Shown: positions 1-64,000 of the stretch, piece after piece
Position numbering within the stretch: position 1 is the first letter of the stretch
Layout of the letters: each line of letters begins with the position of its first letter
Virus record (IMG/VR): IMGVR_UViG_3300045988_139374
Coordinates: 32,001-96,000 of that record
Source of the DNA: a virus
Reading direction: 5' to 3' (one strand)
DNA: 64,000 nucleotides
The notes under the pieces: generated by a model
Told to the model about the DNA's origin: nothing
Database searches by the model: none
Seen by the model: the letters and a program-made list of their open reading frames with translations, nothing else
Program-made: the position numbers and the translations under genes

Positions 1-984
1 TATTATAGAAAGGAATATCTGCATGAATTATCTGTTAACGGTAATAATGTCGATGACAATGATGACTTCAATGTAGATGATCCTAGCGATAACAATACAG
101 ATGAAAATAATACTGATGATCAAGAAAATGAAGAAGGTACGCCTTCAGATGCTACTGCAGATGATGCAGAAGCTGAAGATGATACTGATACTGCAGGTGC
201 AGAAGATCAAGGATCTGATGATAATACTGATGAAGACAATGAAGATAATTTTACTCTAGAAGATGATGACGATGGATCAATGGATGAAGGAGATAATACA
301 GAAGATGCAGATGAGCAATCTGATGATTTTACTGTAGATGACGATACTTCTGATACTGATACTCAGTCTGATGATCCTAATGAAGATACTCCAACAGATG
401 ATGGAGAAGATACTAATACTGGAGATTCTGATACAGATACCACTGATGACACTTCTGGAGATGATACAGGAGATTCAGGTGGTGATGATGGAGCAGATGA
501 TTTTACTGTAGATGGTGACTCTGGTGGAGACACTGGAGATGGAGGAGAATCTACAGATGATGGATCATCTGATTCTGGAGATACCTCTGGCAGTGATACT
601 TCCAATTCTTCTGGTGGAGGAGATCCTGCAGCAAAGATTCCAGATGATGAAGAACGTGCTGCAGAAGAAGCTATATATAATACACTTTCTGATGATGATA
701 AACTCAAGCGTATCATTAAGCTAAAAGAAAGTTTTAGAGATCTATATGATACTATCAATACCATTATCAATGCTGTCAATCATATTCCTAAAAGAGCTAA
801 TAATTTGGAGAAGATCCAGAAGACCCAAATTGCATTGAATAAGCTAAAGGAAATTATCGTAGACTACATCACTTATAATTTTGATAATAGAGCCTATATT
901 GATAATTATACTAATTATATCAAATTTATCGCTGCTCTAAGAACCGTTTCTGATGTCATTAGCTACATAAATTCTGATAAATAA
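1..984 (+). CDS. Highly acidic low-complexity protein, 5'-truncated by window edge (possible scaffold/internal protein)
   Basis: Frame 1 is open from nt 1 to the stop at 982-984. D/E/T/S/G-rich with reiterated DDF(T/N)VDD-like motifs, then a helical-looking C-terminal ~100 aa. Lies directly upstream of the candidate capsid gene. Confidence 0.6.
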   Translation, partial: YYRKEYLHELSVNGNNVDDNDDFNVDDPSDNNTDENNTDDQENEEGTPSDATADDAEAEDDTDTAGAEDQGSDDNTDEDNEDNFTLEDDDDGSMDEGDNTEDADEQSDDFTVDDDTSDTDTQSDDPNEDTPTDDGEDTNTGDSDTDTTDDTSGDDTGDSGGDDGADDFTVDGDSGGDTGDGGESTDDGSSDSGDTSGSDTSNSSGGGDPAAKIPDDEERAAEEAIYNTLSDDDKLKRIIKLKESFRDLYDTINTIINAVNHIPKRANNLEKIQKTQIALNKLKEIIVDYITYNFDNRAYIDNYTNYIKFIAALRTVSDVISYINSDK

Positions 985-1026
985 TCATTTATTATTAATT
1001 TATCGTAACTAATAAATAAAATATTT

Positions 1027-1050
1027 GCAAGAAACCTCTCTAATTCTTGC
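1027..1050 (+). terminator. Stem-loop after the acidic-protein gene (terminator or 5'-UTR hairpin)
   Basis: gcaagaa/ttcttgc 7-bp stem with a 10-nt loop, followed by ttatatcttt. Confidence 0.35.
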
Positions 1051-1157
1051 TTATATCTTTAAAACCCTTTATACAAAAAATAACTAAAATATTTTCGATT
1101 TACTATTTGTCACGTCCTTCAAATAGTAAGTCATAAATTATCAAGGAGGATAACCAA

Positions 1158-2912
1158 ATGCCTATCGGTGCTGTTAACTCTAAGACGGGCTTTGTGGGTG
1201 GTAGCTTTATGCGCGATCCCATGAGTGACTACACTCAGAGTTTTATTGATGTTGCAAAGAATATCCTTGAAGAGTCTAATCTGGATATTTTTGAGGATAC
1301 TAAAAAGATTCTTCGTCGTCCCGCAGAGAAGGAAGCTCTGAAGGAATTCTTCTGCGAGAATTTCATGGATGAAGATATTCGTGATCCCTTTGTCAAAGAT
1401 CCTGGTTACATCGAGGATCAGCATGCTATGATGGAGCAGCAGTTCGAGAACGATGCAGATGCCATTCTGGAGCATGCTTCCATGGCTGATTACAACCCCG
1501 TCATCGGTATGACTTTCCCTGTTCATAAGAACATTCTGATGAACATGGTCTTCGATAAGGGTGCAATCCAGAAGGTTGTTGCAGAGGGTCCCAAGTTCAC
1601 CATGACTATGGAGCGTCGTCTGCTGGTTGATACCAAGGGCAACGAGATTGATATGTTCCTGGATCAGAATAAGATGACTGCTGCCATCGATGAGTCTAAT
1701 CCTGTATACGAGATCGAGCTGACCCTGCCTGAGATGGGTGACACTGACGTTCTGAAGCAGTGTGGTGGCACCAAGCAGGATGATCTGTCTATTAAGACTC
1801 ATATTTCTGCTATCCAGATCGAGAAGCTGTACATTGCTGAGGGCGATATTATGCCCGATGCAGATGGTTTCATTCGTTCCAATGGTAAGATCGCTACCGC
1901 TGCTGATGTTGGTGAAGTCAGCAATGTCTGGTTCCCCACTAACATTCGCTTTGCTCCTGGCTACAACCAGTATGAGCGTACCTTTGTTGCTCCAATTGAG
2001 CTGATTGTCCGTAAGGATGCTGCTACGACTGAGAAGATCGCTGATTCTCTGACTGGTACCATGGACAAGAATGTCTTTACTATCTTCTCTGCTGCTGGCA
2101 AGATCAAGAAGGTTATGCTGGCTGCTGAGCTGGATACTGCTAATCACATGCTGGATACCTGCACTGTGAAGTGGGATACCTTCACTAAGCTGATTGAGAT
2201 CCCGAATGCTATTCCTCTGTCTGTTACCATCAGCCCTGAGGAAGTTAAGGATCTTGCTGCTCTGTACCAGGTTAACCAGCTGACCAAGATCATGTCTCTG
2301 CTGAAGACCACTCTGGCTAACTACAAGGATGACAAGATCAAGCAGTTCCTTGATGACTCCTACGAACGCCTTGACCCGAGAAGCAAGTCGTACATGGAGT
2401 TTGATTACGCTCCTCCCACGGGTTATGCTCTGGATCCGCTGACCTGGCGTCATTCGATGTTCTTCGATGCATTCGATACCGAGGTTACTCGTATGCTGCA
2501 GGTTCTGAATGATCCTAATATGGTCATTACTGTCTTCGGTGATCCTGATCTGGTTCGTAAGATTACTCCTGTTGAGTATTCCTACACTACTCCCAATACT
2601 ATTGGTGCAGTTGATCTGGATTACAAGCGTACCGTTGTTACCTCTGATAAGCGCATCTATCAGTTCATTGGTAGTGATAAGCTCCGCTGGTCCGATACAC
2701 TTGTTGTAATTTTGTGTCCGCATAACAGCAACCGCATGACTTACAGAATCTTTGATTATCAGATGTATGTCTCCAACGAGATTCGTAACGCTGCTAATCC
2801 GACTCTGCCTGCAGTCACTGCGTTTGAGCGCTTCCTAGTAGACGAGTATCAGCCCGTACAGGGTCACGTCGTCATTAAGAATAGAAGCGGATTCAAGCCG
2901 GCTCAACCGTAA
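1158..2912 (+). CDS. Very highly expressed 584-aa protein, candidate major capsid protein
   Basis: Strong RBS (aaggagg). Conspicuously GC3-rich codon usage (ctg, atc, acc, ggt) unlike neighbouring genes. Follows an acidic scaffold-like gene. No catalytic motifs seen. Confidence 0.45.
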   Translation: MPIGAVNSKTGFVGGSFMRDPMSDYTQSFIDVAKNILEESNLDIFEDTKKILRRPAEKEALKEFFCENFMDEDIRDPFVKDPGYIEDQHAMMEQQFENDADAILEHASMADYNPVIGMTFPVHKNILMNMVFDKGAIQKVVAEGPKFTMTMERRLLVDTKGNEIDMFLDQNKMTAAIDESNPVYEIELTLPEMGDTDVLKQCGGTKQDDLSIKTHISAIQIEKLYIAEGDIMPDADGFIRSNGKIATAADVGEVSNVWFPTNIRFAPGYNQYERTFVAPIELIVRKDAATTEKIADSLTGTMDKNVFTIFSAAGKIKKVMLAAELDTANHMLDTCTVKWDTFTKLIEIPNAIPLSVTISPEEVKDLAALYQVNQLTKIMSLLKTTLANYKDDKIKQFLDDSYERLDPRSKSYMEFDYAPPTGYALDPLTWRHSMFFDAFDTEVTRMLQVLNDPNMVITVFGDPDLVRKITPVEYSYTTPNTIGAVDLDYKRTVVTSDKRIYQFIGSDKLRWSDTLVVILCPHNSNRMTYRIFDYQMYVSNEIRNAANPTLPAVTAFERFLVDEYQPVQGHVVIKNRSGFKPAQP

Positions 2913-2961
2913 ATATTGCATGTTTACATCATTTGGAATTCTTAATATTTAACTAGTATAA

Positions 2962-2990
2962 TAGGGATAGGTTTTTATGGCCTATCCCTA
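2962..2990. terminator. Bidirectional terminator hairpin between convergent genes
   Basis: tagggatagg/cctatcccta 10-bp stem followed by a T-run. Confidence 0.6.
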
Positions 2991-2998
2991 TTTTTTAT

Positions 2999-4207
2999 TT
3001 ATTCTTTAATAGGTTTTCCATTATCATCTACAAAATAAATTGCATTTATAGGAATTTTTACATTTCCTTTGGAATCCATAATAGGAGTATTTAATGCATC
3101 TTCAATACTCATACCTTTATTAAGTCTATGGCAAGTTGTGTCTTGTGTAAATCCTCTAGCTCTATCCCAATCAGCACAGGTCATGGTAGTTCCATCATAT
3201 GTAATATATCTAATTCCTTGCGTTGCTGGTGTTGTTAATGCTCTATCAATATTCCATCCTTTTTTAATAATTCTATCATATAATAGATCATTACTGATAC
3301 CGGTAATAGATGACCATTCTTGAAGTGTATGAATTTCACCATAAGAGTTAGCTATTCTAATAAATTGATCATTAATTGCTGTATATAATGTTTGATATGC
3401 AGTCCATTGTTTATTTACATATCTATCATAGATAGTGGCATAAGGAATTCCTGTAATAGTTGACCATTCGGAAATCGTATGAGTTTCTCCATTATATTCA
3501 ATATAAATAGTATTTCTTTTATTATTTGCTTGCATTTTAGAATCTGCCCATCTACAATTATTAGGCTCATAATTACCATTTACATTAATTCTATCAATAG
3601 ACAATTCATCTGTATATCCATTAGCCATTGCCCAATTATAGAAATTAATAAATCCATTCTCACCTCTCCATGCATTGCATACTTTAATTCCTCTTCCGCC
3701 ATAATCCATATAATGATCATTATTTTTATTATAGCATCTATCGAGCATGTTTTTATATGTATTATAGATTCTAGTTCCATGCATTCCATGCTTTGTAGCT
3801 GCTTCTACAATAGCGCATCCACAAGATTTAGTATGGCCATTACGAAGACTATGCCCTCTTACGATACACTCATTACCACAAAGGCATTTACATTTCCAGC
3901 ATACATGCTTTTCTCCATTCTTATCAATATAATCATCAGCTCTTTCTATTACCGTAAGTTTACCAAAAGTTTGTCCGGTTAAATCTTTTAATTTATTTGC
4001 AGATTGACACCCACAATGCCAAGCATGACCATTTCTTAATAAATTACCAGGAACGCTTCTCAATCCACCACATTGGCATCGACAAATCCAGCGAGCGACG
4101 TGTTTTCCAGTCTTAGGTTGAATATAATCATTTTCATCTCTCCTTAATACTGTTAACATACCATATTGCTTCCCGGTTAAATCAGTTGTAGTGTAATTAG
4201 TTCGCAT
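2999..4207 (-). CDS. Homing-endonuclease-like protein (Cys-cluster + YGGRGI/DRIN..NCRW family), free-standing
   Basis: Two N-terminal modules of the form G.xFG.LTV..W.C.C.CG...L..G.T.SCGC. Core is MLDRCYN..YGGRGIKVC..W..F.NF..W, followed by SIDRINVNGNYEPNNCRWA. Three C-terminal GE(T/I)HT(I/L).EW..ITGI repeats. RBS aaggagg. Confidence 0.6.
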   Translation of the reverse strand: MRTNYTTTDLTGKQYGMLTVLRRDENDYIQPKTGKHVARWICRCQCGGLRSVPGNLLRNGHAWHCGCQSANKLKDLTGQTFGKLTVIERADDYIDKNGEKHVCWKCKCLCGNECIVRGHSLRNGHTKSCGCAIVEAATKHGMHGTRIYNTYKNMLDRCYNKNNDHYMDYGGRGIKVCNAWRGENGFINFYNWAMANGYTDELSIDRINVNGNYEPNNCRWADSKMQANNKRNTIYIEYNGETHTISEWSTITGIPYATIYDRYVNKQWTAYQTLYTAINDQFIRIANSYGEIHTLQEWSSITGISNDLLYDRIIKKGWNIDRALTTPATQGIRYITYDGTTMTCADWDRARGFTQDTTCHRLNKGMSIEDALNTPIMDSKGNVKIPINAIYFVDDNGKPIKE

Positions 4208-4332
4208 AATATTGCCTCCTTAAATTATAAAAGTATTATTATGTATACATTATAATAAAATATTAATGCGGATCCATGAGTATCTTACCGGTTCAATGCA
4301 ACGTAGTAGAACAGGCTGATATTCATGATCAA

Positions 4333-4345
4333 TTAATATAATAAA
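4333..4345 (+). promoter_or_regulatory. Variant of the early promoter-like motif
   Basis: tcaattaatataataaat resembles tcaattagatataataaat at 58290. Lies 20 nt upstream of the RBS of the 4366 gene. Confidence 0.3.
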
Positions 4346-4365
4346 TTATTTGGAGGATTATAACT

Positions 4366-5289
4366 ATGGCACTTACTAAAATTAAAATTGGAGATCGATT
4401 TGGAAGGCTAACTGTAATAGGTTATGCTGGACATGAAAGAAGTAAAAATGGATCTAGCAAGTTATTAATTAAATGCAAATGTGATTGTGGTAATGTTATT
4501 ATTACTAGATCAAATAATTTAACTAGAGGAGATACTAAATCTTGTGGATGCTATAGTAAAGAAGTAGCTAGAGAAATCCATTTAGGAAAAGCTTATAACT
4601 ATAAGCATGGAGGTACGATGTACAATTCTAGATTGTATAAAGTATATATAACCATGCATCAAAGATGTGAGAATCCTAATTGCGATCATTATGATAGATA
4701 TGGCGGTAGAGGAATTTATGTATGTAAAGAATGGTCTGGAGAAAATGGATTTTCTAATTTTAGAGAATGGGCTATGAATAATGGATATAATCCTGATGCT
4801 CCAAAAGGTGAATGCACAATCAATAGAATTGATAATGATGGGCCTTATTCTCCTGATAATTGTAAATGGGCTAATATGAAAACTCAAATGAATAATTATA
4901 TTACATGTAATGGAGAAACTCATACACTTCAAGAATGGGCCGATAAAAATAATATAAATTTTAGTACTATTGAAAATAGACTTCATAGCGGATGGCCTAT
5001 TGAAAAAGCATTATTCACACCAGCTGAAAAGAATATTACATATATTGATTATAATGGAAATAATTATTCTGTTGCTGAATGGTGTTATATCTTTGGCATT
5101 GCTCAAACTACTATATCTACAAGAATAAAAAAATATGGAATGGATGATCCACATAAGATTTTGCTATATAATAATGGATATAAAAACCAAACTCCTGTGA
5201 ATGCAATTTATTTTGTAGATGAGAATGAACGACCTATTAATCAGCAGGATTATGCTAATGGAGTTAGAGTTGGAAGGAAAGCTTACTAA
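4366..5289 (+). CDS. Homing-endonuclease-like protein, same paralog family, free-standing
   Basis: One Cys-cluster module ([19 protein letters not shown]). Core [46 protein letters not shown]. Two C-terminal HTH-like repeats. Confidence 0.6.
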
Positions 5290-5310
5290 TACTATTGGAG
5301 GCAAAATATT

Positions 5311-6816
5311 ATGGAAGATAATTCGCAAATTCTTAAATTAATGAGAATGATGAATAACACACCGAAATATTGGATTTTATCGCCAGATGCTGTTATGACT
5401 GGATCGTATGATGATGGGCGTCCTTTACTTCCACCAGGAGAAGCATTTGAAAATAAAATAGTTTTAACCAATCCTAAAGATAATCCATCTATTCTCTGTG
5501 AATATATATGTGAGAAATGTTCCGATGGATGCTATAAATGGGAATATATTGGTACATGGGATAATAATCTAGATCTTTTAGATTTGGATTTGGACAAAGA
5601 ATATGATAGCCATGGCCATCATAATGAAAATCTTGAATACAATAATCCAATATTAGAGTTCAGACAAAAAGTTAAAAATGATGATATGGATCGTGATGAT
5701 ATTGTAAGACTATTCATGAAAATGCAATCTCAATTGGAAAAATATATTCTCCATATTGATACTGAATATGAATCTTTGGCTGTTAAAATTCAAAGTTTTC
5801 CAAAGATTGATGAGTATGATAAATATCTTTATCGAGATGATGATGGAAATATTAGTATCATAGATTATAATGATAATTTGGGATATCATCAATTCACTTT
5901 ATTCAATCTAAAAGATTGTGATAAATTTAGAGAAAATACTATTCTTTCTGCAGATCTTGATATAAATGAATTTAGATCTAAAATTAGATCTTCTTCTGGA
6001 TATTCAAATAAGGTTGATATTTTCCAATATTTTGATTGGTATCACCATTTGAAATTTGCTGGAAAGAGTAATAATAAAGATGATAAACCTTTGATTAAGG
6101 CATCTAGAGATACTACTGATTATCTTTATATTACAGAATATAAAGATACTAAAGAGCATCTTTACCAAGTTTTTTGCACATTTAAAAATATCCATAATGA
6201 TTATTATTGGGAATTCATCTGCAATGTAAATGATTGCAAACCGTATATAGAGCATGAAATAGAGAAGCATATAGAGATAGAGAAAAAGAGAGAAATGATT
6301 CTTGAATTTCAGAGGGAGCAGCAAGAAGAAAAATCAACCTATCAAGATAGTAAATACGATTGGACGCGATATTCTGCTGGATTAAATAATAAAGAGGCTG
6401 AAATTAATAATCGTATTTTCAATAATGCATCTACTGAAAATATTGGTCATGATAAAGAAGATATCGATATGATTCTTACAAATTCTTCTACATCTACTGT
6501 AAATTGTTCTAGCTCTATTTCTAAGAGGTTGAAATATATAGAAATGAAACAAAAGAAGCATGGCACAATCACGTCTCAGAATATTACTATTACTGGAAAT
6601 TATAATTATACAGTTGGAATTTCTATGAATCAGGCAGGAGGAGATGATTGTGAGCAATCCCAAACTGTAGTAATCAAAAATCCAAAATCTGAAAAGAAGA
6701 AAGAAAAGAAGGAATCTGTATTTGGGGTCTTGCATCATGCTCTAATCAACTTAGCGAAAATTATAGAGCGCTATACTCGATATTTGCTTGATCACTGCAT
6801 GGATAATTTCTTCTAA
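5311..6816 (+). CDS. Hypothetical protein (501 aa)
   Basis: Long ORF with RBS ttggagg. No motif recognised. Confidence 0.6.
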   Translation: MEDNSQILKLMRMMNNTPKYWILSPDAVMTGSYDDGRPLLPPGEAFENKIVLTNPKDNPSILCEYICEKCSDGCYKWEYIGTWDNNLDLLDLDLDKEYDSHGHHNENLEYNNPILEFRQKVKNDDMDRDDIVRLFMKMQSQLEKYILHIDTEYESLAVKIQSFPKIDEYDKYLYRDDDGNISIIDYNDNLGYHQFTLFNLKDCDKFRENTILSADLDINEFRSKIRSSSGYSNKVDIFQYFDWYHHLKFAGKSNNKDDKPLIKASRDTTDYLYITEYKDTKEHLYQVFCTFKNIHNDYYWEFICNVNDCKPYIEHEIEKHIEIEKKREMILEFQREQQEEKSTYQDSKYDWTRYSAGLNNKEAEINNRIFNNASTENIGHDKEDIDMILTNSSTSTVNCSSSISKRLKYIEMKQKKHGTITSQNITITGNYNYTVGISMNQAGGDDCEQSQTVVIKNPKSEKKKEKKESVFGVLHHALINLAKIIERYTRYLLDHCMDNFF

Positions 6817-6835
6817 TCAAAATTTAAGATTGAAT

Positions 6836-6847
6836 AGATATTATAAT
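6836..6847 (+). promoter_or_regulatory. Early promoter-like motif AGATATTATAAT
   Basis: Exact 12-mer recurring in intergenic regions. Followed at 6851-6877 by the hairpin gagagtaagag/ctcttactctc. Confidence 0.55.
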
Positions 6848-6905
6848 AATGAGAGTAAGAGAAAAACTCTTACTCTCAATTTTAATAAAAGGAGATAAAA
6901 AGAAA

Positions 6906-7415
6906 ATGGTTTACGTAGCAAATGATGGAAGATACATTATCAAGGATAGAAGTATCACAAATTCAACGGATCTTCCTGGGAATATTGAGATTACTTATCC
7001 TATGGATAATTTTCCATGTGACGATTTAATTGCTCCTGCAGTTGCTGAGCTTCTTAAGAGAGGATATCAGACTAAGTATTGCTGCCAAGGGCATATAGCT
7101 CCTGATTTAGTAAATGATATTTCTACAGTGCACGGAACTGATATTCCTATTGTAGAAAATTTTGAAGTATTCTCTGCTTCTAATATGTGTGTTCCTTATA
7201 TCATGTTTGAGAAATCTGTTATTAGGCATGATCTTTATAATCTTCCTTCTAGTTGGGAAATTAGAAAAGGTAAGATGCATGGATGCATTACTATTGAAGC
7301 AAAGATCGATAATAATATTGGAGATCATTATGAATTCTTTACTTTTCATAGAAGAGCTATTGAATGTGCAGAAGATCTTTATAAATGGGCTTGTGGATTG
7401 GAGTGGAGAAAATGA
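6906..7415 (+). CDS. Hypothetical protein
   Basis: ATG at 6906 is preceded by aaaaggag. The upstream in-frame ATG at 6849 lies inside the 5' hairpin. Confidence 0.55.
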   Translation: MVYVANDGRYIIKDRSITNSTDLPGNIEITYPMDNFPCDDLIAPAVAELLKRGYQTKYCCQGHIAPDLVNDISTVHGTDIPIVENFEVFSASNMCVPYIMFEKSVIRHDLYNLPSSWEIRKGKMHGCITIEAKIDNNIGDHYEFFTFHRRAIECAEDLYKWACGLEWRK

Positions 7416-8029
7416 GACCTTTAGTGTATAATGATGATGGACGTATGATTACTCAAGAAGAATATGAGCAGATTCATAATAACGATGCATCAGTTCCTGT
7501 AGATGATCCTGTAATGGGATTATTTGTTCCATTCTTTGAAAAACTTGGAGTTAGATGTAAAGTTGTTGGAGATCTTAGCTTTGGCCAATATGTGGAAAAA
7601 CAAGAAATCTATAATCATGATGGATGGATTTATATTCCTTATCTGATTCTTGATACTAACTATGGAGAAAATCCTGAGTTTGTTTCCAAAATGGAAAATA
7701 TGCTTAAAAGTTCTACCAATACTGATATCTTTGATCAGATGGAACAGTATCTGAAAGGAAAGTATACCACTTCTAATAAAGTTTGGGAGTTAGAAGATAC
7801 TGCAGATGAAAATTCTAAATTCCATGTAGTAATCGATGCATATGGAAATACACATGGCCAGCATGATAGATATGTTCTTAAACTTCATATGACAGACGAT
7901 GTTAGACTCGGATTAATTAATTTTAGTAATAATACAGATCTTTATTATAAACTTGCTGCTATTATTACTGACATCAGTATTCTTATGAAGATGCTAGTAG
8001 AAACATTCGAAGACAAGAAAAAAGAATAA
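7412..8029 (+). CDS. Hypothetical protein, weak paralog of the preceding gene
   Basis: ATGA start/stop overlap with the upstream gene. Shares a DD.....(L)G......PY(I/L) pattern with the 6906 product. Confidence 0.55.
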   Translation: MRPLVYNDDGRMITQEEYEQIHNNDASVPVDDPVMGLFVPFFEKLGVRCKVVGDLSFGQYVEKQEIYNHDGWIYIPYLILDTNYGENPEFVSKMENMLKSSTNTDIFDQMEQYLKGKYTTSNKVWELEDTADENSKFHVVIDAYGNTHGQHDRYVLKLHMTDDVRLGLINFSNNTDLYYKLAAIITDISILMKMLVETFEDKKKE

Positions 8030-8042
8030 TATCTAATAATAA

Positions 8043-8066
8043 AGTCAGAGAGTAAAATCTCTGACT
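8043..8066 (+). terminator. Rho-independent terminator
   Basis: agtcagaga/tctctgact stem followed by ttatttttt. Confidence 0.6.
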
Positions 8067-8167
8067 TTATTTTTTCTCTATTTTTGATTTTGCTCTCTAG
8101 CTGAACTTAATATTAATCCGACTCTGAATGTCGAAAAGAATTTTTATTTTAGGAGGAAATATTAACA

Positions 8168-10307
8168 ATGGCTGAAATTAAAAATGTTGTAAAGAGGAAT
8201 GGTCAAATCGTCAAGTTTGATCAGACAAAGATCCTAAATGCCATTACAAAAGCAAATAACTCCGTTCCTGAATCAGAAAGACTGTCTGCTGATAAGATTT
8301 CTGAAATTACTAGCACTGTTGTAAATGAATGTGCTAAGAGCACTGAAAATATTGGCGTAGAAGATATCCAGGATATGGTTGAGACCGGTATCATGGAAGC
8401 TGGCGCATTTGCTGTAGCTAAGCATTATATTACATATAGATTTCAGCACAGCCAGATTCGTCAAAAAAATACTACTGATGATAAAATTCTTTCGTTGGTT
8501 GGTCTGAATAATAAAGAGGCCAAGAGCGAGAATTCTAATAAAAATCCTGTCATTAATTCTACTCAGAGAGATTATATGGCAGGTGAAGTTTCTAGAGATC
8601 TTACTCATAGATATTTACTTCCTCAGATTGTTCTTGATGCATGGAATGAAGGTGCTATTCACTTCCATGACAGTGACTATTATAGCCAACATATGCATAA
8701 CTGCGATTTAATAAATCTCGATGATATGTTAAAAAATGGCACTGTTATCACAGGAACTCTTATTGAACCTCCTCATAGTTTCTCCACAGCATGTAACATT
8801 GCTACTCAGATTATTGCTCAAGTAGCATCTAATCAATACGGTGGACAAAGTATTTCTTTGACTCATCTTGCTCCTTTTGTTGACATTAATAGAAAGAAAA
8901 TTCGTAAAGAAGTTATTGCTGAGCATGAAGAAATTGGAGTTTCTATTTCTGATGATGAAGTTAATAGAATTACTGAGATGCGTCTGAAAAAAGAAGTTCA
9001 ACGTGGTGTTCAGACTATTCAGTATCAGGTTGTCACTCTTCTTACAACCAATGGTCAAGCTCCTTTCATTACTGTTTTCATGTATCTGAATGAAGCTAGA
9101 AATGAGCAAGAGAAAAAAGATCTTGCAATGATCATTGAAGAGACTCTGAAGCAGCGTTATCAAGGTGTTAAGAATGAATGTGGCGTTTGGGTTACTCCTG
9201 CATTTCCTAAACTGGTTTATGTTCTAGAAGAAAATAATATTACAGAGGATTCTCCTTACTGGTATCTAACTGAGCTTGCTGCTAAGTGTACAGCTAAGAG
9301 AATGGTTCCTGATTATCTGTCCGAAAAGAAGATGCTCGAACTAAAAGGTGATGTATTTACTCCTATGGGATGCAGATCTTTCCTTACTCCTGATAGATTT
9401 AGCAATAAACTTGGCAATATTGCAAATGCTGGTAATTATGAACCTGGTAAGCATAAATACTATGGAAGATTTAATCAGGGTGTTGTAACTATCAATCTTC
9501 CTTATATTGCAATGCTATCTCATAGAGATATGAATAAATTCTGGGAAATTTTTGATAAGTATTTGGATATCTGTCATACTGGACTTCGTTGTCGCCATGA
9601 AAGACTTCTTGGGACACCTTCTGATGTAGCTCCTATCCTTTGGCAGTATGGAGCACTAGCACGTCTTAAGAAAGGTGAAACTATTGATAAACTTCTTTAT
9701 GATGGATACTCTACTCTTTCTCTTGGATATGCAGGCCTTTACGAATGTACTGTTTATATGACTGGTAAATCTCATACAGATCCTGAAGGCGAACCTTTTG
9801 CTATTCAGGTTATGCAGCATATGAATGATAAGACTGCTGAGTGGAAAGCTGCTGAGAATATTGATTACTCGCTTTACGGAACTCCTATGGAGAGTACCAC
9901 ACAAACATTTGCAAAAGCTCTTAAGAAGTTCGAAATTGTACCTAATGTGAATGATCATAATTATATAACAAATTCTTACCATTGTTGTGTACGGGAGCAT
10001 ATGGATATCTTCAAAAAGCTTCATTTCGAATCTAAGTTTCAGGAGATGTCCCCAGGCGGAGCAATCAGCTATGGAGAGGTCCCAGACATGAAAGACAATA
10101 TTGATGCTGTACTTAAAGTATTGCAATATATTTATGATACTATCATTTATGCAGAGCTTAATACTAAGAGTGATTATTGCCAGTGTTGTGGATATGATGG
10201 AGAAATTGAAATTGTAAAGGATGATAAGGGAGAACTTATTTGGAAATGCCCTAATTGTGGTAACACTGATCAGAATAAGATGAATGTCGCAAGACGTACT
10301 TGTGGGT
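8168..10307 (+). CDS. nrdD: Anaerobic ribonucleoside-triphosphate reductase, exon 1
   Basis: N-terminal ATP-cone-like VVKRNGQIVKFD. C-terminal Zn ribbon CQCCG...CPNCG. The ORF runs into ...RRTCG and then stops inside the glycyl-radical motif. Confidence 0.9.
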
Positions 10308-10634
10308 TAAGATGAATAAAATATGGCTCACGTTAAATTGCTTAAATTGCGGGGACAATCCCATAACCTTAGTCGACTACAACGTAATCAGAAATGATAA
10401 GCGTGATAGTGGCATGAGTTTTGAACTCAACAGCTTGAAATATAGTAGAGACCATAAGAACTGACTAAGCTAGGATCAACCGAGTGTGCAAGTCACTCAG
10501 ACGCAGCGAAATCTTCTATAGAAATATAGGTGAGACGTTCAACGACTATAATAGCAATAAGTTTAGTATTTTACTAAATGATAAGGTATAGTCTACTCCC
10601 GTACTTAAATATCGGGAAACCGAGGGTAGAAAGG
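10308..10634 (+). mobile_element. Group I self-splicing intron (ORF-less) in nrdD
   Basis: Canonical core elements: aaattgcgggg (P-like), gttcaacgacta at 10537-10548 (R) and aaggtatagtc at 10583-10593 (S). The 5' exon gtgggt can pair with intron ggctcac, with a U.G at the splice site. Intron ends in G. Splicing restores RRTCG-YIG. Confidence 0.85.
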
Positions 10635-10702
10635 ATATTGGAACTCAATTCTGGAATCAGGGACGTACTGAAGAGATTAAGGATAGAGTTCTTCATTTGT
10701 AA
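10635..10702 (+). CDS. nrdD: Anaerobic ribonucleotide reductase, exon 2
   Basis: With t10307 it reads Y-IGTQFWNQGRTEEIKDRVLHL-stop, the expected NrdD C-terminus after the radical glycine. Confidence 0.85.
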
Positions 10703-10722
10703 TTTTCAAAAGTTTTAATTTA

Positions 10723-10751
10723 AGAGGAGTGGAAACTTAATCCACTCCTCT
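10723..10751 (+). terminator. Hairpin/attenuator between nrdD and nrdG
   Basis: agaggagtgga/tccactcctct 11-bp stem followed by tttatttattt. Confidence 0.5.
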
Positions 10752-10774
10752 TTTATTTATTTGGAGGAAATATT

Positions 10775-11323
10775 ATGAATTATTGTAAGATTAAACAATG
10801 TGATATTGCTGATGGATTGGGAGTTAGAGTATCTTTATTTGTTTCTGGCTGCACTAATCACTGCAAAGGATGTTTTCAACCTGAGACATGGGATTTCAAT
10901 TATGGTTGGGAATTTGATAAGAGCACTGAAGATACTGTAATTAGATCTCTTAAACAGAATTATGTAAATGGACTTACTCTATTAGGAGGAGATCCATTTG
11001 AACCTAAGAATCAATATCCGTTATATCAGTTTCTTCTTAGAGTAAAGAAAGAAGTTCCTGATAAAGATATCTGGGCATATACAGGATTTAGATTTGAAGA
11101 TATTCTTGATCCTACTGCATATCCTCATACTAATTGTTCTGAAAAATATATGAATCTTATTGATGTTCTTGTAGATGGTCCTTATGAAGAAGAGTTACAT
11201 TCTCCTGCACTTAAGTTTAGAGGATCTTCTAATCAGAGAATTATTGATGTAAAGAAATCTATCGAGTCTAATCAAATCATTTTGGTACCGATTATTGATA
11301 GAGAATATAATCCTAGCCTTTAA
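10775..11323 (+). CDS. nrdG: Anaerobic RNR activating enzyme (radical SAM)
   Basis: CTNHCKGCFQ (CxxxCxxC) near the N-terminus. Size and position immediately after nrdD fit. Confidence 0.85.
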   Translation: MNYCKIKQCDIADGLGVRVSLFVSGCTNHCKGCFQPETWDFNYGWEFDKSTEDTVIRSLKQNYVNGLTLLGGDPFEPKNQYPLYQFLLRVKKEVPDKDIWAYTGFRFEDILDPTAYPHTNCSEKYMNLIDVLVDGPYEEELHSPALKFRGSSNQRIIDVKKSIESNQIILVPIIDREYNPSL

Positions 11324-11382
11324 AAATCTATTACTGAAGATACATCTATATACCATATAAAATAAATTTGGAGGTAAATATT

Positions 11383-11937
11383 ATGGATTTCACTAGTGCT
11401 TTTGTTTCTATGCAGCAGGGTCATAAAGTAACTCGTACCACTTGGAAAGGTTATTGGTGCATTCTGAATGGCGAGATCATTATGGTTACTAAAGATGGTA
11501 AAGCTGTTAATCTTCGTGAATCTCCTGACATGATGTATACCATTTCTAATATGCTCTGTGACGACTGGGGCGTATGTGATGATCGGGTGGTATCTATGAT
11601 GCCTGGAGAATCTGCTACTACAGCATCTAAGATTGATCCGAAGAATATTCGTAGTGATGCTAAAGTAAATAAGCATGAAGAGCAGAAGAAGAAACCTGAA
11701 TACACTTATAATATCAAGAAGCCTGATATTAATAACGATAAAGATACTTCTAAGGATGAGACTAAGTCTACTTCATATTCTGCATCCAAAAAGAATAAAT
11801 ACAATGCATACTGCAATGCAATTGTAGTAGATAATGAAGGCAAGGTTCACAAGATCACTCTGGACAATATTCCTGAGTTGAAACAGTTTGTCAAAGATGA
11901 TGACACTCTTAAGAGACTTATTAACTGGCTGATGTAA
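11383..11937 (+). CDS. DUF2829-like (Tad2-like) domain protein with Lys-rich C-terminal extension
   Basis: N-terminal ~65 aa MDFTSAFVSMQQGHKVTRTTWKG...LCDDWGV fits the remembered DUF2829 pattern (F..A...G.KV.R..W.G ... DW.V). ATG at 11383 follows ggagg. Confidence 0.45.
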   Translation: MDFTSAFVSMQQGHKVTRTTWKGYWCILNGEIIMVTKDGKAVNLRESPDMMYTISNMLCDDWGVCDDRVVSMMPGESATTASKIDPKNIRSDAKVNKHEEQKKKPEYTYNIKKPDINNDKDTSKDETKSTSYSASKKNKYNAYCNAIVVDNEGKVHKITLDNIPELKQFVKDDDTLKRLINWLM

Positions 11938-11959
11938 AAAATAAAGAGAGGTATTAATA

Positions 11960-13183
11960 ATGGGACTACTTGCAGATCGTTTTAGAGCTCAAATGGCAAA
12001 GACAAAAGACCCTAGAATGGAAGAAGCAAATGCAGACGTGCTATACCCCACAGGGTTTCTTCCGTTCGACTTTCTAAATGGATATCGAGTTCATGTAAAG
12101 TCCGAAACTGAGGACTTCTGGTATAATTCTGTAGGAATTGTCGATGGCTCGTCAGTAAGTTTCGCTGGGCGCTCGGGATCGGGGAAAACCACGGCGGCTA
12201 TTCAGATGGCTGCTAATATTGTTAGACCTTTTCCTGAGGCTACTATCTTCTTTGATGATATTGAAGGTGGATCTAATGCTACTCGTAGAGAGCTTCTGAC
12301 ACACTTTACTCCTGAGGAAGCTGAACAAAGAATCATTTATAGAAATACTGCAGTATCTGCAGAAAACTTCTATAAGAGAATTGCTTCTATTTATGAGATT
12401 AAAATGAATAATAGAGCAGACTTTGAATACGATACAGGTAAGCTAGATTCTAGAGGAAATAAGATTTATAAGCTTATTCCTACTGTATATATTCTTGATT
12501 CTTTGGCTATGCTTACTCCTGAGAAGTTGACTGAAGAAGAAGAACTTAGTGGACAGATGTCTACTACTGCTACAGCTAAGACTAATACTGCAGTATTTAA
12601 AAGAATCGTTCCTAAGTTGAAAGCTGCTAATATTATTCTATTTACTATCAATCATATCAATGATAAGATTGAAGTAAATGCTTTTACTCACACTAAGTCT
12701 CAGGTTAGTTTCTTGAAACCTGGTGAAACTCTTCCTGGTGGTAAAGCAGCATTGTATCTGGCAAATAACTTGATTCGTGTAGATGATGGTGCTAAGTTGA
12801 AAGAAACTGATGGTCTTGGAATTAATGGTAAGATTGTTGATTTTGAGATCATTAAGTCTCGTACCAATGCTGCTGGTAGATCTGTTCCTATGGTATTTGA
12901 TTTTACCAATGGTTTTGATGACATTCTTTCATTGTTTATGTTCCTAAAGTCCACTGGTGCTATTATTACTGGTGCTACTTGCTATCTTCGTGGACATGAA
13001 GATATGAAGTTTAGGCAGAGAGATTTTAAGAATAAACTGTTTAATGATCCTGAATTTGCTAAAGCATTTAATAAAGTTGCTAGAGCAGAATTGGAAACTC
13101 TATTGGGTAATCCTGAGGTTGAGGAACAGAAAAATATTACTCAACCTAATCAGAATATCATTAATAGTATTCTTGGATTGTAA
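11960..13183 (+). CDS. RecA/UvsX-family recombinase
   Basis: Walker A GRSGSGKTT and Walker-B-like VYILDSLAML. Size is typical of RecA-like proteins. Confidence 0.7.
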   Translation: MGLLADRFRAQMAKTKDPRMEEANADVLYPTGFLPFDFLNGYRVHVKSETEDFWYNSVGIVDGSSVSFAGRSGSGKTTAAIQMAANIVRPFPEATIFFDDIEGGSNATRRELLTHFTPEEAEQRIIYRNTAVSAENFYKRIASIYEIKMNNRADFEYDTGKLDSRGNKIYKLIPTVYILDSLAMLTPEKLTEEEELSGQMSTTATAKTNTAVFKRIVPKLKAANIILFTINHINDKIEVNAFTHTKSQVSFLKPGETLPGGKAALYLANNLIRVDDGAKLKETDGLGINGKIVDFEIIKSRTNAAGRSVPMVFDFTNGFDDILSLFMFLKSTGAIITGATCYLRGHEDMKFRQRDFKNKLFNDPEFAKAFNKVARAELETLLGNPEVEEQKNITQPNQNIINSILGL

Positions 13184-13198
13184 TAGGAGAATAGATAA

Positions 13199-13657
13199 AT
13201 GAAAGAAATTCTTAATAATAATACACTTAGTGTAATGATCTTTCTATACTGTGTATTATTTATCGGAGCAATATTGTGTATCATTAAAGATAATATTGTA
13301 AATGATAAAAAAGGTTTAAATCCTCAGATTGCAATGATTGTATCACTTGGAGTATTTTCAATTGGTGTATTGACTGTTGTCTGCAGATGTATTTATTTAT
13401 TCTCTTCTTTCATCATTACTAAGATTCTTACCAAAATGATTCGTAGTGATATGCTTTGGACAATTGTTGGAGCTATTGTAATTGGTGTAGCTACAACAAT
13501 TTACTGGCTTATTAAAATCGATGATCTTTCTGATAATAATCCTAATGAAGAAAGTGATCAGACTTATGAATCAGATAAGAATGATGAGATTGAACCACAT
13601 GAAGAAGCAGCTGTAGAAACTGTTGACGCTGTACCTGAAGAGCATACTAATATTTAA
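13199..13657 (+). CDS. Membrane protein with acidic C-terminal tail
   Basis: About four hydrophobic helices followed by a D/E-rich tail. Confidence 0.6.
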   Translation: MKEILNNNTLSVMIFLYCVLFIGAILCIIKDNIVNDKKGLNPQIAMIVSLGVFSIGVLTVVCRCIYLFSSFIITKILTKMIRSDMLWTIVGAIVIGVATTIYWLIKIDDLSDNNPNEESDQTYESDKNDEIEPHEEAAVETVDAVPEEHTNI

Positions 13658-13668
13658 AGCAAAAAACT

Positions 13669-13692
13669 GGTCTAGAGAGAAATCTCTAGACC
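13669..13692 (+). terminator. Terminator, copy 1 of an exact repeated hairpin
   Basis: ggtctagagagaaatctctagacc followed by ttttatttt. The identical 24-mer occurs at 17782 and 21081. Confidence 0.7.
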
Positions 13693-13722
13693 TTTTATTT
13701 TTATTTATGGAGGATATTTTAT

Positions 13723-14475
13723 ATGGGCAGAATGTATAATATCCAAAGTGGAGATATCTTTGGAAGACTAGTTGTTATTGGAAAAGCAGCAGATTTCATA
13801 GATCCGAAAAGTAAAAAGCATATGACACAGTATCTATGCCAATGTAGTTGCCCTGAAAGAAATACTGTAATTGTAAAAGCTAAGAATCTTGTAGGAAACA
13901 TTACTAGATCATGTGGATGCTTAAGACGAGAAACTACTGCTGCTAAATTTAATAATAAACCTATAGAAAATTATCCTCCTTGTGGATATTATGTAAATGA
14001 AGTAATCTATGCATATCATTATATGATTTATGAAGCTACAAGAGCTCCAGAAACTAAGCACTTTAATATTCCTGTATATGGAGAATGGATTAATTCTAAA
14101 ACTGGAATAAAAGCATTTTATGATGATATGTCTCCTACATATGAATTAGGATGTAAAATTGGTAGAATTAATGACTCTCTTGGGTATAGACCTGATAACT
14201 GTATTTGGGTAGAAAAGAGTATAAAACAATTCGATAGAATAAATGATATGGTAATTAGATATGAAGAATCTTCATATATGGTATCTGAATGGAATAGAGC
14301 AATGGGATATGAAAAGAATACCATAAGAGATAGAATTATAGATGGATATTCCTATGAAGATGCTATATCTGGAACTTATGATGATAGAGATTTTGATTAT
14401 GTAAATGCTATATTTTTTATGGACAAATATGGAAGACCAATAAATAATGAATATGCTAAATATATGATATTCTAA
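13723..14475 (+). CDS. Homing-endonuclease-like paralog (degenerate core)
   Basis: N-terminal FGRLVVIGK..YLCQCSCPE..SCGC module and IGRINDSLGYRPDNCIWV. The YGGRGI segment is degenerate. Confidence 0.55.
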   Translation: MGRMYNIQSGDIFGRLVVIGKAADFIDPKSKKHMTQYLCQCSCPERNTVIVKAKNLVGNITRSCGCLRRETTAAKFNNKPIENYPPCGYYVNEVIYAYHYMIYEATRAPETKHFNIPVYGEWINSKTGIKAFYDDMSPTYELGCKIGRINDSLGYRPDNCIWVEKSIKQFDRINDMVIRYEESSYMVSEWNRAMGYEKNTIRDRIIDGYSYEDAISGTYDDRDFDYVNAIFFMDKYGRPINNEYAKYMIF

Positions 14476-14489
14476 AAATAATAAGAGAT

Positions 14490-14501
14490 AGATATTATAA
14501 A
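14490..14501 (+). promoter_or_regulatory. Early promoter-like motif (AGATATTATAAA variant)
   Basis: Intergenic. Followed by the hairpin attaga/tctaat at 14506-14530. Confidence 0.45.
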
Positions 14502-14553
14502 TATGATTAGAGATTGATATTATTTCTAATTTATTATTAAAGGAGTGAAATAT

Positions 14554-15054
14554 ATGAGTAGACTAATTGATTTAACTGGACAAAGATTTGGTAGACTCTA
14601 TGTATTGGGTAGAGATGAAAATCATTTTGGCCATCCTTATAGAAGAGAGGCATTCTGGTGGTGTCAATGCAGTTGCCCAGAACATACAACAATTTCTGTT
14701 TGCGGTACTGCTCTTAGATCTGGTCATACTACATCTTGCGGATGCTACCAAAGAGAAAATAATCATAGACTAGTTACTCATAAAAGAGTATATAAGAAAG
14801 GACTTAGTAAAGAATATCCTGAGCTTCTTAAATATTGGGAAAGGTTGATGAAATTTAAGAAAGATTTACTCTGTGATAGATGGAAAGATGAAGAAAATGG
14901 TGTATATAATTTCATAGATGATATGAAAAATACTCATTTTAAGAGAGCAAGAATTCACAGAAAAGATCCACTTCTACCTTATAGTAAGGAAAATTGTTTC
15001 TGGGATTCAAGAAATTATATTGTAGATCTTCCATTAAAAAATAAGGAGTTGTAA
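14554..15054 (+). CDS. Short paralog of the homing-endonuclease-like family
   Basis: FGRLYVLGR..WWCQCSCPE..SCGC module, then LCDRW..NF.DDM..RKDPLLPYSKENCFW. ATG at 14554 follows aaaggag. Confidence 0.5.
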   Translation: MSRLIDLTGQRFGRLYVLGRDENHFGHPYRREAFWWCQCSCPEHTTISVCGTALRSGHTTSCGCYQRENNHRLVTHKRVYKKGLSKEYPELLKYWERLMKFKKDLLCDRWKDEENGVYNFIDDMKNTHFKRARIHRKDPLLPYSKENCFWDSRNYIVDLPLKNKEL

Positions 15055-15057
15055 AAT

Positions 15058-15507
15058 GTGTCTATTGGTTCTGTAATTCAACCTGGAGATAAGTATAATC
15101 ATCTAACAGTACTTGAGAGAGTAGAAGATAGGAAATTTCCTAATGGAGAAAAGAAACCAACTTTTCTCTGTGAGTGTGACTGTCCTGAAAGAAATAGAAT
15201 AGTAGTCATTGGAGAATATCTTAGAAATGGACATACCAAATCTTGTGGTTGTCTATTGAAAGAAGTTCAAAGTCATGTTGGAGATATGACTAGAACTCAT
15301 GGATTATCTAAAACTAAAGAGGCAATAGTTTATTATCATCTTACAAGTAGGCATCCAGATGAACTATGTGAAAGATGGGCAAAAGATAATCCTAATGGAA
15401 TGGTAAATTTCTATAATGATATGCACATCTCTTATAAACCCGGAAGTAGGCTCGCTAAGAAATATCCTACTGAAAATTATGGCCCCAAGAACTGTTATTG
15501 GCTATAA
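15058..15507 (+). CDS. Short paralog of the homing-endonuclease-like family (GTG start)
   Basis: LTVLERV..FLCECDCPE..SCGC module, then LCERW..NFYNDM..YPTENYGPKNCYW. GTG lies 9 nt after aaggag. Confidence 0.5.
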   Translation: MSIGSVIQPGDKYNHLTVLERVEDRKFPNGEKKPTFLCECDCPERNRIVVIGEYLRNGHTKSCGCLLKEVQSHVGDMTRTHGLSKTKEAIVYYHLTSRHPDELCERWAKDNPNGMVNFYNDMHISYKPGSRLAKKYPTENYGPKNCYWL

Positions 15508-15530
15508 ATTTTATAAAAGGAGATAAACAA

Positions 15531-17771
15531 ATGGCAAGTAACTTTGTAGATCAGGTTAGAGAGGCAGCCAGCTATTTAAGTTCGCCAGAACAGATGCTAG
15601 GAAAAGGTCTAAATATTCCTAATAATGCTACTAATAGTGGTGGACGAAAGATTATGGGTAACACCCATCAGTCTCATTCTCTAGTTCTTACTCGTGGAGA
15701 GATTCCATATGTAGCAACTGGCTATGAAAATAGATTTGGTGAAAGATCTTCTTCTATCATTCAGATGGATGATGATTATGAAGTAATCGCTAAGATTTCT
15801 AAATTTTCATATGCTCCTAACCATCACTATTATCTCATTCTCAGAAGTCTTTCTAAGAATGAATTAACTGTAGTAGAACGTATTTCCTATAAATATGTAA
15901 CAGAAGTTTATGGCTATCTTCATAATAATGCCATTATGGATAATTATAGTAACCCTGGTACTATTATTCATAAAGGCGATATTATTAGAAGATCCACTGG
16001 TTTTGATCAGTATGGCAATAAGACTAGTGGACGTAATATCAATGTTGCATATATGGCACTAGATAATAATATGGAAGACTCTGTTGTTATTTCTAGTAGA
16101 TGCAGTGATCTTCTGTCTGCTCCTTTACTTCGTACTGTAAAGATCATTATTAATGAAAATGATATTCCTCTGAATATCTATGGCAATGATGATATGTATA
16201 AGGTATATCCTGATATTGGTGAAGATGTCAAAGATGGCATCCTTATGGCATATAGAAGAGATAAAAAGGAAGAAGCAATCTATACTCAGTCTGTTAAGAG
16301 ATTGCAAGAGATTATGATGTCTGATGATAAGATTACCATTAAAGGTAAGGTCATTGATATTAATATCTATTGTAATAATCCTGAGTATATTAAGACCAAT
16401 GCATATAATCAGCAGTTCCTTGCATATTATGAAGATAGGCAAAGAATGAATCAGGAGATTGTAAATGTAGTTGGTACATTTGCAACTCAAGGATATAGTC
16501 TCAGCTATGACTTGAATAAAATGTTCTATACTGCTAAAGCTGAACTTGAAGGTAAAAAGTTTATTGATAAAAAGCAATTTAGCAATATTACTATTGAATT
16601 TGTAGTAATGGAAAATCGTAAGCTTGGTGTTGGAGATAAAGTTTCTGATAGATATGGCGGAAAGGGTGTTGTTTCTAAGATCGTTGATACTGAATTAATG
16701 CCTAAAATGTATAATGGCCAGCCTATTGATATGATCAAGAATTCTTCTACGATGTATAACCGAGAGAATGCTGGTCAGATCTTTGAGCATGAGATCAATT
16801 ATATTTCTATGAATATCTTAGACAGAATTAGAGAAGGCAATATGAATCTTCAAGATGCATTTGATGACATTTTGAAATTCTTGAGTCTTCAGTCTCCGCA
16901 ACAGTGTCAAGATATGAGCACCTATATCAATTCTTTGGATTATAGACAGCAGAATGCTTTTCTTGAGAGCATTCTGAACAAGACTTGTATCAATGTATCG
17001 AATAATCCCATTTCTGAAACTATGAATATCGATAAATTGATTACTCTCTATAAAGCTTTTCCTTGGATTGATGAAAAGAGAATCTTGGTTCCTATTGTAG
17101 ATTCTCGTGGCAATTATAGATTCATTCCTACCAGAAGACCTATGATTGCTGCTCCTCAGTATGTCATTCGTCTGAAGCAGTTTGCTGAAGAGAAATTCTC
17201 TGCTGCTAGTTTGTCTTCTACTAACCTTAAAAATGAGAATGCAAAGAGTAAAGCTTCTAAGAATTATAGAGAGCCTAACTCTAATACTCCTATTAAACTG
17301 GGTCAGATGGAATCCGGTGACCTGGATCATATGGGAACAGAATATGTTGTTATCAACCTTTTGCTGCATTCTCTGTCTCCTCATGCAAGACGTTTAGTTG
17401 AGCAGATTGCTATTAATGATCCTTACAATGTCAATGTTCAAATTGATACCACATCTAAGAATAGATCTGCAGAAATCCTTAATGCAAGATTGAAGATTAT
17501 GGGATATAAGATTACTTTCTCTAAGAAAAGAAAGATTAAGAGATATCCTATGATGCAAAATGCAGTAGAATTCCTTGGTAATCCTAATGGAATGACTCCT
17601 GCTATTGAATTCATGGATGAAGGATATGATTTTGATCATTGGTATAAGACTGTAGACGAAATTAAGAAGATCAGTAGTATGCTAGGATTTACTATTGATG
17701 CTGTATCTTTCTCTGATGATATAGAAGATGTGCAACCTGTTTATCCTAAAGATGATATTACTGAAGAATAA
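15531..17771 (+). CDS. Multisubunit RNA polymerase beta subunit, C-terminal half
   Basis: GGRKIMGNTHQSHS (compare ANRALMGANMQRQA), GDKVSDRYGGKGVVSKI (compare GDKxAGRHGNKGVVS) and GQMESGDLDHMG. ATG at 15531 follows aaaaggag. Confidence 0.8.
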   Translation: MASNFVDQVREAASYLSSPEQMLGKGLNIPNNATNSGGRKIMGNTHQSHSLVLTRGEIPYVATGYENRFGERSSSIIQMDDDYEVIAKISKFSYAPNHHYYLILRSLSKNELTVVERISYKYVTEVYGYLHNNAIMDNYSNPGTIIHKGDIIRRSTGFDQYGNKTSGRNINVAYMALDNNMEDSVVISSRCSDLLSAPLLRTVKIIINENDIPLNIYGNDDMYKVYPDIGEDVKDGILMAYRRDKKEEAIYTQSVKRLQEIMMSDDKITIKGKVIDINIYCNNPEYIKTNAYNQQFLAYYEDRQRMNQEIVNVVGTFATQGYSLSYDLNKMFYTAKAELEGKKFIDKKQFSNITIEFVVMENRKLGVGDKVSDRYGGKGVVSKIVDTELMPKMYNGQPIDMIKNSSTMYNRENAGQIFEHEINYISMNILDRIREGNMNLQDAFDDILKFLSLQSPQQCQDMSTYINSLDYRQQNAFLESILNKTCINVSNNPISETMNIDKLITLYKAFPWIDEKRILVPIVDSRGNYRFIPTRRPMIAAPQYVIRLKQFAEEKFSAASLSSTNLKNENAKSKASKNYREPNSNTPIKLGQMESGDLDHMGTEYVVINLLLHSLSPHARRLVEQIAINDPYNVNVQIDTTSKNRSAEILNARLKIMGYKITFSKKRKIKRYPMMQNAVEFLGNPNGMTPAIEFMDEGYDFDHWYKTVDEIKKISSMLGFTIDAVSFSDDIEDVQPVYPKDDITEE

Positions 17772-17781
17772 CTAAAAAACT

Positions 17782-17805
17782 GGTCTAGAGAGAAATCTCT
17801 AGACC
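17782..17805 (+). terminator. Terminator, copy 2 of the exact repeated hairpin
   Basis: ggtctagagagaaatctctagacc followed by a T-run. Confidence 0.7.
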
Positions 17806-17831
17806 TTTTATTTTTAAAAATGAAATTATTA

Positions 17832-17843
17832 AGATATTATAAT
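17832..17843 (+). promoter_or_regulatory. Early promoter-like motif AGATATTATAAT
   Basis: Exact 12-mer, 27 nt after the terminator hairpin. Confidence 0.55.
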
Positions 17844-17922
17844 AGTGATAGAAAGGAGAAAATGGTTTATAATTATTGGTTCAACTTCGAAATATAGACA
17901 AGAAGAGAAAGGAGAAACATAA

Positions 17923-20298
17923 ATGAATGCAGCAATCCAAAATGTTCTTAACGGATTAAGAAATGGAAATATGTCTATTGCATATGAGTATAAAGAGTAT
18001 TTAAATGACGTAGCTATGACTCTTTATAATAAGCCTCAACTCAGTGCAGAAGATATTGATGATCTTAAAGGTATTATTACTATTTGTAATATTACCTATA
18101 ATGATACTGATAAAGAGTTGCTTCCTATTGAAGATGGATTTTATGATTTACTTCTTGAGAAGTATAAAACATATGATCCAAACTTTCAAGTTGGCGCAGA
18201 AGTAATTAATTTTAAAGCATCTACAGGAACTAATAAAGTATTTGTAGAGCAACAAATGACTCAAGCGATATCTTTTATAGATCCAGTTGATGAAAATGAT
18301 TGCTTCTTTAAAGATGATCTTCTGATTCCATATAATCAGTATATTGATCATAGAGATTTTGAAAACGTATCCAATCCAGTAACTGCAGAAATGATATCTA
18401 AAAGATATCATGATACTCAGCATAATCATCCTGAACTTGTTGGCACTCTTGATAAATGCAAATTTGTATTAGATAAAGATGCTGCTGAAAGAGGAGTTCT
18501 TGATGATTCTAATGTAAAGACAGTGGAAAGAGATTTCTTTCAGGATCATCTGAAGAGAGGAATCATTCGGCCAAATGAGAAATTTGATATTATACTTGAA
18601 TTAAAGTATGATGGAATTTCTGTAGAAGCTGATTGTACAGATGAAGTTGTTTCTGCAAGATCTCGTGGCGATACTGGTGTTGGACGAGCATCTGATTTGA
18701 CTCCTATTCTTAAGGGATATAAATTCCCCCATAGAAAAAAAGATGCTCCTATGGTTGGAGTTAAATTTGAAGCAATCATTACTCAGTATGATCTGCCTTA
18801 TTTCAATGCCGCTAAAGGATATGAATATAAGAATTGTAGATCTGCTATTGTTGGATTGTTTGCTTCTGGAGATGCTTGGAAGTATAGAGATTTCATTACT
18901 CTAGTCCCTCTAGCAGTAGAACAAAAAGTCTATCATGATGTATGCCATTCTGATAGACTTGAGGAGATCTATTTCTTAAATCACGACTTTGTGTCTAAAG
19001 GGTGTCCACTTAGATTCTCTATGGGATCTGGTAATTATATTGAGAATCTTGTTTGGATTAATATCTTTACAAAGAATGCTGAAATGTTGAGAAATCAAAT
19101 TCCATTCATGTATGATGGTATTGTAGTCTCTTATAGAGATGAAAATATTCGTCAGAAACTTGGAAGAGAAAATTATATCAATAAATATAGCATTGCTGTT
19201 AAGTTTAATCCTCTCAAGAAGCAAACTATTTTTAGAGGATACTCTTATACTGTTGGTCAAGATGGAAGTATTACTCCTATGATCCATTACGATCCTGTGG
19301 AGTTCTATGGAACTATTCATCCTAAATCTTCTGGACAATCTCTTGCTAGGTTTAATGAGCTTAAGCTTCATAAAGGTGATATGCTTGATGTTGAATATGT
19401 CAATGATGTAATGCCTTATGTATCTAAGCCATTGAATGATTGGAATATGGATAATGAAAAAGTTTCTCCTCTTGAAGTATTCCCTTCTACTTGTCCTGTA
19501 TGTGGTTCTCCTGTACAGATTTCTGATTCCGGTAGGTCTGCAAGATGTTTAAATCCTGATTGTGGCGGAAGACAGCTTGCACGAATGGTTAATATGTGTG
19601 CTAAACTTGGTCTTATTGGATTTGGTGAAGCAACTATTAATCAAATCGGATGCTACCATCTTAAAGATATGATGGAATTAGTTACTGGTCCTAATTGGAA
19701 TGAAGAACTGCAGAAGAGAGGATTTGGCCCTATTGAATGTGCTAATATTCATGGACAATGTATGAATCTTCTCACCCAGCCTTTGTTGGATTCTGTACTT
19801 CTTGGAGCAATTGGATTTACTGGTATTTCTACTAAGACTTGGGAGTTGATACTTCCTGAGTTGAATTATTTTAAGATCAGAGATATGTTTGGTATGCTAG
19901 ATCCTTCTAAGTATTATTATAAGAGAGTCATCGAGCATATGGCAAGCATTAAAGGAATTGGCCCTACTACTGCTGATACTATTGGAAGAGAATGGGACTA
20001 TTTCAAGAACGATCTTGAATATATGTTTGCTAATGGTAATATCCAGAAATATCAGAGAAGAGAAGGAAGAAAAATTAGATTTACAGGATTTAGAGATAAA
20101 GAACTGGAAGTCTATTTGAATTCTCTTGGGTTCGATGCAGACCAAGACGGTGCAGTTAATAAAGATTGTTATGCTCTACTAGTCCCTAGTGAGAATACCA
20201 ATACTTCTAAGACTAGAAAAGCAGAACATTTTGGTGTTATGATTGTTACAAAGGATGACTTTGTAAATAATCTTAATAAGTATATGGAAAAGGAGTAA
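17923..20298 (+). CDS. ligA: NAD-dependent DNA ligase
   Basis: KxDG adenylation motif (ELKYDGISVE). Four-Cys Zn finger CPVCGS...CLNPDCGG. HhH-like region and a BRCT-like C-terminus. Confidence 0.9.
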   Translation: MNAAIQNVLNGLRNGNMSIAYEYKEYLNDVAMTLYNKPQLSAEDIDDLKGIITICNITYNDTDKELLPIEDGFYDLLLEKYKTYDPNFQVGAEVINFKASTGTNKVFVEQQMTQAISFIDPVDENDCFFKDDLLIPYNQYIDHRDFENVSNPVTAEMISKRYHDTQHNHPELVGTLDKCKFVLDKDAAERGVLDDSNVKTVERDFFQDHLKRGIIRPNEKFDIILELKYDGISVEADCTDEVVSARSRGDTGVGRASDLTPILKGYKFPHRKKDAPMVGVKFEAIITQYDLPYFNAAKGYEYKNCRSAIVGLFASGDAWKYRDFITLVPLAVEQKVYHDVCHSDRLEEIYFLNHDFVSKGCPLRFSMGSGNYIENLVWINIFTKNAEMLRNQIPFMYDGIVVSYRDENIRQKLGRENYINKYSIAVKFNPLKKQTIFRGYSYTVGQDGSITPMIHYDPVEFYGTIHPKSSGQSLARFNELKLHKGDMLDVEYVNDVMPYVSKPLNDWNMDNEKVSPLEVFPSTCPVCGSPVQISDSGRSARCLNPDCGGRQLARMVNMCAKLGLIGFGEATINQIGCYHLKDMMELVTGPNWNEELQKRGFGPIECANIHGQCMNLLTQPLLDSVLLGAIGFTGISTKTWELILPELNYFKIRDMFGMLDPSKYYYKRVIEHMASIKGIGPTTADTIGREWDYFKNDLEYMFANGNIQKYQRREGRKIRFTGFRDKELEVYLNSLGFDADQDGAVNKDCYALLVPSENTNTSKTRKAEHFGVMIVTKDDFVNNLNKYMEKE

Positions 20299-20303
20299 AT
20301 ATT

Positions 20304-21071
20304 ATGGAAGAAAAGTCTTATAAGTTTATCGAGCCTGGTTCTATTAAATTCAGTGAAATGCGTAAGTTTGCTGAACTTAGCTACAATATCAATGAGCTTA
20401 AGGAATGCCTTAAGTCTGAAGGAGTAGATCTAAGAGTAAGCGAACTGGTTAGAGTTATTGAAGCAGTACTTTGTGATTCTGGCCTTGCATTTAGTGAAGA
20501 TGGTCAGCCCAAATATCTGAATTGCACTCTTGGATATATCAGCATTGTAAGTCCTTTTGAGATGATTGAGGAAGACAATACTGAAGAGCAGACTAATCTT
20601 CTTCATCGGCTCACTGAGTATTATATTGATCTGGCTCAGCATTGTGGCGATGAGCCTTTCAATGTAGAAACTATCATATCTAATATCGGAATTATCTATA
20701 AAGAGGTATGCATTTTCATTAATGACCTCTTTGAGTATATTCATAATGAATATGCTAGAGATATTATTGAGCATAGATATAATAGTCTTACCCATCACTA
20801 TTTTATGTTTGCTGATGACAATAACAGCAAGACTAGTGATTACTTCATCGAGCTCGATATGTTTGTAGATAGTATTATTGAAAAGCCCGTACTGCATATT
20901 ACTGGCACTTGCTTTAGTGGTGAGGTTCCTAAGTCTTCTCCTGTAATGATCATTGATTCTTTCAATGATGAAGACAAGAATAAGCTAATGGCAAGATACT
21001 ACAATACTGTAGAACTTGGTGCTGATGCTGCTGAGCCTGAACATGCAGAGGCAGAAATCGTTTCTGAATGA
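20304..21071 (+). CDS. Hypothetical protein, acidic C-terminus
   Basis: ORF with RBS aaaaggag. Confidence 0.6.
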   Translation: MEEKSYKFIEPGSIKFSEMRKFAELSYNINELKECLKSEGVDLRVSELVRVIEAVLCDSGLAFSEDGQPKYLNCTLGYISIVSPFEMIEEDNTEEQTNLLHRLTEYYIDLAQHCGDEPFNVETIISNIGIIYKEVCIFINDLFEYIHNEYARDIIEHRYNSLTHHYFMFADDNNSKTSDYFIELDMFVDSIIEKPVLHITGTCFSGEVPKSSPVMIIDSFNDEDKNKLMARYYNTVELGADAAEPEHAEAEIVSE

Positions 21072-21080
21072 TTAAAAATC

Positions 21081-21104
21081 GGTCTAGAGAGAAATCTCTA
21101 GACC
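21081..21104 (+). terminator. Terminator, copy 3 of the exact repeated hairpin
   Basis: ggtctagagagaaatctctagacc followed by a T-run. Confidence 0.7.
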
Positions 21105-21136
21105 TTTTTATTTAAAACCTAAAATCAGAAACAGCA

Positions 21137-21148
21137 AGATATTATAAT
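21137..21148 (+). promoter_or_regulatory. Early promoter-like motif AGATATTATAAT
   Basis: Exact 12-mer. Followed by the perfect palindrome atccactagtggat at 21153-21166. Confidence 0.55.
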
Positions 21149-21312
21149 AATGATCCACTAGTGGATATATTATATTCTGGAGGTATAAAATGAAAAAATA
21201 TGATGTTTATGGTCCATAGATTATGTAAATTTTTATGCATATCGGAACTATAAATTACAGCATGGAAACATACTGGAGTACAATTTTCAATCAAAAAAGG
21301 AGATAAACTACT

Positions 21313-21930
21313 ATGGAAAAGAAATTTAAGGAAACCCGTATCAGCGAAGAATATTCTAAGGCTCTGGCAAACCAGCATCTTCTGATTGGACCTACTCATA
21401 TCTATAAGATTGCAACTGTCTTGTTCCATGGTGCAAGTATGTGCCTGTCTGCAATGAAGAATACTTCCGTTGGCAAGGCTCTTATCTTCCGTGCTGTTGA
21501 TGGTAGATTCCTGGCAGGTGCTAAGGTACAGTATATTGCAAATGTCGATGATCCTAACAATCCCGCCGCAGGTCGTTGGGATTATACCTGGACTGCATAT
21601 GAAGAAGATTTGAAGGATTGCGATACTGTCGATGTTGCAAACAATGCAATGATCGCTCCTTACTTCACAGCTGCTGGTATTTCTCTGTACAACATGAAGT
21701 TTGCAGATAGTGATACCTGCATCACTATGATGAATACTCTGGTTGAGTTCATCATCAACTGGCTGAAGGAGAATGTTACTGATACTGAGCCTGCTACTCT
21801 GGTTCTTGAAGGTGTCTTTAAGGGCGTAGCAGAAGTTGATCCTGATGGTTCTATCGATATTGGTATTATTCCTGATGGTGCTATGAAGGTTCTGATTAAG
21901 GACGATTCTGCAATTCAGGACGCAGCATAA
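21313..21930 (+). CDS. Hypothetical protein with high-expression codon usage
   Basis: GC3-rich codons like the structural genes, but downstream of an early-type promoter motif. RBS aaaaggag. Confidence 0.65.
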   Translation: MEKKFKETRISEEYSKALANQHLLIGPTHIYKIATVLFHGASMCLSAMKNTSVGKALIFRAVDGRFLAGAKVQYIANVDDPNNPAAGRWDYTWTAYEEDLKDCDTVDVANNAMIAPYFTAAGISLYNMKFADSDTCITMMNTLVEFIINWLKENVTDTEPATLVLEGVFKGVAEVDPDGSIDIGIIPDGAMKVLIKDDSAIQDAA

Positions 21931-21966
21931 TCCATTATTCCTAAGCATTGGTAGTATAATTTAAAA

Positions 21967-22010
21967 TAAGACAGTGGGCTGGGGAAGAGATTCCCCAGCC
22001 TACTGTCTTA
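21967..22010 (+). terminator. Long interrupted terminator hairpin
   Basis: taagacagt..ggctgggg / ccccagcc..actgtctta followed by tattatttt. Confidence 0.6.
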
Positions 22011-22037
22011 TATTATTTTGATCGGAGATACCAAAAT

Positions 22038-22697
22038 ATGGAACTGAAGACGGCTACAATTGATGGAAAAATCATGGATGTTATACAAGAAGATAGATTT
22101 AGAAGCGAATATTTGACTTATACTAATCCCAGTTTAGCCGCTTCAACAGCTGTTGAAGTAAAAGATGAAAACGGTGTAGGATATATTCTTCCATTTAGAG
22201 GAAAGACTGACGAGCAGCCTGGAATTTATCAAGATGGGTGTATATATTTTACTAAGTTTCCTACTCATGAAGAAGAATCTAAATATAGATCTGATAGTGT
22301 CAATTCTGTAGATTTTAGTGATGTTAATAATATCACTGACTTTCTAGATAGAAATAAACAGATCAGAGATATGGAAACAACTATTCTTACGGATAGTGAT
22401 TCTGTCTTTACTCCTCCTATGAATCAAGATGATAGTCCTGAGATGAGAGCTTTTAAACAGGCTATTGCATCTAAGCATATGGATATAAACAAATATGCTC
22501 CTAGATTTGGAGACAATTATCTGAACGATAAGCGTATTCTCAAAACTAGTTCTATTACAATGAATAAACTAGTAGCTATGAGTGAAAGACTTGATATTGA
22601 AGTTGAGCTTACACTTCGTAATGCTAGTGACAATGTTCCTAATCCTATGGATAAGCCTATCACTGTAATTCTTACTGGAAACACTGATTCTGATTAA
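22038..22697 (+). CDS. Hypothetical protein
   Basis: ORF with RBS ggaga, immediately upstream of an RNAP subunit gene. Confidence 0.55.
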   Translation: MELKTATIDGKIMDVIQEDRFRSEYLTYTNPSLAASTAVEVKDENGVGYILPFRGKTDEQPGIYQDGCIYFTKFPTHEEESKYRSDSVNSVDFSDVNNITDFLDRNKQIRDMETTILTDSDSVFTPPMNQDDSPEMRAFKQAIASKHMDINKYAPRFGDNYLNDKRILKTSSITMNKLVAMSERLDIEVELTLRNASDNVPNPMDKPITVILTGNTDSD

Positions 22698-22713
22698 GGA
22701 GGAGTATAGTTAA

Positions 22714-24666
22714 ATGGATTTTTCACAATATTCAACCCAATATGGAAGTCTTCAAACTCCGCAAAACATTAATCCATATACAGCAAATGGTATGGATTCA
22801 ATGATGCATGCTCCTACAGAAAATCCAAATGTCGATAAATTTCTTCATGATTTTAATGATAGTCATAGAGAGAGATTTAATGATTTTTGGTTTACCAGAA
22901 ATGATGATGATATTATCGAAGGCATGAAACAGGTTATTCTGTCATGTGAGCGAGATAAATATTTCATCATTAAAGTTATTGGCTTTGAAGTGATTAAAGA
23001 TTATGAAGAAATTCAGAAGATCCTTTATCACTACTATTCTATGAAGACTAAGAATGGTAAGAAAGTCAGTAATGAATATGATTATATCAATCTTAGAGAT
23101 TCTGATGTAATGCTACTCAAGGTAAGATACTATATCAAGTTGAATATTCCTGAAAGTAAAATTAGATTGGATCCTAAGACTGGTGAACTGGAAAAGTCTG
23201 AAGGAGAACTGGAGGTACTTATTGCATTACCGATCTATGTCAATAAGTATTATTTCAGAATCCTTGGCAACTATTATAATCCTATTTTCCAAATTGTTGA
23301 TGGTAGTACTTACAATAACTCCACATCTAATAGTCGTGTACAGAGTATCACTCTGAAAACTCAATTCATGCCTATTAAAGTATATAAGGAATTATATGAT
23401 ATTCCTGATATTGTGGATTGTAGCTATCATCGTTGTGTCTTGTTCACCTCTTATGTCTTCAATAAGAAAACAGATACAATTAAATTCATTTTAGGAAGAT
23501 ATGGATTGCTGGGTGCTATGGAAATGTTGGAGCTTGAAGGGATCTATGTGTCTCCTGCATCTTGTCCTCCTATGGATCCTGAGATCTTCTATAATTTCGA
23601 AGATCCTCATAAGAAGATTGTAGTATCTGTAGTAAAAGGATTGTTTGATAAAGATAATGTCACTCAATCTTTTGTGTATACAGTACTCAAGTCTGTGAAG
23701 AAACTCGAAAAGTATGATGATTTGTATGATCCGAGATATTGGAATAAAATCTTAGGTGCAGATTTCCAATCTGCTACTTTGGATAAAGGTATTCCTGTTC
23801 TTGATTCTTTGGAATCTATTTATGATCTACGTACTAAACAATCTATCAGACTTCCTAAAGAAGATAAAGAAGATTCTTATTGTATTCTTAGATGGATGAT
23901 GAGAGAATTCTCTTTTCTAAAAGCTAGAGACAATATGGATATTTCCACAAAACATCCTAGAATGGCAGATGAGTATCTTCCTGCTATTTATGCAATGAAG
24001 ATTTCTCGTGGCCTTTATAGAATTTCTGATAAAGGCAAAAATGTTACTTTTAAAGATGTAGTAAGAGTGCTTGATACACCTCCTAACTATATCTTGAAGA
24101 ATATCAATGCTGCTAACCTTGTTGATTATGTAGATCTGGTTAATGATAACGATGCTGAACTTGCAATCTCTTATACCTATAAGGGTGTATCTGGTCTTGG
24201 TGATCAAGGTTCTGGTACTGCAGTTCCTATTGTTTATCGTTTCGTGCATCCTAGCCAGCTCGGTAGAGTTGATCTCGATGCTTCCTCTTCTTCTGATCCT
24301 GGCCTGTCTGGATTGATTTGTCCTATGGCTAAGATCAATAATGGATCGTTTACTGATTATAACGAACCTAATGGATGGAAGAAATTCTATATCGAAACAT
24401 TGTCGGAACTCAAGACTATGCATAATATGCAACAGGCTATCGATCTTAAGAAAAGATGTGGTCTGGAATATGATTATGTAAAAGAAGATATGGTTAGAGA
24501 AACTATTGAATCTTATCAGAGACTTATTCCTGCAATTATTGATATTGAAGGCAAGAAAGATTATACTCTTGGAGTTATTATGCCTGATACTACTGTTGTA
24601 TCTGGTGATGACGATGGAGTCGGTGAAGTTTCAACTGGTGTAGAAACTCCTCCTTCTGATGACTAA
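22714..24666 (+). CDS. Multisubunit RNA polymerase beta subunit, N-terminal half
   Basis: YFRILGNYYNPIFQIV (compare the G.FIINGxERV region). VHPSQLGRVDLDASSSSDPGLSGLICPMA (compare HPSHYGRxCPIETPEGxNIGL). Confidence 0.7.
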   Translation: MDFSQYSTQYGSLQTPQNINPYTANGMDSMMHAPTENPNVDKFLHDFNDSHRERFNDFWFTRNDDDIIEGMKQVILSCERDKYFIIKVIGFEVIKDYEEIQKILYHYYSMKTKNGKKVSNEYDYINLRDSDVMLLKVRYYIKLNIPESKIRLDPKTGELEKSEGELEVLIALPIYVNKYYFRILGNYYNPIFQIVDGSTYNNSTSNSRVQSITLKTQFMPIKVYKELYDIPDIVDCSYHRCVLFTSYVFNKKTDTIKFILGRYGLLGAMEMLELEGIYVSPASCPPMDPEIFYNFEDPHKKIVVSVVKGLFDKDNVTQSFVYTVLKSVKKLEKYDDLYDPRYWNKILGADFQSATLDKGIPVLDSLESIYDLRTKQSIRLPKEDKEDSYCILRWMMREFSFLKARDNMDISTKHPRMADEYLPAIYAMKISRGLYRISDKGKNVTFKDVVRVLDTPPNYILKNINAANLVDYVDLVNDNDAELAISYTYKGVSGLGDQGSGTAVPIVYRFVHPSQLGRVDLDASSSSDPGLSGLICPMAKINNGSFTDYNEPNGWKKFYIETLSELKTMHNMQQAIDLKKRCGLEYDYVKEDMVRETIESYQRLIPAIIDIEGKKDYTLGVIMPDTTVVSGDDDGVGEVSTGVETPPSDD

Positions 24667-24703
24667 TAATTAATTTATAGACTTTAGAAGGAGGTCTTTT
24701 ATT

Positions 24704-24955
24704 ATGGGTGCTAATATCGAAAAAACCAAAGATACTTTTGTTTATTTCCTGTATTCTGAACAGCAGATTTCTGAAAGATCTGCTATTGAGAAAACAATGT
24801 CAAGAGTATTTTCTCCTGGTACTGTAATTATCAATGGTAGAAAGAAAATCTTTTCAGAGATTTCTAAGAAGTCATCTAATAGGTATCCTGATTGTAAAGT
24901 AGTTGCATCTGGATATAAGTCTCAGCTTGTTTATACTATGCCTAGTGCAAGATAA
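24704..24955 (+). CDS. Hypothetical small protein
   Basis: ORF with RBS gaaggagg. Confidence 0.55.
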   Translation: MGANIEKTKDTFVYFLYSEQQISERSAIEKTMSRVFSPGTVIINGRKKIFSEISKKSSNRYPDCKVVASGYKSQLVYTMPSAR

Positions 24956-24975
24956 TTCTAAAAGGAGGTTCATTC

Positions 24976-25716
24976 ATGGCTCATACTTTTGAAGTTATAT
25001 CATCTGTCTGCGTTCAGCTTAATAGCCTATCCAAAGAGTATATGGGAAATAGTAAAGCCAGAACCATGTCTAAGATCATGGATTCTCTATGCATCTCTGT
25101 AGGAAGATCTATTTCTACTATCGATGATATTATCATTGATAAAGAAAAAGATGCTTATGTAGATAAAGGTATCTTTGCTAATAATGGAGATAAGTTTCAT
25201 CCTGTATACGTTCTTTCCATTAAGAATATTAAGAAACCTTTTATCGACACAATCACAACCACTGCAAGAACTAATGATAATAACTTAGTAGTTGGCACTG
25301 TTATTGGTGTTCCATATATGATCTTTGATGAAAATACGAGCTTTAATGATGTTTGCAAGATTATTAAAGATATGTATTTCCAGATTGTCGATATGGATCG
25401 TAACATGTCCTTTAATGCAAATTTTGCATTAATTAATTTTAGCAGTGGAACTAGCAAAGTAAGAATTCCGACTTACGATCTTTCTATGATGCTAGCAACT
25501 GTCTGTTGTATGTATATCAATATCAAATCTTGGTTTGGTAACTCTGATGAACCTGATTTTAGAGTTCCTCCTAAAGATATGATTGATGCATTAGACACTA
25601 AGTTGTCTGATGATAAGATCAAAGGTTTGATTAATACTATCAACAGACATGCTTCTGGCGTTAACGATATCAGAGACTCTCTAGTTTCTGGTAGTATTGT
25701 CCGTGACTTCTTATAA
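24976..25716 (+). CDS. Hypothetical protein
   Basis: ORF with RBS aaaaggagg. Confidence 0.6.
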   Translation: MAHTFEVISSVCVQLNSLSKEYMGNSKARTMSKIMDSLCISVGRSISTIDDIIIDKEKDAYVDKGIFANNGDKFHPVYVLSIKNIKKPFIDTITTTARTNDNNLVVGTVIGVPYMIFDENTSFNDVCKIIKDMYFQIVDMDRNMSFNANFALINFSSGTSKVRIPTYDLSMMLATVCCMYINIKSWFGNSDEPDFRVPPKDMIDALDTKLSDDKIKGLINTINRHASGVNDIRDSLVSGSIVRDFL

Positions 25717-25724
25717 TTAATATA

Positions 25725-25757
25725 AACGTATAGTAGATTTCATGTCTACTATACGTT
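25725..25757 (+). terminator. Rho-independent terminator
   Basis: aacgtatagtaga/tctactatacgtt 13-bp stem followed by ttatttttttatt. Confidence 0.65.
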
Positions 25758-25770
25758 TTATTTTTTTATT

Positions 25771-26088
25771 ATGGAAAATAATTTAAAATCTACCTCTGGC
25801 ATATCTGCATTCTTTAATGGATATAAGATGTGTGTTTCATATAATGATAACACATGTCCATATTGTGGACAAAGAATTTTAAGATATGAAGATCAACCAT
25901 TCTATGGAAACCATATTAAGATTAGATATATCTGTAGAAACTGTGGATTCATTTGCCCTGTAGGATATCCTAATCTTAAAGATGCAAAACCAGTATACGA
26001 TTCTACTGTAAATAATTTTATTGATAATTTTGGATCTACGATCCAGGATAGAATTAAAGATATTATAGTAGGAGGAATTGAAATTTAA
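25771..26088 (+). CDS. Zinc-ribbon protein (CxxC...CxxC)
   Basis: CPYCGQ...CRNCGFIC. No obvious RBS, since the ATG directly follows the terminator T-run, so the start is uncertain. Confidence 0.4.
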   Translation: MENNLKSTSGISAFFNGYKMCVSYNDNTCPYCGQRILRYEDQPFYGNHIKIRYICRNCGFICPVGYPNLKDAKPVYDSTVNNFIDNFGSTIQDRIKDIIVGGIEI

Positions 26089-26140
26089 CAATATCACTTT
26101 ATTATAAATGCATTGGGAGAATTTCAATAAAAATCTAAAA

Positions 26141-26164
26141 AGCAAAACATAGGGTTTCTTTGCT
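26141..26164 (-). terminator. Minus-strand terminator inside an ORF-free region
   Basis: agcaaa/tttgct stem. The T-run (ttttagattttt) is present only when read on the minus strand. Confidence 0.45.
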
Positions 26165-26410
26165 TGTTCTGCATTTTCATTGAGTTTGTGATTACGGTTT
26201 CATACTTCTCATAATATAAACCTCCTTTTATGAATAAAAATAATCAGTTCAGCTTATTTCTTATTCCTAAGGATTTGGACCTTTCTTTTTTCGTTTTCGA
26301 CCTCTCTTAAATCTTATCCACTATGTGGTCTTTTGATCTTTTTCTCGCAGTTTTCTTATTCATGATTTTTATACACGATAAGGATAAGTAATTCTTCTAA
26401 TGCATTAAAA

Positions 26411-26439
26411 GATGGGTAGAGGCGGTATCTCTACCCATC
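26411..26439 (+). terminator. Rho-independent terminator
   Basis: gatgggtagag/ctctacccatc 11-bp stem followed by tattttattttt. Confidence 0.65.
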
Positions 26440-26456
26440 TATTTTATTTTTCAATT

Positions 26457-26468
26457 AGATATTATAAT
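26457..26468 (+). promoter_or_regulatory. Early promoter-like motif AGATATTATAAT
   Basis: tcaattAGATATTATAAT. Followed by the hairpin atagatag/ctatctat at 26474-26494. Confidence 0.6.
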
Positions 26469-26526
26469 ATTGAATAGATAGAGATACTATCTATAAATAT
26501 TTGTCTAAAAAGAAAGGAAATTTATT

Positions 26527-26973
26527 ATGTTGAAAGTTAATGGAATCGAAATTACCATTTATACCAATGGACGTGATGTGAACACTTATGTGGCAACCTA
26601 TATCCATCAGCAGTTGAGAGGTAATCCCAATTATATTGATAGCAATATTGTCCTTAATATGGATCAGGATGATAAGACTATTATCTATCTTGATCTTGAT
26701 CATATGGATAAAAAGCATATTCCTAATATTGCCATTGATTGGAATGGCATTGAAAGGATCAAGATCGATAATCTTGATGGCGCTACTAAAAACAGAATTG
26801 CAAAAAGCATCGAAGAATATTGTTATCAATATCCTAATATTGGCAACTTTGATATGTTGATCAATGATCTTCATCCTAATCAACTCATCGTTGTTGGTAA
26901 TGAACCTCATATCGTGTTTAATCTTCACGATTGGATTATTGATAACGATAAGAAAAATAAAAAGGAGAACTAA
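26527..26973 (+). CDS. Hypothetical protein
   Basis: ORF with RBS aaaggaaa. Confidence 0.55.
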   Translation: MLKVNGIEITIYTNGRDVNTYVATYIHQQLRGNPNYIDSNIVLNMDQDDKTIIYLDLDHMDKKHIPNIAIDWNGIERIKIDNLDGATKNRIAKSIEEYCYQYPNIGNFDMLINDLHPNQLIVVGNEPHIVFNLHDWIIDNDKKNKKEN

Positions 26974-26975
26974 AA

Positions 26976-27200
26976 ATGGGTAAGAAGCATTTTACTATTG
27001 TTGTGCACTCTATTGAGCACAAGATTCCTAAGACTACTTATGAAGTAGACGCTTTCAGTGCCGATAGAGCTATTGAAACTGTAGGTAAGAAGGTTAAAGC
27101 AAAATTTAAGACTTTTATCGGAGATACTAACTATACTGTTGATCAGATCTCTGATGAGGGTGAATCTACAAGAAGAGTATTTGAAGTTAATCACTTCTAA
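26976..27200 (+). CDS. Hypothetical small protein
   Basis: ORF with RBS aaaaggag. Confidence 0.55.
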   Translation: MGKKHFTIVVHSIEHKIPKTTYEVDAFSADRAIETVGKKVKAKFKTFIGDTNYTVDQISDEGESTRRVFEVNHF

Positions 27201-27208
27201 TAAATAAG

Positions 27209-27236
27209 GTGGGAGGGTTAAATAACACCCTCCCAC
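27209..27236 (+). terminator. Rho-independent terminator
   Basis: gtgggaggg/ccctcccac stem followed by tttttattttt. Confidence 0.65.
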
Positions 27237-27286
27237 TTTTTATTTTTAATAATTTTGAAACCCATTTATAAAAGGAGTGTAGATCT

Positions 27287-27475
27287 ATGAGTATTGATGT
27301 TTATAATATATCTCCAGAAGAATTGAATGAAATGCTTCAAGATATAAGGGAAACAAATAGAAAGGTATGTAAAAATCCTCAGATCTTTAGTCAGTATGAT
27401 GATTATAGCTCAGAAACTGTAGAATTTGAAGATCTTGATCTCTCAAATATAGAAAAGGAGAATAAGAAAGAATGA
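27287..27475 (+). CDS. Hypothetical small acidic protein
   Basis: RBS aaaaggag. ATGA overlap with the next gene. Confidence 0.55.
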   Translation: MSIDVYNISPEELNEMLQDIRETNRKVCKNPQIFSQYDDYSSETVEFEDLDLSNIEKENKKE

Positions 27476-30237
27476 GAATAGTTTATTTTAGATTAAAAGG
27501 ATATATCAAAGTCTTAAATGGCATGGGGCTCGATGAGATTTCAATTAATATGTCAGATTTTAAGAATCGTATTGTTCTTATTCAAGGTGAGAATGGATGT
27601 GCTAAATCTACTATTATTGATGCTATGAGTCCTAATGTAGATACTAGCGATTCTTATAGAACAGATGTTTTCATTGATGAAAACGGTAATAGACAGATTA
27701 TAGAGTATCCTGCAGAAAAAGAGATTCATTATATATACAATGGTCAAAATGGATCTCAGGATTATTATAAGATTCTTATAGTGTCCGGAGTTGATGGTTC
27801 TAGAACTAAGAGATTAGTTACTAAAGCATATATTTCTAAGAATGGTCAAGAACTCAACCCAAATGGAAATATATCTTCTTTTAAAGAGATCAGAGATTCT
27901 ATGATGGGTATAGATCCTATATATTTGGATTTATCTTCTATTTCTTCTGAGCATCGAGGAATAGTAGATATGATGCCTTCTGATAGAAGAAAATATATGG
28001 CTGCATATATTGGATCTCTTGACACATATAATGAAATCTTTAAACAGATTTCTAAAAAAGCAAATTCTCTTAAGTCTTATATGAATACTATCAATGCTAA
28101 ACTTAGTGAATTTGGTAATGAGAATGAATTAAGACTTAAACTTGCTCAATTAAATGATCAGAAAAAGAAGCTTAATTCTGATAGAGATAAATTGATCAAA
28201 GATCTTTCTGAAGCGGAGACTACAGTAAGATTAATTGATCCTGATAATAAAATGCAGGATCTATATCAATCTATTTCGGATAGATTAGGAACCATTGTTT
28301 CTAGTTTAAAGCAAATTGATGATAATCTAATGCAAGAATACACGAAACTTAAAATATCTCCTGAAAATCAGAATATTGGATATATTACTAGTTTCAAAGC
28401 AGATACAGAAAGACAACTTGATTTTCATAAGAAGTCTCTTGATGAAAAGAAAACTAGAATTTCTGTATTAATGGCCCTTAATGAATCTACTGCAAATACT
28501 ATTAATCAAGATAAGAATACCTATGCAGGTATTGAATCTAATATGATTCAGAATAATCTTGCATCATCTATTGAAGATATCACTAATCGTATTGAATCAT
28601 ATAGTGGATATATTTCAGATGATGATATGGGAATCTTGGATAGTGTATCTATGATAGATTTGGATGAGCTTAAGAAGGCATTAGATAATTTCCTTAATAT
28701 CTTAGGAGTGATTCAAGATGCTGGAGGAGAAAGTGAGATTTGTACTAGTATTGATCTCTATAGCCAATATGATCATAGGTCTATTAATAGAGTACAAAAA
28801 TGGATTCAAGAAAAACGAGATGAAATTACTGTGCGCTCTATGGATGTCAACAATCTTTCTGATCAATGTAGGAAAATGAGAGATGATCTTAAAGAGATTA
28901 ATGAGATGGCTCAAACTAGACCTTCTGAATGCACTATTGATACTTGTCCTTATATTGCAAAATATATTGCTAATAAGGATAAAGTATCTCAAGAGCAAAT
29001 TGATGATCTAATTGGTAAGATATCAGTTCTAGAATCTCAGAATAATCTTGATAAGGTTCAGATAATCTCTTTGGAGAAACAAGGAAATATTCTTCAGCTA
29101 TTAGATGAAGCGATGATTCAGATTAAGAGTTGCATGGGTACTATTAGAAAGATTAGATCTCTTGATGATATTTTCTCTGATAATAAAATTTATAATTTGA
29201 TTAAAAATCATTATGCTTTCACAGAGTTTAATATTGTTGGAGATCTAATTGAAAAAGCCAATATCTATGTGGTCCTTAAAAGCTTGCTTGATCAGAGAAA
29301 ATCAATAGAAGCAGATTATAAGATCTATCAGAATAACAAATCTATGATGGATAAGCTTAATGCTTCTATTGAAGAAAATGAAAAACTATATAAAGAAAGA
29401 GAAAGTGAATTAAAAGAATTAAATAAAAATTGTACTTTTATATCTGGTCTTATTGATACTCTAGAGTCACAGATTGCTATTGCCAATTCTATGATAGAAT
29501 TATTGCAATCTAAAAATCAAATGGATCAAGATAAAAACTCTCTTAAGCAAGAATTTGATTCTGTAAAAGATAGAATTAAAACAGTAAAAGAGAAAGTAGA
29601 TTCTTTAAATACTATTAAAAATAGTATTACAATAATCGAAGATAATCTTGGTCCTATTAATGATACTATTAATGGATTGAATTATTCTTTAAGTAGTATC
29701 GTTGATTATCAACGAGAATATGCAGATAGTGCAGACAGATATGATAAGATATCATTTATTAGAAATGCATGTAATCCTGGAAATGGTTTAGGCATTCAAT
29801 CTGAATATATCAAGAGATATATGAATGATGTGATTATTGACTGCAACCAGATGCTAGGATATATGTTTAATGGATCTATAAGACTTGAAGTTCCAGTAAT
29901 TAATGAGAAACAATTCTCTATTCCTTTTATTGGTCCTAATGGAATTGTAGTACCTGATATTTCTAATGGATCTACTGCACAGAAATGTATGATTGGTCTA
30001 GTATTCTCTTGTGTTGCTATGATGAAGAGTAGTACAACTTATAATATTCCTAGATTTGATGAAATAGATGGCGGTCTAGATCAACAGAATAGAGTAATGT
30101 TTATCAATGTACTAAATTCTATATTAAACTTCATGGGAAGTGAGCAGTGTATTATTTGCTCTCATAATATGGAATTTGATACTCAGTCTACTACAAGAAT
30201 TATATGTTCTCATACAGGTATTAGAATCGAGCAATAA
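27472..30237 (+). CDS. SbcC/Rad50/T4 gp46-like SMC-type ATPase
   Basis: N-terminal Walker A (LIQGENGCAKST), long heptad-rich middle, C-terminal signature-like SNGSTAQKCM and Walker B/D-loop (RFDEIDGGLD). Confidence 0.7.
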   Translation: MRIVYFRLKGYIKVLNGMGLDEISINMSDFKNRIVLIQGENGCAKSTIIDAMSPNVDTSDSYRTDVFIDENGNRQIIEYPAEKEIHYIYNGQNGSQDYYKILIVSGVDGSRTKRLVTKAYISKNGQELNPNGNISSFKEIRDSMMGIDPIYLDLSSISSEHRGIVDMMPSDRRKYMAAYIGSLDTYNEIFKQISKKANSLKSYMNTINAKLSEFGNENELRLKLAQLNDQKKKLNSDRDKLIKDLSEAETTVRLIDPDNKMQDLYQSISDRLGTIVSSLKQIDDNLMQEYTKLKISPENQNIGYITSFKADTERQLDFHKKSLDEKKTRISVLMALNESTANTINQDKNTYAGIESNMIQNNLASSIEDITNRIESYSGYISDDDMGILDSVSMIDLDELKKALDNFLNILGVIQDAGGESEICTSIDLYSQYDHRSINRVQKWIQEKRDEITVRSMDVNNLSDQCRKMRDDLKEINEMAQTRPSECTIDTCPYIAKYIANKDKVSQEQIDDLIGKISVLESQNNLDKVQIISLEKQGNILQLLDEAMIQIKSCMGTIRKIRSLDDIFSDNKIYNLIKNHYAFTEFNIVGDLIEKANIYVVLKSLLDQRKSIEADYKIYQNNKSMMDKLNASIEENEKLYKERESELKELNKNCTFISGLIDTLESQIAIANSMIELLQSKNQMDQDKNSLKQEFDSVKDRIKTVKEKVDSLNTIKNSITIIEDNLGPINDTINGLNYSLSSIVDYQREYADSADRYDKISFIRNACNPGNGLGIQSEYIKRYMNDVIIDCNQMLGYMFNGSIRLEVPVINEKQFSIPFIGPNGIVVPDISNGSTAQKCMIGLVFSCVAMMKSSTTYNIPRFDEIDGGLDQQNRVMFINVLNSILNFMGSEQCIICSHNMEFDTQSTTRIICSHTGIRIEQ

Positions 30238-30241
30238 AAAT

Positions 30242-30268
30242 AGGGTAGAGGAATAAATCCTCTACCCT
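30242..30268 (+). terminator. Terminator, copy 1 of a second exact repeated hairpin
   Basis: agggtagaggaataaatcctctaccct followed by a T-run. Identical to 35953-35979. Confidence 0.7.
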
Positions 30269-30299
30269 ATTATTTTTTAATAAAAATGCAGATTCAATT

Positions 30300-30311
30300 A
30301 GATATTATAAA
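30300..30311 (+). promoter_or_regulatory. Early promoter-like motif (AGATATTATAAA variant)
   Basis: ttcaattAGATATTATAAA. Weak hairpin tgaaac/gtttca at 30314-30346. Confidence 0.5.
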
Positions 30312-30468
30312 TATGAAACAAAGGTAACGGGAATACTAAAGTTTCAATAATTTATAGAAGGAAAGTGATAAAAGAAATATAAAATATTTTGGAAAAATTC
30401 TTTTAAAGATAAAAAATGAAAATTAAAAACAATAAAAGGAATGCGTAGCATTCAGAAAGGTATCAATT

Positions 30469-30729
30469 ATGTTTACAACTAATCAATTTAATATCTCTGA
30501 TCTTTATAAAATCACTGCCGTCAAGAGTCATAATAAAGATCATACTACTATTATCACCTGTGAGCAGATCGCTGATGGAGTACCTGAGATTATCAGGAAG
30601 ATGGCTCCTACACGAGTTCATACTATTCCAGATATCAAACCTAAAACAATCATTGATAAAATCAATAATATATGCAAAGGTTATGATAAACAGCTCAAGG
30701 CAATCAATCTACAATGCTGTGGATCTTAA
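30469..30729 (+). CDS. Hypothetical small protein
   Basis: ORF with a weak RBS (agaaagg) after a leader of ~150 nt. Confidence 0.5.
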   Translation: MFTTNQFNISDLYKITAVKSHNKDHTTIITCEQIADGVPEIIRKMAPTRVHTIPDIKPKTIIDKINNICKGYDKQLKAINLQCCGS

Positions 30730-30750
30730 TTGAATCTGCATTATAAGTAA

Positions 30751-30787
30751 GTAATAGGAGTAGAGATTTATTCTCTACTCCTATTAC
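30751..30787 (+). terminator. Rho-independent terminator
   Basis: 15-bp stem gtaataggagtagag/ctctactcctattac followed by tttttatt. Confidence 0.7.
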
Positions 30788-30807
30788 TTTTTATTAAAAT
30801 TTCAATT

Positions 30808-30819
30808 AGATATTATAAT
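30808..30819 (+). promoter_or_regulatory. Early promoter-like motif AGATATTATAAT
   Basis: ttcaattAGATATTATAAT. Followed by the 9-bp hairpin gagagtaat/attattctc at 30823-30845. Confidence 0.6.
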
Positions 30820-30874
30820 ACCGAGAGTAATGGATAATTATTCTCAATATCTAAAATTTTGGAGGATATAGAAA

Positions 30875-31162
30875 ATGAAAATTCGCGTGAAGTTCAATCG
30901 TTACGGTAGTGAGGTATTTGGAGATTTTTCCATCAACTACTGTGTCAATTTTTCTGTCTACAGAAATAGTGTCTTGAATAGCTATTTCTGCTATCCTAAT
31001 GATGTTCATCCAGGTGATGTCTTTGATATTGAACATGTCGGAGAGAAAGGAGAAAATGACTACAAGATCAATTTTGTGCGCCATGATCCTGCATATCCTA
31101 ACAGATTCTTTAAGAAGCCTATCGAGCTTATTACTAATGAAGGAAGTGAAAATAATAAATGA
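30875..31162 (+). CDS. Hypothetical small protein
   Basis: RBS ttggagg. Confidence 0.55.
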   Translation: MKIRVKFNRYGSEVFGDFSINYCVNFSVYRNSVLNSYFCYPNDVHPGDVFDIEHVGEKGENDYKINFVRHDPAYPNRFFKKPIELITNEGSENNK

Positions 31163-31719
31163 AAAAGTATTTTGCATATGTGGATGGAAGCCCACATTTG
31201 TTTAAATATGCTCCAGAAGATGGTAGAGGAGCAGTAGACTTTCCAATCAACAGTTTGATCAATCAGACTAGCCATGAATATGATGAAGATATCATGGTCG
31301 TGGCTATCATGTGGAAAGGCACTCCCGAGGATAAAATTATTGATTTTAAACAGGAGCTATTTTCTATCCATGATCCTGATCATACTGATCTTAAGATTCT
31401 CAGGATCAAAGAGTTGTTTCCTAAATACTTGATGTCTTTGACTGATTACATGATCATGCATGATTATGTACAGGATGGAGATATTATGTACTGGGATGCA
31501 ACTCAGACAGTCATTGCTCAGTGTATTCATACACTGTTTGTATGGGCATGTGAATCTTATGAAGACATTGGTTGTGAGAAAGTTATTATGACCATTGGTG
31601 ATACAATCTTTGATATAACCACTCAGATCAATGTCGAAGAAATGATTAGAATGTTGAGAAGGAACAATGTTCCAGAAGATAAAGTAAAGGATATTGTTCA
31701 TCAGACATTGACACTCTAA
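31159..31719 (+). CDS. Hypothetical protein
   Basis: ATGA overlap with the upstream gene. Confidence 0.55.
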   Translation: MKKYFAYVDGSPHLFKYAPEDGRGAVDFPINSLINQTSHEYDEDIMVVAIMWKGTPEDKIIDFKQELFSIHDPDHTDLKILRIKELFPKYLMSLTDYMIMHDYVQDGDIMYWDATQTVIAQCIHTLFVWACESYEDIGCEKVIMTIGDTIFDITTQINVEEMIRMLRRNNVPEDKVKDIVHQTLTL

Positions 31720-31728
31720 TACAAAAAG

Positions 31729-31755
31729 TGGGGAGAGGTATTTAGCCTCTCCCCA
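31729..31755. terminator. Bidirectional terminator between convergent genes
   Basis: tggggagagg/cctctcccca stem flanked by an A-run and a T-run. Confidence 0.65.
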
Positions 31756-31765
31756 TTTATTTTTT

Positions 31766-32791
31766 TTAGAAATTATTAAATTCTCCGTTATTAATAACAA
31801 CGACTTTCTTAATAGAATTCAAGTTAGTATTTTTAGCAAGATGAGTACGAGGATCAATAGTATAATCCTCAATAACTAGATTAGAAGTAATAGGCATATT
31901 GGGAATTACTTCTCCAGTTCTAGTATTCATCCACTGGAAATACTTAGCTCCAGTTGCTTGGTCGTAAACGATGACTTCTTCAATATCAGGATTATTATCA
32001 TTAAGCATTAGATTTTGCTCAGGAGTTAGATGACTCATAAAGTTATTCATTCCTGCATCAACTCCAGCTTGAATCTGAGGAGGATAATCCTGTCTAATAA
32101 CACCAGTACCACCAGTTAGATTAATAGTATTAGGTAACGTATAAGAAGGAGCACCAACAGGAGCAGAAATAAATGCAGAATATGCATCCATAATTGCCTT
32201 ATTATCATCAGTTTGATCAAGTGCTTTCATATCCTTATAACGACGATACTCGTTATCAATGATAGCCTTAGTAGTAGCATTACGTTCTTTAATAGCTGCA
32301 AGTTTTGTGGAAAGCGCAGAGTTCATAGCAGCACGAGTTTCATTAATATAGTGATACTTGCCCTTCATAGATCTCTGAGATTTCATATAAGCAATATCTT
32401 GAGCACAGTCCATAATAATACCATCTGCTTGAGCAATAATAGTATTGGTCATAGCATTTGTATCGCTATATTCATCAGCATATACTGTATTTTCTACTGT
32501 CTCTCTAGGAGATACTTTATTATCTTCTTGAGCAGAATCATCTGTATTCTTTTTCTTTCTAGCTTTCTTAGGTTTTGTAGAGATAATATCAGCAGTCATG
32601 GTATTTCCATCTACAGAAATAGGTACAGAAACATTGGTTCCAATTAGACTAGAAAAATTGGGCATTGTCTGATTGCTAGTTTGTGTAACAGTTCCTAGAC
32701 TAATGGCTTGGACATCATTGGGCTTTCCATCGGTAGTATAGCTTTGATGCTCATCTACCATGGTAGGTACTTTAGGGAATTCGATTGCCAT
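31766..32791 (-). CDS. Hypothetical protein (341 aa)
   Basis: ORF with RBS aaaggag. Lys-rich patch KPKKARKKK. Confidence 0.55.
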   Translation of the reverse strand: MAIEFPKVPTMVDEHQSYTTDGKPNDVQAISLGTVTQTSNQTMPNFSSLIGTNVSVPISVDGNTMTADIISTKPKKARKKKNTDDSAQEDNKVSPRETVENTVYADEYSDTNAMTNTIIAQADGIIMDCAQDIAYMKSQRSMKGKYHYINETRAAMNSALSTKLAAIKERNATTKAIIDNEYRRYKDMKALDQTDDNKAIMDAYSAFISAPVGAPSYTLPNTINLTGGTGVIRQDYPPQIQAGVDAGMNNFMSHLTPEQNLMLNDNNPDIEEVIVYDQATGAKYFQWMNTRTGEVIPNMPITSNLVIEDYTIDPRTHLAKNTNLNSIKKVVVINNGEFNNF

Positions 32792-32810
32792 AGTAAACTC
32801 TCCTTTGGTT

Positions 32811-32823
32811 ATATATTATAAAA
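32811..32823 (+). promoter_or_regulatory. Degenerate early-type motif upstream of polB
   Basis: atatattataaaa followed by the hairpin aataga/tctatt. Near-palindromic, so it could also serve the divergent minus-strand gene. Confidence 0.3.
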
Positions 32824-32913
32824 ATGATCAATAGAGAAATCTATTAATAGAAAGTGTAAAATTTCAAAAAGTATATACGATTTGACTTAATATTAATTGG
32901 AGGTATCTAAATT

Positions 32914-34470
32914 ATGCAAGACAATGAAAAAAGTAAAAAGAAATCTTTTATAGTAAATAATGAACAATTTGAATTATTAATCCCAGGATATCCAAAAGGT
33001 TCTGATATTACAGTTATTAATACTTCTTATATTCCTAGAAAAAAGAATGATGATGGAACGTATCAAAAGGATTATATTGTAATTCTATTTAGAGACAATA
33101 TAACTGGTGGTAAAAAAGTTCATGTGATTCAAGAACCTTTGTATACTTTCTATAGAATCAAAGATGAAAGTCAAATTCCTAATTATACAATGTTCTTCAT
33201 TGAGAAAGAAAAGGTAGTTCCTTATACTTGTAAATATGCAAATATTCTGAAAGCAATTGCTGAGGTTACTGGAAGAATTGATGAGTTTCTTGAAAATGTA
33301 AACAATGGTCAGTATAGTGAGAATAAAAAACTTCATACAGATCCTAGTATATTCATGTCTGATATTCAGATTGAGAATTATTATAGATTTCTGTTTAATC
33401 TATCTTACAAGAATGAAGTTTTTAAACTTACTAAGGGATTTCTAGATATTGAAACTGATATTGCATATTGTCTAAATCAGTTTCCTGAACCTGGTGAAGT
33501 TCCTATTAATGCAATAGCTTATTGCGATGAAGCTCACAATACAGTGTATCAGTTTATATTAAATGATAGAAATAATCCTTTGGTTGAAGAGTATATGCAT
33601 TATACTGATAGACCTGGGTTCCAGAAAGAATTGTATGATTTCGTTGTAAATGCTGTAGGTGGATATAAGAAAGCTGTTAAATTCGGAGTAGATAAGATGG
33701 AATATAAACTTATCTTCTTTGATGACGAATATGAGCTTATTAAAACAGCATTTAAAATCATCAAAGCTACAGTTCCAGATTTTATTGAAGTCTGGAATAT
33801 GGCATTCGACTTGAATTATATTATAGAGAGAATTAAAGTTCTTGGCCATGATGAAACTGAAACTATATGTGATGGAAGATATCCATATTCATTTTTGAAA
33901 TTCTATGTAGATGAGAGAAACAAGAATAACTATGAAGAACGTGGTGATTACGTTGCCGCTTCTATGTATACTGTTTGGCTCGATCAGATGATCGAATTTG
34001 CATCTAGAAGAAAAGGTAGAGGCAGATATCAGAGTTTTAAACTGGATGCAATTGGTGAAGTTGTAGCTGGTGTTAGAAAACTAGATTATTCTCATATTAC
34101 TACTGACTTAGGTAAGCTTCCATATATTGATTTTAAAACATTCTCGTTCTATAACGTAATGGATGTTATTGTTCAGAAATGTATTGAAGCTAGTACTAAT
34201 GACCTTGAATATGTGTTTACTAAATGTCTAGTCAATAATACTAACTATGCGAAATGCCATAGACAGTCTGTATATCTTGCAAATCGATTCTGTAAAGACT
34301 TTTATGAATATGGATATGTAATCGGTAATAATAAAAATCTTTGGAATGAAAAGCCTACTACAAAATTTCCTGGAGCTATGGTTGGTGATCCAACTCATAA
34401 TGCAGATAGTGTAATGCTTCACATTAATGGTAGGCCAACTCAGTTGTCAAATAATGCTGTTGATTTCGAT
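32914..34470 (+). CDS. Family-B DNA polymerase, exon 1 (N-terminal and 3'-5' exonuclease domains)
   Basis: Exo I FLDIETD, Exo II VWNMAFDLNYI, Exo III YNVMDVIV. The frame ends at ..AVDFD immediately before the expected SLYPS. Confidence 0.85.
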
Positions 34471-34859
34471 TAACTAAGTAGTCGCATCTTTATAGGAATA
34501 TAGAGATGAAAACTTTATTGCAAAAGCTGGAAAAGGCTAAAGCTCTTCTGCCATTAGAAATAATGGAATCGAAAGATAGAAATAAGTGAAGAGATGGACC
34601 AAGGTGAAATAAAAGCTATATATTGAATAAGAGATAAATATATAGTCCTAAAGTCTATTAACAATGTCTAATCAGCACCTAGATAATTCTAGAGTTCAAC
34701 GACTATTCCGAAAGGAATTAGGGCCAAGTGGTACCGAAGTATAAAGGGTCCCAATGCTTATATAAGTAATGGATTGTGATATAGTCTAGCCTCTAGGTAA
34801 CACCTAGAGAAGTTCATAAGAGAACTGCAAAGATTAACGACCTTTGTGAATAAACTGCG
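34471..34859 (+). mobile_element. Group I self-splicing intron (ORF-less) in polB
   Basis: gttcaacgacta at 34694-34705 (R) and gatatagtc at 34778-34786 (S). Exon cgat can pair with intron gtcg. Intron ends in G. Splicing gives VDFD-YSSLYPSII (motif A). Confidence 0.85.
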
Positions 34860-35345
34860 TACTCTTCTCTTTATCCATCTATTATTCTTGAGAATAATCT
34901 TGCTCCTAATACACAGGTTGGTAGAATTATTATTGAAGATCCTGATGATCCTATGAAACCTTTCTCTCTTAATGAGCATCCTGATATGTATTCTTCTGGA
35001 GATGAAGTTGCAAAATATTCTCGAGGTGGTGAATTCCTTGAGAATATGATCTCTGGCAATATAATGGAATTCTGTAGAAGATGGATGCGACTTGGAGATA
35101 TCAATCAATGTATGGATGATATTAGAGAATACTTCAAATATAATCCCTCTTATGGTAGAGGAATTGATGATGAAGGATCTAATCAGCAAGCTATATTCTT
35201 TACAAGAGATAATATGATAGATGCAGTTAATTTTGTAGAGAAAGATTATAATCTTGATACTGCAGGATTAATTTTCTATAGCAATCTTGACAACGATATA
35301 AAGAAAGATCTTTCTGAAGAAATTAAAAAAGGAGCGTTTCTGTGA
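34860..35345 (+). CDS. Family-B DNA polymerase, exon 2 (motif A region), ends before motifs B/C
   Basis: In frame with the ORF 34953-35345. Reads YSSLYPSIILENNLAPNTQVG... No KxxxNSxYG or DTDS before the stop. Confidence 0.8.
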   Translation, partial: YSSLYPSIILENNLAPNTQVGRIIIEDPDDPMKPFSLNEHPDMYSSGDEVAKYSRGGEFLENMISGNIMEFCRRWMRLGDINQCMDDIREYFKYNPSYGRGIDDEGSNQQAIFFTRDNMIDAVNFVEKDYNLDTAGLIFYSNLDNDIKKDLSEEIKKGAFL

Positions 35346-35944
35346 GTAGTGATTTTAAAGAATTCTGTTCATATATTCAACCAATATTGAATAGCTGTTC
35401 AGGGTTTATTAAAACTGATGGTTATATGACTCATTTTCCTGGAGTTATTGTAACTATGGATGCAGATCAGACATTCTATGGAATCATTCATATACCAGTA
35501 ATTTATAATCTATATTTTACTTGTATTATTAGTGATATCATGGCAATGAAGAAACCAGAAAATCAGATATTTGAAAATCTCTATTTTAGTGGAAGTAATA
35601 TTAAAGGAAATACGCTATTAAGAGCTTTTGAATTATTTGATAATATTGATAGTAAAGTTAAATGTATCTATTATGAACCTGATTGCTATAATATTAATGG
35701 TTTCACAACTGTATCTGCAGTGTCAAATATTGGAAGTGTAAATGTATTTACAGCTTCTGATAGATATAGAATACCTGCTAGTAAAGCAATTACTCCATTA
35801 TCTAAAGGAGATACTGCATCTCTTAAAATATATGATTATGTAGTAAATCCTATAGATCCAGGTGTAAAGACTATCAGATATTCTATGTTTAAAAAGAAAT
35901 TCAAACTAGTAGTAGATGTATATTCTAACATTCTTACAATTTGA
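35342..35944 (+). CDS. Hypothetical protein (GTG start, GTGA overlap with polB exon 2)
   Basis: RBS aaaggag lies 8 nt upstream of the GTG. 200 aa. Confidence 0.5.
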   Translation: MSSDFKEFCSYIQPILNSCSGFIKTDGYMTHFPGVIVTMDADQTFYGIIHIPVIYNLYFTCIISDIMAMKKPENQIFENLYFSGSNIKGNTLLRAFELFDNIDSKVKCIYYEPDCYNINGFTTVSAVSNIGSVNVFTASDRYRIPASKAITPLSKGDTASLKIYDYVVNPIDPGVKTIRYSMFKKKFKLVVDVYSNILTI

Positions 35945-35952
35945 ATAAAAAC

Positions 35953-35979
35953 AGGGTAGAGGAATAAATCCTCTACCCT
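35953..35979 (+). terminator. Terminator, copy 2 of the second exact repeated hairpin
   Basis: agggtagaggaataaatcctctaccct followed by a long T-run. Confidence 0.7.
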
Positions 35980-36011
35980 ATTATTTTTTTTTGAAAATTA
36001 CTTACTTCCAA

Positions 36012-36025
36012 AACATCCATATAAT
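36012..36025 (+). promoter_or_regulatory. Late promoter-like motif AACA-N6-TAAT
   Basis: AACATCCATATAAT, 27 nt upstream of the ATG of the 36052 gene. Confidence 0.5.
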
Positions 36026-36051
36026 TTATCACGCTAAGGAGGTCAATATAA

Positions 36052-38391
36052 ATGGCAAATGATAAAAATGCCAATCAGAGAAAGATCAATAATTCTCTAG
36101 ATTTGCTAGATCGTCAGGTCAATGACCTATACAGAACTACATATTCAACAACTAATACATCTGAAGAACTTAAATCTCAGCTATCTGATAAACTAGATGA
36201 TGCTATCAAGAAGTCTACACAAGAGGATGGAGATATCCAGAATCTTTCTAATACTTCTAAGATTATTATGAAGCTTATGAAGCCTGAAAATAATGGAGCT
36301 TCTAATAAGCTTAATAAATCTTTCGGTAAAGGTGTAGGAGATGATATCTCTGTTCTGTTTAACAATGCTGGTGTCCAGGCGTCTTTAATGGATACTTATG
36401 CAAAGACTAAATGGATCACTGAGCTTGATAATGAATTTGATCTAATCTGCAAATATATGCCTAAGTTACAAGCAGCTCTAGATATTAAGAGAGATGCAGT
36501 TCTTTGTTCTGATTTTTATACTAAAGAATTTCTTAATATAAGACCTAGATATGAAAATCCTACATCCTCTGCAAATGCTGCTATTTCTAGCAATATCGAA
36601 GAAATGGTTAAGAAGTATGATCTTTCCAATAGAGCAGAAAAATGGTATGACAATACTTCTAAGTATGGCGAACAATTTGTTTACTGTGTGCCTTATTCTT
36701 CAGCATTCCAAGAGCTTCTAAGGAGAAAGAATAATACTGGATACACTGCAACAATCCAGCATGAATCTACTATTTCTTCTAATAAAAATAGTAAGCCTAA
36801 TGTAACTGCAAATGCTGTAGTAAATGAAGCCGGTGAGATTTCTATTAAGGTTAACTTTGATACTTCTAAGGTTATTATAGAAGCTGTAGAGAAAGAACAA
36901 TATGTACGAAAAAATAGAGCTGCTGTAAATCCTAAATTTAGAGGATTGTCTGAATCTTTTATCATTACAGAATCTAATGATAAATTTGAAGATCATCTGA
37001 AAAAGAATGGTAAATCTACAGAAGTCAATTTTGATAATACAATTGGAGATACCATTGATTGGGAAGATGATAAGACAGCTGCAAATGGTCTAGTGGATCC
37101 TAATGGAACCGATTCTACTGCTAAGATTAGTCTGAATGGTGCAGTTCTTACTGATATTAAGCATGATAGAATTATTCCTATTTATATTGAGGATACAATA
37201 TTTGGCGGCTATTATATTAGATATAGTGAAGATCAGGATATCGATATCAATTCTATTGATAATATCACTGGATATAATTCTGTAACTGGAATGTTTGATA
37301 ACGGTCCTATTGGTGCTCAATCTTCTAATTATGATGAAGACGAAGTAAATAATAAGGATATGCTTCTAAGATCTCTAGCAGCAAATATTTCTGATAAAAT
37401 TGACTCTGCATTCATTAATGCAAATGCAGATCTCAAGAAAGAGTTGTATTTGCTTCTAAAGTTTAATGATAAATATAATCAGCTTGCTCATACTCCTGAT
37501 TTGGATATTGTATTTATTCCTGCAGATGATATTCATCATTTGAAGTTCAATGACGATCCTATTACTCATAGAGGAATTAGTGATCTTTGGAATTCGCTAG
37601 TATCTGCTAAGCAGTGGATTATGCTTAATACAACTTCTGTATTGGGATGGACTACTAGAGGCTTTGATCGTAGAATTTACTATGTGAAGCAGTCTCTAGA
37701 CACTAATGTCGCACAATCTCTTCTGAATGTTATTAGTACTATTAAGAAGGGCAATTTTGGTATTCGTCAGATGGAATCTGTTAATAATATTCTTAATATG
37801 GTTGGCAGATTTAATGACTTTGTTATTCCTGTTGGACCTAATGAAGATCCTCCGATTCGGTTTGATACTCAATCTGGTCAGCAATTTGATTTTCCTCAAG
37901 ACTTAATGGCAAATCTAGAAGAATCTGCTGTTAATGCAACTGATGTTCCTCTAGAAATTGTTAATAGTTCTACTGGTATGGACTTTGCAGTTAGATATAC
38001 AATGACTAATGCAAAGCTTCTCCGTAATGTCTTGAAGAGGCAAGCAAAGATGGAAGCATTCCTAGCTGATATCTTTACTAAGATTTATAAGTTCGAATAC
38101 AATGAAGATGTAGAGCTTACAGTCAATCTTCCTATTCCTGCTTTCTTGAGTATGACTCAAGGATCTCAGCTACTTCAGAGTGCTACTCAGTATGCTGAAT
38201 CTATTACTGATATTGAAATGAATGGCGAGCAAGATGAAGCTAAGAATGCATTCAAGAAACTTGTCATTCGTAAGCTAATTCCTTCTTATCTGTCTGATAA
38301 GGACATTGAAGAAATTAAGAATATTATCAAGATTGATAATAATATTACTAGCAGTGAAAATGGATTGAGTGCAGAAGATCTAGCAGACTAA
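36052..38391 (+). CDS. Large late protein (779 aa), possible portal or other virion protein
   Basis: Preceded by a late-type motif and a strong RBS. The function guess rests only on size and context. Confidence 0.3.
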   Translation: MANDKNANQRKINNSLDLLDRQVNDLYRTTYSTTNTSEELKSQLSDKLDDAIKKSTQEDGDIQNLSNTSKIIMKLMKPENNGASNKLNKSFGKGVGDDISVLFNNAGVQASLMDTYAKTKWITELDNEFDLICKYMPKLQAALDIKRDAVLCSDFYTKEFLNIRPRYENPTSSANAAISSNIEEMVKKYDLSNRAEKWYDNTSKYGEQFVYCVPYSSAFQELLRRKNNTGYTATIQHESTISSNKNSKPNVTANAVVNEAGEISIKVNFDTSKVIIEAVEKEQYVRKNRAAVNPKFRGLSESFIITESNDKFEDHLKKNGKSTEVNFDNTIGDTIDWEDDKTAANGLVDPNGTDSTAKISLNGAVLTDIKHDRIIPIYIEDTIFGGYYIRYSEDQDIDINSIDNITGYNSVTGMFDNGPIGAQSSNYDEDEVNNKDMLLRSLAANISDKIDSAFINANADLKKELYLLLKFNDKYNQLAHTPDLDIVFIPADDIHHLKFNDDPITHRGISDLWNSLVSAKQWIMLNTTSVLGWTTRGFDRRIYYVKQSLDTNVAQSLLNVISTIKKGNFGIRQMESVNNILNMVGRFNDFVIPVGPNEDPPIRFDTQSGQQFDFPQDLMANLEESAVNATDVPLEIVNSSTGMDFAVRYTMTNAKLLRNVLKRQAKMEAFLADIFTKIYKFEYNEDVELTVNLPIPAFLSMTQGSQLLQSATQYAESITDIEMNGEQDEAKNAFKKLVIRKLIPSYLSDKDIEEIKNIIKIDNNITSSENGLSAEDLAD

Positions 38392-38405
38392 TAATCAACA
38401 AAATT

Positions 38406-38432
38406 CCCAGAGGATCGTTAAGACCCTCTGGG
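38406..38432. terminator. Hairpin between convergent genes
   Basis: cccagagg/cctctggg stem. Confidence 0.5.
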
Positions 38433-38493
38433 ATTATTATATTAATTTACAGTGCCAAGGAGGATTTTTATTAGCACAATAATTTAATACTTA

Positions 38494-39375
38494 TTAGCCA
38501 AGCTGAGTGCCTCTAGAAGTCTTAGAAGCAACAGTGTTGCCCAGAGACTTGCTAGACAGAATGTCACCAACCAGACCGAATCCAGTATTCTCAACCTTAG
38601 ACTTATAAACATCGTACTGATAGTTGTTAGAGTCAAGGATAAGCATACGATTCTTATTCTTAGTGGTAAGATCATTCTGAAGCATCATGTTAGCATACTT
38701 ATTAACCTGATCGCCCATAATGGGATAGCAGTTAAAGCTCATGCTAACTTCCTGGAACTGAATATCGCCATGTGTAGAGTTATACATCTGACTAGTGGGA
38801 GCAGCAGTAGGCTGAGCATTGCACAACAGATATGCCTTCTCAATAGAACGCATAGTATTATCAGTGACATAGTACAGGAAAGTAAAGACCTCATAATCAG
38901 GACCAGGATCAGTAATAGAGCTACCAATCAGACCATGATAAGTCTTAGCCTTAGAATAAGGATCCTTAATACCAGTCAGATAATAAGACAGGTAGTTAGT
39001 CAGCAGAGAGCCAGAACGCTCGAAGAAGGACATGCTAACTTGGATAGAAGTATCCATGCTGACATTGTTGATAACCTGAAGTTCATTGACACCATTGGTA
39101 ACAGTACCAGCATCAGCAGTGATATCAGGAATACCATCAAGGCCACGGAACTCACCTTCCAGAATATGAACAAATCCATCCTGCAGGTTCTTAACCTTTG
39201 CATCTTGTGCAGCCAGCAGCTGCATATATCTAGGAACAGAAACAACAGTCAGGAAAGAATAGCCAGTCTCATAAAGATCAAACTGCTTCAGGTTGGAGTA
39301 GTCAGTAACACCCTTCATCAGAGTATACTCAGACACATTACGAGGCATCTTAATATAGTTCAAACCGACAGACAT
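38494..39375 (-). CDS. Candidate tail tube protein
   Basis: 293 aa, high-expression codon usage, 18 nt downstream of the candidate sheath gene. Confidence 0.45.
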   Translation of the reverse strand: MSVGLNYIKMPRNVSEYTLMKGVTDYSNLKQFDLYETGYSFLTVVSVPRYMQLLAAQDAKVKNLQDGFVHILEGEFRGLDGIPDITADAGTVTNGVNELQVINNVSMDTSIQVSMSFFERSGSLLTNYLSYYLTGIKDPYSKAKTYHGLIGSSITDPGPDYEVFTFLYYVTDNTMRSIEKAYLLCNAQPTAAPTSQMYNSTHGDIQFQEVSMSFNCYPIMGDQVNKYANMMLQNDLTTKNKNRMLILDSNNYQYDVYKSKVENTGFGLVGDILSSKSLGNTVASKTSRGTQLG

Positions 39376-39393
39376 ATTTTAGTTCCTCCTTTC

Positions 39394-41298
39394 TTAAGAA
39401 TTGTCACTGGTAGTATCAGTAACACCAGGGATCGGATTAGAGGACGGAGATCCCTCAACAGCAAAGACGTCAAAGACCTCAGCCTGCGGGAAATCTCTAT
39501 AATAGCAATACAGAGATGCATTGAAAATCTTATTAGCAGTCTGCACATCATCCTTAGTATAAACCAGAGTGATAGACTTAAAGAACTGCTCATACTTAGA
39601 AACGACGTTGTCCTGAATCAGATCCTTATACTTGCCGAAGTCAGTTGCATCGGGCTCCATCAGCATAAAGCGAATGGTAGGAACATAACGACGAATTGCC
39701 TTAACAACACGCTGTGTAACCAGAACATTGTTGATGTAAGACAGAGGACCATTATGATCCTGAGAAGTATAAGTGGACTGAATTGCTAGCTGACGATCAG
39801 CAGTCAGATTAACAAAGTTAACCTTCAGATCATCCAGAACCTGCTTCTGATCATAGTCAGGAGTAACACGAGGAATGATATTCAGAGTGCCCTCAATTGC
39901 ACTAGTGATGATGAAGTTGTTGAACTCACCAGCAATAGGTGCAGCAATATTGGTGCTATAGTGATTGACCAGCAGAGGAGCCAGATCATATCCCATAGTA
40001 ACACGAATTTCCTTATGAGAATACTCATCCAGGACATCATAGACAGACATATAGTCACCCACAAAGCAGCTCTGATTCCAACCAGAGCCAGCATCAAAGA
40101 GCAGCTGCACATCTTCTAGAGTCTCAATATTCAGACCTAGATCACGGAAATAGAAGAAGTCTTCCCGGAAATCCGCAAGAGATACGATTTGCCCCTTAAC
40201 ACTGAGAGGATAGTTGGCGTCAACACAAAAGTCAATCTTATGCTGATCCAGATCGAAGATCTCATCAGAGAACTCACCAGAGAAGAACTTAACTGCCTCA
40301 GCAGCCCACTCATCAGTAGCTGCTTCACCAGGGAACGGAGCATCACCAAACTTGCCGTTGCTACCAGACATCAGAGACATACCATAAACACTGGTAAGAT
40401 CCATGCCAGTATCATCAACACGAATGGTAGATAGAGCCTTACCCTTCAGAGAGCAACCGAACATGGGATCGATCTTATAAAGCTCATCAACAGTATAGCC
40501 AGTAACCTCAGCAACCTTTGCCAGGAATGCTTCCATACCGATATCATCTTGACCAACAATCAGCTGATCCATGGTACGGTTAGTCAGAAGCATGTTACGA
40601 CGCTCACCATTGACAGTATTAACTGCCTCAGGGTAAATAGAGAAACGCTGAGTCTCAACGATATCCTCATCCTCGACACTCATGATCTTATACAGCATAT
40701 AAGTCAGACGTCTAGAAGAAGTATAATCGGGAACAATACGTAGTTTCTTAACAGACTTGCCACGACCATTATCACAGACAACAAACAGAGGGAAGACTGT
40801 ATCAGTCTTCATAGCATCTGCCTTCTTCTTAACTTCTGCATAGGTCTTAGCATTCTCAACAGTCATAGTGGAATACTTAATCTTTGCAAAATTAGTCGTA
40901 GCAGGAGTGCCAGTGACCTCAGTAGTCTCCTTACCATGCTCATCAAGATACAGAGGCTTACCATCAGCAGAAGTCTTATTCTCCTTACCAGCAGTAATTT
41001 CAGCAGTGATGACTAGGTTAGCCAGAGTAGCATCTTCTGCAACAATACGCTTGCCCAGAACACGACCACCGGCCTTCAGGATTCTATGTGCTTCGAGCAG
41101 GGGCTGGCCATACTTAAAGAAGTTAGGAGTCTCGCCATACTCTTTCACAAAGTCATCATATACGTAATCAGTAATTTTCTCTGTGCCTTTGTCGGAGGAA
41201 AAGGCACACAGAAACAACGGCAGAGAGTCATCAGTCGAAGAAGCAGTACCCTTCGGCATTAGCACTTCATGCCAGTTAACTGTCATTCCAGCATACAT
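39394..41298 (-). CDS. Candidate contractile tail sheath protein
   Basis: 634 aa, high-expression codon usage. ...LKAGGRVLGKRIV segment resembles the sheath N-terminal GG..(V)..R(V) pattern. Followed by a tube-sized gene. Confidence 0.55.
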   Translation of the reverse strand: MYAGMTVNWHEVLMPKGTASSTDDSLPLFLCAFSSDKGTEKITDYVYDDFVKEYGETPNFFKYGQPLLEAHRILKAGGRVLGKRIVAEDATLANLVITAEITAGKENKTSADGKPLYLDEHGKETTEVTGTPATTNFAKIKYSTMTVENAKTYAEVKKKADAMKTDTVFPLFVVCDNGRGKSVKKLRIVPDYTSSRRLTYMLYKIMSVEDEDIVETQRFSIYPEAVNTVNGERRNMLLTNRTMDQLIVGQDDIGMEAFLAKVAEVTGYTVDELYKIDPMFGCSLKGKALSTIRVDDTGMDLTSVYGMSLMSGSNGKFGDAPFPGEAATDEWAAEAVKFFSGEFSDEIFDLDQHKIDFCVDANYPLSVKGQIVSLADFREDFFYFRDLGLNIETLEDVQLLFDAGSGWNQSCFVGDYMSVYDVLDEYSHKEIRVTMGYDLAPLLVNHYSTNIAAPIAGEFNNFIITSAIEGTLNIIPRVTPDYDQKQVLDDLKVNFVNLTADRQLAIQSTYTSQDHNGPLSYINNVLVTQRVVKAIRRYVPTIRFMLMEPDATDFGKYKDLIQDNVVSKYEQFFKSITLVYTKDDVQTANKIFNASLYCYYRDFPQAEVFDVFAVEGSPSSNPIPGVTDTTSDNS

Positions 41299-41381
41299 AA
41301 GCTGTCTTCCTCCTTGTTAGGTAAATTAATTTGAATCAAAAAGATTAAAGATTATAACTGATTCTTTAAATCAAGTATATA

Positions 41382-41395
41382 ATTATTGTAATGTT
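41382..41395 (-). promoter_or_regulatory. Late promoter-like motif AACA-N6-TAAT
   Basis: Minus strand reads AACATTACAATAAT, 84 nt upstream of the sheath ATG. Confidence 0.55.
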
Positions 41396-41437
41396 GCTTT
41401 TAAGTACTCGATCTGGGGCACTATATAATGTGGCATC

Positions 41438-42220
41438 TTACATAGTGATGACTCTTTCTAGAGGACTCTCTTTATGAGTTCTCTTACCAGATTTTTCTTC
41501 ATCTGACAACAAGACAGCACTCATAATAGCTTCATCAAGATTCTCAGATGTCAAAGAAACAAACGGAGAAATATATTTAGAAGCTTCTTTGATTGAAATA
41601 GAAGTATATCCAGTCATTTTAGAATTAGCAGTTTTAGACAATCTAAAAGGAGTAGATATATCTTCAGGATCTCTACAGATCTTAGAATACAATAGTCCCA
41701 TTGCTTGAGCATGAATTTTGTATGTACCAGAATTCAATGCCATGCATTCAAATGGATATTGATATAATTCATTATAAGGAATAGTATTAGGAATTCTACC
41801 AGTCTGGATATGAAGTCTAAACAATTCTGCTAGATTATCCATATCTTGTTCAACATGGCAACGAGTAATTAGTTGATCGTCTTTATAGAAAATTAATACC
41901 CTATAATCAGAAGGATCTAGACCAGTATCAAGTTGAACATCCTTACGCTTTTCAATCTTTCCAGGACGGCAAAGGAAAATAGTAGGAAAATTAAATGCTC
42001 GTAGTTTACTAGGAGATCCATTAGCTGCGATAACTCGATAGTTAAAAGATCCCATTAGTCTTACATATGCTCCTTCAACTGTTGCTGAAGTAGATTTACC
42101 AGAACCAAAATAATCCTCAGGAATATAATATTCCAAAGAACCATCTTGATTAAATAGTAATGCATCTTCTTCCCTTCGTGCGAAAGGAGGAATTTCAGTA
42201 AATTTAAATGTTAGTGCCAT
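41438..42220 (-). CDS. Hypothetical late protein
   Basis: ORF with RBS aggagg, in the structural block. Confidence 0.55.
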   Translation of the reverse strand: MALTFKFTEIPPFARREEDALLFNQDGSLEYYIPEDYFGSGKSTSATVEGAYVRLMGSFNYRVIAANGSPSKLRAFNFPTIFLCRPGKIEKRKDVQLDTGLDPSDYRVLIFYKDDQLITRCHVEQDMDNLAELFRLHIQTGRIPNTIPYNELYQYPFECMALNSGTYKIHAQAMGLLYSKICRDPEDISTPFRLSKTANSKMTGYTSISIKEASKYISPFVSLTSENLDEAIMSAVLLSDEEKSGKRTHKESPLERVITM

Positions 42221-42241
42221 TGATTTATCCTCCTAAAAGGT

Positions 42242-42255
42242 ATTATAAACAAGTT
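42242..42255 (-). promoter_or_regulatory. Weaker late-type motif (AACT-N6-TAAT)
   Basis: Minus strand reads AACTTGTTTATAAT. Confidence 0.3.
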
Positions 42256-42260
42256 AAAAG

Positions 42261-42287
42261 CCAGAGATGAGGATTTCCCATCTCTGG
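42261..42287 (-). terminator. Terminator after the glycosyltransferase gene
   Basis: ccagagatg/catctctgg 9-bp stem, with ctttt following on the minus strand. Confidence 0.5.
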
Positions 42288-42301
42288 ATTATTACTATTA
42301 T

Positions 42302-43432
42302 TTAGTATACAGTATTCGTACATACTCCTGTTTCTTTAGCAAATAGAATAGTCTTATAATTATTGACAATTCTTTCATCATCAGGGTTATGTTCATAAGC
42401 AATAGCAATATGATAATATGCTTCATCAATGTTGCCAAGATAATAATTGCAAATAGACAGTAGATCGCTATCTTTTGCAATCCAATTATCATATCTTTCA
42501 AGCCAATCATATTTTCTAGTGCCAAATTTACGGCCCATATCAATATATCCTACAGCAATAGAATATAATCCTTGAGCCATATATACATCGGCAATACAGA
42601 AATATGGTTCTCTATATGTATAATTCAATTTAATCCATTCTATATACCATTTAATAGCATTATCATAATCACCCTTAACGAAATAATTATCTCCTAGATG
42701 GCCAATACAATCAAGCTTGATTCCGACTTTATCCTCATTATTGATCTCATCATACTCAAGAGTCTTTAGATACTGCTTAATAGAATTATCATAATCTCCA
42801 GCAATATAATATTCTCTAGCAAGAAGAGAACTTACGTGACTATCTTTAGGATTCTCTTCAACTGCAATTTTCAATAGAGGAAGATACGAAGATCTAGCTT
42901 TAGTAGTATCCATAAAATGATGAAGATAGATATTATCTCCAGCATCTAGGATATTCTCTTCCATATTAGGATCATTTTTCTCTAGAATCTCGTGAACAGG
43001 ATATTTCCAATGATAATTTTTTGTATGAATCTTATCATAAGTAAATACATTTGTAGGTTCACCATTGCTATTATGCGACCATGCATACATATAATGGCAT
43101 CTAGTATCTCCATCTTCCCAATTTTCTCTAAGTACATTACACCATCCCTTTTCAAAGATTTCATCGAAATCTGTGCATACACAAATTTCAACATCATCAG
43201 GGATTAATTTCATAGATTCATTACGTGCAACATCAAATCTCCAAGGATTAATAACTTTCTGTTCCACTCTAGTTACTCTAGGATCTTCTTTGAGTAATTC
43301 AAAAGAACCATCAGTAGAGCCTGTATCCAATACTACAATATAATCAGCCTCTGACATATTATCTAGCCATCTATTAATCCATTTAGATTCATTCTTACAG
43401 ATAGCATAAACACAAATTTTCTTATCAGTCAT
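42302..43432 (-). CDS. Family-2 glycosyltransferase fused to TPR-like repeats
   Basis: N-terminus ICVYAICKNE...VVLDTGSTDGS and TDFDE (DxD-like). The C-terminal half has four GDYDNAI/YY-type TPR-like repeats. Confidence 0.7.
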   Translation of the reverse strand: MTDKKICVYAICKNESKWINRWLDNMSEADYIVVLDTGSTDGSFELLKEDPRVTRVEQKVINPWRFDVARNESMKLIPDDVEICVCTDFDEIFEKGWCNVLRENWEDGDTRCHYMYAWSHNSNGEPTNVFTYDKIHTKNYHWKYPVHEILEKNDPNMEENILDAGDNIYLHHFMDTTKARSSYLPLLKIAVEENPKDSHVSSLLAREYYIAGDYDNSIKQYLKTLEYDEINNEDKVGIKLDCIGHLGDNYFVKGDYDNAIKWYIEWIKLNYTYREPYFCIADVYMAQGLYSIAVGYIDMGRKFGTRKYDWLERYDNWIAKDSDLLSICNYYLGNIDEAYYHIAIAYEHNPDDERIVNNYKTILFAKETGVCTNTVY

Positions 43433-43601
43433 CCTTAATCTCTCCTTCTTCTGTAACTAGATTACTAGTCAATTCTTTTCCACAGCAAATACAAAGGCAT
43501 TGAACATATCCTCTAGTATCCAGAATTAATTTAATAGCTTTATTAACAGGAATTTCTGTGACTACACCACAATCATCACATTTAAAAGCTACTACCTTCA
43601 T
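43425..43601 (-). CDS. Zinc-ribbon mini-protein (58 aa)
   Basis: FKCDDCG...CLCICCG. ATG at 43601 follows aaggag. Overlaps the glycosyltransferase start. Confidence 0.5.
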   Translation of the reverse strand: MKVVAFKCDDCGVVTEIPVNKAIKLILDTRGYVQCLCICCGKELTSNLVTEEGEIKDD

Positions 43602-43606
43602 AAAGA

Positions 43607-43780
43607 TCACTCCTTATTAGATACTTCAATGATTCTATCGCTTTCTACATTATTTCCACAATGAGGGCAAACACATCTGCATTTTCCAAAAATCTTAATA
43701 TAGTCTTCTCCAAATTGAGTTACAGGAACTTCAAAGTTTTCATTACAATCAGGGCAATAAAAAGATACTACATTTCTCAT
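43607..43780 (-). CDS. Zinc-ribbon mini-protein (57 aa), paralog of the next gene; not in the supplied ORF track
   Basis: Hand translation: MRNVVSFYCPDCNENFEVPV...CRCVCPHCGNN...SNKE-stop. RBS aggagg lies 8 nt upstream. Confidence 0.5.
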   Translation of the reverse strand: MRNVVSFYCPDCNENFEVPVTQFGEDYIKIFGKCRCVCPHCGNNVESDRIIEVSNKE

Positions 43781-43808
43781 AATATTTAATCCTCCTAAAT
43801 AAAATAAA

Positions 43809-43833
43809 GGGAAGGAGCAGAGAGCTCCTTCCC
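43809..43833 (-). terminator. Terminator after the HxH fibre gene
   Basis: gggaaggagc/gctccttccc stem, with tttattttattt on the minus strand. Confidence 0.6.
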
Positions 43834-43869
43834 CACTTTTTACTTAGAAGTCGAATTGATAAAAGATTA

Positions 43870-45231
43870 TCAATAGTTATTGCCCTTAATAGAAACACTA
43901 TGGGTATGCTGTGCGATGCTATGAGTATGAGCAGTCGGCTTAGTGTAGCTGTGGCTATGAGCAGCAACCTTAAGAGCATAGGTGAAGGTGTTAGTGGTCG
44001 GAGTAATAGTATGGCTATGAGCTCCAATAGTAACACTGTGGCTATGAGCAGCGATAGTAACACTATGAGAGTGGCCACCTGCAGAGGTAGTAGCAACAGT
44101 ACCAGCACCTGCAGCACTCAGAGTTGCACCGGTGACATAAGTAATAGTATCACCAACAGTTGCAGAGACACTATGAGTATGTGCACCTGCAGCACCAGTT
44201 ACAGAGACACCAGTAACAACAGACTTGGAGCCAGTAGCAACATTGACAGTATGGCTATGAGCAGCAATAGTAACACTATGAGTATGTGCACCTGCAGCAC
44301 CAGTTGCAGAGACACCAGTAACAACAGTCATAGAACCAAGACTCAGAATGCCATCAGCATAGCTTGCAGGAGATGCTGCAGTACCAGTACTAGGAGTGAT
44401 GCTATGAGAGTGACTACCAGCAGAGCTGGAATTAACAGTAGCACCGCCACCAGCACTTAGAGTTGCACCAGTGACATAAGTCAGAGTTGCAGTACTAGGA
44501 GTGATACTATGAGTATGATTGCCAGCGGAACCAGTTGCAGTACCAACAGCAGTAACAGGAGAAAGTGTTGCAGTTGCAACATTGACAGTATGGCTATGAG
44601 CAGCAATAGTAACACTATGAGTATGTGCACCAGCAGAAGTAGAAGTAATAGTAGCCGCACCAGCTGCTGCAGAAGTAACAGTAGCACCACCACCAGAACC
44701 AGTAACAGTAGGAGCACCTGCAGTATCAGTAATACTAACAGTAGTATCGATAGCACCACCAGCACCAGTGTTAGAAGCTGCACCTGCACCTGCAGAACCA
44801 GTTGCCGTAGCACCAGCAGTAGCTGCAGTACCACTTAGAGTAATCTGGCCCTTCTTAGCGTAATCAGTCAGGTCAGTTGCAGTGGTGCCAATCTTTTCCC
44901 AGACATACTGAACATAACCAGCAGCGCCAGTACTATCGGGGCCCTTATCAATAGTAACAAATTCAACATAGGTACCAGAAATACCACCATCATTAGCGAC
45001 GAGGTAAATCTTACCCATAGTACTAGCTGCAGCAGTGGTAGCAGGAGCACCAATAGCACCATCTCCAGCAGCTTCTTTACGAGCATTATCAGTTACAAGC
45101 TGAACGCCTGCATTAATCATATCAGCAATGTTTTGCCAAGTCTTCGGATTACCAGATCCGTCCTGGATGTACTTAGCATTAAGGTCATAAGATACGCCTT
45201 CGACCTTAATCTGTTTGATGTTATCAGCCAT
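43870..45231 (-). CDS. Tail-fibre-like protein with 13 HxH motifs
   Basis: A/T/G/S-rich repeats of the form AGAHTHSVTIAAHSHTVNVAT. High-expression codon usage. Its N-terminal domain is related to that of the 45421 gene product. Confidence 0.6.
   Translation of the reverse strand: MADNIKQIKVEGVSYDLNAKYIQDGSGNPKTWQNIADMINAGVQLVTDNARKEAAGDGAIGAPATTAAASTMGKIYLVANDGGISGTYVEFVTIDKGPDSTGAAGYVQYVWEKIGTTATDLTDYAKKGQITLSGTAATAGATATGSAGAGAASNTGAGGAIDTTVSITDTAGAPTVTGSGGGATVTSAAAGAATITSTSAGAHTHSVTIAAHSHTVNVATATLSPVTAVGTATGSAGNHTHSITPSTATLTYVTGATLSAGGGATVNSSSAGSHSHSITPSTGTAASPASYADGILSLGSMTVVTGVSATGAAGAHTHSVTIAAHSHTVNVATGSKSVVTGVSVTGAAGAHTHSVSATVGDTITYVTGATLSAAGAGTVATTSAGGHSHSVTIAAHSHSVTIGAHSHTITPTTNTFTYALKVAAHSHSYTKPTAHTHSIAQHTHSVSIKGNNY
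44237..44292. repeat. 56-nt exact direct repeat, copy 1 (inside the fibre gene)
   Basis: gcaacattgacagtatggctatgagcagcaatagtaacactatgagtatgtgcacc, identical to 44576-44631. Confidence 0.85.
44576..44631. repeat. 56-nt exact direct repeat, copy 2
   Basis: Identical to 44237-44292. Encodes the repeated AHTHSVTIAAHSHTVNVA unit. Confidence 0.85.
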
Positions 45232-45298
45232 ATTGTTTTAACCTCGCTTAACTGAAATTATTAACGGCAAATATCCATCGATCTGTAATGGATAATGG

Positions 45299-45312
45299 AT
45301 TATTAGAATGTT
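45299..45312 (-). promoter_or_regulatory. Late promoter-like motif AACA-N6-TAAT
   Basis: Minus strand reads AACATTCTAATAAT, directly after the upstream terminator and 68 nt before the ATG. Confidence 0.55.
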
Positions 45313-45328
45313 TTTCTTAAAAATAAAT

Positions 45329-45358
45329 GATCCAGTAGAGAATGTTCTCTACTGGATC
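45329..45358 (-). terminator. Rho-independent terminator
   Basis: 13-bp stem gatccagtagaga/tctctactggatc, with a T-run on the minus strand. Confidence 0.65.
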
Positions 45359-45420
45359 TTAATTCACTTAGAATTTACGCAACAGGCAAAGCTTCATATA
45401 CACCAAAACTACAACTAAAA

Positions 45421-46803
45421 TTACTTGACAGTAACAGTAGAGGTCTTCTTGGTGACAACGGGAGTGATGGTCTCCGTAGCAACAGTAATAGTACCATTGG
45501 GAGCCTGTGCATCCTCGGTAGTAGCAACAGTAGGAGTGACAGACTTCTTGGTGCCAGTAAAGGCAGCAGTGAAGGTAGGCTGAGTAACAATAGCTGCAGT
45601 AGTCTCGGTAGCAATAGTAGTACCCAGAACAGCACCAGTACCAGTGAAGGTAGCCTCACCATTGTACTCTGCCTTAGCAGTAGCACCAGTTGCAACTGCA
45701 ACAGTAGAGGTACCAAAGGTGGGCAGTGCACCAGACAGCTTCGGAGCAGTGTAGGTAACTGCACCAGCAGCGGTGACAGCAGCAGCATAGAATGCAGCAT
45801 CATCAGTAGCAGTGGTATAGCTCAGACTCAGAGACTCCTCAGTCTTATCAACACTGAACTTAACACCCTTCTGAACGAAAGATGCAGTAGCATCAGCAGC
45901 CTTCTCAACCTTGCCATCAGTCATAGTATAACCAGTACCAGCATCGGTAACAGTTGCAACATCAGCAGTGTTCAGGGTAACAGATGCATTCAGAGCAGGC
46001 AGAGCAACCTTACCAGCAGGTGTATAGTTTGCAGTGTGAGTCTCATCAGCAGCAGTAGCAGCGATAGTAACACTAGCAGTCTTTTCGTAAGTTGCAGCTG
46101 CATTTGTGTCCTGAGTCACAGTAACAGCGCCAGCAGGAGTAACATCCAGAGCAGAGTAAGTCTTAGGAACTGCAACAGTAGTACCATCCAGAGTATACTC
46201 GCCAGGCTTAGCAGTGGTCAGATCAGCGATCTTGTCGAAGACCTCAACAGTGCCAGCTGCAGTATCCTTATGAGACAGAGCCTTCAGGTTCAGAGCCGTG
46301 GGGCCTTCCAGCTCCTCAGCAGTGATATTATCCTGCAGATCAATACCAGCAATGGTAGTGGTCTTTGCAACATAAGTCTTAGCAGCAGTAGCAACAGTCA
46401 GGTGAGTAGACTGGTCACCCAGCTCTTCCCAAGCAGTGCCATTGTAAATATACTCCTTAGAGTTATCCTTCATGACAACAACGTCACCGGAAACAGGCTC
46501 AGCAACAGCAGCAGCAATTGCCTCCAGATCAGTCTGGCCCTCAGTACGATTAATAACGCCACGGAAGTGCATTGCACCTTCCAGAGATGCAACCTTCTTC
46601 TTAACGTATGCTGCAACTGCACCTTCAGTAGGCAGGTTAACGCCTTCCTCGGTCAGCTCAACAGACACGTCCTTATAAACGGCGTCATGGAAACCTTCAA
46701 CAACCTTACGAAGGTCGGCATCCTTAACGAAATAGACTTCAGAACCGACTGTAATCTTCTTAAGGGTATTGGCATTATCATAAGTAGGATTAATAGCAGC
46801 CAT
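45421..46803 (-). CDS. Ala/Thr-rich fibre or decoration protein
   Basis: High-expression codon usage. N-terminal domain ends ...EYIYNGTAWEELG, which parallels ...YVWEKIG in the 43870 product. Confidence 0.5.
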   Translation of the reverse strand: MAAINPTYDNANTLKKITVGSEVYFVKDADLRKVVEGFHDAVYKDVSVELTEEGVNLPTEGAVAAYVKKKVASLEGAMHFRGVINRTEGQTDLEAIAAAVAEPVSGDVVVMKDNSKEYIYNGTAWEELGDQSTHLTVATAAKTYVAKTTTIAGIDLQDNITAEELEGPTALNLKALSHKDTAAGTVEVFDKIADLTTAKPGEYTLDGTTVAVPKTYSALDVTPAGAVTVTQDTNAAATYEKTASVTIAATAADETHTANYTPAGKVALPALNASVTLNTADVATVTDAGTGYTMTDGKVEKAADATASFVQKGVKFSVDKTEESLSLSYTTATDDAAFYAAAVTAAGAVTYTAPKLSGALPTFGTSTVAVATGATAKAEYNGEATFTGTGAVLGTTIATETTAAIVTQPTFTAAFTGTKKSVTPTVATTEDAQAPNGTITVATETITPVVTKKTSTVTVK

Positions 46804-46877
46804 TGAAATTATTCTCCTTTAATTAATATTTTTGTGATAAATAATTTAAACGAGATATCAAAAAAAAATACTATTAC

Positions 46878-47645
46878 TTATCCGACAGAGAATCCATCTT
46901 TGAAAATCAAAGATTCATCAGGACCTTTAGTAACAGTAAATTTTTTATTAATTTCATCAGTGATAGACTTTTGATTCATTGTACCATCAGTCTGATCACC
47001 GAGAGCACCATATAGTTTCATTACGCCAGGTACAATAGAAGTTGCTAGAGGCGCTTTATTAATTTGTTCGAATTTCTTCGTATCAGGTTTATATTCGTAT
47101 ACAAATGTACTAGGAATATCAATGTATAGTTTATAGTCATAACCAACAAGAGATTCCTTATAAGTATTATCTGTATAGAATTTACCCTCATGAAGATATC
47201 CATGACAAATTAATCCACCATTAGAGAATTTTACTTTACTCAGAGGAATAGATTCGTCAGCAAAAGATTCAAAGTTAATAGTTACAGTTCCATCTTCCTG
47301 AGTTTCCATTCCAGTACCGAGCTTAATAGCTCCGTACTTATCAGCAGCAGCTGCAGGAATATCAACGATTGCATCATTGATAGGAAGCATTTCACCATTA
47401 ATAGTGATAGCATCAATCTTAGCAGAATTGACTATAGTAAATTTACCTGTATCTGTAGCTCCAATTTGTTCTTGAGTTCTAGACTTATCATAAATATACA
47501 AAAGTCCATTCTCTTTACAAATTGTAAAATACTTCTCAGGCATTAGATTATCATTTACAGATCTCATTTCTTGCTTCGTCATTAATAGACGAGCATCAAC
47601 AGGATCACGTGTAGATAGTCTAAATCCTTGGATGACATCAATCAT
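46878..47645 (-). CDS. Tail-fibre-associated protein
   Basis: GAIKLGTG and ATSIVPGVMKL motifs typical of fibre shaft repeats. Confidence 0.45.
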   Translation of the reverse strand: MIDVIQGFRLSTRDPVDARLLMTKQEMRSVNDNLMPEKYFTICKENGLLYIYDKSRTQEQIGATDTGKFTIVNSAKIDAITINGEMLPINDAIVDIPAAAADKYGAIKLGTGMETQEDGTVTINFESFADESIPLSKVKFSNGGLICHGYLHEGKFYTDNTYKESLVGYDYKLYIDIPSTFVYEYKPDTKKFEQINKAPLATSIVPGVMKLYGALGDQTDGTMNQKSITDEINKKFTVTKGPDESLIFKDGFSVG

Positions 47646-47668
47646 CCTATCTCCTCCTTTCTACTAAA

Positions 47669-49747
47669 TTAATCAGTAAAAGCAAAAGAAAGTTTAAATT
47701 TATTGATAGTAAGAGATTCACTAGTATACCAGACATTGAAATCAGTTTCAGTACCCGGATCCCAATAAACCTTCTTCTCCCAACCATTGATTTGTTCAAA
47801 TCCATTCGGATCTTTGATAGATTGAATATCTCCTAGATCTTTTCTATAAGCAAATACCAGATGCTGATCATTTGCGGTATATTTATGAGAAGTACCTTCA
47901 GTGATCAGAGTCTTATCTTCAATTTCTTCCTTCTCCAAGTTATCGATATTGGTAGGAATAGAATCAGAGACACCGAAATAAACGCACTTAACAGGATCCG
48001 GAGTATCAGGAGCAATGATCATGTTCATAAACTCATCAAATGTAGTTCCCTTAGGAATTACTTGACCTTGCTTCAAAGCACCAATAGGAACGATAACAGT
48101 AATATCTTCATTGATAGATGCTTCAGCAATAGAGCTAATGACATTATTCTCATCAATAGTAATATTCTTACCAGGAGTCAGCTTATCTTGCTTAGTCTTC
48201 AGCTGATCATTTAGATACTTATTAACCAGCGGAGAAACAACATCTTCCAGATGTTCATTCAAGTAATCAGTAACCTGATCTCCAGCCATGATATTAATGT
48301 AAGTAGCTAGATCAATAGGATAACTTACAGACAACCAAGCATACTTATCATCTAGAGTAATATCAGTTTCTCTATCATAAGCATGAAGTTTCTTATACTG
48401 ACTCTGAACTTTAGAATCAAAAGGTTCAAACTTACCTAGAGTGGTAAATTGAACTTTAGCGCCCATGTCAAGTTCACCAGTAGAAGAAATCCAGTCGCCC
48501 AGAATAGTTTCTCCATCATAAGAGTCAATATATTCAACTCTACGGAAAACACCAACTTCTCCATCCTTGACCATAATACAGTCAGCAACTAGCTTATCTC
48601 CCTTAACAGTGAGATTAGGCTTAGCAGCTTCAGTCTTAGTAGGAACAGCTCTCAAAACAACTGGTTCTTTAAAGATCAGAGTCTGATCTTCAGGTTCAGA
48701 AGGAGAAGTAATATCAATCCTCTTTAGATTAACACTCTTAAATCTCTTAATATCGGTATATCCAAAAATACGAAGGTCAATAGGGCCGATGACAGTATTC
48801 AGCAGTTCAGGATTCTGACCCATAAAGAAATTGGTAACCGCTACAGAGTTACCTCTTGCAAGCATTGCACCAAACTCTTCTTCATCACCAGTAAATCCAT
48901 TTTCTACTGCATATTCATAAGCAGACTTACCATCGTCACCAGGATTACCCTGCTTTCCAGGATCGCCCTTGTCTCCCTTAGTGCCAGCAGCAATTTTTCC
49001 TAGATACTGATAACCAGTAATGGTCTCCTCAATATTAGAATTATTCTGGCAGCACTTGCAAGTACACTTACTTACAGTAGAATCGCCAGTTCTAATATAT
49101 AGATCAGAAACAGGATCATTCAAAACAGCCACAAACTTGCCACGAGGAATAGTATTCTTCTTAGCTTCTGCTTCTTCAATAGATTCAAAGACGCAATAGA
49201 CTTCGAAATTAGCAGCTTCTCCCTTTTCGCCCTTAAGAGATGCTAGCCATTCATCTTCTGTTCCTTCATATCCCATAGCTACTGCACATTCATATGCAGA
49301 AGGACCTTGGGATCCAGTAGCAGCTTTCCAAGTAATACCATCAAGGCTATACTGAAATACACCAGCTTCATTTTCTCTAACAAGAGTAATCTTCTGACCA
49401 TCGTTTTCAACACTACATACAGGATTACTAATAGTGTCAGATGTAGCAAGAATAGTGATATCCAGAACATCACTGGGTTGAACATAGATAACCTTACCAG
49501 AATATTCCTCAGATCCGTCAATCTGAAGATAGGCACTAGTTCCCATTGCTCCAAGAGAGGAATTATAATTAACACCAATCTTAGATACAATGCCAGTAAT
49601 GACATTCTTTTCACCATTTAGCTTATAGAAACATTCAACTTTGTCACCAGTTTTTACAGTGACAATTTTAGAAACTCCACTATCAAAGGTTAGTGAAAAC
49701 CTCAGATTAGGGAGAATGGTATATTTATTGTCAAGCAACATGGCCAT
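47669..49747 (-). CDS. Tail fibre protein with short collagen-like tract
   Basis: GDKGDPGKQGNPGDDGKSAYEYAVENGFTGDEEEF and GSQGPSAYECAVAMGYEGTEDEWLASLKGEKGE. Start taken at ATG 49747; a TTG at 49750 is also possible. Confidence 0.6.
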   Translation of the reverse strand: MAMLLDNKYTILPNLRFSLTFDSGVSKIVTVKTGDKVECFYKLNGEKNVITGIVSKIGVNYNSSLGAMGTSAYLQIDGSEEYSGKVIYVQPSDVLDITILATSDTISNPVCSVENDGQKITLVRENEAGVFQYSLDGITWKAATGSQGPSAYECAVAMGYEGTEDEWLASLKGEKGEAANFEVYCVFESIEEAEAKKNTIPRGKFVAVLNDPVSDLYIRTGDSTVSKCTCKCCQNNSNIEETITGYQYLGKIAAGTKGDKGDPGKQGNPGDDGKSAYEYAVENGFTGDEEEFGAMLARGNSVAVTNFFMGQNPELLNTVIGPIDLRIFGYTDIKRFKSVNLKRIDITSPSEPEDQTLIFKEPVVLRAVPTKTEAAKPNLTVKGDKLVADCIMVKDGEVGVFRRVEYIDSYDGETILGDWISSTGELDMGAKVQFTTLGKFEPFDSKVQSQYKKLHAYDRETDITLDDKYAWLSVSYPIDLATYINIMAGDQVTDYLNEHLEDVVSPLVNKYLNDQLKTKQDKLTPGKNITIDENNVISSIAEASINEDITVIVPIGALKQGQVIPKGTTFDEFMNMIIAPDTPDPVKCVYFGVSDSIPTNIDNLEKEEIEDKTLITEGTSHKYTANDQHLVFAYRKDLGDIQSIKDPNGFEQINGWEKKVYWDPGTETDFNVWYTSESLTINKFKLSFAFTD

Positions 49748-49769
49748 CAACCAATCCTTTCTTTATGAT

Positions 49770-49783
49770 AATTATTATAAAGT
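49770..49783 (-). promoter_or_regulatory. Weaker late-type motif (AACT-N6-TAAT)
   Basis: Minus strand reads AACTTTATAATAAT, 23 nt upstream of the fibre gene ATG. Confidence 0.35.
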
Positions 49784-49794
49784 TTACGAGCAAA

Positions 49795-49822
49795 TGCCGG
49801 TAGGATCTACTCATCCTACCGG
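49795..49822. terminator. Strong hairpin in the 230-nt intergenic region
   Basis: 11-bp stem gccggtaggat/atcctaccggc. The flanking T-runs are weak on both strands. Confidence 0.4.
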
Positions 49823-49981
49823 CAATGCATAAAGTTTTTGAAAGGAGTAAACAAACGAAGGAAAACAAAAATCAACGCAATCGAAAACCACCGTGACCAG
49901 CACATTAACAGCTAGGGAAAACAATAATTTGGAGGCACAAATCTCATGGCAGAAGAAATTTGCTTTATTTTCGTCCAGCTA

Positions 49982-51181
49982 TTACTTAAATGTTACATTT
50001 CTTTCTAGCAGATTGTTCATACATTCACGAAGATTTGCAACAAAAGTATCATAGAAAATCTTATCCTTAGCATTGATAGAATGATAAGCTCTACCTCTAG
50101 GATTAATACGATCAATTGCAATAATATTACGAATAAAATAATACATAAAAGTATGTTCTGCCATATTATCAGGATTCATATTGCAACAATACTTACAATA
50201 TGCAAGGCAAATCATCATAGCCTGATCTTTAGTAAACTCAGTTAGATGGCGAATAATGACATCGGGGCAAGTACGAATATCATTAATGATAGCATCATTA
50301 GTTTCATACTTATGGATGAAAGAATCATAAACTCTATTAGGCTTCTTCATCTCAATGGACTTAATCTTGCAATGCTTGCAGAATTCTTTAAATTCATCAA
50401 GATTAAAAGCTTTATCGATATTATCTCTAATAGCTTCTAGATTCTTTACCATTACATCATTGCCATTATTCTTAGCAACTACGATAGCATTGTTAATCTG
50501 ATCCTTACGTTCGTCATCAAAGCTAAGCATCAAATCACCAATCTGAGTTGCCATATCATCTGCAATATTAGCAGTATCTTTAGTAAATCCAGAAAATAGA
50601 GTATCAAGATCAACAGTCTTCTGAGAAGACTTTTTATATTCTTCTACATATTCATCAATTAGCATCTTAGCAACTTGATTCTTATGGAGAATTCTATTGC
50701 TAGGAACACCAACAGTATTTGCATTAGCCATAATCTGGCTTACAGTGTTCTGCATAAACTTAGGCATGTTGGAATAATAGTCAATATTATTACCAGCAAT
50801 TCTATTAGCCATTAGATATGCAATCTTAGAAACTGCATCTGCTTCAGGAATTTTATCTTTACAAGAATCAAGGAAATTATTCAAATCAGCATTTAGATCA
50901 GGAGTTTCATCATTGATCATAGCATCAAAATTTTCAAGATTCTTCTGCTGAATTTCTTCAATAGAAGTTTCAGTATCAATTACATTATAACTTCCAGTAG
51001 CAGGGTTATAAGAACCAAGAACCTTTTGAGGTTTAGATTCTTCTTTCTTTTCATCTTCAGAAATAGTATTCATTGCATTTACTGATTCTTCGATATTATT
51101 TACATTCTCAAGAATCTTAGGTGCAGATTCAGGTGTAGCATTTAGAAGATTTTCATATTCCTTATCAATATTAGTAGACAT
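49982..51181 (-). CDS. Hypothetical late protein
   Basis: ATG at 51181 follows aaaaggag. The longer ORF-track start at 51247 overlaps the upstream gene. Confidence 0.55.
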   Translation of the reverse strand: MSTNIDKEYENLLNATPESAPKILENVNNIEESVNAMNTISEDEKKEESKPQKVLGSYNPATGSYNVIDTETSIEEIQQKNLENFDAMINDETPDLNADLNNFLDSCKDKIPEADAVSKIAYLMANRIAGNNIDYYSNMPKFMQNTVSQIMANANTVGVPSNRILHKNQVAKMLIDEYVEEYKKSSQKTVDLDTLFSGFTKDTANIADDMATQIGDLMLSFDDERKDQINNAIVVAKNNGNDVMVKNLEAIRDNIDKAFNLDEFKEFCKHCKIKSIEMKKPNRVYDSFIHKYETNDAIINDIRTCPDVIIRHLTEFTKDQAMMICLAYCKYCCNMNPDNMAEHTFMYYFIRNIIAIDRINPRGRAYHSINAKDKIFYDTFVANLRECMNNLLERNVTFK

Positions 51182-51203
51182 TAATATTCTCCTTTTATAT
51201 AAA

Positions 51204-51995
51204 TTACTTAATAGGCTCAATATCTCCACCAATCTGCTGAAGTGCAAGCTTAATATAAGTCATAATATCAGCAGAATCAGGAGAATTCAATACAAAAGTC
51301 TGATAGAAATTTCTGAAAAATCCACCAGTAGGATCAGAAACAATACTAGCAATATATGGTGCTAGTGTAGGTGCTTGATTACTATAAACAATGCTTAGAA
51401 TATTATCTAGAGAAATATTAAAAGAATCAATCTGATTAATTACATAATCGATATTACAGTGAATAGCTGCAAGTACAGGATCTTTAAATAGCTTCTTAGA
51501 ATAGCTATAGGTAGCATCGTTCTCTTTTCTAAGTTGAGAGAAATTAAATGCTGAATTAAGAGCATCTTTCTCTTGAATTAGATACATAGCATAAAACATT
51601 TTTAGATGCTCAGAAAAAGAAGATACAAAGAAATCATATAGCCAAAATGCCGCAGAATACAATTCAGTATCTTCATGAGGATTAAAACTCAATCCATAGA
51701 AATTACAGATCTTATTGATGATATTCAGATAAGTCTTATTTCTAGTATTGATAATATCAGGATTATTTGCACCAAATCCATCAGACAGATTTTTAAACGT
51801 CAATTCATAAGCATATACTAGATTAGGATTAGAAGCTTGATATGGATTAAATCTATTATTCAATGCATTATCAAGAGCATCGAGAATATAATCGTCTCCA
51901 AATTGACCAAGAATACCTGCTAGTTGATTATCAATATTGACATTTGTTACTGCAGGATTATACTGGAAAGGTGTACCATTAAATTCAACGGCCAT
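51204..51995 (-). CDS. Hypothetical late protein
   Basis: ORF with RBS ggaggag. Confidence 0.55.
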   Translation of the reverse strand: MAVEFNGTPFQYNPAVTNVNIDNQLAGILGQFGDDYILDALDNALNNRFNPYQASNPNLVYAYELTFKNLSDGFGANNPDIINTRNKTYLNIINKICNFYGLSFNPHEDTELYSAAFWLYDFFVSSFSEHLKMFYAMYLIQEKDALNSAFNFSQLRKENDATYSYSKKLFKDPVLAAIHCNIDYVINQIDSFNISLDNILSIVYSNQAPTLAPYIASIVSDPTGGFFRNFYQTFVLNSPDSADIMTYIKLALQQIGGDIEPIK

Positions 51996-52043
51996 ATACT
52001 TTACTCCTCCATTTTAAAATAATAAAGCACGTAGAGCGATTTT

Positions 52044-52057
52044 GATTACTATCTGGT
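52044..52057 (-). promoter_or_regulatory. Weaker late-type motif (AACC-N6-TAAT)
   Basis: Minus strand reads AACCAGATAGTAAT. Confidence 0.25.
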
Positions 52058-52102
52058 TAATAAATTATTTATATTTTAATTTAAATAAATCAAAAATTAA
52101 AA

Positions 52103-52114
52103 AGATAATATAAA
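52103..52114 (+). promoter_or_regulatory. Degenerate early-type motif
   Basis: agataatataaa, 67 nt upstream of the ATG at 52181. Confidence 0.25.
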
Positions 52115-52180
52115 TATGACATTAGAATATGAATTCTTTTGCCAAAGATATATCTAAAAAAAGAGAAAGGATTGATAATA

Positions 52181-52522
52181 ATGAAAAAGAAGACTGCTAA
52201 AAAGCATTACTCACAACTGTATAAGGCTTCTACAATTCAGCAAACAATCTATGATGATGATGCAGATTGGAATAGTCTTACATACTTTTATAGTGGTCAT
52301 ATTATCACTGTCAAGAAATGTAAGAAGTATTTTTCAAAGAAACAATTGTCTAGATTGCTATCTGATAGAAAGACCATTTATAAATTCTGCGATGATATGA
52401 ATGTCAGTTATCCTGATATCAATACCATTATCAGTTGTCTTAAATGGGACACATATAAAGATGCCAAGAGATTCAGCATTGTTTTATTGAATGATATATT
52501 TGCTATTAATCATGAAGGTTAA
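52181..52522 (+). CDS. Hypothetical basic protein
   Basis: ATG at 52181 preceded by agagaaagg. Confidence 0.5.
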   Translation: MKKKTAKKHYSQLYKASTIQQTIYDDDADWNSLTYFYSGHIITVKKCKKYFSKKQLSRLLSDRKTIYKFCDDMNVSYPDINTIISCLKWDTYKDAKRFSIVLLNDIFAINHEG

Positions 52523-52576
52523 AGCATTTATATATTTTTGAGTAATAAGAGAAAGAAGGAATGCGTATAAGACAAC

Positions 52577-53482
52577 GTGTCCGCAGTAGGAAACTCGTTG
52601 AAAGAAATGGAGATTAATATGTACTATTATAAAGACCGTCACAGTAAGCAATCTAAGTATACCACTAAAAGAAGAAAGAAAGTCAATTCCATTGCTATTA
52701 CTATTAGCAATTTCAGTGTTACAGTAATGGCAATCTGGCTTATGATGGTTGCTTCTATCATTGGGCTTACGAATACCACATTAGTCCCTAACTATAATGA
52801 AGATATTATCGATCCTTTAAAGATCGGCTCTAAATATCGTCATACAGCTGTAGTTGCCACTCATATTGCAACTACTTCTTTTATAGCAACTCCAATTAAT
52901 GCTATTACAACTACTAATCCTATTGAAGAGGAAAAAATGATTCTGCCAATGTCTGAAGAAGCAGAATTAGAATATGAAGCAGAACTTGCAGCGGAATTGA
53001 TTGCTAGTTCTGAAGAAGCTCAGCAGATTGAGGAAGTTCAACGGCAACCAGTTGTTGAAGAAATTACTACTCAGCCTATTAAAGAGGCAACTCCTGTTAC
53101 TGAAAATATCGAAGAAGAAAACCATACACAATGGTGGACTGAAGAAGATTATCAGTATCTGTTGATGATTATTGTTGGAGAAGCTCAAAACTGTTCTCGA
53201 CAGGAGCAAATGTATGTTGGTTCTGTCGTTCTAAATAGATTACATTCTTCTTGGTTCCCCAAGCAGAATACTATTAAGCAGGTAGCTACTGCTAAAGGTC
53301 AATATGCATGCATGTGGGATGGCAATGCATATAAGACTCCTACTGAAACTAATAAAGAAGTAGCTCTTGAATTACTTAAAAATGGTAGTGTATTACCTGG
53401 AAATGTTGTGTTCCAGGCATTGTTTAAGCAAGGCAATGGTGTTTATTGTAAGATCAATAAAACATATTTCTGCTATAAATAA
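52577..53482 (+). CDS. SleB/CwlJ-type cell-wall hydrolase with N-terminal membrane anchor
   Basis: C-terminal IVGEAQN..EQMYVGSVVLNRL...FP..NTIKQV...GQY pattern of the SleB family. One TM helix near the N-terminus and an E-rich linker. Start ambiguous: GTG 52577, ATG 52607 or ATG 52619. Confidence 0.65.
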   Translation: MSAVGNSLKEMEINMYYYKDRHSKQSKYTTKRRKKVNSIAITISNFSVTVMAIWLMMVASIIGLTNTTLVPNYNEDIIDPLKIGSKYRHTAVVATHIATTSFIATPINAITTTNPIEEEKMILPMSEEAELEYEAELAAELIASSEEAQQIEEVQRQPVVEEITTQPIKEATPVTENIEEENHTQWWTEEDYQYLLMIIVGEAQNCSRQEQMYVGSVVLNRLHSSWFPKQNTIKQVATAKGQYACMWDGNAYKTPTETNKEVALELLKNGSVLPGNVVFQALFKQGNGVYCKINKTYFCYK

Positions 53483-53505
53483 TACATTGCTTTTGATATA
53501 AAGAG

Positions 53506-53531
53506 GTCGGTAGGGAGAAATCTCTACCGAC
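53506..53531 (+). terminator. Rho-independent terminator
   Basis: gtcggtag/ctaccgac stem followed by tttatttttt. Confidence 0.65.
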
Positions 53532-53561
53532 TTTATTTTTTATTTTTAATAGTAAATACTT

Positions 53562-53573
53562 AGATATTATAAT
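53562..53573 (+). promoter_or_regulatory. Early promoter-like motif AGATATTATAAT
   Basis: Exact 12-mer. Followed by the hairpin gaaatagag/ctctatttc at 53577-53605. Confidence 0.55.
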
Positions 53574-53652
53574 AATGAAATAGAGATACGAAGATACTCT
53601 ATTTCAGTCGTCTAATTCACCATAATGCAAAATGTACTGGAGGTACAAAATC

Positions 53653-54039
53653 ATGGCTAATTACAATGTTGGTATTAACCCGTTCATCAATGACAATACC
53701 GGTCATACATCAGTTTCCGCTGGTGTTGATCTGAGTCATCAGATGCCGAATCCGCAGAACAAAGCTTGCTTCAAGCTGATCAAAAAGATGAAGGGCTCAC
53801 AGCAGGTTGATGTGATCTGCAAAAGCTTTGCAGAAATGCCTCCGAAGCTTGAGCTTCTTCAGCTCAAGCAGGAGCTCATCAACCTTGGTGAGCTGGGTGC
53901 ATTGAATGCATCCATCGAGGACCTTTCTGAGTCCGACTTCAAGGTGAGTTTTGTCCACAATGGATCTCTGGTTGAGATCTGTTATGGGCTGATCATGGAA
54001 ACTGAACATAATACGGTTCAGTACGATCCTATGATCTAA
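53653..54039 (+). CDS. Hypothetical protein with high-expression codon usage
   Basis: ATG at 53653 follows ctggagg. GC3-rich codons. Confidence 0.6.
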   Translation: MANYNVGINPFINDNTGHTSVSAGVDLSHQMPNPQNKACFKLIKKMKGSQQVDVICKSFAEMPPKLELLQLKQELINLGELGALNASIEDLSESDFKVSFVHNGSLVEICYGLIMETEHNTVQYDPMI

Positions 54040-54046
54040 ACAAAAG

Positions 54047-54073
54047 ACCGAGTGGACTAAACATCCACTCGGT
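54047..54073. terminator. Bidirectional terminator between convergent genes
   Basis: accgagtgga/tccactcggt stem, with T-runs on both strands. Confidence 0.65.
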
Positions 54074-54086
54074 TTTATTTTTTTAT

Positions 54087-54680
54087 TTATTCATCTTCCA
54101 TTACAATATTATCGTAGTTTTCTTCATCATCATAAGATTCCTCTTTTTTAATCTCTGCAGGATGAAGATCGTCTCCTTCCGCATCTGCTCCATGCTTCTT
54201 ATAATATTCAATAGCTTCTTGCTCTGCTTGTATTCCATAATGAAATCCATCATAAATGATAGTAATGTATTTATTATATAGCAAATCAAAGATTTCATCT
54301 GAATTAAAAGCTGTCATAATAGCAATGTCAATAGGACAAGAAGAATCATAAATGCCACTATGATTAGAATTTAGATTAAGCCATCCATACCCATCTTTTT
54401 CAATCTTAGATTTTACTTCTTTTATAATATATTCTTCTACATTGTCTTTAAATACTTGAAAATCAGACATAGATATTAGAATGCAATTTCTAATAGTTTC
54501 GTCATTATTACATTCACTTAGAATAAATTTATATAGCTCACCATTTTTATCAAATACTATTTTCTTATAATTATTACTAATCTTCTTTCTATATTTATAT
54601 ACAATAAAAGCTATAATCAATATAATTGATATAATAATTAATAATACAATCTTACCTTGTTTATTCGGGCTAATAAGCAT
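54087..54680 (-). CDS. Membrane-anchored protein with acidic C-terminus
   Basis: N-terminal TM helix (IVLLIIISIILIIAFIV). RBS aaaaggag. Confidence 0.55.
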   Translation of the reverse strand: MLISPNKQGKIVLLIIISIILIIAFIVYKYRKKISNNYKKIVFDKNGELYKFILSECNNDETIRNCILISMSDFQVFKDNVEEYIIKEVKSKIEKDGYGWLNLNSNHSGIYDSSCPIDIAIMTAFNSDEIFDLLYNKYITIIYDGFHYGIQAEQEAIEYYKKHGADAEGDDLHPAEIKKEESYDDEENYDNIVMEDE

Positions 54681-54715
54681 AATTAACGACTCTCCTTTTC
54701 TTTTTTATTATAAAA

Positions 54716-54729
54716 ATTAAATAAATGTT
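54716..54729 (-). promoter_or_regulatory. Late promoter-like motif AACA-N6-TAAT
   Basis: Minus strand reads AACATTTATTTAAT, 36 nt upstream of the ATG at 54680. Confidence 0.5.
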
Positions 54730-54782
54730 TTTGTATTTTTGAAACCTTAATATTAATAACTAAAGAAAGGAGAAAGATATAA

Positions 54783-55007
54783 ATGGTTATTCAAAATCCA
54801 TCAACTCCAATTACTGTTTATTATCAAGATAGTACCACTAATCAGAGTTTTATGAATATGTATTATTTTCTTAAAGCTCGTGGTATTAAGAATAATAAAT
54901 TCTTTTTGTTGTTGTATGATGGTGGATTAATGGGCGTAGACCCAAGGGACCCAAATCTACCTAAACCAATGAAGATGCGCGTTCTTCGAGAATGCATGGT
55001 TAACTAT
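54783..55007 (+). CDS. terL: Terminase large subunit, exon 1 (3' boundary uncertain by a few nt)
   Basis: A 75-76 codon ORF ending ...RECMVNY(W), followed by intron-like sequence. Continues logically into ...FIRELCRIP (compare T4 gp17 VYFAETYCAI). Confidence 0.7.
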
Positions 55008-56230
55008 TGGTAAACTAAGAAATGCCCCTCATTATGGTGACATAGTGTTGAATGCTATTGAACTGCTGGGAAAGGCTAAAGCTCTCTTACCTACAATCAG
55101 GTGTCGAAAGACAGAAACAAGTAGAGAGATGGGTCATGGTGAAATAAAAGCTTATTATATTTCTATCCCTATTATAATAAGTCCTAAAACCTAAAATCAA
55201 TGTCTAATCAGCAACCAACAAACTTATATTAATCTATTTCAATTTTACTAGGAGGGTTAATATGAGTACCAACGGCAAACCTTTAAACGATATTACTGGA
55301 AAGATTTATCACAGTAACAATTGTGGAGATTTTGAAATCTTAGGTGAGATCGAGTATGTAGGAAAAGAGATTCATACAAGTCCATCAAATACAAGATATG
55401 CTTTGAGATTCCTGAATACAGGATATGTAACTGATGCATCACTAGATGCAATTAGACATGGAAGAGTATATGATAGATATACTCCAAATGTTGCTGGGGT
55501 TGGATATATTGGAACAAATATGATTATCAGTGATCCATATCCTTGCCAGTTTTATAAAGCTTGGAACGATATGATGAATAGATGCTATAATAAAGCTGAT
55601 AAAGATTATCCTTTATATGGAGGCATCGGAATCACAGTAGATCCTAGATGGCATAACTTCTCTACATTTATGCTTGATGTTCCATTTCTTCCGCTTTACG
55701 AAAAGAAGTTAATGTATCCTTCTATTTATCAACTTGATAAAGATTTTCTACAAATTCATGTTCCTAAAAATAAAAGAATTTATTCTAGAAATACATGTAT
55801 GTGGTTATCAAAACTTGATAATGTTTTAATGATGTCAAAAGATCGTGATATTAAAGATGGTAATCCATATGTAGGTGTAGTCTATTCTCACAATTGCTGG
55901 AAAACTGTAATAAATGGAGCAGTCTATGGAAAATTTAATGATCCTAAAGCTGCTGCAAATCTTTTCAATTATTTATATCCAAAGCTTAAAGGACCTTTTA
56001 ATGATATCACTATTCTAAATAATGTAGAATATATTCCATTAGAAGAATTGTCGAAATATATTGTTGGTTCAACGACTATCCAAACTGGAGTAGAGCCGCC
56101 TAAAACGGTTCGAAGTAATAGCACACCTCCAATTAATTTTACAGCTACAATTGGAGATGAAGATATAGTCTGAGCTTATGTAACACATAAGATTAACAAG
56201 CGTTAATATATAAAAAATAACGCAGGTACG
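55008..56230 (+). mobile_element. Group I intron in terL carrying a homing-endonuclease-like ORF
   Basis: The 5' part (55065-55213) is clearly homologous to the polB intron (34526-34677). gttcaacgacta at 56067-56078 (R) and agatatagtc at 56161-56170 (S). The ORF sits in a loop closed by aaccaacaa (55213-55221) and ttgttggtt (56061-69). Exact splice sites not resolved. Confidence 0.8.
55262..56173 (+). CDS. Intron-encoded homing-endonuclease-like protein of the YGGRGI family
   Basis: WNDMMNRCYNKADKDYPLYGGIGITVDPRW.NFSTF and YQLDKD...YSRNTCMW match the free-standing paralogs. RBS aggagg. The last codons overlap the ribozyme R and S elements. Confidence 0.7.
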   Translation: MSTNGKPLNDITGKIYHSNNCGDFEILGEIEYVGKEIHTSPSNTRYALRFLNTGYVTDASLDAIRHGRVYDRYTPNVAGVGYIGTNMIISDPYPCQFYKAWNDMMNRCYNKADKDYPLYGGIGITVDPRWHNFSTFMLDVPFLPLYEKKLMYPSIYQLDKDFLQIHVPKNKRIYSRNTCMWLSKLDNVLMMSKDRDIKDGNPYVGVVYSHNCWKTVINGAVYGKFNDPKAAANLFNYLYPKLKGPFNDITILNNVEYIPLEELSKYIVGSTTIQTGVEPPKTVRSNSTPPINFTATIGDEDIV

Positions 56231-58246
56231 ACTAATTTCATAAGGGAACTATGTAGGATCCCAACCGAAGGCGGTGCAGTTGGAGCTGGTAAAAGATTCG
56301 AACTAAATCGTGGTAACTTAGCCATGGCATATATGTTCGTTTATAATATTAACCAATTTGTAGAATTTCCTCGACAGCATGGTAAAACTGTTAGCGCCCT
56401 TTGTTGGTATCTTTGGGTTTTTAATTTCGGTGCAACAAATACTAGAATAATGTTTGCTAATAAGAAGCATGAAGACTCTAAAGCAAACTTGAGAACCATG
56501 AAGAATCTAAGAGCTGCCTTACCAGAATATTTGCGTATGGAAGCTCAGTTAGATAGAGATGGTAAACAAATACGTGCTCCAAATACAGCAGAAACATTAC
56601 AGAATCCTATAAATAGAAACTTGATTACCACTCTACCTGGTGCTAGAACTCCGGCTCTAGCAGAAGGTGCAGGACGTGGTGCTACAGTTGCAATTCAATA
56701 TTATGATGAGTTTGCTTTCTTGCCTTATAATGATATTGTATATACTGCTGCTATGCCTGCATTCTCTAAAGCATCTGAGAACGCTAAGTCTAATGGATCT
56801 CCTTATGGAGTATTGATTACTACTACTCCTGGAGACTTGACTACTAGAGAAGGTCAATTTGCTAATCATGTTAGATTGAATGGTACTGAATGGAATGAAA
56901 GTTTTTATGACCTAAGTTATGATGATCTTAAGAAAGTCATTGATGCTAATACAGATTCTAACTTCATGCATATTAGATATACTTATCAAATGCTTGGTAA
57001 TGGTACTGAGTATTTTGATCGCATGGTTAAGGATCTGCAGAAAGACTGGGTTAAGATTCGTCGTGAGGTTCTACTAGAATGGGCTAAGACTGCTGATAAC
57101 AGTCCTTTTAATAGAGAAGATTTGGATATTATCGGAGCTCAAGTAAAGCAGGAACCTAGAAGTATTTTGAGATTTGGTAAAGCTGGACAATTCGTAATGA
57201 AGATTTGGGATACTATACCTATGAATAGTATGTATCCATTCATTATCGGCGTTGACGTTTCTTCTGGTATACATAAAGACTCGTCTGCTATTACAGTTAT
57301 TGATTCTCAAACTACTAAAGTCATTGCTACATTTAAATGTAACTTTATTACGATGCCAGAATTGGCTGATATGATATATCAGTTTACAACTACTTATGCA
57401 AAGAATGCTATTATAAATATCGAAAACAATGGAGGTTTTGGAAGTTCTGTTCTACAGATGCTTATTAAAACTTCTATTAAAAAGAATCTCTATTATGAAA
57501 TTAAAGATCGTATAGATGAAGAGCAATTTGATGGAATGACAGTCAAGCGTAGACCTAAGAAATGTAAAGTCTATGGCTCTACTTCTGGAAAGAATAAACG
57601 TAATCAGCTTATTGAATTGCTGCATCAAAGAGTTCAGCATCATAGAGATAAATTTAATAGTAAAGATATTTATGATGAACTTTGCACAATGGTTGTTAAG
57701 CCTAATGGTAAAGTAGAGCATGCAGACGATGCACATGATGACTTGGTATTCTCTTATCTTTGGGCTTTGTATGTTTTCTATTATGGAGAAGATCTTGCTA
57801 CAAGATTTCATATTATGAAGACAGAGATCTATACTGATGATCATTATGATGAAACTTCTTATAGTCTAGAAGAAGAATATGGTGAAGAAGGAGAAAAACT
57901 AGATCCTAGTGTATTTGCTGATGATGCAGATGCTACTACTCATATGATAAATGATCAGCTCGATTATTTGAGCAAATCTAAGCGTATGAGTATGGAAGAT
58001 TTCCATCTTGCTCAATTAAATGAAGATGAGAAATCTCTGGAAAGAATCAGAAAAACTACAATAGGAAGAAAAGCTATCTCTGATGCTTATCATATTCCTG
58101 AAGATTATTTGGAGAAGCAAGAAAATAATGGATATACAGATATTAGTGCAGATCTGAATAAAATTTGGTATGGAGATAATTCTAAGAATCCTACTAACCC
58201 AACTTTAGCAGGAAACTTAAGTGATCTATTTAATAGAATAAATTAA
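56231..58246 (+). CDS. terL: Terminase large subunit, exon 2
   Basis: The frame is open from 56207. Walker A-like FPRQHGKT, Walker B YYDEFAF, nuclease motifs IGVDVSSG and AHDDLVFSYLWALYV (compare T4 gp17 YHDDLVMSLVIFGW). Confidence 0.85.
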   Translation, partial: TNFIRELCRIPTEGGAVGAGKRFELNRGNLAMAYMFVYNINQFVEFPRQHGKTVSALCWYLWVFNFGATNTRIMFANKKHEDSKANLRTMKNLRAALPEYLRMEAQLDRDGKQIRAPNTAETLQNPINRNLITTLPGARTPALAEGAGRGATVAIQYYDEFAFLPYNDIVYTAAMPAFSKASENAKSNGSPYGVLITTTPGDLTTREGQFANHVRLNGTEWNESFYDLSYDDLKKVIDANTDSNFMHIRYTYQMLGNGTEYFDRMVKDLQKDWVKIRREVLLEWAKTADNSPFNREDLDIIGAQVKQEPRSILRFGKAGQFVMKIWDTIPMNSMYPFIIGVDVSSGIHKDSSAITVIDSQTTKVIATFKCNFITMPELADMIYQFTTTYAKNAIINIENNGGFGSSVLQMLIKTSIKKNLYYEIKDRIDEEQFDGMTVKRRPKKCKVYGSTSGKNKRNQLIELLHQRVQHHRDKFNSKDIYDELCTMVVKPNGKVEHADDAHDDLVFSYLWALYVFYYGEDLATRFHIMKTEIYTDDHYDETSYSLEEEYGEEGEKLDPSVFADDADATTHMINDQLDYLSKSKRMSMEDFHLAQLNEDEKSLERIRKTTIGRKAISDAYHIPEDYLEKQENNGYTDISADLNKIWYGDNSKNPTNPTLAGNLSDLFNRIN

Positions 58247-58250
58247 ATTT

Positions 58251-58279
58251 TAGAGGTAGAGATTTAATCTCTACCTCTA
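58251..58279 (+). terminator. Rho-independent terminator
   Basis: tagaggtagag/ctctacctcta stem followed by ttttattttt. Confidence 0.7.
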
Positions 58280-58294
58280 TTTTATTTTTCAATT

Positions 58295-58306
58295 AGATAT
58301 AATAAA
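58295..58306 (+). promoter_or_regulatory. Early promoter-like motif (AGATATAATAAA variant)
   Basis: tcaattAGATATAATAAA. Followed by the hairpin atagatag/ctatctat at 58312-58334, nearly identical to the one at 26474. Confidence 0.5.
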
Positions 58307-58361
58307 TATGAATAGATAGGTATACACTATCTATAATCGTCATAATAGAAAGGAATAAAAT

Positions 58362-59504
58362 ATGAAAGAATTATTAATCGAAGGAAAATATGCTACTGCA
58401 AAGGTATTTACAGTAGACAATGAGAAGGATGCAATTGATCAGCATGCTAAAGCACAGATTAAAATGATCTGCGATGATGAAGTATCTAAGGATGCTATCA
58501 TTCGAGTTATGCCTGATGTCCATGCTGGAAAAGTTGGTCCTATTGGTCTTACAATGAAATTAAATCATTGTAGAATCATTCCTAATCTTCTTGGTAATGA
58601 TCTTGGATGTGGAGTTAGCATTTTCAAGATCCATCCTGGGAAGAAACTTACTACATCTGATTTTAATAAATTGGATAAAGTAATTAGAGAGAATATTCCT
58701 GTAAATCTTGCAAGAGGGCCTAGGGATTTATATGGATTTGGTGTGATCAATGCTTTAGGATTTAATACTCCTATACATTCTGATAAGCTGACTCTCTGTT
58801 ATGGAACTCTTGGAAATGGTAATCATTTCATTGAGATCGATATGGATGAGCATGGAGAATATTATCTTACTATTCATACCGGTAGTAGATCTATTGGCCC
58901 TGTTATTAATGATTATTTTAATAGAAAGGGTCAAGAAGAACTCAAATTAAAAGGAATCAATGTTCCTTATGAAATGACATATGTAGAAGATATGTTATAT
59001 GTCCAATATGTAGATGATGTTCGAAAAGCAACTGAATTTGCAAGATTGAATAGAAATAGAATTAGATCTATCATTTGCAGAAAGATGAAATGGGATTCAG
59101 AAATTGAATTTAATGCTCCTCATAATACAATTTCTGAAAAGCATTGCCTCTGTAAAGGAGCAGCATGCGAATTTGAAATGGAGAATAATATCTATATTCC
59201 TATCAATATGAAAGATGGCATTCTCTATGGAGAATTAAATGCAAAGAATAGTGATGAATGGAATTATTCTCTTCCTCATGGTTCCGGCAGATTAATCAAA
59301 AGAAGCGAAGTTAAAAACTCTGTTACTCTTAATATGTTTAAGAAGGAAATGGATGGAGTATTCTCTACATCTGTTTCTAAGGATACACTTGATGAGTCTC
59401 CTTTTGCATATAGAAGAATTGATGAAATCAGAGAAGCTGTATCTGATATTGTCAATGTAAAAGGTGTACTTACTCCTGTGTATAATTTCAAAGGAGGAAA
59501 TTAA
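58362..59504 (+). CDS. rtcB: RtcB-family RNA 3'-phosphate ligase
   Basis: MPDVHAGKVGPIG, GNGNHFIEID, HTGSRSIG, APHNT and LPHGSGR, the ordered RtcB metal- and GMP-binding motifs. Confidence 0.85.
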   Translation: MKELLIEGKYATAKVFTVDNEKDAIDQHAKAQIKMICDDEVSKDAIIRVMPDVHAGKVGPIGLTMKLNHCRIIPNLLGNDLGCGVSIFKIHPGKKLTTSDFNKLDKVIRENIPVNLARGPRDLYGFGVINALGFNTPIHSDKLTLCYGTLGNGNHFIEIDMDEHGEYYLTIHTGSRSIGPVINDYFNRKGQEELKLKGINVPYEMTYVEDMLYVQYVDDVRKATEFARLNRNRIRSIICRKMKWDSEIEFNAPHNTISEKHCLCKGAACEFEMENNIYIPINMKDGILYGELNAKNSDEWNYSLPHGSGRLIKRSEVKNSVTLNMFKKEMDGVFSTSVSKDTLDESPFAYRRIDEIREAVSDIVNVKGVLTPVYNFKGGN

Positions 59505-60112
59505 TGCTAATTCAAATTAGTTCTGGTATCGGAGCTCCTGCAGAATGTGAGCGAGCAGTTTATCTCTTTTCACAGAAGCTCATCTCTGAACTTGATGCTA
59601 CTATTGTCAAGAAGAAAGAATCTGGATTTCATAAAGGATGCTATAAATCTTGCATTCTGAAAACTGATAAGCAAATTAATTCCATTGAATACAATGGCAC
59701 TATTCAGTGGATCTGTAAAAGTCCTTTTAGAATTGGATGGCCTAGAAAGAATTGGTTCATTGATGTGAGCACCATTGATGAAGCTCAATTTATCGATCCT
59801 AATGTTGAAGGGCAAATCTCTTATGAAACTTTTCGTAGTGGAGGAAATGGAGGACAGAATGTAAATAAAGTAGAAACTGCAGTAAGAGGAGTTCATAAGC
59901 CTACTGGGATTTCTGTAGTTTCTATGAAGGAAAGATCTCAGCTTCAGAATAAGAAGGATGTAGAAAATCGCATTTCTGAAAGAATTGTAGATATTAATAA
60001 AAATAGTGAAGCAATTCAAAAGAATTCTGAATGGAAAGAGATCAATAAAATTGTACGTGGCAATCCTATTAGAGTATATAAGGGACCAAATTTTAAAAGA
60101 ATCGATAAATAA
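59504..60112 (+). CDS. prfH: Peptide chain release factor H-like protein
   Basis: GGQ motif (SGGNGGQNVNKVETAVR). GTIQWICKSPFR..RKNWF closely parallels E. coli PrfH as I remember it. TAATG overlap with rtcB, with the SD inside the rtcB 3' end. Confidence 0.8.
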   Translation: MLIQISSGIGAPAECERAVYLFSQKLISELDATIVKKKESGFHKGCYKSCILKTDKQINSIEYNGTIQWICKSPFRIGWPRKNWFIDVSTIDEAQFIDPNVEGQISYETFRSGGNGGQNVNKVETAVRGVHKPTGISVVSMKERSQLQNKKDVENRISERIVDINKNSEAIQKNSEWKEINKIVRGNPIRVYKGPNFKRIDK

Positions 60113-60143
60113 AAATTCATATAAAAAGAAAGGAAGTTTTATT

Positions 60144-60524
60144 ATGGATTACCGTTTTAATTATGATGATGCTATCGTCAATTATCAAGTTGTAGAAATT
60201 AATGGCATCAAGTGTTTATTTACAGAGAGCCGTCTTCATAGATTCCCACTCCCTGGATTCATCAAAATGTATGATCTTAGACATGGAGATAATCCCAGTC
60301 GTCCTAAAACTCTTGAACCTGCTGTTGTAGTAAATTTCTTTGGCACTATTATCACTGATCACACTTTCAATCTTAATGAAAGTAAAGCAACTGGTAATCC
60401 TGTTGATAAATTTATGCGCCTCAACAGAAACAACTTTAAATATGCATATGAAGACGATGTATGCGGCACTGATGCATGCAAATGGATCAGTGATCATAGT
60501 GTTGAAAAAGACTATGATGAATAA
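60144..60524 (+). CDS. Small protein with LPD28-like domain
   Basis: FTESRLHRFPLPGFIKMYDLRHGDNPSRPKTLEPAVVVNFFGTII resembles, from memory, a domain of polyvalent proteins on Firmicute conjugative elements. ATG at 60144 follows aaaggaag. Confidence 0.35.
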   Translation: MDYRFNYDDAIVNYQVVEINGIKCLFTESRLHRFPLPGFIKMYDLRHGDNPSRPKTLEPAVVVNFFGTIITDHTFNLNESKATGNPVDKFMRLNRNNFKYAYEDDVCGTDACKWISDHSVEKDYDE

Positions 60525-60532
60525 ATAAAAAG

Positions 60533-60558
60533 TCCGGGTAGGATCACTCCTACCCGGA
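60533..60558. terminator. Bidirectional terminator between convergent genes
   Basis: tccgggtagg/cctacccgga stem followed by tttattttttttt. Confidence 0.65.
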
Positions 60559-60581
60559 TTTATTTTTTTTTGTATTACTAG

Positions 60582-60974
60582 CTAAGATTTTATATAAACC
60601 ATATTAGTGTATCTACAATTCTTAGGATCACCATCTATATTAGAAGCATGATAACCCCTCTCTAAATAACTACTTGCATTAGCAATATAGCTACAAGCTA
60701 CCAAGTCTTTAATATAAAATGGTTCTAATCTCCATTTTCCATCTTTCACGCATGAAAGATTTACATATGGAATATTATTCTTAAAAGCCCAAGAAATATA
60801 AGAATCATTAATTACAGAATATACTTGTCCAGTCTTAGTAATACAATATAAATTAGGAAGAAGACCAGGATATGAGAGAATCTTAGCTTCTTCCATGCTA
60901 TCATGACTACTGAATCCTCTAACAGTAATCATGTTTTGCATCAGATCATAGTATCCATCTTTAGAAGAGTCCAT
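60582..60974 (-). CDS. Small NUMOD4/HNH_3-like protein with degenerate HNH motif
   Basis: YCITKTGQVYSV (NUMOD4-like) and YHASNIDGDPKNCRYTNMVY (HNH_3-like, but the canonical His residues are not all evident). Confidence 0.35.
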   Translation of the reverse strand: MDSSKDGYYDLMQNMITVRGFSSHDSMEEAKILSYPGLLPNLYCITKTGQVYSVINDSYISWAFKNNIPYVNLSCVKDGKWRLEPFYIKDLVACSYIANASSYLERGYHASNIDGDPKNCRYTNMVYIKS

Positions 60975-61000
60975 AACAGGTTCTCCTATTCTTATGGGTA

Positions 61001-62236
61001 TTACTTATATCCAAAAGCTTTCATTGTATCAATTTCTGTAAGCTGAACGGTAGAATCATGGAATGCTTTCATAGACTTATTCTTATAAATAGAGAAAACT
61101 TGCATAAGAGTAAGTCCAACATTTTTAATTCCAAGTTTCTTATAGAAATTACCAGCACATGCATTACAGGGTTTTTCATGGGGGCAAAGATAAGCCATTC
61201 TCATCTTAACTTTCTTACCAATAAATTGATCTCGGTTTTGAGAATTAAGCTCAATTAGCTTACCATTGCTTCCTATAATATTGTTATACATATACTGGTT
61301 TACATTTTTAGGGGTTAGCTCTATTGTAATATGTCTATCAGTATGGCAATCAGTACCATCTTCATCCAAAATCAAGTCTTGATATGCCATAGTAGTAAGG
61401 TTCTCTAGATAGCCGCCACCTTCAGTTTTCTTACCACGAGAATATGCACCTTCTATGCCAGAATTAGAATATAGAGAATATTCTTCTCTCTTAATTCCTT
61501 CCATATAGTTAGAAGTAGCAATACGAAATTCTTGTTTAGAATCAGGGTTGGGATCTCTAGTAGCGCCTTTCCAGATAAACATATTTTTGAAATTATTATT
61601 AATATTAGATCTTGCTCCAGAAATAAAAGAATCCATTGCTGGATCATCTTTCAAAAGCTCCTTAGCATAAGCAATGAGTTCATCCTCGATTTGCTTAGCT
61701 ACAACAGTATCTCCAGCTTCAAGCTCCTTTTGATGCTCCTTAATTAGTTTATCCTTCAGTTTATCAATTTGAACACTACATGTCAAAAGATCTTCAGAAT
61801 AATTTGGAGCTAACACAGTAACAAATTGCATTGCAAACTGAGTCTTCATCAAATAATTCTTAAGGGTTTGAACAGAGATTCGATCTTCCATTAAAGCATA
61901 TGAAAGATCTTGGTTCATATCTTCCAACTGGCCACCATTGATAGTTTTATTTACATATCCAAACAATTCAAAAAGATCTTGCTCAATGAACCATTTGTTG
62001 AAAATCCAAATACCTACAGTGGTAGTAAAAGTATTTTTATTTTTGTGGTTTTCTGGACCATAATATCCAGGAGGAACCTTTAGAATATCATATGGATGGC
62101 ATTTACATTTACCATCATATTCACCAAATAGTCCAAAAATAAAAGAAGATGTGATTTTATCCTCTGTAATATTAAGGAGCTCTGCTTTAAGAGTAGGATC
62201 TGTAACTTCTGTAGATACTCTCTTCTTAACGGCCAT
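61001..62236 (-). CDS. Multisubunit RNA polymerase beta-prime subunit, C-terminal part
   Basis: FISGARSNINNNFKNMFIWKGATRDP (compare SGARGSxxQxxQLxGMRGL). GIKREEYSLYSNSGIEGAYSRGKKTEGGGYLENL (compare [30 protein letters not shown]). Confidence 0.75.
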   Translation of the reverse strand: MAVKKRVSTEVTDPTLKAELLNITEDKITSSFIFGLFGEYDGKCKCHPYDILKVPPGYYGPENHKNKNTFTTTVGIWIFNKWFIEQDLFELFGYVNKTINGGQLEDMNQDLSYALMEDRISVQTLKNYLMKTQFAMQFVTVLAPNYSEDLLTCSVQIDKLKDKLIKEHQKELEAGDTVVAKQIEDELIAYAKELLKDDPAMDSFISGARSNINNNFKNMFIWKGATRDPNPDSKQEFRIATSNYMEGIKREEYSLYSNSGIEGAYSRGKKTEGGGYLENLTTMAYQDLILDEDGTDCHTDRHITIELTPKNVNQYMYNNIIGSNGKLIELNSQNRDQFIGKKVKMRMAYLCPHEKPCNACAGNFYKKLGIKNVGLTLMQVFSIYKNKSMKAFHDSTVQLTEIDTMKAFGYK

Positions 62237-62248
62237 AATTTACCTCCA

Positions 62249-63064
62249 TTAGAAGTAAATATGATAAGTAATATCAATACCCTTAGTAAGATCAATCAGA
62301 GGCTCATTAGGAATATTGAGCTGAGTCATAGGAGTAATATCCTGATACCAACGATAACCAGAAGACTCGTTATACCATGCGGTTAGCAGAGAAATAGAAT
62401 TGATCTTTGCATCATTGATAGAAGTAGTAGCTCTGAAATAATCACGGAAATCATCCTTAGTGATTCTCAGGTTCATCTCAACGAAAGTCTCAGCATCAGT
62501 TTCATTCTGAGAATCATACAGATTCTTATCAATGATCGTGCCATCTGTAAAGCGCATATACATCTTAGGATCAGACTCAAAAGCTTTGAAGTAATATGCA
62601 TAACGATCAGTTAGAGTCTTACGACCATAATACTTCTGACGAAGTTCATCAGTCAGATCATTCTGCTTCAGCTGATAACGGAAAGGAACTAGATCTCCAT
62701 TAGGAGCAATTCTCTTAGTATATCTTACAGGATAAACTGCAGAGTTTTCGGTACCGCAGCCTTGAGTTCCGCAGCAGAACAGGCAAATCTTAGGCAGATT
62801 TGCCGGAGAAGTACCATGTGCAACAGAATTTTCTAGAGATAGAGATTCATTATAAGTGGGCAAATGAACAAGTTCAGGAAGATTGAAACACTTCTCAGCA
62901 ACAAACTGAGAACCAGCAATAACAACTCTGTTATGAGTAGTTAGCAGAACTTCTCCAGTATCGATATCCTTAAAGATAACTTCACCACGCAGGAAAGGCT
63001 TATGAATATTTACATCTTCACGACTCTTTTGAGAGTCAAAGAATGTCAAATGTTTATCAGACAT
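62249..63064 (-). CDS. Hypothetical abundant late protein
   Basis: High-expression codon usage. ATG at 63064 lies 8 nt after ggagg. A late-type motif lies upstream. Confidence 0.55.
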   Translation of the reverse strand: MSDKHLTFFDSQKSREDVNIHKPFLRGEVIFKDIDTGEVLLTTHNRVVIAGSQFVAEKCFNLPELVHLPTYNESLSLENSVAHGTSPANLPKICLFCCGTQGCGTENSAVYPVRYTKRIAPNGDLVPFRYQLKQNDLTDELRQKYYGRKTLTDRYAYYFKAFESDPKMYMRFTDGTIIDKNLYDSQNETDAETFVEMNLRITKDDFRDYFRATTSINDAKINSISLLTAWYNESSGYRWYQDITPMTQLNIPNEPLIDLTKGIDITYHIYF

Positions 63065-63087
63065 ATCTAAAACCTCCATTTTAGTTA

Positions 63088-63101
63088 ATTATTTGAATGT
63101 T
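63088..63101 (-). promoter_or_regulatory. Late promoter-like motif AACA-N6-TAAT
   Basis: Minus strand reads AACATTCAAATAAT, in the 35-50 nt gap between two minus-strand genes. Confidence 0.55.
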
Positions 63102-63114
63102 CCGGTATATAAGA

Positions 63115-64000
63115 TTACTGGTCGAATTGATGTGCAGGAAATTCTTGAGTATTAATAGAATAATAATCATCTATGAGATTATATCTTTCAGATTTAGACT
63201 GACTATGATTCATAGACTGTCTAGCATCATTCATAAGTAATACAGAATAGAAATCATAGAAATCAGATCTTGTAATATCATCTTGATATCTCATTCTATC
63301 CTCTAAGTATCTACTAATAAGAAGGATGCCAATATCTACGAGCCAATCATCTCTATAATAATCATCATAAGTATTATTATATTCTGTATGAATAGATTCC
63401 AAAATATTCACATGCTCTTCATATACTAGATCAATAAGCATATGAACAATAGCATCTACGGCATAATCATCAATTTCTTTAATGTAATGATTCTCCGCAT
63501 TAAACTCTTCAGAATTCATTGTAAGAGTTGTATAATGCTCTTTATAATCTCGAATGATTTTTTCTACTTGCTTATAATTATCAGAGTTATAATACTCAGA
63601 ATAATTTTTAGTAAGCCAAGTAGTAATATCAAACCAGACTTTATCAATCATTCTACATTTCTCTTTAGCAGTAAGACCTGTAGTCATACCTTGGATAGCA
63701 TCTTCTATTTTAATAATTTCACTCTTATCAAATAGATATTTAAGAAGAATATGATCAATTAATTGAACATAATTCTCAAATTTATCATCTATTGAATATA
63801 TAATAGAAGAATCATGAGTAAAGATCTTAAAAGACTTAAAGAAATCAATAACTTCTGTTACATATTGCTTAATGAAATCAATAGAAATAGAAGGCAATCC
63901 TGCAAATACAGTATCAAGATTAATTCTATCTTGATCTATATAATCCTTCATATAAGATACTATTGCTTGAATAGCATTTACACAAGCTTCCTGTCTTGTA
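63115..64000 (-). CDS. Hypothetical protein, probably 5'-truncated by the window edge
   Basis: The frame stays open from 63951 to the window end. No RBS precedes the ATG at 63951. Confidence 0.5.
   Translation of the reverse strand, partial: TRQEACVNAIQAIVSYMKDYIDQDRINLDTVFAGLPSISIDFIKQYVTEVIDFFKSFKIFTHDSSIIYSIDDKFENYVQLIDHILLKYLFDKSEIIKIEDAIQGMTTGLTAKEKCRMIDKVWFDITTWLTKNYSEYYNSDNYKQVEKIIRDYKEHYTTLTMNSEEFNAENHYIKEIDDYAVDAIVHMLIDLVYEEHVNILESIHTEYNNTYDDYYRDDWLVDIGILLISRYLEDRMRYQDDITRSDFYDFYSVLLMNDARQSMNHSQSKSERYNLIDDYYSINTQEFPAHQFDQ

Follow-up and report, generated by a model that had tools for sequence, protein, structure and literature searches.

Modular phage genes with a putative histidine-free His-Me finger core: six paralogs in a gut jumbo-phage fragment

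Homing endonuclease genes shape recombination boundaries in phages and are a source of rare-cutting enzymes. Those of Vibrio phage ICP1, the IPA-HNH genes (gp59, gp115/116 and gp209; Barth, Dunham & Seed 2023, PMC10448857), were assigned to HNH by HHsearch only, and in the accessible text of that report the word histidine has 0 occurrences and no cleavage assay is described. In the jumbo phage PhiPA3, gp210 is an intron-encoded HNH nickase within an RNAP gene; its His82 is canonical, and the substitution H82R abolishes nicking (Birkholz et al. 2024, PMC11620839). PacI, in group 20 of the His-Me fingers, has a beta-beta-alpha-metal site without a catalytic His, and a Tyr in its inter-strand loop is proposed to start cleavage; group 20 is mostly viral and coupled to an HTH-like domain, and those His-Me groups with neither His nor Tyr are considered inactive (Jablonska et al. 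2017, PMC5714182).

The DNA considered here, hereafter the window, is a 64-kb fragment of a gut jumbo phage that is distantly related to the AR9/PBS1/Goe21 group (terL 32-36%); a near-identity search against GenBank phages returned no match. An earlier note on its sequence had described a six-member family with common modules, placed beside conserved genes, and both observations hold. Six related ORFs lie at the coordinates given below, they are paralogous on alignment (23-47% identity to ORF1), and a six-frame scan of the window with HMMs of three modules recovered exactly these six loci and no seventh copy. Their neighbours are the genes for the major head protein (the capsid), the RNA polymerase beta subunit and the terminase large subunit (terL). 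Overall, the proteins are built from four modules, namely a Cys-cluster beta domain, a core of ~95 aa, and tails that are either HTH or AP2-like. The core consensus is W..M..RC…YGGRGI.VC.EW…IDRID..GY.P.NCRW…Q.NN, and its profile recovers ORF1 and ORF2 at E 1e-38 and ORF6 at 5e-25, with motifs far above chance.

ORF1 (2999..4207, minus strand, 402 aa) carries, from the module HMM scan, two Cys-cluster domains (3995-4183 and 3803-3988), a core with an intact IDR...Y...Q site (3491-3784) and three HTH units (3371-3526, 3224-3340 and 3080-3211), all on the minus strand. The remaining five are on the plus strand. ORF2 (4366..5289, 307 aa) was resolved by the same scan into one Cys-cluster domain (4381-4566), a core reading INR...Y...Q (4618-4899) and two HTH units (4888-5031 and 5041-5148). 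ORF3 (13723..14475, 250 aa) has a Cys cluster, one HTH unit and the C-terminal half of a core, without YGGRGI, in which the site reads IGR...Y and both Asp and Gln are lost. ORF4 (14554..15054, 166 aa; a GTG at 14545, from which the frame is open, is a possible alternative start) combines a Cys cluster with a partial core, IHRKD...Y..NCFW, lacking the helix Gln and any HTH unit, and in ORF5 (15058..15507, 149 aa), which runs into the beginning of the RNAP beta gene, the Cys cluster is followed by a core remnant, recognisable by eye only, that runs to ...NCYWL. The intron-encoded ORF6 (55262..56173, 303 aa) has an N-domain homologous to the Cys-cluster domain with the cysteines missing (E 2.8e-6), then a full core (55547-55855) reading YGGIGI...LDKD...YS..TC.W....DN, with VD for VC and LDKD for IDRID. 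Its HTH units are replaced by an AP2-like motif, Y.GV...W....G.F...AA (~55859-55981); the Pfam AP2 model matches only 1 of 38 relatives (E 0.0017), and some homologs are annotated AP2/ERF.

The core matches 128,305 protein clusters at 50% identity and 1,179 phage records, and many family members carry tandem core-plus-HTH modules, 2-4 per protein. Scanned against Pfam and NCBIfam, the six ORFs yielded no model for the core and no nuclease family, Pfam scans of 114 relatives (76 + 38) yielded no HNH or other nuclease family, and what did match, in the six ORFs and (Pfam only) the 114 relatives, was limited to weak hits to HTH_8, HTH_psq, PVL_ORF50, CapR and AP2. With the core outside every Pfam and NCBIfam family, curated models bear out the statement that these ORFs have no canonical HNH, LAGLIDADG, GIY-YIG or His-Cys box signature. 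The earlier note took the YGGRGI/NCRW core to be widespread and mostly unannotated; the family is huge and has no curated model, but PHROGs and many GenBank records label it 'HNH endonuclease'. Fold matches in BFVD are to other members of the family only, under the names 'uncharacterized', 'HNH endonuclease', 'AP2/ERF' and 'DNA-binding'. Literature searches found no assay of any family member, and those on the motif strings led only to unrelated papers; the ShiLan 'hidden HNH' paper was set aside, as its subject is not obviously the same family. The six ORFs are new members of an already known, poorly characterised kind of gene, and the presence of such genes in a phage is ordinary.

What fold the core adopts was approached through profiles and models. 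In three set-ups, hhalign placed NGY..TI(D/N)RIDN..Y.P.NC(R/K)W....Q.NN onto EGY..VVDHKDGN..NN...NLRWV...N.EN of I-HmuI in one and the same register, with weak scores (E 8.6e-4, 0.018 and 0.0069; probabilities 3-24%). The AlphaFold2 model of ORF2 (pLDDT 85; core model, 88) has core strands at 151-154 and 166-169 and a helix from 171, an order and spacing equal to those of I-HmuI 71-75, 88-91 and 92-100 in the hhalign register. A Foldseek search of the core against the PDB gave no significant match (best E 0.8), and Cas8-HNH, I-PpoI and colicin E9 headed the non-significant ones; the full-length model retrieved only weak small-beta-barrel matches, in the N-domain, and PDB sequence searches with ORF1 and the family profile returned nothing relevant. 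The profile, AlphaFold and Foldseek checks advised in the earlier note thus delivered a consistent HNH register and beta-beta-alpha order without a significant match, so that HNH homology is the same answer across tests, yet a statistically weak one. Judged from alignment and model together, the likeliest identity of the core is that of a diverged His-Me (beta-beta-alpha) finger with Arg or Lys at the place of the catalytic His, and not an unrelated fold.

Residue counts over 528 domain copies make the absence of that histidine plain. At the end of strand 1, where the catalytic His would stand, Arg is found in 83% of copies and His in 0; the remaining ~15% are I/L/V, attributed to misaligned IPA-type copies, and in the clade of ORF6 and the IPA genes Lys is invariant. 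The residue before the Arg is Asp, Asn or Glu in 81%, the inter-strand loop carries Tyr in 92% of copies and Phe in 8%, and the helix start (Trp+6) is Gln in 66% and Asn in 19%; within the ORF6 clade, Asp159 and Asn187 do not vary. Asp, loop Tyr and helix Gln/Asn are conserved, and in degenerate copies they are lost together: copies in which Phe stands for Tyr tend also to lack the Asp (OR 27, p 2e-18) and the Gln/Asn (OR 53, p 2e-24), and the tie to fold residues is far looser (Cys78, OR 2.6), in a test that ignores phylogenetic non-independence and a sample biased to high-scoring multi-domain proteins. His166 of ORF6 was considered as a catalytic His and rejected, being variable (Asn 33, His 18, Asp 11 of 81), and the invariant motif is the LDKD upstream of it.

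ORF6 lies within a group I intron (55012..56234, plus strand) that separates exon 1 (54783..55011) from exon 2 (56235..58246) of terL on the same strand, boundaries drawn by comparison with intron-less alleles and good to about 1 nt, or to 4-5 nt under the omega-G rule. A conserved intron core, GAUGAAGAUAUAGUC, is present at ~56157-56171 together with GACUA/UAGUC elements, and the 3' end of ORF6 overlaps the P7/P8 core. Against Rfam RF00028, whose gathering score is 50, the intron in the window reaches only 25.5 bits, and a copy without an ORF in relative L057, which aligns over its full length, reaches 27.5 bits (E 4e-5). Among relatives, the intron occurs with ORF6 at 99% (L056), in an ORF-less version (L057 and L060), or not at all: in L055, whose terL is 98% identical, exon 1 abuts exon 2 in a contiguous gene and the site reads ...GAATGCATGGTTAACTATTGGTATTTTGCTCGCGAGGTAGTGCGT.... 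Every intron-less relative reads N(Y/F)WY(F/Y)(A/I)RE across it. On the 3' side, the exon differs between intron-plus and intron-less alleles at about a dozen positions in ~30 nt, and the first ~25 nt of exon 2 in the window are strongly unlike the intron-less allele. Group I introns have U at the 5' splice site and end in G. Joining the exons so that WYF is restored puts U at -1, with a possible GGU/GCC P1, but leaves an intron that ends in ...GACUA; a junction that satisfies the omega-G rule encodes NYTNF and breaks the frame in L057. The splice point probably lies 4-5 nt from the one first proposed, with exon 1 ending in ...TATTGGT and exon 2 resuming at ATTTCATAAGG, in keeping with the N(Y/F)WY(F/Y) of all intron-less alleles. 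A second terL insertion, of ~370-390 nt, is present in relatives only; Rfam found nothing in it.

Comparison of relatives shows that the family behaves as a mobile one. Homologs of ORF1 and ORF2 are 57-63% and 48-56% identical, respectively, beside a capsid gene that is 96-97% identical, and next to this nearly constant neighbour (~97%) they are replaced, flipped (L004, L005 and L007), stripped of the core with the binding modules kept (L066) or absent (L006 and L008-13). Family genes stand at the boundaries of exchanged segments, and presence/absence polymorphism among close relatives is found for intronic and free-standing copies alike. The description of a poorly characterised family resembling homing endonucleases accordingly gains from the terL intron polymorphism, the turnover of ORF1 and ORF2 and the size of the family. 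Upstream of RNAP beta, either ORF3-5 or a single copy occurs, in the nearest relatives only. ORF3-5 are tandem; in the two closest relatives they are syntenic and 97-98% identical, and their rate of evolution is only a little above that of the neighbouring genes. ORF4 is apparently frameshifted in one relative (L024), but the suspicion that the short copies are decaying does not survive dN/dS values of 0.17 (ORF3), 0.25 (ORF4) and 0.15-0.18 (ORF5), which indicate purifying selection. Because they are kept by selection though Asp and Gln (and YGGRGI) are lost, we read ORF3-5, just upstream of RNAP beta, as probable domesticated, non-cutting DNA binders.

Taken together, we regard as rather probable an explanation in which these are modular selfish phage genes, with sequence-reading modules joined to a derived His-Me finger core, and predicted homing nucleases. 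The Cys-cluster beta domain and the HTH or AP2 units would do the reading, and the ~95-aa core the cutting, with the catalytic His at the end of strand 1 replaced by Arg in the main clade and by Lys in the ORF6/IPA-HNH clade; ORF1, ORF2 and ORF6 would then be active site-specific nickases or nucleases. In such a site, Asp and Gln/Asn may hold the metal, and the loop Tyr may take the role of the missing His, as in PacI, perhaps aided by the Arg/Lys. ORF6 is predicted to cut intron-less terL near ...AACTATTGGT^ATTTTGCT..., driving homing of the group I intron, and ORF1 and ORF2 would cut the capsid-flanking alleles of co-infecting relatives and spread by repair. A bolder proposal, which we put forward only tentatively, is that the triad of Asp, loop Tyr and Gln, with Arg or Lys, defines a major, so far unrecognised, His-independent branch of the His-Me fingers, in which the Tyr is a possible nucleophile and a covalent Tyr-DNA intermediate may form.

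The core could instead be a dead nuclease fold that, like Smad MH1, only binds DNA, in sequence-specific binding proteins serving as regulators or as maturase- or immunity-like factors that are carried about by mosaic recombination or intron hitch-hiking. The catalytic His is missing family-wide, a His-to-Arg change inactivates a canonical HNH enzyme, the field takes His-Me groups without His and Tyr to be inactive, 2-4 tandem modules are commoner for binding domains than for nucleases, some homologs are annotated solely as DNA-binding or AP2, and the site-degenerate ORF3-5 are still under purifying selection. We nonetheless hold this to be unlikely for the family, since Tyr, Asp and Gln/Asn are conserved and lost together, as expected of catalysis and unneeded for binding, and since core deletion with the binding modules kept, as in L066, is how homing endonuclease genes usually decay; the presence and absence of the intron with a diverged 3' exon flank, and the position of family genes at the boundaries of exchanged segments, argue against it too. 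Less probable still is that the proteins cut without homing, as weapons against co-infecting phages or host DNA or as packaging or recombination accessories, their adjacency to essential genes being incidental or related to expression. PhiPA3 gp210 does act in phage-phage competition, and the accessible text of Barth et al. warns that terminase-adjacent HNH genes can be packaging factors; PADLOC matched no defence-system model beyond a weak HTH match, so the weapon reading is one by analogy. Competition and homing are, however, compatible (gp210 is also a homing enzyme), and homing directly fits a polymorphic intron and genes that turn over at fixed intergenic positions. An immobile, lineage-specific family grown by local duplication and vertical descent would suit the tandem, syntenic and slowly diverging ORF3-5, but we think it very improbable given ORF1 and ORF2, far more diverged than their flanks and variable in orientation and presence, the polymorphic terL intron, and a family that spans >1,000 unrelated phage records and so many protein clusters.

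By its cluster count, this family is among the most abundant of phage gene families, and it has no curated model; the annotation 'HNH endonuclease' hides the absence of the defining histidine. If the proteins cut, they constitute a large branch of the His-Me fingers that works without the His, and if the bolder triad proposal is true, they would be among the most abundant phage homing endonuclease families, with a chemistry so far known from PacI only. Should they prove unable to cut, thousands of database entries are misannotated, and the mobile behaviour needs another cause. The window and its relatives form a ready test system, offering a 98%-identical pair of intron-plus and intron-less terL genes alongside intact, core-deleted and site-degenerate copies.

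Smad MH1 is an inactive His-Me finger used for DNA binding in a eukaryotic transcription factor. It provides a model for ORF3-5, that of a nuclease-derived fold kept for binding, with no claim of homology. Among the ICP1 genes, gp59 is homologous to ORF6: BLASTP aligns ORF6 with gp59 over 129 aa that include the core (E 1e-9, 28% identity), and the two have in common AGVGY, W..M..RCY, YQLDKD, Y..P..C....N and an AP2-like C-terminus. ORF6 and the IPA-HNH genes, as described in the accessible text on the latter, are both too divergent for Pfam HNH_3 and sit inside or adjoining essential genes (terminase, polymerase). ORF1-5, tied to IPA-HNH through the common core only, fall in a sister clade of far greater size, marked by an N-domain with the Cys cluster, by YGGRGI, by Arg in the place of Lys and by HTH tails in the place of AP2. 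I-HmuI (PDB 1U3E, HNH_3) is alike in its beta-sheet DNA-binding N-domain, small beta-beta-alpha core and C-terminal HTH, in the motif register D-x-x-D...N-(L/C)-(R/K)-W...(N/Q), and in that both are intron-encoded in phages of Gram-positive hosts; its His75 corresponds to Arg/Lys in this family and its loop Asn-Asn to Tyr-x-Pro, and the family has an extra helical N-terminal part of ~65 aa with RC/YGGRGI/VC. PacI, which neither the sequence nor the fold searches of the PDB retrieved, is like the YGGRGI-core family in lacking a catalytic His and in its inter-strand loop Tyr, a likeness of mechanism only; PacI has a zinc-site arrangement, and the family has three conserved, dispersed Cys. PhiPA3 gp210 offers a parallel in setting, being likewise the endonuclease of a jumbo-phage group I intron in an essential gene, also active in competition between co-infecting phages, but where gp210 has His82 the present family naturally has Arg or Lys.

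The six ORFs lie where the earlier note had placed them and are paralogous by alignment, and its homing-endonuclease reading of the family is supported by comparative genomics at the terL, capsid and RNA polymerase (RNAP) beta loci; they appear to be atypical HNH-like phage homing endonuclease genes, of a known but little-characterised sort. Three module HMMs were built, for an N-terminal Cys-cluster domain, a ~95-aa core (the YGGRGI/NCRW domain) and an HTH unit, and a six-frame scan of the window matched at the six known loci only. By these models, ORF1 (2999-4207, minus strand) comprises two Cys-cluster domains, the core and three HTH units; ORF2 (4366-5289, plus strand, as are all that follow) one Cys-cluster domain, the core and two HTH units; and in ORF3 (13723-14475) the core is reduced to its C-terminal half, accompanied by a Cys cluster and a single HTH unit. 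A Cys cluster is joined by part of the core in ORF4 (14554-15054) and by a core remnant with NCYWL as its last residues in ORF5 (15058-15507). In ORF6 (55262-56173) the core is complete and the C-terminus AP2-like; the N-domain shares homology with the Cys-cluster domain (E 2.8e-6) yet has no cysteines. Adjoining genes encode the major head protein, a UvsX-like recombinase, the RNAP beta subunit and the large terminase; a 530-aa open frame antisense to the capsid gene (1131-2723, minus strand) is almost certainly spurious. The phage is distant kin of the AR9/PBS1/Goe21 jumbo phages. No close match was found in a GenBank DNA search, and its near relatives are IMG/VR contigs and a 268-kb contig from a Hadza human gut metagenome.

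The view that this core is widespread but essentially uncurated proved correct. At E <= 0.001 its profile hits 128,305 representatives of clusters formed at 50% identity, 107,688 of them at <= 1e-10, and among phage records tblastn yields 1,179 with ORF1-like and 758 with ORF6-like genes, yet Pfam and NCBIfam scans matched no model to the core, either in the six ORFs or in 76 and 38 relatives scanned singly. Labels on the phage genes range over 'hypothetical', 'HNH endonuclease', 'AP2/ERF' and 'DNA-binding', and strong PHROGs matches (phrog_374, 3377, 2081 and 953) are all labelled 'HNH endonuclease'.

ORF6 occupies a group I intron (probable span 55012-56234) between terL exon 1 (54783-55011) and exon 2 (56235-58246). 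The insertion with ORF6 is shared by the window and one relative, L056 (ORF6 99% identical); in L055, with terL 98% identical, exon 1 is joined straight to exon 2, L057 and L060 carry a ~380-nt insertion without an ORF at the same site, and more distant relatives have terL without the intron. The Rfam group I model scores under its gathering threshold; on the ORF-less copy it aligns full-length (27.5 bits, E 4e-5), with core GACUA/UAGUC plus GAUGAAGAUAUAGUC, and the 3' end of ORF6 overlaps the intron core. Intron-plus and intron-less alleles show about a dozen differences over the opening ~30 nt of exon 2, and near-identity resumes beyond, as expected from co-conversion or target immunity. Every intron-less allele reads N(Y/F)WY(F/Y)(A/I)RE, and the window's NYWYFIRE is restored only when exon 1 ends ...TATTGGT (55011) and exon 2 starts ATTTCATAAGG (56235). 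The junction proposed earlier (TAT/ACTAAT) is less likely: it yields NYTNF and is off-frame in L057, where the disputed segment differs by a 1-nt indel. With the preferred junction (55008-55015 and 56228-56240), U stands at -1, GGU/GCC could form P1, a P2 hairpin is clear, and the intron ends ...GACUA, with A rather than the usual terminal G; a junction that keeps the terminal G puts L057 out of frame. Elsewhere in terL, between ...AACAATGG and GGNTTYGG, every relative examined (L056, 7110-7498; L055 and L057-L064) carries an extra ORF-less insertion of ~370-390 nt, which the window lacks (~57432, exon 2); it gave no group I match in Rfam and is probably another intron.

Beside capsid genes 96-97% identical, homologs of ORF1 are only 57-63% and those of ORF2 48-56% identical. 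The gene 3' of ORF2 (5311-6816) is 66-68% identical to relatives L001 and L002 over its first 120-160 codons, against 92-93% beyond, a divergence (5311-5800) that marks an exchange boundary adjoining the endonuclease-like gene. ORF2 is absent from two relatives (L003, L014), three (L004, L005, L007) have one copy only, on the opposite strand, and L006 and L008-13 have no ORF1 or ORF2 homolog beside the capsid gene. At the ORF1 position, the Hadza contig (L066, 5107-5838, minus strand) encodes a 243-aa protein from which the whole core is deleted, leaving one HTH unit and two Cys-cluster domains, which fits the decay path expected for a homing endonuclease gene. At the RNAP locus, ORF3-5 are confined to the four nearest relatives; L025, L026 and L051 have a lone full-length member upstream of the RNAP beta gene, and in more than 20 further relatives a recombinase gene lies directly upstream, with no family member in between. 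The suggestion that short copies may be decaying did not hold: for ORF3-5, dN/dS against L024 and L027 orthologs (ORF3 0.17, ORF4 0.25, ORF5 0.15-0.18; 0.08-0.11 for the flanking recombinase and RNAP genes) indicates that they are maintained, with ORF4 apparently frameshifted in L024.

The core consensus across the family is TRLY..W..M..RC.NPN...Y.RYGGRGI.VC.EW...F..F..WA..NGY...LTIDRIDN..GYSPDNCRW.T..EQ.NN, its final third resembling the HNH_3 motif of I-HmuI (VVDHKDGNKDNNLSTNLRWVTQKINVEN; checked against the 1U3E sequence). Profile comparison of the core alignment gave E 8.6e-4 against I-HmuI and 0.018 against 57 I-HmuI relatives, and a 195-sequence core alignment gave 0.0069 against the HNH region, now pairing the preceding helix too; all three share one register, and are consistent rather than conclusive because probabilities are only 3-24%. 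AlphaFold2 predicts a beta-beta-alpha unit in ORF2 at the aligned position (strand 151-154, loop, strand 166-169, helix from 171; pLDDT >90). Foldseek of the core against the PDB returned no significant match, its top entries being Cas8-HNH, I-PpoI and colicin E9. Three dispersed, highly conserved cysteines (ORF2 Cys101, 95%; Cys120, 75%; Cys166, 93%) may form a structural metal site; they have no obvious fourth ligand, and in the ORF6 clade the middle one is replaced by Asp. Interrupting nrdD (anaerobic ribonucleotide reductase; 9018-12169) in the Hadza relative is a 252-aa ORF whose HNH_3 motif, VVDHINGTGGDNRRCNLRICTQGQN, is canonical and visibly parallels the family's own 25-residue stretch; this is a second, classical intron/insertion endonuclease in the same lineage. 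In Barth et al. 2023 (PMC10448857), ICP1 gp59, gp115 and gp209 are described as 'related to, but distinct from' HNH-3, named IPA-HNH, missed by the Pfam model and assigned through HHsearch. ORF6 is homologous to gp59 (E 1e-9) and falls in this group. We regard a derived His-Me finger as the probable identity of the core.

The family fails the defining feature of HNH enzymes, the catalytic His, because the residue closing strand 1, which the register aligns with His75 of I-HmuI, is Arg in ORF1-4; among 528 domain copies it is Arg in 83% and His in none, and in the ORF6/IPA clade it is the Lys of an invariant L-D-K-D motif. Asp, Asn or Glu precedes the Arg, Gln or Asn opens the helix at the metal position, and the loop residue is Tyr (92%) or Phe (8%). 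Many family proteins, such as the metagenomic relatives P0321-P0349, hold 2-4 tandem core+HTH modules, so co-loss is testable internally; in P0321-P0349 often one module only keeps the full Asp/Tyr/Gln site. With phylogeny ignored and the sample biased, Tyr-to-Phe accompanies Asp loss (odds ratio 27, p 2e-18) and Gln/Asn loss (53, p 2e-24), and Asp loss accompanies Gln/Asn loss (48), the fold residues Cys78 (2.6) and Asp68 (3.0) being far less coupled. The full triad occurs in 121 of 127 single-domain proteins. The pattern is as expected were the three residues a single functional site, which some copies would have given up. The family-wide absence of the catalytic His together with a conserved, co-lost triad did not turn up in the literature searched.

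Within the window the site is complete in ORF1, ORF2 and ORF6 but not in ORF3-5; with the putative active site lost, sequence-specific DNA binding would be the likeliest role of the short copies. On balance we lean towards ORF1, ORF2 and ORF6 being putative active, His-independent nucleases and ORF3-5 domesticated binders. That the whole family is purely DNA-binding seems unlikely, the co-lost triad pointing the other way; in its favour, in the canonical jumbo-phage HNH PhiPA3 gp210 changing the catalytic His to Arg abolishes nicking (PMC11620839), and the family naturally carries Arg or Lys there. A 2017 superfamily classification (PMC5714182) found the His missing in only 3 of 38 groups: Smad MH1 and ENPP, both inactive, and PacI, where a loop Tyr substitutes. 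Like PacI, the family has no catalytic His and has a loop Tyr that hardly varies, an analogy of mechanism at most.

Follow-up and report, generated by a model that had tools for sequence, protein, structure and literature searches.

An intron-containing family B DNA polymerase gene of an AR9/PBS1-like jumbo phage probably encodes the N-terminal subunit of a two-subunit replicative polymerase

The 64-kb window, i.e., the whole stretch of viral DNA that was analyzed, carries a family B DNA polymerase (PolB) gene on its plus strand (32914-35345), which is interrupted by a group I intron and codes for a spliced product of 680 aa (519 aa from exon 1 and 161 aa from exon 2), in the following referred to as the N-half. 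It is followed by a coupled ORF of 200 aa (ORF200), an intrinsic terminator and, as the next gene, the portal gene (36052-38391). The features of the locus are listed in Table 1. A sequence-only reading of the same DNA had given a polymerase of 681 aa, for which the stop codon was probably counted. The presence of Exo I-III and motif A, described in the same reading, could be verified, as DIETD, NMAFD, YNVMD and DYSSLYPS are all read in the translation.

Table 1. Features of the split polymerase locus, with positions counted within the window.
Feature	Position	Strand	Description and basis
PolB N-half exon 1	32914..34470	+	519 aa, end ...AVDFD, then in-frame TAA; ORF list and translation
Exo I, D178-I-E180-T-D182	33445..33459	+	D178, E180 and D182 invariant in the 22-sequence family alignment
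Exo II, N295-M-A-F298-D299	33796..33810	+	N295, F298 and D299 invariant in the 22-sequence family alignment
Exo III, Y413-N-V-M-D417	34150..34164	+	Y413, N414 and D417 invariant in the 22-sequence family alignment
Motif A, D517-F-D519 / Y-S-S-L-Y-P-S526	34462-34470 + 34860-34880 (span 34462..34880)	+	Split by the intron; Pfam DNA_pol_B positions 63-85
Group I intron	34471..34859	+	389 nt, without ORF, between D519 and Y520 within motif A
PolB N-half exon 2	34860..35345	+	161 aa and TGA (35343-35345); translation; N-half HMM positions 516-667, E 9e-60
Shine-Dalgarno AGGAG for ORF200	35330..35334	+	7 nt before GTG 35342; read from the sequence
ORF200	35342..35944	+	200 aa, GTG start, overlaps the N-half TGA (GTGA); candidate processivity subunit
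Intrinsic terminator	35953..35989	+	11-bp stem with 6 GC pairs and a T run; end of the PolB-N/ORF200 unit, ahead of the portal gene

Exon 1 matched the Pfam family DNA_pol_B_exo1 (PF03104) with an E-value of 8e-8 and the N-half HMM with an E-value of 3e-278. Exon 2 completes motif A (YSSLYPSII) and adds a short piece of the palm as well as a conserved tail that is specific to the family (KYSRGGEFLEN...) and has the C-terminal end ...KKGAFL. In the alignment of 22 family members, D517, D519, L523, Y524 and P525 of motif A as well as Y572, R574, G576, E577, F578 and D606, all encoded in exon 2, are invariant. The N-half family profile aligned with residues 93-457 of RB69 gp43, which was also matched by the AlphaFold2 (AF2) model of the N-half in a Foldseek search (E 4e-17). 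For most of residues 10-330 the pLDDT of this model lies at 80-95 and for most of residues 330-470 at 65-92, whereas it is low for residues 475-680, i.e., the last ~200 residues with the palm and tail part. This low-confidence end is consistent with a partner-dependent fold, but is no proof of one.

The N-half terminates 158 aa after motif A, and the only Pfam matches to it are DNA_pol_B_exo1 and positions 63-85 of the 453 positions of DNA_pol_B, which correspond to motif A. Motif B (KxxxNSxYG) and motif C (DTDS) are absent from the ORF according to Pfam, regex and profile searches, in agreement with the earlier observation that the frame ends about 160 aa after SLYPS without them. That no other ORF of the window carries these motifs was likewise confirmed: a six-frame regex scan of the 64 kb detected neither of them within any credible ORF, a tblastn search of the window with AR9 gp152 as query gave no match, and the best hit of two profiles for the C-terminal half of the polymerase (C-half, described below) in a search of the window with hmmsearch --max had an E-value of 0.045 and was regarded as noise. 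The ORF at 22714-24666, which is labeled 'polymerase' by PHROG, was considered as the missing half and rejected, as it is an N-terminal piece of an RNA polymerase (RNAP) beta subunit (PDB 7s00, E 8e-38). Without motifs B and C in the same polypeptide, the product should be a subunit and not a whole PolB.

The lack of both motifs in the ORF and in the window would also be compatible with a decaying remnant of a full-length PolB in a phage that is replicated by another polymerase, as had been proposed as one option. In total, 961 homologues of the N-half were found at an E-value of up to 0.001. The best 120 of these share 46-82% identity with it; the uninterrupted members among them are ~620-710 aa long (one has 850 aa), and those cut by an intron ~500-540 aa. 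More than 100 homologues keep the truncated length and end point, and the 22 that were aligned have a common end point and a conserved C-terminal peptide at a mean column identity of 57%, with the catalytic residues of Exo I-III and motif A invariant. Furthermore, a self-splicing intron and a downstream gene coupled to it are retained along with the gene, and the same architecture is found in the cultured, viable phages AR9, PBS1 and MarsHill. On account of the conserved length, C-terminal peptide and Exo and motif A residues in more than 100 homologues down to 46% identity, decay was excluded as an explanation; its probability is very low.

As the two ORFs share 4 nt in different frames, an assembly or sequencing frameshift near 35340 could hide a fusion of the polymerase with ORF200. 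This possibility, too, had been raised before and was excluded, because independent assemblies all terminate alike, with the next ORF overlapping the stop: an overlap or abutment of stop and start is present in ~60 independent loci from many samples, and an independent ENA contig matches the window at 100% identity over 21.5 kb. Palm or thumb features are lacking in ORF200, which is predicted to fold alone as a clamp-like protein. A hidden fusion is the least probable of all explanations considered and has practically no likelihood left. A stop-codon-recoded crAss-like phage was rejected as well, given that no tRNAs were found, more stop codons occur within 15 codons past the TGA and the gene content is AR9-like. 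As judged from its conservation, the short N-half is neither a remnant nor the product of a frameshift.

The assignment of the insertion in motif A to the group I introns rests on an intron-less allele and on covariation, not on Rfam. In uninterrupted homologues, DFDYSSLYPS is continuous across the splice junction. The intron is precisely absent from the allele on the IMG/VR contig _127334, the product of which is identical at 678 of 681 positions, and Logan contigs carry an intron-less gene of 680 aa adjoining an identical ORF200. The same insertion site is used in seven related loci, where the 5′ exon always ends with T and the intron with G. The junctions in the window are GAU/UAAC...GCG/UAC (slashes mark the splice sites), and a P1 U.G pair is located at the splice site in all six sequences compared (alignment columns 10-21). 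In the consensus fold, compensatory changes occur at 29 of 90 predicted pairs and the pairings GCUGG/UCAGC and GACUAU/AUAGUC are invariant; these are assigned to the P/Q and R/S (P7) elements of the group I consensus. The Rfam model Intron_gpI did not match 34471-34859 at the gathering threshold or at E-values up to 10 and thus evidently falls short of this phage subgroup.

The C-half family matches PF00136 and PF20286 (divDNApol) and comprises motif B, DTDS, a KKxY element and a thumb, with K133/N137/G141, D330-T-D-S333 and K412/Y415 as invariant residues. No conserved acidic residue was found ahead of motif B in the C-half alignment. Its profile aligned with residues 451-548 of Tgo Pol and 704-825 of RB69 gp43. 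The C-half thus covers a different part of the polymerase than the N-half, and the two families are complementary. Both halves are located on one contig in 16 related IMG/VR viral contigs, at distances of 7-73 kb and in either orientation, but never adjacent to each other; in two of the 16, the N-half is 77% identical to that of the window. The C-half of the two closest relatives is encoded 66-73 kb upstream of the N-half, a position that would fall outside this window, and its gene is interrupted inside motif B by a related group I intron. Introns of a single group I family recur in the genes of both halves, which are hot spots for them. C-half variants with 84% identity to those of the two closest relatives were found on human-gut contigs of 264-269.6 kb; the contig from which the window originates has 269,204 bp and is also derived from human gut. 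This contig is LIJU14-1_SAMEA2338710_METAG-scaffold_15 of ENA ERZ28595964, in which the window takes up positions 30,212-94,211. Three candidate C-half proteins that were traced to their loci are located on other contigs, with at most 10 kb covered around each gene. Apart from a 51-nt match to the intron, no overlap with the window was seen in the flanks of the C-half loci.

[quoted passage not shown] The N-half is thus very probably the N-terminal subunit of a two-subunit family B replicative polymerase of the AR9/PBS1-like, or group 1 jumbo, type. It ends as a front part because the polymerase of this giant-phage group is normally made from two distant genes. The separate C-half gene is seen in the relatives and, by analogy, would also be present in this genome. 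The split arrangement itself is already known, and this gene is one more case of it.

Proofreading exonucleases can work in trans, as E. coli epsilon does, and the N-half could be such a stand-alone enzyme, with motif A as a structural relic and divDNApol as a self-sufficient polymerase. The poor modeling of the N-half in its palm and tail region would agree with this. It would also agree with the description of the group 1 (phiKZ-like) jumbo phage polymerase by Iyer et al. 2021 (PMC7824862), in which the polymerase has the whole palm and the exonuclease is a stand-alone protein, so that motif A of the N-half would be redundant. Yet D517, D519, the L-Y-P of motif A and YSRGGEF in the tail are invariant in 22 sequences down to 45% identity, and the C-half offers no conserved acidic residue before motif B that could replace the motif A aspartate. 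Motif A is also kept in AR9 (DLSSLYPS) and near the end of gp314 of Serratia phage Moabite (DIDVKSSYPS), a 582-aa exonuclease annotated with a phiKZ gene match. An exonuclease protein that includes motif A, here and in Moabite, places the break inside the palm, unlike the description by Iyer et al. Overall, a stand-alone exonuclease appears unlikely.

For the two-subunit polymerase, the following course is proposed. The 680-aa N-half, made after self-splicing of the group I intron within motif A, carries the N-terminal domain, an intact 3′-5′ proofreading exonuclease and the first palm element with the metal-binding D519. A separate C-half of ~750 aa, as seen in the relatives, would contribute motif B within the fingers, DTDS on the palm hairpin, the KKxY element and the thumb. 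Both halves would associate non-covalently, so that the active site would be composed of motif A from the N-half and motifs B and C from the C-half; the ~100-aa conserved tail of the N-half and a ~90-aa N-terminal extension of the C-half may serve as docking segments. With less certainty, ORF200 would be made in step with the N-half and might act as a clamp-fold processivity subunit.

The overlap of ORF200 with the polymerase gene by GTGA and its own Shine-Dalgarno sequence, both described previously, are indeed present (AGGAG at 35330-35334). A downstream ORF was found in 61 of 62 related loci, mostly starting between ~40 nt upstream and 12 nt downstream of the N-half stop, and 53 of the 54 distinct downstream ORFs directly after the N-half belong to the ORF200 family. 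The terminator region behind ORF200 has a weak bidirectional terminator-like match in Rfam. By position, gp205 of BpSp and g129 of AR9 are the counterparts of ORF200.

The sequence of ORF200 has no match in Pfam, PHROG or PDB and belongs to no known clamp family. Its AF2 model, for which the alignment was built from representative homologues, reached a mean pLDDT of 89.8 and a pTM of 0.86. Among the best 50 Foldseek matches in the PDB, almost all are PCNA, DnaN, 9-1-1 or gp45 (best E 1.1e-3, prob 0.97); these clamp matches are marginal, with E-values of 1e-3 to 3e-2 and TM-scores of 0.35-0.47. In BFVD, members of its own family (E 2.5e-8) were followed by viral beta clamps and PCNA. The previous impression that the ORF is neither a palm nor a thumb domain is in line with the clamp fold of the model. 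HMM searches revealed no homology of ORF200 to AR9 g129, AR9 g131, BpSp gp205 or Madawaska gp139, and neither did BLASTP or hhalign, in which the ORF200 family was compared with g129, gp139 and a combined g129/gp205/gp139 profile. No clamp loader was detected among the 28 window proteins scanned.

Based on the model, ORF200 could be a highly diverged clamp-fold processivity or bridging subunit of the split polymerase, although we put this forward tentatively. The predicted fold resembles PCNA, DnaN, T4/RB69 gp45 and herpesvirus UL42/UL44, and ORF200 is coupled physically and translationally to the polymerase gene, but it is shorter than gp45 (200 versus 228 aa) and shows no sequence likeness to any clamp family. 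If the clamp reading holds, the conserved hydrophobic C-terminal tails of both halves (…GA[LF][LI] and …[YF]SN[IV][IV]x[ILF]) would be candidate clamp-binding peptides. An unrecognized sliding clamp may be a new element here, and AR9/phiKZ-type phages would then have a three-part replicase consisting of an exonuclease plus motif A subunit, a catalytic subunit and a clamp-like subunit. No classical clamp or primase has been reported for group 1 jumbo phages (Iyer et al. 2021), and a clamp-fold ORF200 would supply the processivity factor that is reported to be missing.

With respect to annotation, the short PolB genes (961 homologues), which are common in gut and environmental jumbo-phage contigs, are best described as 'DNA polymerase, N-terminal (exonuclease plus motif A) subunit'. 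Flags such as truncated gene or pseudogene should be avoided for them, and in a genome bin a divDNApol partner is to be expected tens of kilobases away. With the break inside the palm, the active site must come from two chains, and the phages thus offer a natural setting in which the assembly of a replicative polymerase from parts can be studied. To our knowledge, a reconstitution of the two-subunit polymerase of this lineage has not been reported.

The window belongs to an AR9/PBS1-like jumbo phage from human gut. The nearest cultured relatives are AR9, PBS1, BpSp, the Staphylococcus phages MarsHill and S6, and phiR1-37, and the gene order SbcC, PolB-N, portal, sheath is shared with AR9-type phages. 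Near-identical DNA in cultured phages was not detected by megablast. Like AR9-type phages, which are jumbo myoviruses with multisubunit RNAPs and introns in the polymerase genes, the window contains multisubunit RNAP genes. A DNA polymerase induced by PBS2, which was purified in the 1970s, reportedly consisted of several polypeptides of ~70-80 and 23-27 kDa; this was not used as evidence here.

The AR9 annotation describes gp132 as 'exonuclease and partial catalytic domain' and lists gp152 as 'catalytic subunit' (PMC5312081); by their coordinates, the genes are ~15 kb apart. The window N-half and gp132 share 30% identity over 79% of the query (tblastn against AR9/PBS1, E 1e-50), gp132 matched both window exons in the reciprocal tblastn search, and both proteins end after motif A, with ~90 more residues following it in the window N-half. 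The partner with motifs B and C and the thumb is a separate gene in AR9/PBS1, namely gp152, which contains KLLANSFYGA and VVDTDS and matches PF00136 and PF20286 (divDNApol). The C-half family matches the same two Pfam families and corresponds to the group 1 divDNApol (PF20286), with the exonuclease encoded elsewhere in both. Compared with AR9, the halves lie farther apart in the nearest relatives of the window (66-73 kb versus ~15 kb), and no similarity of ORF200 to AR9 g129 or BpSp gp205 could be detected at the sequence level. ThyA and DHFR adjoin the C-half in relatives of the window, so that the DNA may not be uracil-DNA. Two-gene polymerases also occur in BpSp (gp207/206), and Staphylococcus phage Madawaska has a 'DNA polymerase exonuclease subunit'.

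In Methanothermobacter, PolB is encoded by two genes with a divided catalytic core. In the Pseudomonas jumbo phage MIJ3, the catalytic core is likewise distributed over two genes; the ORFs are adjacent there, a split intein is used, and an HNH gene lies between them (PMC6892783). This report, together with the accumulation of one group I intron family in both polymerase genes, would speak for a covalent joining of the halves by trans-splicing introns or split inteins. However, the introns are complete cis-introns with both splice sites present, the N-half has a conserved stop after a conserved tail, overlapped by the next gene, and the C-half starts independently and is extended at its N-terminus. 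The system of the window shows no intein features: the N-half has no Hint/intein match in Pfam at E-values up to 1, the precomputed domains of the C-half are only PF00136 and PF20286, and by eye no His-Asn-Cys/Ser/Thr junction is seen at the C-half N-terminus and the N-half tail is not intein-like. Covalent joining is therefore highly improbable, and a non-covalent two-subunit polymerase is preferred.

The T4-like Aeromonas gp43 had been proposed as analogy. According to Petrov et al. 2010, as cited in PMC2988022, only a short untranslated stretch or a seg endonuclease gene lies between the 43A and 43B cistrons of Aeromonas phages 25 and 44RR, and the polypeptides co-purify and are active. As far as that account goes, the PolB there, too, consists of two polypeptides that are translated separately. 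Here, the N-half is followed by a gene of the ORF200 family and not by the C-half, and the halves are 7-73 kb apart in the related contigs. The closest known case is instead the gp132/gp152 pair of AR9/PBS1, which is of the group 1 jumbo-phage polymerase type. The Aeromonas split looks recent, whereas the halves described here are dispersed over 7-73 kb and the split is common to the whole phage lineage.

The family B polymerase gene at 32914-35345 (the N-half) is read in two frames, and joining 34470 to 34860 yields a protein of 680 aa. The sequence-only reading was right about the splicing; its length of 681 aa probably included the stop. The segment between the exons is a group I intron. 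DFDYSSLYPS is continuous over the exon junction in homologues without the interruption, and IMG/VR contig _127334, whose DNA is 95-97% identical to the window, lacks exactly this segment; its intron-less product matches the spliced N-half at 678 of 681 positions. Logan contigs with a window-identical downstream ORF carry the polymerase gene either interrupted or as 680 aa. Introns occupy this insertion site in seven related loci, each with T as the last base of the 5′ exon and G as the last base of the intron. A consensus structure built from six introns pairs U with G at the splice site in its P1 helix, shows compensatory changes at 29 of 90 pairs, and contains the invariant pairings GCUGG/UCAGC and GACUAU/AUAGUC, which we take, from the group I consensus, to be the P/Q and R/S elements. 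The polymerase intron was not detected by an Rfam model. A second intron of this family was observed upstream of the TerL ORF; over 55013-55213 it is 71% identical to the 5′ part of the polymerase intron, the 5′ junction is likewise GGT/TAAC, and it bears an HNH homing-endonuclease ORF. The large terminase gene appears to be split by it, exon 1 ending in ...ECMVN near 55005.

Features of the window, with positions in nucleotides
Feature	Position	Details
NrdD, anaerobic ribonucleotide reductase	8168-10315	Pfam, E 2e-175
Multisubunit RNA polymerase piece	15498-17771	
Multisubunit RNA polymerase piece	22714-24666	AR9 nvRNAP beta subunit, PDB 7s00, E 8e-38
55-nt element with terminator hairpin, copy 1	30233-30287	after SbcC; copies 92.7% identical
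N-half, exon 1 frame	32914-34473	519 aa, ends ...NNAVDFD, then TAA
Polymerase intron	34471-34859	
N-half, second frame	~34854-35345	reads YSSLYPSIILENNLAPNTQ...; stop TGA 35343-35345
ORF200	35342-35944	200 aa, GTG start
55-nt element, copy 2	35944-35998	after ORF200
Strong intrinsic terminator	35953-35979	3′ of ORF200
Tail-fibre-like ORF	43870-45231	minus strand
Internal direct repeats of this ORF	44025-44667	several, 60-238 nt, 77-92% identity
Second intron	~55006-56270	
Part similar to polymerase intron	55013-55213	
HNH ORF	55262-56173	
TerL ORF	56324-58246	
RtcB RNA ligase	58362-59504	
RF-1-domain protein (PrfH/ArfB-like)	59504-60112	directly follows RtcB
Multisubunit RNA polymerase piece	61001-62236	

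For the N-half, the only Pfam matches are PF03104, the exonuclease domain of PolB (E 8e-8), and 23 residues of PF00136 that surround motif A and correspond to positions 63-85 of the 453 in that profile. Motifs B and C were found by regular expression in no credible frame of the window, AR9 gp152 as tblastn query gave no match to it, and two profiles of the C-half, the separate family carrying motifs B and C and the thumb, reached a best E of only 0.045 against all six window frames (hmmsearch --max). Together with the frames and the overlapping downstream ORF, these searches confirm the original observation that the polymerase ends before motifs B and C and that no other ORF of the window supplies them. 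The AF2 model of the N-half is mostly of good confidence to about residue 470 and weak thereafter, and matches RB69/T4 gp43 (E 4e-17).

A search of 5.8 billion proteins returned 961 homologues, and among the top 120 (46-82% identity) uninterrupted proteins measure about 620-710 aa, one of them 850 aa, and intron-cut ones about 500-540 aa. In an alignment of 22 N-halves (mean column identity 57%), all sequences share one end point and the terminal peptide ...I[KR]xGA[LF][LI] is conserved; Exo I D178 and E180, Exo II D299, Exo III Y413 and D417, motif A D517, D519 and L-Y-P, and the tail motif Y572-x-R-x-G-E-F are invariant. In this large family the short form is the norm. A pseudogene or remnant, for which the sequence-only reading had left room, is excluded by these catalytic and tail residues, alongside the conserved length and end point. 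A sequencing frameshift at about 35340 is excluded as well, since the stop recurs at the same place in about 60 independent loci, where the following ORF overlaps or abuts it.

The N-half profile covers RB69 gp43 residues 93-457, from the exonuclease domain through motif A, and that of the C-half matches Tgo polymerase over the fingers and from motif B to motif C (451-548) and RB69 over the palm and thumb (704-825); in the C-half, K133/N137/G141, D330-T-D-S333, K398-N-E and K412/Y415 are invariant. The two families are complementary. Because the C-half family alignment lacks a conserved acidic residue N-terminal to motif B, the motif A aspartate would have to be supplied by the N-half, the break lying inside the palm. 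A minor rival, in which the N-half would act as an exonuclease on its own and motif A would be a vestige, conflicts with the invariance of that motif in all 22 sequences and with the lack of a substitute acid in the C-half. Joining of the halves by trans-splicing or an intein was rejected.

The preferred proposal of the sequence-only reading, a split polymerase with its catalytic half encoded elsewhere, is therefore right, and the two-gene arrangement recurs in relatives. The IMG/VR loci comprised 73 with the N-half (pattern scans) and the best 80 of 181 and best 80 of 225 C-half relatives (two profile scans). Both halves occur on at least 16 of these contigs, 7 to 73 kb apart, on the same or opposite strands and never adjacent among the 16. 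In the two nearest relatives (_125976 and _126218, N-half 77% identical), the C-half lies on the same strand, 66-73 kb upstream, and is interrupted inside motif B by an intron of the same group I family as that of the window polymerase; by extrapolation, the partner of the window gene would lie about 33-40 kb past the left window edge. Human-gut contigs of 264-269.6 kb hold C-half variants 84% identical to those of these two. In relatives, the C-half gene is cut inside motif B (KIDVNG/IYG) by a related group I intron (4406-4783 in locus L184, ~8850-10000 in L252), which differs among strains, having 378 nt and no ORF, a 219-aa HNH ORF or a 272-aa ORF. Human-gut relatives have genes for thymidylate synthase and dihydrofolate reductase a few kilobases downstream of their C-half gene (L252 14120-16284), so this clade may use thymine or a modified base instead of uracil DNA, unlike AR9/PBS1.

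ORF200 starts with a GTG overlapping the N-half stop (GTGA), 7 nt past AGGAG; the overlap and a Shine-Dalgarno site had been noted from the sequence. A downstream ORF of 180-280 aa is present in 61 of 62 related loci, its start mostly falling from about 40 nt before to 12 nt after the N-half stop codon, and 53 of 54 distinct ones form one family with ORF200 (iterated HMM search). This family changes faster than the polymerase (70% versus 77% for the N-half, and 31% versus 50%). The ORF200 sequence has no match in Pfam, PHROG or PDB. Its AF2 model, from an alignment of 23 library representatives, is confident (pLDDT 89.8, pTM 0.86), and nearly all of the top 50 Foldseek matches in PDB are sliding clamps, the best being PCNA 1rwz (E 1.1e-3, prob 0.97), besides many DnaN, Rad9-Hus1-Rad1 and RB69 gp45. 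The BFVD matches begin with uncharacterised proteins of gut Myoviridae (E 2.5e-8 to 5e-5), after which come viral beta clamps, PCNA and gp45-type clamps. Because TM-scores against known clamps reach only 0.35-0.5, the modelled clamp fold of the family is graded probable, not proven. BpSp gp205 (255 aa), a homologue of AR9 g129 (E 2e-28), occupies the position of ORF200, and its start likewise overlaps the stop of the N-half (ATGA). No sequence similarity between gp205 and ORF200 was detected, and among the clamp-like BFVD matches an entry of 255 aa may be this protein. Beyond the earlier claim, the lead of most interest is this conserved gene of probable clamp fold that is coupled to the N-half.

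ENA contig ERZ28595964 scaffold_15 (269,204 bp) is 100% identical to the window over 21.5 kb, window position 1 being its position 30,212; its relatives derive from human-gut metagenomes. Besides the tabulated genes, the window encodes NAD-ligase, SbcC, portal and tail sheath proteins, and NrdD fits an anaerobic gut host. Pairs of RtcB and an RF-1-domain protein are seen in bacterial RNA-repair or ribosome-rescue modules; here the pair is phage-borne.

The best cultured N-half matches (26-30% identical) are from the uracil-DNA jumbo phages AR9/PBS1, BpSp, Staphylococcus MarsHill, S6, Madawaska and Yersinia phiR1-37, and AR9 g139, g132, g128 and g126 follow the window's order SbcC, N-half, portal, sheath. 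The arrangement is already known as the AR9/group 1 jumbo-phage type. AR9 g132 ends about 60 aa beyond DLSSLYPS, and g152 (641 aa, ~15 kb away, motif B KLLANSFYGA, motif C VVDTDS) is annotated 'DNA-polymerase catalytic subunit' (PMC5312081). The intron-containing Madawaska N-half gene is named 'DNA polymerase exonuclease subunit' in the database, and the MarsHill paper describes 'DNA polymerase subunits' as intron-disrupted. Homologues of g152 match PF00136 and PF20286 (divDNApol), the latter being the divergent polymerase that Iyer et al. (2021; PMC7824862) described for group 1 jumbo phages, pointing out the absence of a fused exonuclease and of a classical clamp. We found no paper connecting a clamp with phages of the AR9 or phiKZ type, and the ORF200 family occurs in the very group reported without a classical one. 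In Serratia phage Moabite, the 582-aa 'DNA polymerase' gp314 (2444-4189 of its locus) is an exonuclease protein with a neighbour gene annotated with a phiKZ match. Its motif A variant DIDVKSSYPS lies about 60 aa before the C-terminus, so the palm-internal break seems not to be confined to the AR9-like phages and may hold for group 1 jumbo phages in general.

Follow-up and report, generated by a model that had tools for sequence, protein, structure and literature searches.

The stretch of viral DNA analysed here ('the window') is 64 kb long and has a G+C content of ~33%; its gene content points to a jumbo phage that encodes multisubunit RNA polymerases (RNAPs) of its own. Among the genes for virion proteins are those for the major capsid protein (1158-2912) and the tail sheath (39394-41298), together with genes for a tail fibre, further tail and virion proteins, and the large terminase. 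Other genes encode an anaerobic ribonucleotide reductase (NrdD), UvsX, an NAD ligase, SbcC, a family B DNA polymerase, many HNH endonucleases and three RNAP subunits. No tRNAs were found in the window, which also returns no matches to Rfam at the gathering threshold. Used as a megablast query against 50,697 phage records, 8 kb of the window gave no close nucleotide match. In tblastn comparisons, identity is only 26-37% even with the nearest cultured phages, namely PBS1/AR9, the Staphylococcus S6-like jumbo phages, Yersinia phiR1-37 and Listeria LPJP1. With high confidence, and jointly with the reading of the promoter motif developed below, we regard this virus as a distant jumbo-phage relative of Bacillus phage AR9.

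Five sites in the window read AACA-N6-TAAT, at exactly the coordinates and on the strands reported in an earlier note on this DNA. All five are intergenic and have the same orientation as the gene downstream. The site ahead of the sheath gene (AACATTACAATAAT; 41382-41395, minus strand) is an exact match, with a predicted start at the A at 41384 and an implied 5'-untranslated region (UTR) of 86 nt. Equivalent late promoters are predicted for a virion structural gene at 36052-38391 (AACATCCATATAAT; 36012-36025, plus strand; start 36023, UTR 29 nt), for the tail-fibre gene at 43870-45231 (AACATTCTAATAAT; 45299-45312, minus strand; UTR 70 nt) and for a gene at 54087-54680 (AACATTTATTTAAT; 54716-54729, minus strand; UTR 38 nt), where the site is identical in two near-identical genomes, L162 and L163. 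The fifth site (AACATTCAAATAAT; 63088-63101, minus strand) is the predicted promoter of an operon composed of a virion-protein gene, beginning at 63064 or 63079 and ending at 62249, and the gene for a virion RNAP subunit at 61001-62236. Its UTR would be 26 nt long if translation starts at the ATG at 63064, which lies behind GGAGG, and 11 nt otherwise; in the near-identical contig L162, the public call of this gene starts at the second ATG, after GGAGG. A sixth exact match, missing from the earlier note, lies at 49981-49994 (minus strand), where it overlaps the stop codon of the gene at 49982-51247. It is a possible distal promoter of the tail gene at 47669-49750, 233 nt upstream of it, and is kept in L008 (AACATTAAAGTAAT) and L130 (AACAAAATAGTAAT).

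Variants of the motif precede further genes. The three weaker AAC(T/C) sites described previously are real, although two of them begin one base away from where they had been placed, at 49771 and 52045. The AACT site at 42242-42255 (minus strand; AACTTGTTTATAAT) is the predicted promoter of a virion structural gene at 41438-42220 (UTR 24 nt), and that at 49771-49784 (minus strand; AACTTTATAATAAT; UTR 23 nt), kept in L008, L130 and L131, is the predicted proximal promoter of the tail gene. The AACC site at 52045-52058 (minus strand; AACCAGATAGTAAT) is a candidate promoter of the gene at 51204-51995 (UTR 52 nt). A predicted promoter of the AACT kind also stands ahead of the major capsid gene (1007-1020, plus strand; AACTAATAAATAAA; UTR 140 nt). 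Some late-looking genes with a spacer of their own lack a clear site (e.g. 45421-46803).

Replication genes carry such sites too. AACT-N6-TAAT occurs before the NrdD gene (8168-10315) at 8104-8117 on the plus strand (implied UTR 53 nt), within an exact 12-mer, CTTAATATTAAT, that is repeated at 32886 and 54746. A GACT-N6-TAAT variant (32884-32897, plus strand) precedes the DNA polymerase exo-domain gene at 32914-34473. GACT-N6-TA is kept before this gene in L008, L130 and L131, and L134 has the canonical AACA-N6-TAAT; the GACT site may be a weaker or 'continuous-class' promoter. The same spacer holds an early-type motif (32809-32823), and an AACT-N6-TA site and an early-type motif likewise occur together in the spacer of the ligase gene. 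Spacers with both motif types recall the 'continuously expressed' class of AR9 (PMC5312081). Because some sites precede replication genes (NrdD and DNA polymerase), the promoter class would not be strictly 'late'.

The early motif itself, [T/A]AGATAT[T/A]AT-N6-G, is found ahead of genes at nine sites, all on the plus strand and all before non-structural genes, so that the late-looking genes listed in the earlier note do lack the early 12-mer, as had been claimed. The AR9 early consensus, AAATATATATTAT-(6N)-G, and the early motif of the window share the form ATAT(T/A)AT-N6-G (PMC5312081). Hairpins resembling intrinsic terminators are enriched in the window (26 observed versus 9.6 expected), and several stand immediately ahead of late-motif sites: one at 35953-35979 ends 33 nt before the motif at 36012, one at 45358-45329 precedes the motif at 45312, and one at 42287-42261 is followed 5 nt later by the start of the motif at 42255.

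Frequency and conservation of the motif

The pattern by which these sites were judged comes from AR9, in which Lavysh et al. (2017) mapped 118 non-early transcription start sites (PMC5312081). Ninety-four of the 118 follow A(-11)ACA-(6N)-T-A/G(+1), and 17 are variants, including AACT and AACC; the 5' UTRs are mostly 20-40 nt long (PMC5312081). Since this consensus derives from published start mapping in AR9, the motif is defined independently of the sequence of the window. The resemblance to the AR9 late promoter pointed out earlier holds, in that the motif fits the mapped consensus (PMC5312081); the form ending in 'TW', in which the consensus had been quoted, is that of the Korn preprint.

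Over the window as a whole, AACA-N6-TAAT is not in excess: 6 matches are observed versus 6.8 expected, and 72 of 100 shuffles contain at least 6. Five of the six lie in intergenic DNA (8.4% of the window), versus 0.60 expected there, and none of 2000 dinucleotide-preserving shuffles of the spacers reaches five. The comparison of intergenic with shuffled sequence, by which the earlier note had proposed that its idea could fail, thus comes out in the idea's favour when run on the window. Because the intergenic excess occurs without a window-wide excess, the signal is positional rather than one of general over-representation. The loose AR9 pattern, AACA-N6-T(A/G), has 64 matches in the window, mostly intragenic. 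Three other approaches were set aside. The 94 canonical AR9 late promoters yield a weight matrix with too little information, intragenic matches scoring as well as the intergenic sites. Enumeration of general dyads over all upstream spacers is dominated by Shine-Dalgarno sequences, terminators and T-runs. An unguided Gibbs sampler, applied to 12 late upstream regions, returned the 3' arms of terminators first and an AAAACAT signal as its second solution only, and for this reason its result is unusable as stand-alone evidence.

The decisive evidence for reading the motif as a probable promoter is comparative: it is kept at the same place in spacers that diverge around it. Queries with the sheath and capsid proteins led to loci from relatives, with 43-99% protein identity, in IMG/VR and ENA. 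For the sheath protein, 558 clusters of homologues were found, which make up a large uncultured clade. (A scan of IMG/VR with a 15-mer of the early promoter was swamped by unrelated AT-rich contigs, and a 24-nt terminator repeat used as a probe yielded 5 short loci only.) AACA-N6-TAA lies upstream of the sheath gene in eight genomes, the window and seven relatives with 49-78% protein identity, and the flanks diverge. AACAT-N5-TAAT precedes the gene at 36052-38391 in seven genomes (the window and six relatives). Ahead of the gene at 41438-42220, AACT-N6-TAA occurs in six (the window and five relatives), and L134 has AACA-N6-TAA in the same place. The capsid gene is preceded by AAC(T/A)-N6-TAA in the 14 relatives listed (43-97% identity), in which the motif is mostly ~100-170 nt from the start codon. 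In L008 the spacer ahead of the fibre gene cannot be aligned with that of the window, yet it holds AACATTTTAGTAAA.

Counts across these genomes agree. In each of seven loci, the upstream spacers contain 4-9 sense matches to AAC[AT]-N6-TAA versus 0.5-2.2 expected (P<=0.004 by shuffling); antisense matches over the seven loci number 2 in total. In 14 loci, with 250 spacers and 25.8 kb, the same pattern was compared with composition-matched dyads, in which A,A,C,W and T,A,A were each permuted in all possible ways and the gap was varied from 3 to 9. It ranks first of the 252, with 80 sense and 12 antisense matches (mean for the set 15.5, sd 10.7), and the runners-up are shifted versions of the same motif. 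A base-by-base profile of 97 distinct sites from 17 loci is non-random at positions outside the search pattern as well: +2 is A in 88 of the 97 and -7 is T in 60, and C is never found at -2. At -8, A and T are nearly equal (50 and 47 sites). The implied lengths of the 5' UTRs form a sharp peak at 27-30 nt, within the usual range for AR9. The real consensus is AAC(A/T)-N6-TAA; it was absent from the earlier note, as were the capsid promoter and the sites at replication genes. Because +2 is biased towards A here and is unconstrained in 23 AR9 promoters, we take the clade consensus to be a recognizable variant of that of AR9.

Very probably, then, the motif is a late-promoter element of the AR9 type with the consensus AAC(A/T)-N6-TAA, a judgement drawn from sequence comparison. 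Its shortness and AT-richness, and the absence of window-wide over-representation of its exact form, could also suit an element that acts at the RNA level, in processing or in the 5' leader, or a chance occurrence in AT-rich spacers. We consider this highly improbable, given the 80 matches against a mean of 15.5 for patterns of the same composition and the 80:12 ratio of sense to antisense. The motif, moreover, persists where its flanks have diverged beyond alignment, many sites directly follow intrinsic terminators, at points that call for a new start, and in AR9 the identical pattern has been mapped as a promoter by experiment (PMC5312081).

Nor do the sites look like TATAAT-type -10 elements for the host RNA polymerase, whether directed by its main sigma factor or by one that the phage encodes. 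Several of them do contain TATAAT or a near match (36012, 42242 and 49771), the spacers are AT-rich, and a sigma-70 -10 element is likewise a short AT-rich sequence ~10 nt upstream of the start; gp226, the AR9 specificity subunit discussed below, is itself structurally sigma-like (PMC9209446). But what is conserved here is an AAC core at a fixed distance of 6 nt, not a hexamer or TAnnnT, and it has no -35 partner. Two-hexamer matches of the sigma-70 type (-35 and -10 elements 16-18 nt apart) are not enriched in the window (93 versus 80 +/- 9 expected), and among those listed none coincides with the late motif. Where a -10 hexamer would have its invariant A, only 54 of the 97 sites have A, and 21 have G. 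The phage, furthermore, encodes both AR9-type RNAPs, which in AR9 are described as the readers of early and late promoters (PMC5312081; 2020 review). Host-type recognition is accordingly a reading to which we attach very little weight, and we proceed on that of an AR9-type late promoter.

RNA polymerase genes and the specificity subunit

The non-virion RNAP holoenzyme of AR9 consists of gp105, gp089, gp270 and gp154, together with gp226. Orthologues of two of these are encoded in the window, both on the plus strand. The beta C-terminal subunit, corresponding to gp089, is encoded at 15498-17771 (phrog_3295, E 1e-100; 29% identity to g089), and the gene order UvsX-x-x-gp089 is common to the window and AR9. 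The beta N-terminal subunit, corresponding to gp105, is encoded at 22714-24666 (phmmer E 1e-39; BLASTP 28% over 422 aa). The third subunit gene, at 61001-62236 on the minus strand, specifies the beta C-terminal subunit of the virion RNAP. Its AR9 orthologue, with 37% identity over 98% of the length, is gp264, annotated there as a virion RNAP subunit. It is a predicted late gene, in the operon downstream of the motif at 63088, and for AR9 g264 a late promoter has been mapped, too (PMC5312081). Split genes for both beta and beta-prime had been reported from this DNA; the beta pieces are indeed present, as the gp105 and gp089 orthologues, but no beta-prime gene was confirmed in the window.

Promoter specificity in AR9 resides in gp226, a sigma-like fifth subunit (PMC9209446). 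No homologue of gp226 was found in the window by tblastn, phmmer or an 11-sequence HMM, or by hhalign against the unannotated 501-aa ORF at 5311-6816, and two word-indexed homology searches likewise missed this phage. An exhaustive HMMER search showed the gp226 family to comprise 510 clusters, spread across all lineages. According to a 144-member profile, all clade loci that span the stretch 7-8.5 kb upstream of the capsid gene have a gp226-family ORF there (E-values of 1e-81 to 1e-95 for complete ORFs). The contig L161 matches the left end of the window at 93-99% identity, and in it the gene lies ~6-7.6 kb to the left of the window. Its product is 524 aa long (HMM E 6e-96) and 22.5% identical to AR9 gp226. 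The gene stands behind GroEL and one small gene, as in the g228-g227-g226 arrangement of AR9, and is preceded by an early-type promoter. The 2.1bis helix of this homologue is poorly conserved relative to AR9, Y210 being replaced by Lys, and for that reason details of recognition may differ from those in AR9. The proposal of a related late transcription machinery is supported both by these RNAP orthologues and by the retention of the motif upstream of orthologous late genes in diverged relatives.

By homology with AR9, transcription of the late genes would probably proceed as follows. A non-virion multisubunit RNAP, made early in infection and assembled from split beta and beta-prime pieces and the sigma-like gp226-family subunit, would bind the AAC(A/T) element, centred near -10, and transcripts would begin 6 nt downstream, with the first A of TAA. 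The AR9 enzyme reads the template strand (2020 review), and activity on single-stranded DNA is another mark of its type; the enzyme of this phage may behave alike. The products would be mRNAs for capsid, tail and other virion proteins and for the virion RNAP, with 5' UTRs of mostly ~27-30 nt, and each late unit would typically begin just past the intrinsic terminator of the preceding one.

The likeness to AR9 and PBS1 is manifold. It includes an AAC-containing tetranucleotide at -11 to -8, a 6-nt spacer and T(-1)A(+1); the occurrence of AACT and AACC variants in both; short UTRs of ~25-30 nt; genes with both early and late-type signals; and orthologous beta-N and beta-C subunits and a gp226-family subunit, encoded in the order GroEL-x-gp226. 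There are also differences. At -8, A and T are about equally common here (50/47), and the canonical AR9 sites, 94 in number, invariably have A; 91% of sites here have A at +2, which is unconstrained in the 23 AR9 promoters checked; and -7 prefers T here but A in AR9. The specificity subunit, with its low identity to that of AR9 (22.5%), has Gly in place of V206 and Lys in place of Y210, and no Ugi was found.

The phage resembles phiKZ, too, in being a jumbo phage with two multisubunit RNAPs, and phiKZ gp68 is a sigma-like fifth subunit distantly related to gp226. However, the late consensus of phiKZ is only TATG at the start, T(-3)ATG(+1), without a -10-like AACA element (2020 review), and the RNAP subunits encoded here are closer to those of AR9 than to those of phiKZ-like phages. 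The Staphylococcus phages S6, MarsHill, Madawaska and Machias and Yersinia phiR1-37 are at a similar distance (RNAP identity 26-29%) and have an AR9-like early motif. In the Staphylococcus jumbo phages and phiR1-37, a late promoter consensus was not found by MEME or transcriptomics (PMC5312081; Korn preprint), whereas here one was found.

According to the 2020 review, bioinformatics fails to predict the late promoters of jumbo phages that have their own RNA polymerases. In this case, a clear late consensus, AAC(A/T)-N6-TAA, emerges when genomes of an uncultured clade are compared; it allows operon maps and temporal classes to be proposed for many metagenomic genomes. An AR9 promoter type in a distant relative is unsurprising in itself; this one has a shifted consensus and a specificity subunit with Gly at the one position known to impose uracil in AR9. 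The -10-like element of the AR9 type appears to be conserved between phages whose specificity subunits are only ~22% identical.

Uracil recognition and the bases of the genome

In AR9, the U at -10 of the template strand occupies a pocket to which gp226 contributes V206 and I207, and gp105 R363 and K375; V206 would clash with the 5-methyl group of a T at this position. With V206G, T serves as well as U, and gp226 homologues of phages with deoxyuridine (dU) genomes have the valine without exception (PMC9209446). In the lineage of the present phage, this uracil-gate valine is missing. The relevant segment reads NNQGIWVKQ, versus YSDVVIWTY in AR9, so that V206 is replaced by Gly and Y210 by Lys, and I207 and W208 are kept; the alignments by MAFFT L-INS-i and by hmmalign agree at the V206 position. 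In the gp105 orthologue, R363 of AR9 aligns with R436, and K375 with D448, next to K447. Because Gly occupies the position of V206, recognition is predicted to be thymine-tolerant rather than uracil-requiring. The uracil requirement of AR9 at -11 rests on packing of the DNA backbone, on which sequence can give no verdict.

These observations bear on the suggestion, made earlier for this DNA, that the same promoter is read only with uracil in the template strand and, hence, that the genome is substituted with dU. The closest cultured relatives, judged by RNAP and sheath, are PBS1/AR9, the Staphylococcus S6-like phages, phiR1-37 and Listeria LPJP1, and PBS1/AR9, S6 and phiR1-37 are reported to have dU DNA (PMC5312081; Korn preprint). 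The AAC core is invariant, as in AR9, the pocket residues R363 and I207-W208 are conserved, and neither thymidylate synthase nor dUTPase was seen in the ~85 kb inspected. All of this would fit a dU genome. Against it stands the Gly at the V206 position, which this phage shares with six more of ten clade members (two others have Thr and one has Val) and which, in AR9, admits T as well as U (PMC9209446). Identity to the dU phages, moreover, is only 22-37%. No Ugi homologue was found, Ugi being a short and fast-evolving protein. The search for Ugi-like and dU-pathway genes called for by the earlier note, over ~85 kb of the 269-kb genome (the window and ~20 kb of near-identical flanks), showed none; dCMP/dCTP deaminase was missing there, as were the two enzymes named above. 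The dU genome is left unsupported by these results, and we now think it unlikely.

It is conceivable, and we put it forward tentatively, that a large uncultured AR9-like clade keeps the AAC promoter and gp226 but works on ordinary thymine DNA, the Gly opening the -10 pocket. phiKZ is a jumbo phage with a thymine genome; for the present phage, thymine DNA is a proposal. Were the proposal true, uracil dependence would be a lineage-specific refinement rather than a property intrinsic to this polymerase family, and the question would arise of how a phage with a thymine genome keeps from transcribing the DNA of its host, the motif being so short. The natural Gly offers a direct test of whether uracil-dependent recognition of the template strand is general in the family or special to the Bacillus phages. 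Among 144 representatives of the gp226 family, the residue aligned with V206 is Val in 81, Ile in 11, Thr in 8 and Gly in 6.

Promoter motifs and leaders

Nine copies of the early-promoter motif, [T/A]AGATAT[T/A]AT-N6-G, occur on the plus strand of the window (at 6835, 14489, 17831, 21136, 26456, 30299, 30807, 53561 and 58294), and all nine have non-structural genes downstream. The motif has the form ATAT(T/A)AT-N6-G in common with the early promoter of phage AR9, which is read there by the virion RNA polymerase. Because the copy at 21136 points into a minus-strand ORF (21142-21948), the real gene at this location may instead be the plus-strand ORF 21313-21930.

The exact 12-mer CTTAATATTAAT is present three times, also on the plus strand, each time ahead of a gene for replication or packaging: a reductase (8106-8117), DNA polymerase (32886-32897) and the first exon of the terminase (54746-54757). 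In the reading xxCT-N6-TAAT, it corresponds to the late-type motif, AAC(A/T)-N6-TAA, except that the first two positions (-11/-10 relative to the predicted start) vary: AA, GA or AC. These sites may form a separate class of ‘middle’ or weak promoters. The GACT-N6-TA before the polymerase gene is conserved in three relatives.

A sixth site of the exact late form, AACA-N6-TAAT (49981-49994, minus strand), overlaps the stop codon of the gene upstream, and is kept in two related phages (L008 and L130). The ∼190 nt downstream of it close with a hairpin, immediately before a proximal, predicted AACT promoter. Three readings of this region (49751-49994) are possible: a long leader, a small RNA, or tandem promoters resembling the primary and secondary starts of AR9. 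The leader of the capsid gene (1021-1157) is ∼140 nt long and contains a block (...GTCACGTCCTTCA...) that is conserved in relatives at 73-97% identity (loci L135-L141); it is possibly a structured element of the 5' UTR with a role in controlling capsid expression.

Split genes, possible introns and HNH endonucleases

The large terminase gene is interrupted (54783-58246). Exon 1 (54783-55013) encodes 76 aa, and is followed by an ORF for an HNH endonuclease (55262-56173) and then by the remainder of the gene (56324-58246). Rfam gives a sub-threshold group I intron match at 56016-56192 (25.5 bits; local E 5e-4). In L162, a near-identical contig that reaches past the right end of the window, the large terminase appears to be without this insertion. 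Long non-coding stretches occur at 34474-34757, 55014-55261 and 10465-10774; they interrupt or trail the genes for DNA polymerase and reductase. Blocks of sequence common to 34474-34757 and 55014-55261 (GGAAAAGGCTAAAGCTCT...GGTGAAATAAAAGCT) suggest that these two are related introns. The reductase gene of a close relative, L161, carries an additional, HNH-containing insertion; the window itself has seven HNH genes.

Variable locus, terminators and RNA genes

An early-region ORF on the plus strand (5311-6816; 501 aa) matches nothing in PHROG or Pfam; considered as a candidate for gp226, the sigma-like promoter-specificity subunit of the AR9 non-virion polymerase, it proved to have no relation to that protein. 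In L161, 93-99% identical to the left end of the window, a 420-aa gene replaces it, and the locus is thus variable. The minus-strand gene at 62249-63079 probably starts at its second ATG (63064), which is preceded by GGAGG; the public gene call for its counterpart in a near-identical contig begins there too, giving 271 rather than 276 aa.

Three identical copies of a 24-nt terminator hairpin (GGTCTAGAGAGAAATCTCTAGACC, plus T-run) lie 3' of early-region genes (13669-13692, 17782-17805 and 21081-21104); the same terminator is found in related IMG/VR contigs. An RtcB RNA ligase gene, followed by one for an RF-1-domain (peptidyl-tRNA hydrolase-like) protein, occupies 58362-60112 (plus strand), downstream of a predicted early promoter; the pair may be a module for RNA repair or ribosome rescue. 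About 5.5-6 kb to the right of the window, L162 (95-98% identical) has three tRNA genes, Thr-TGT, Gln-TTG and Gly-TCC (4132-4513 of that contig), on the opposite strand from the adjoining late genes.
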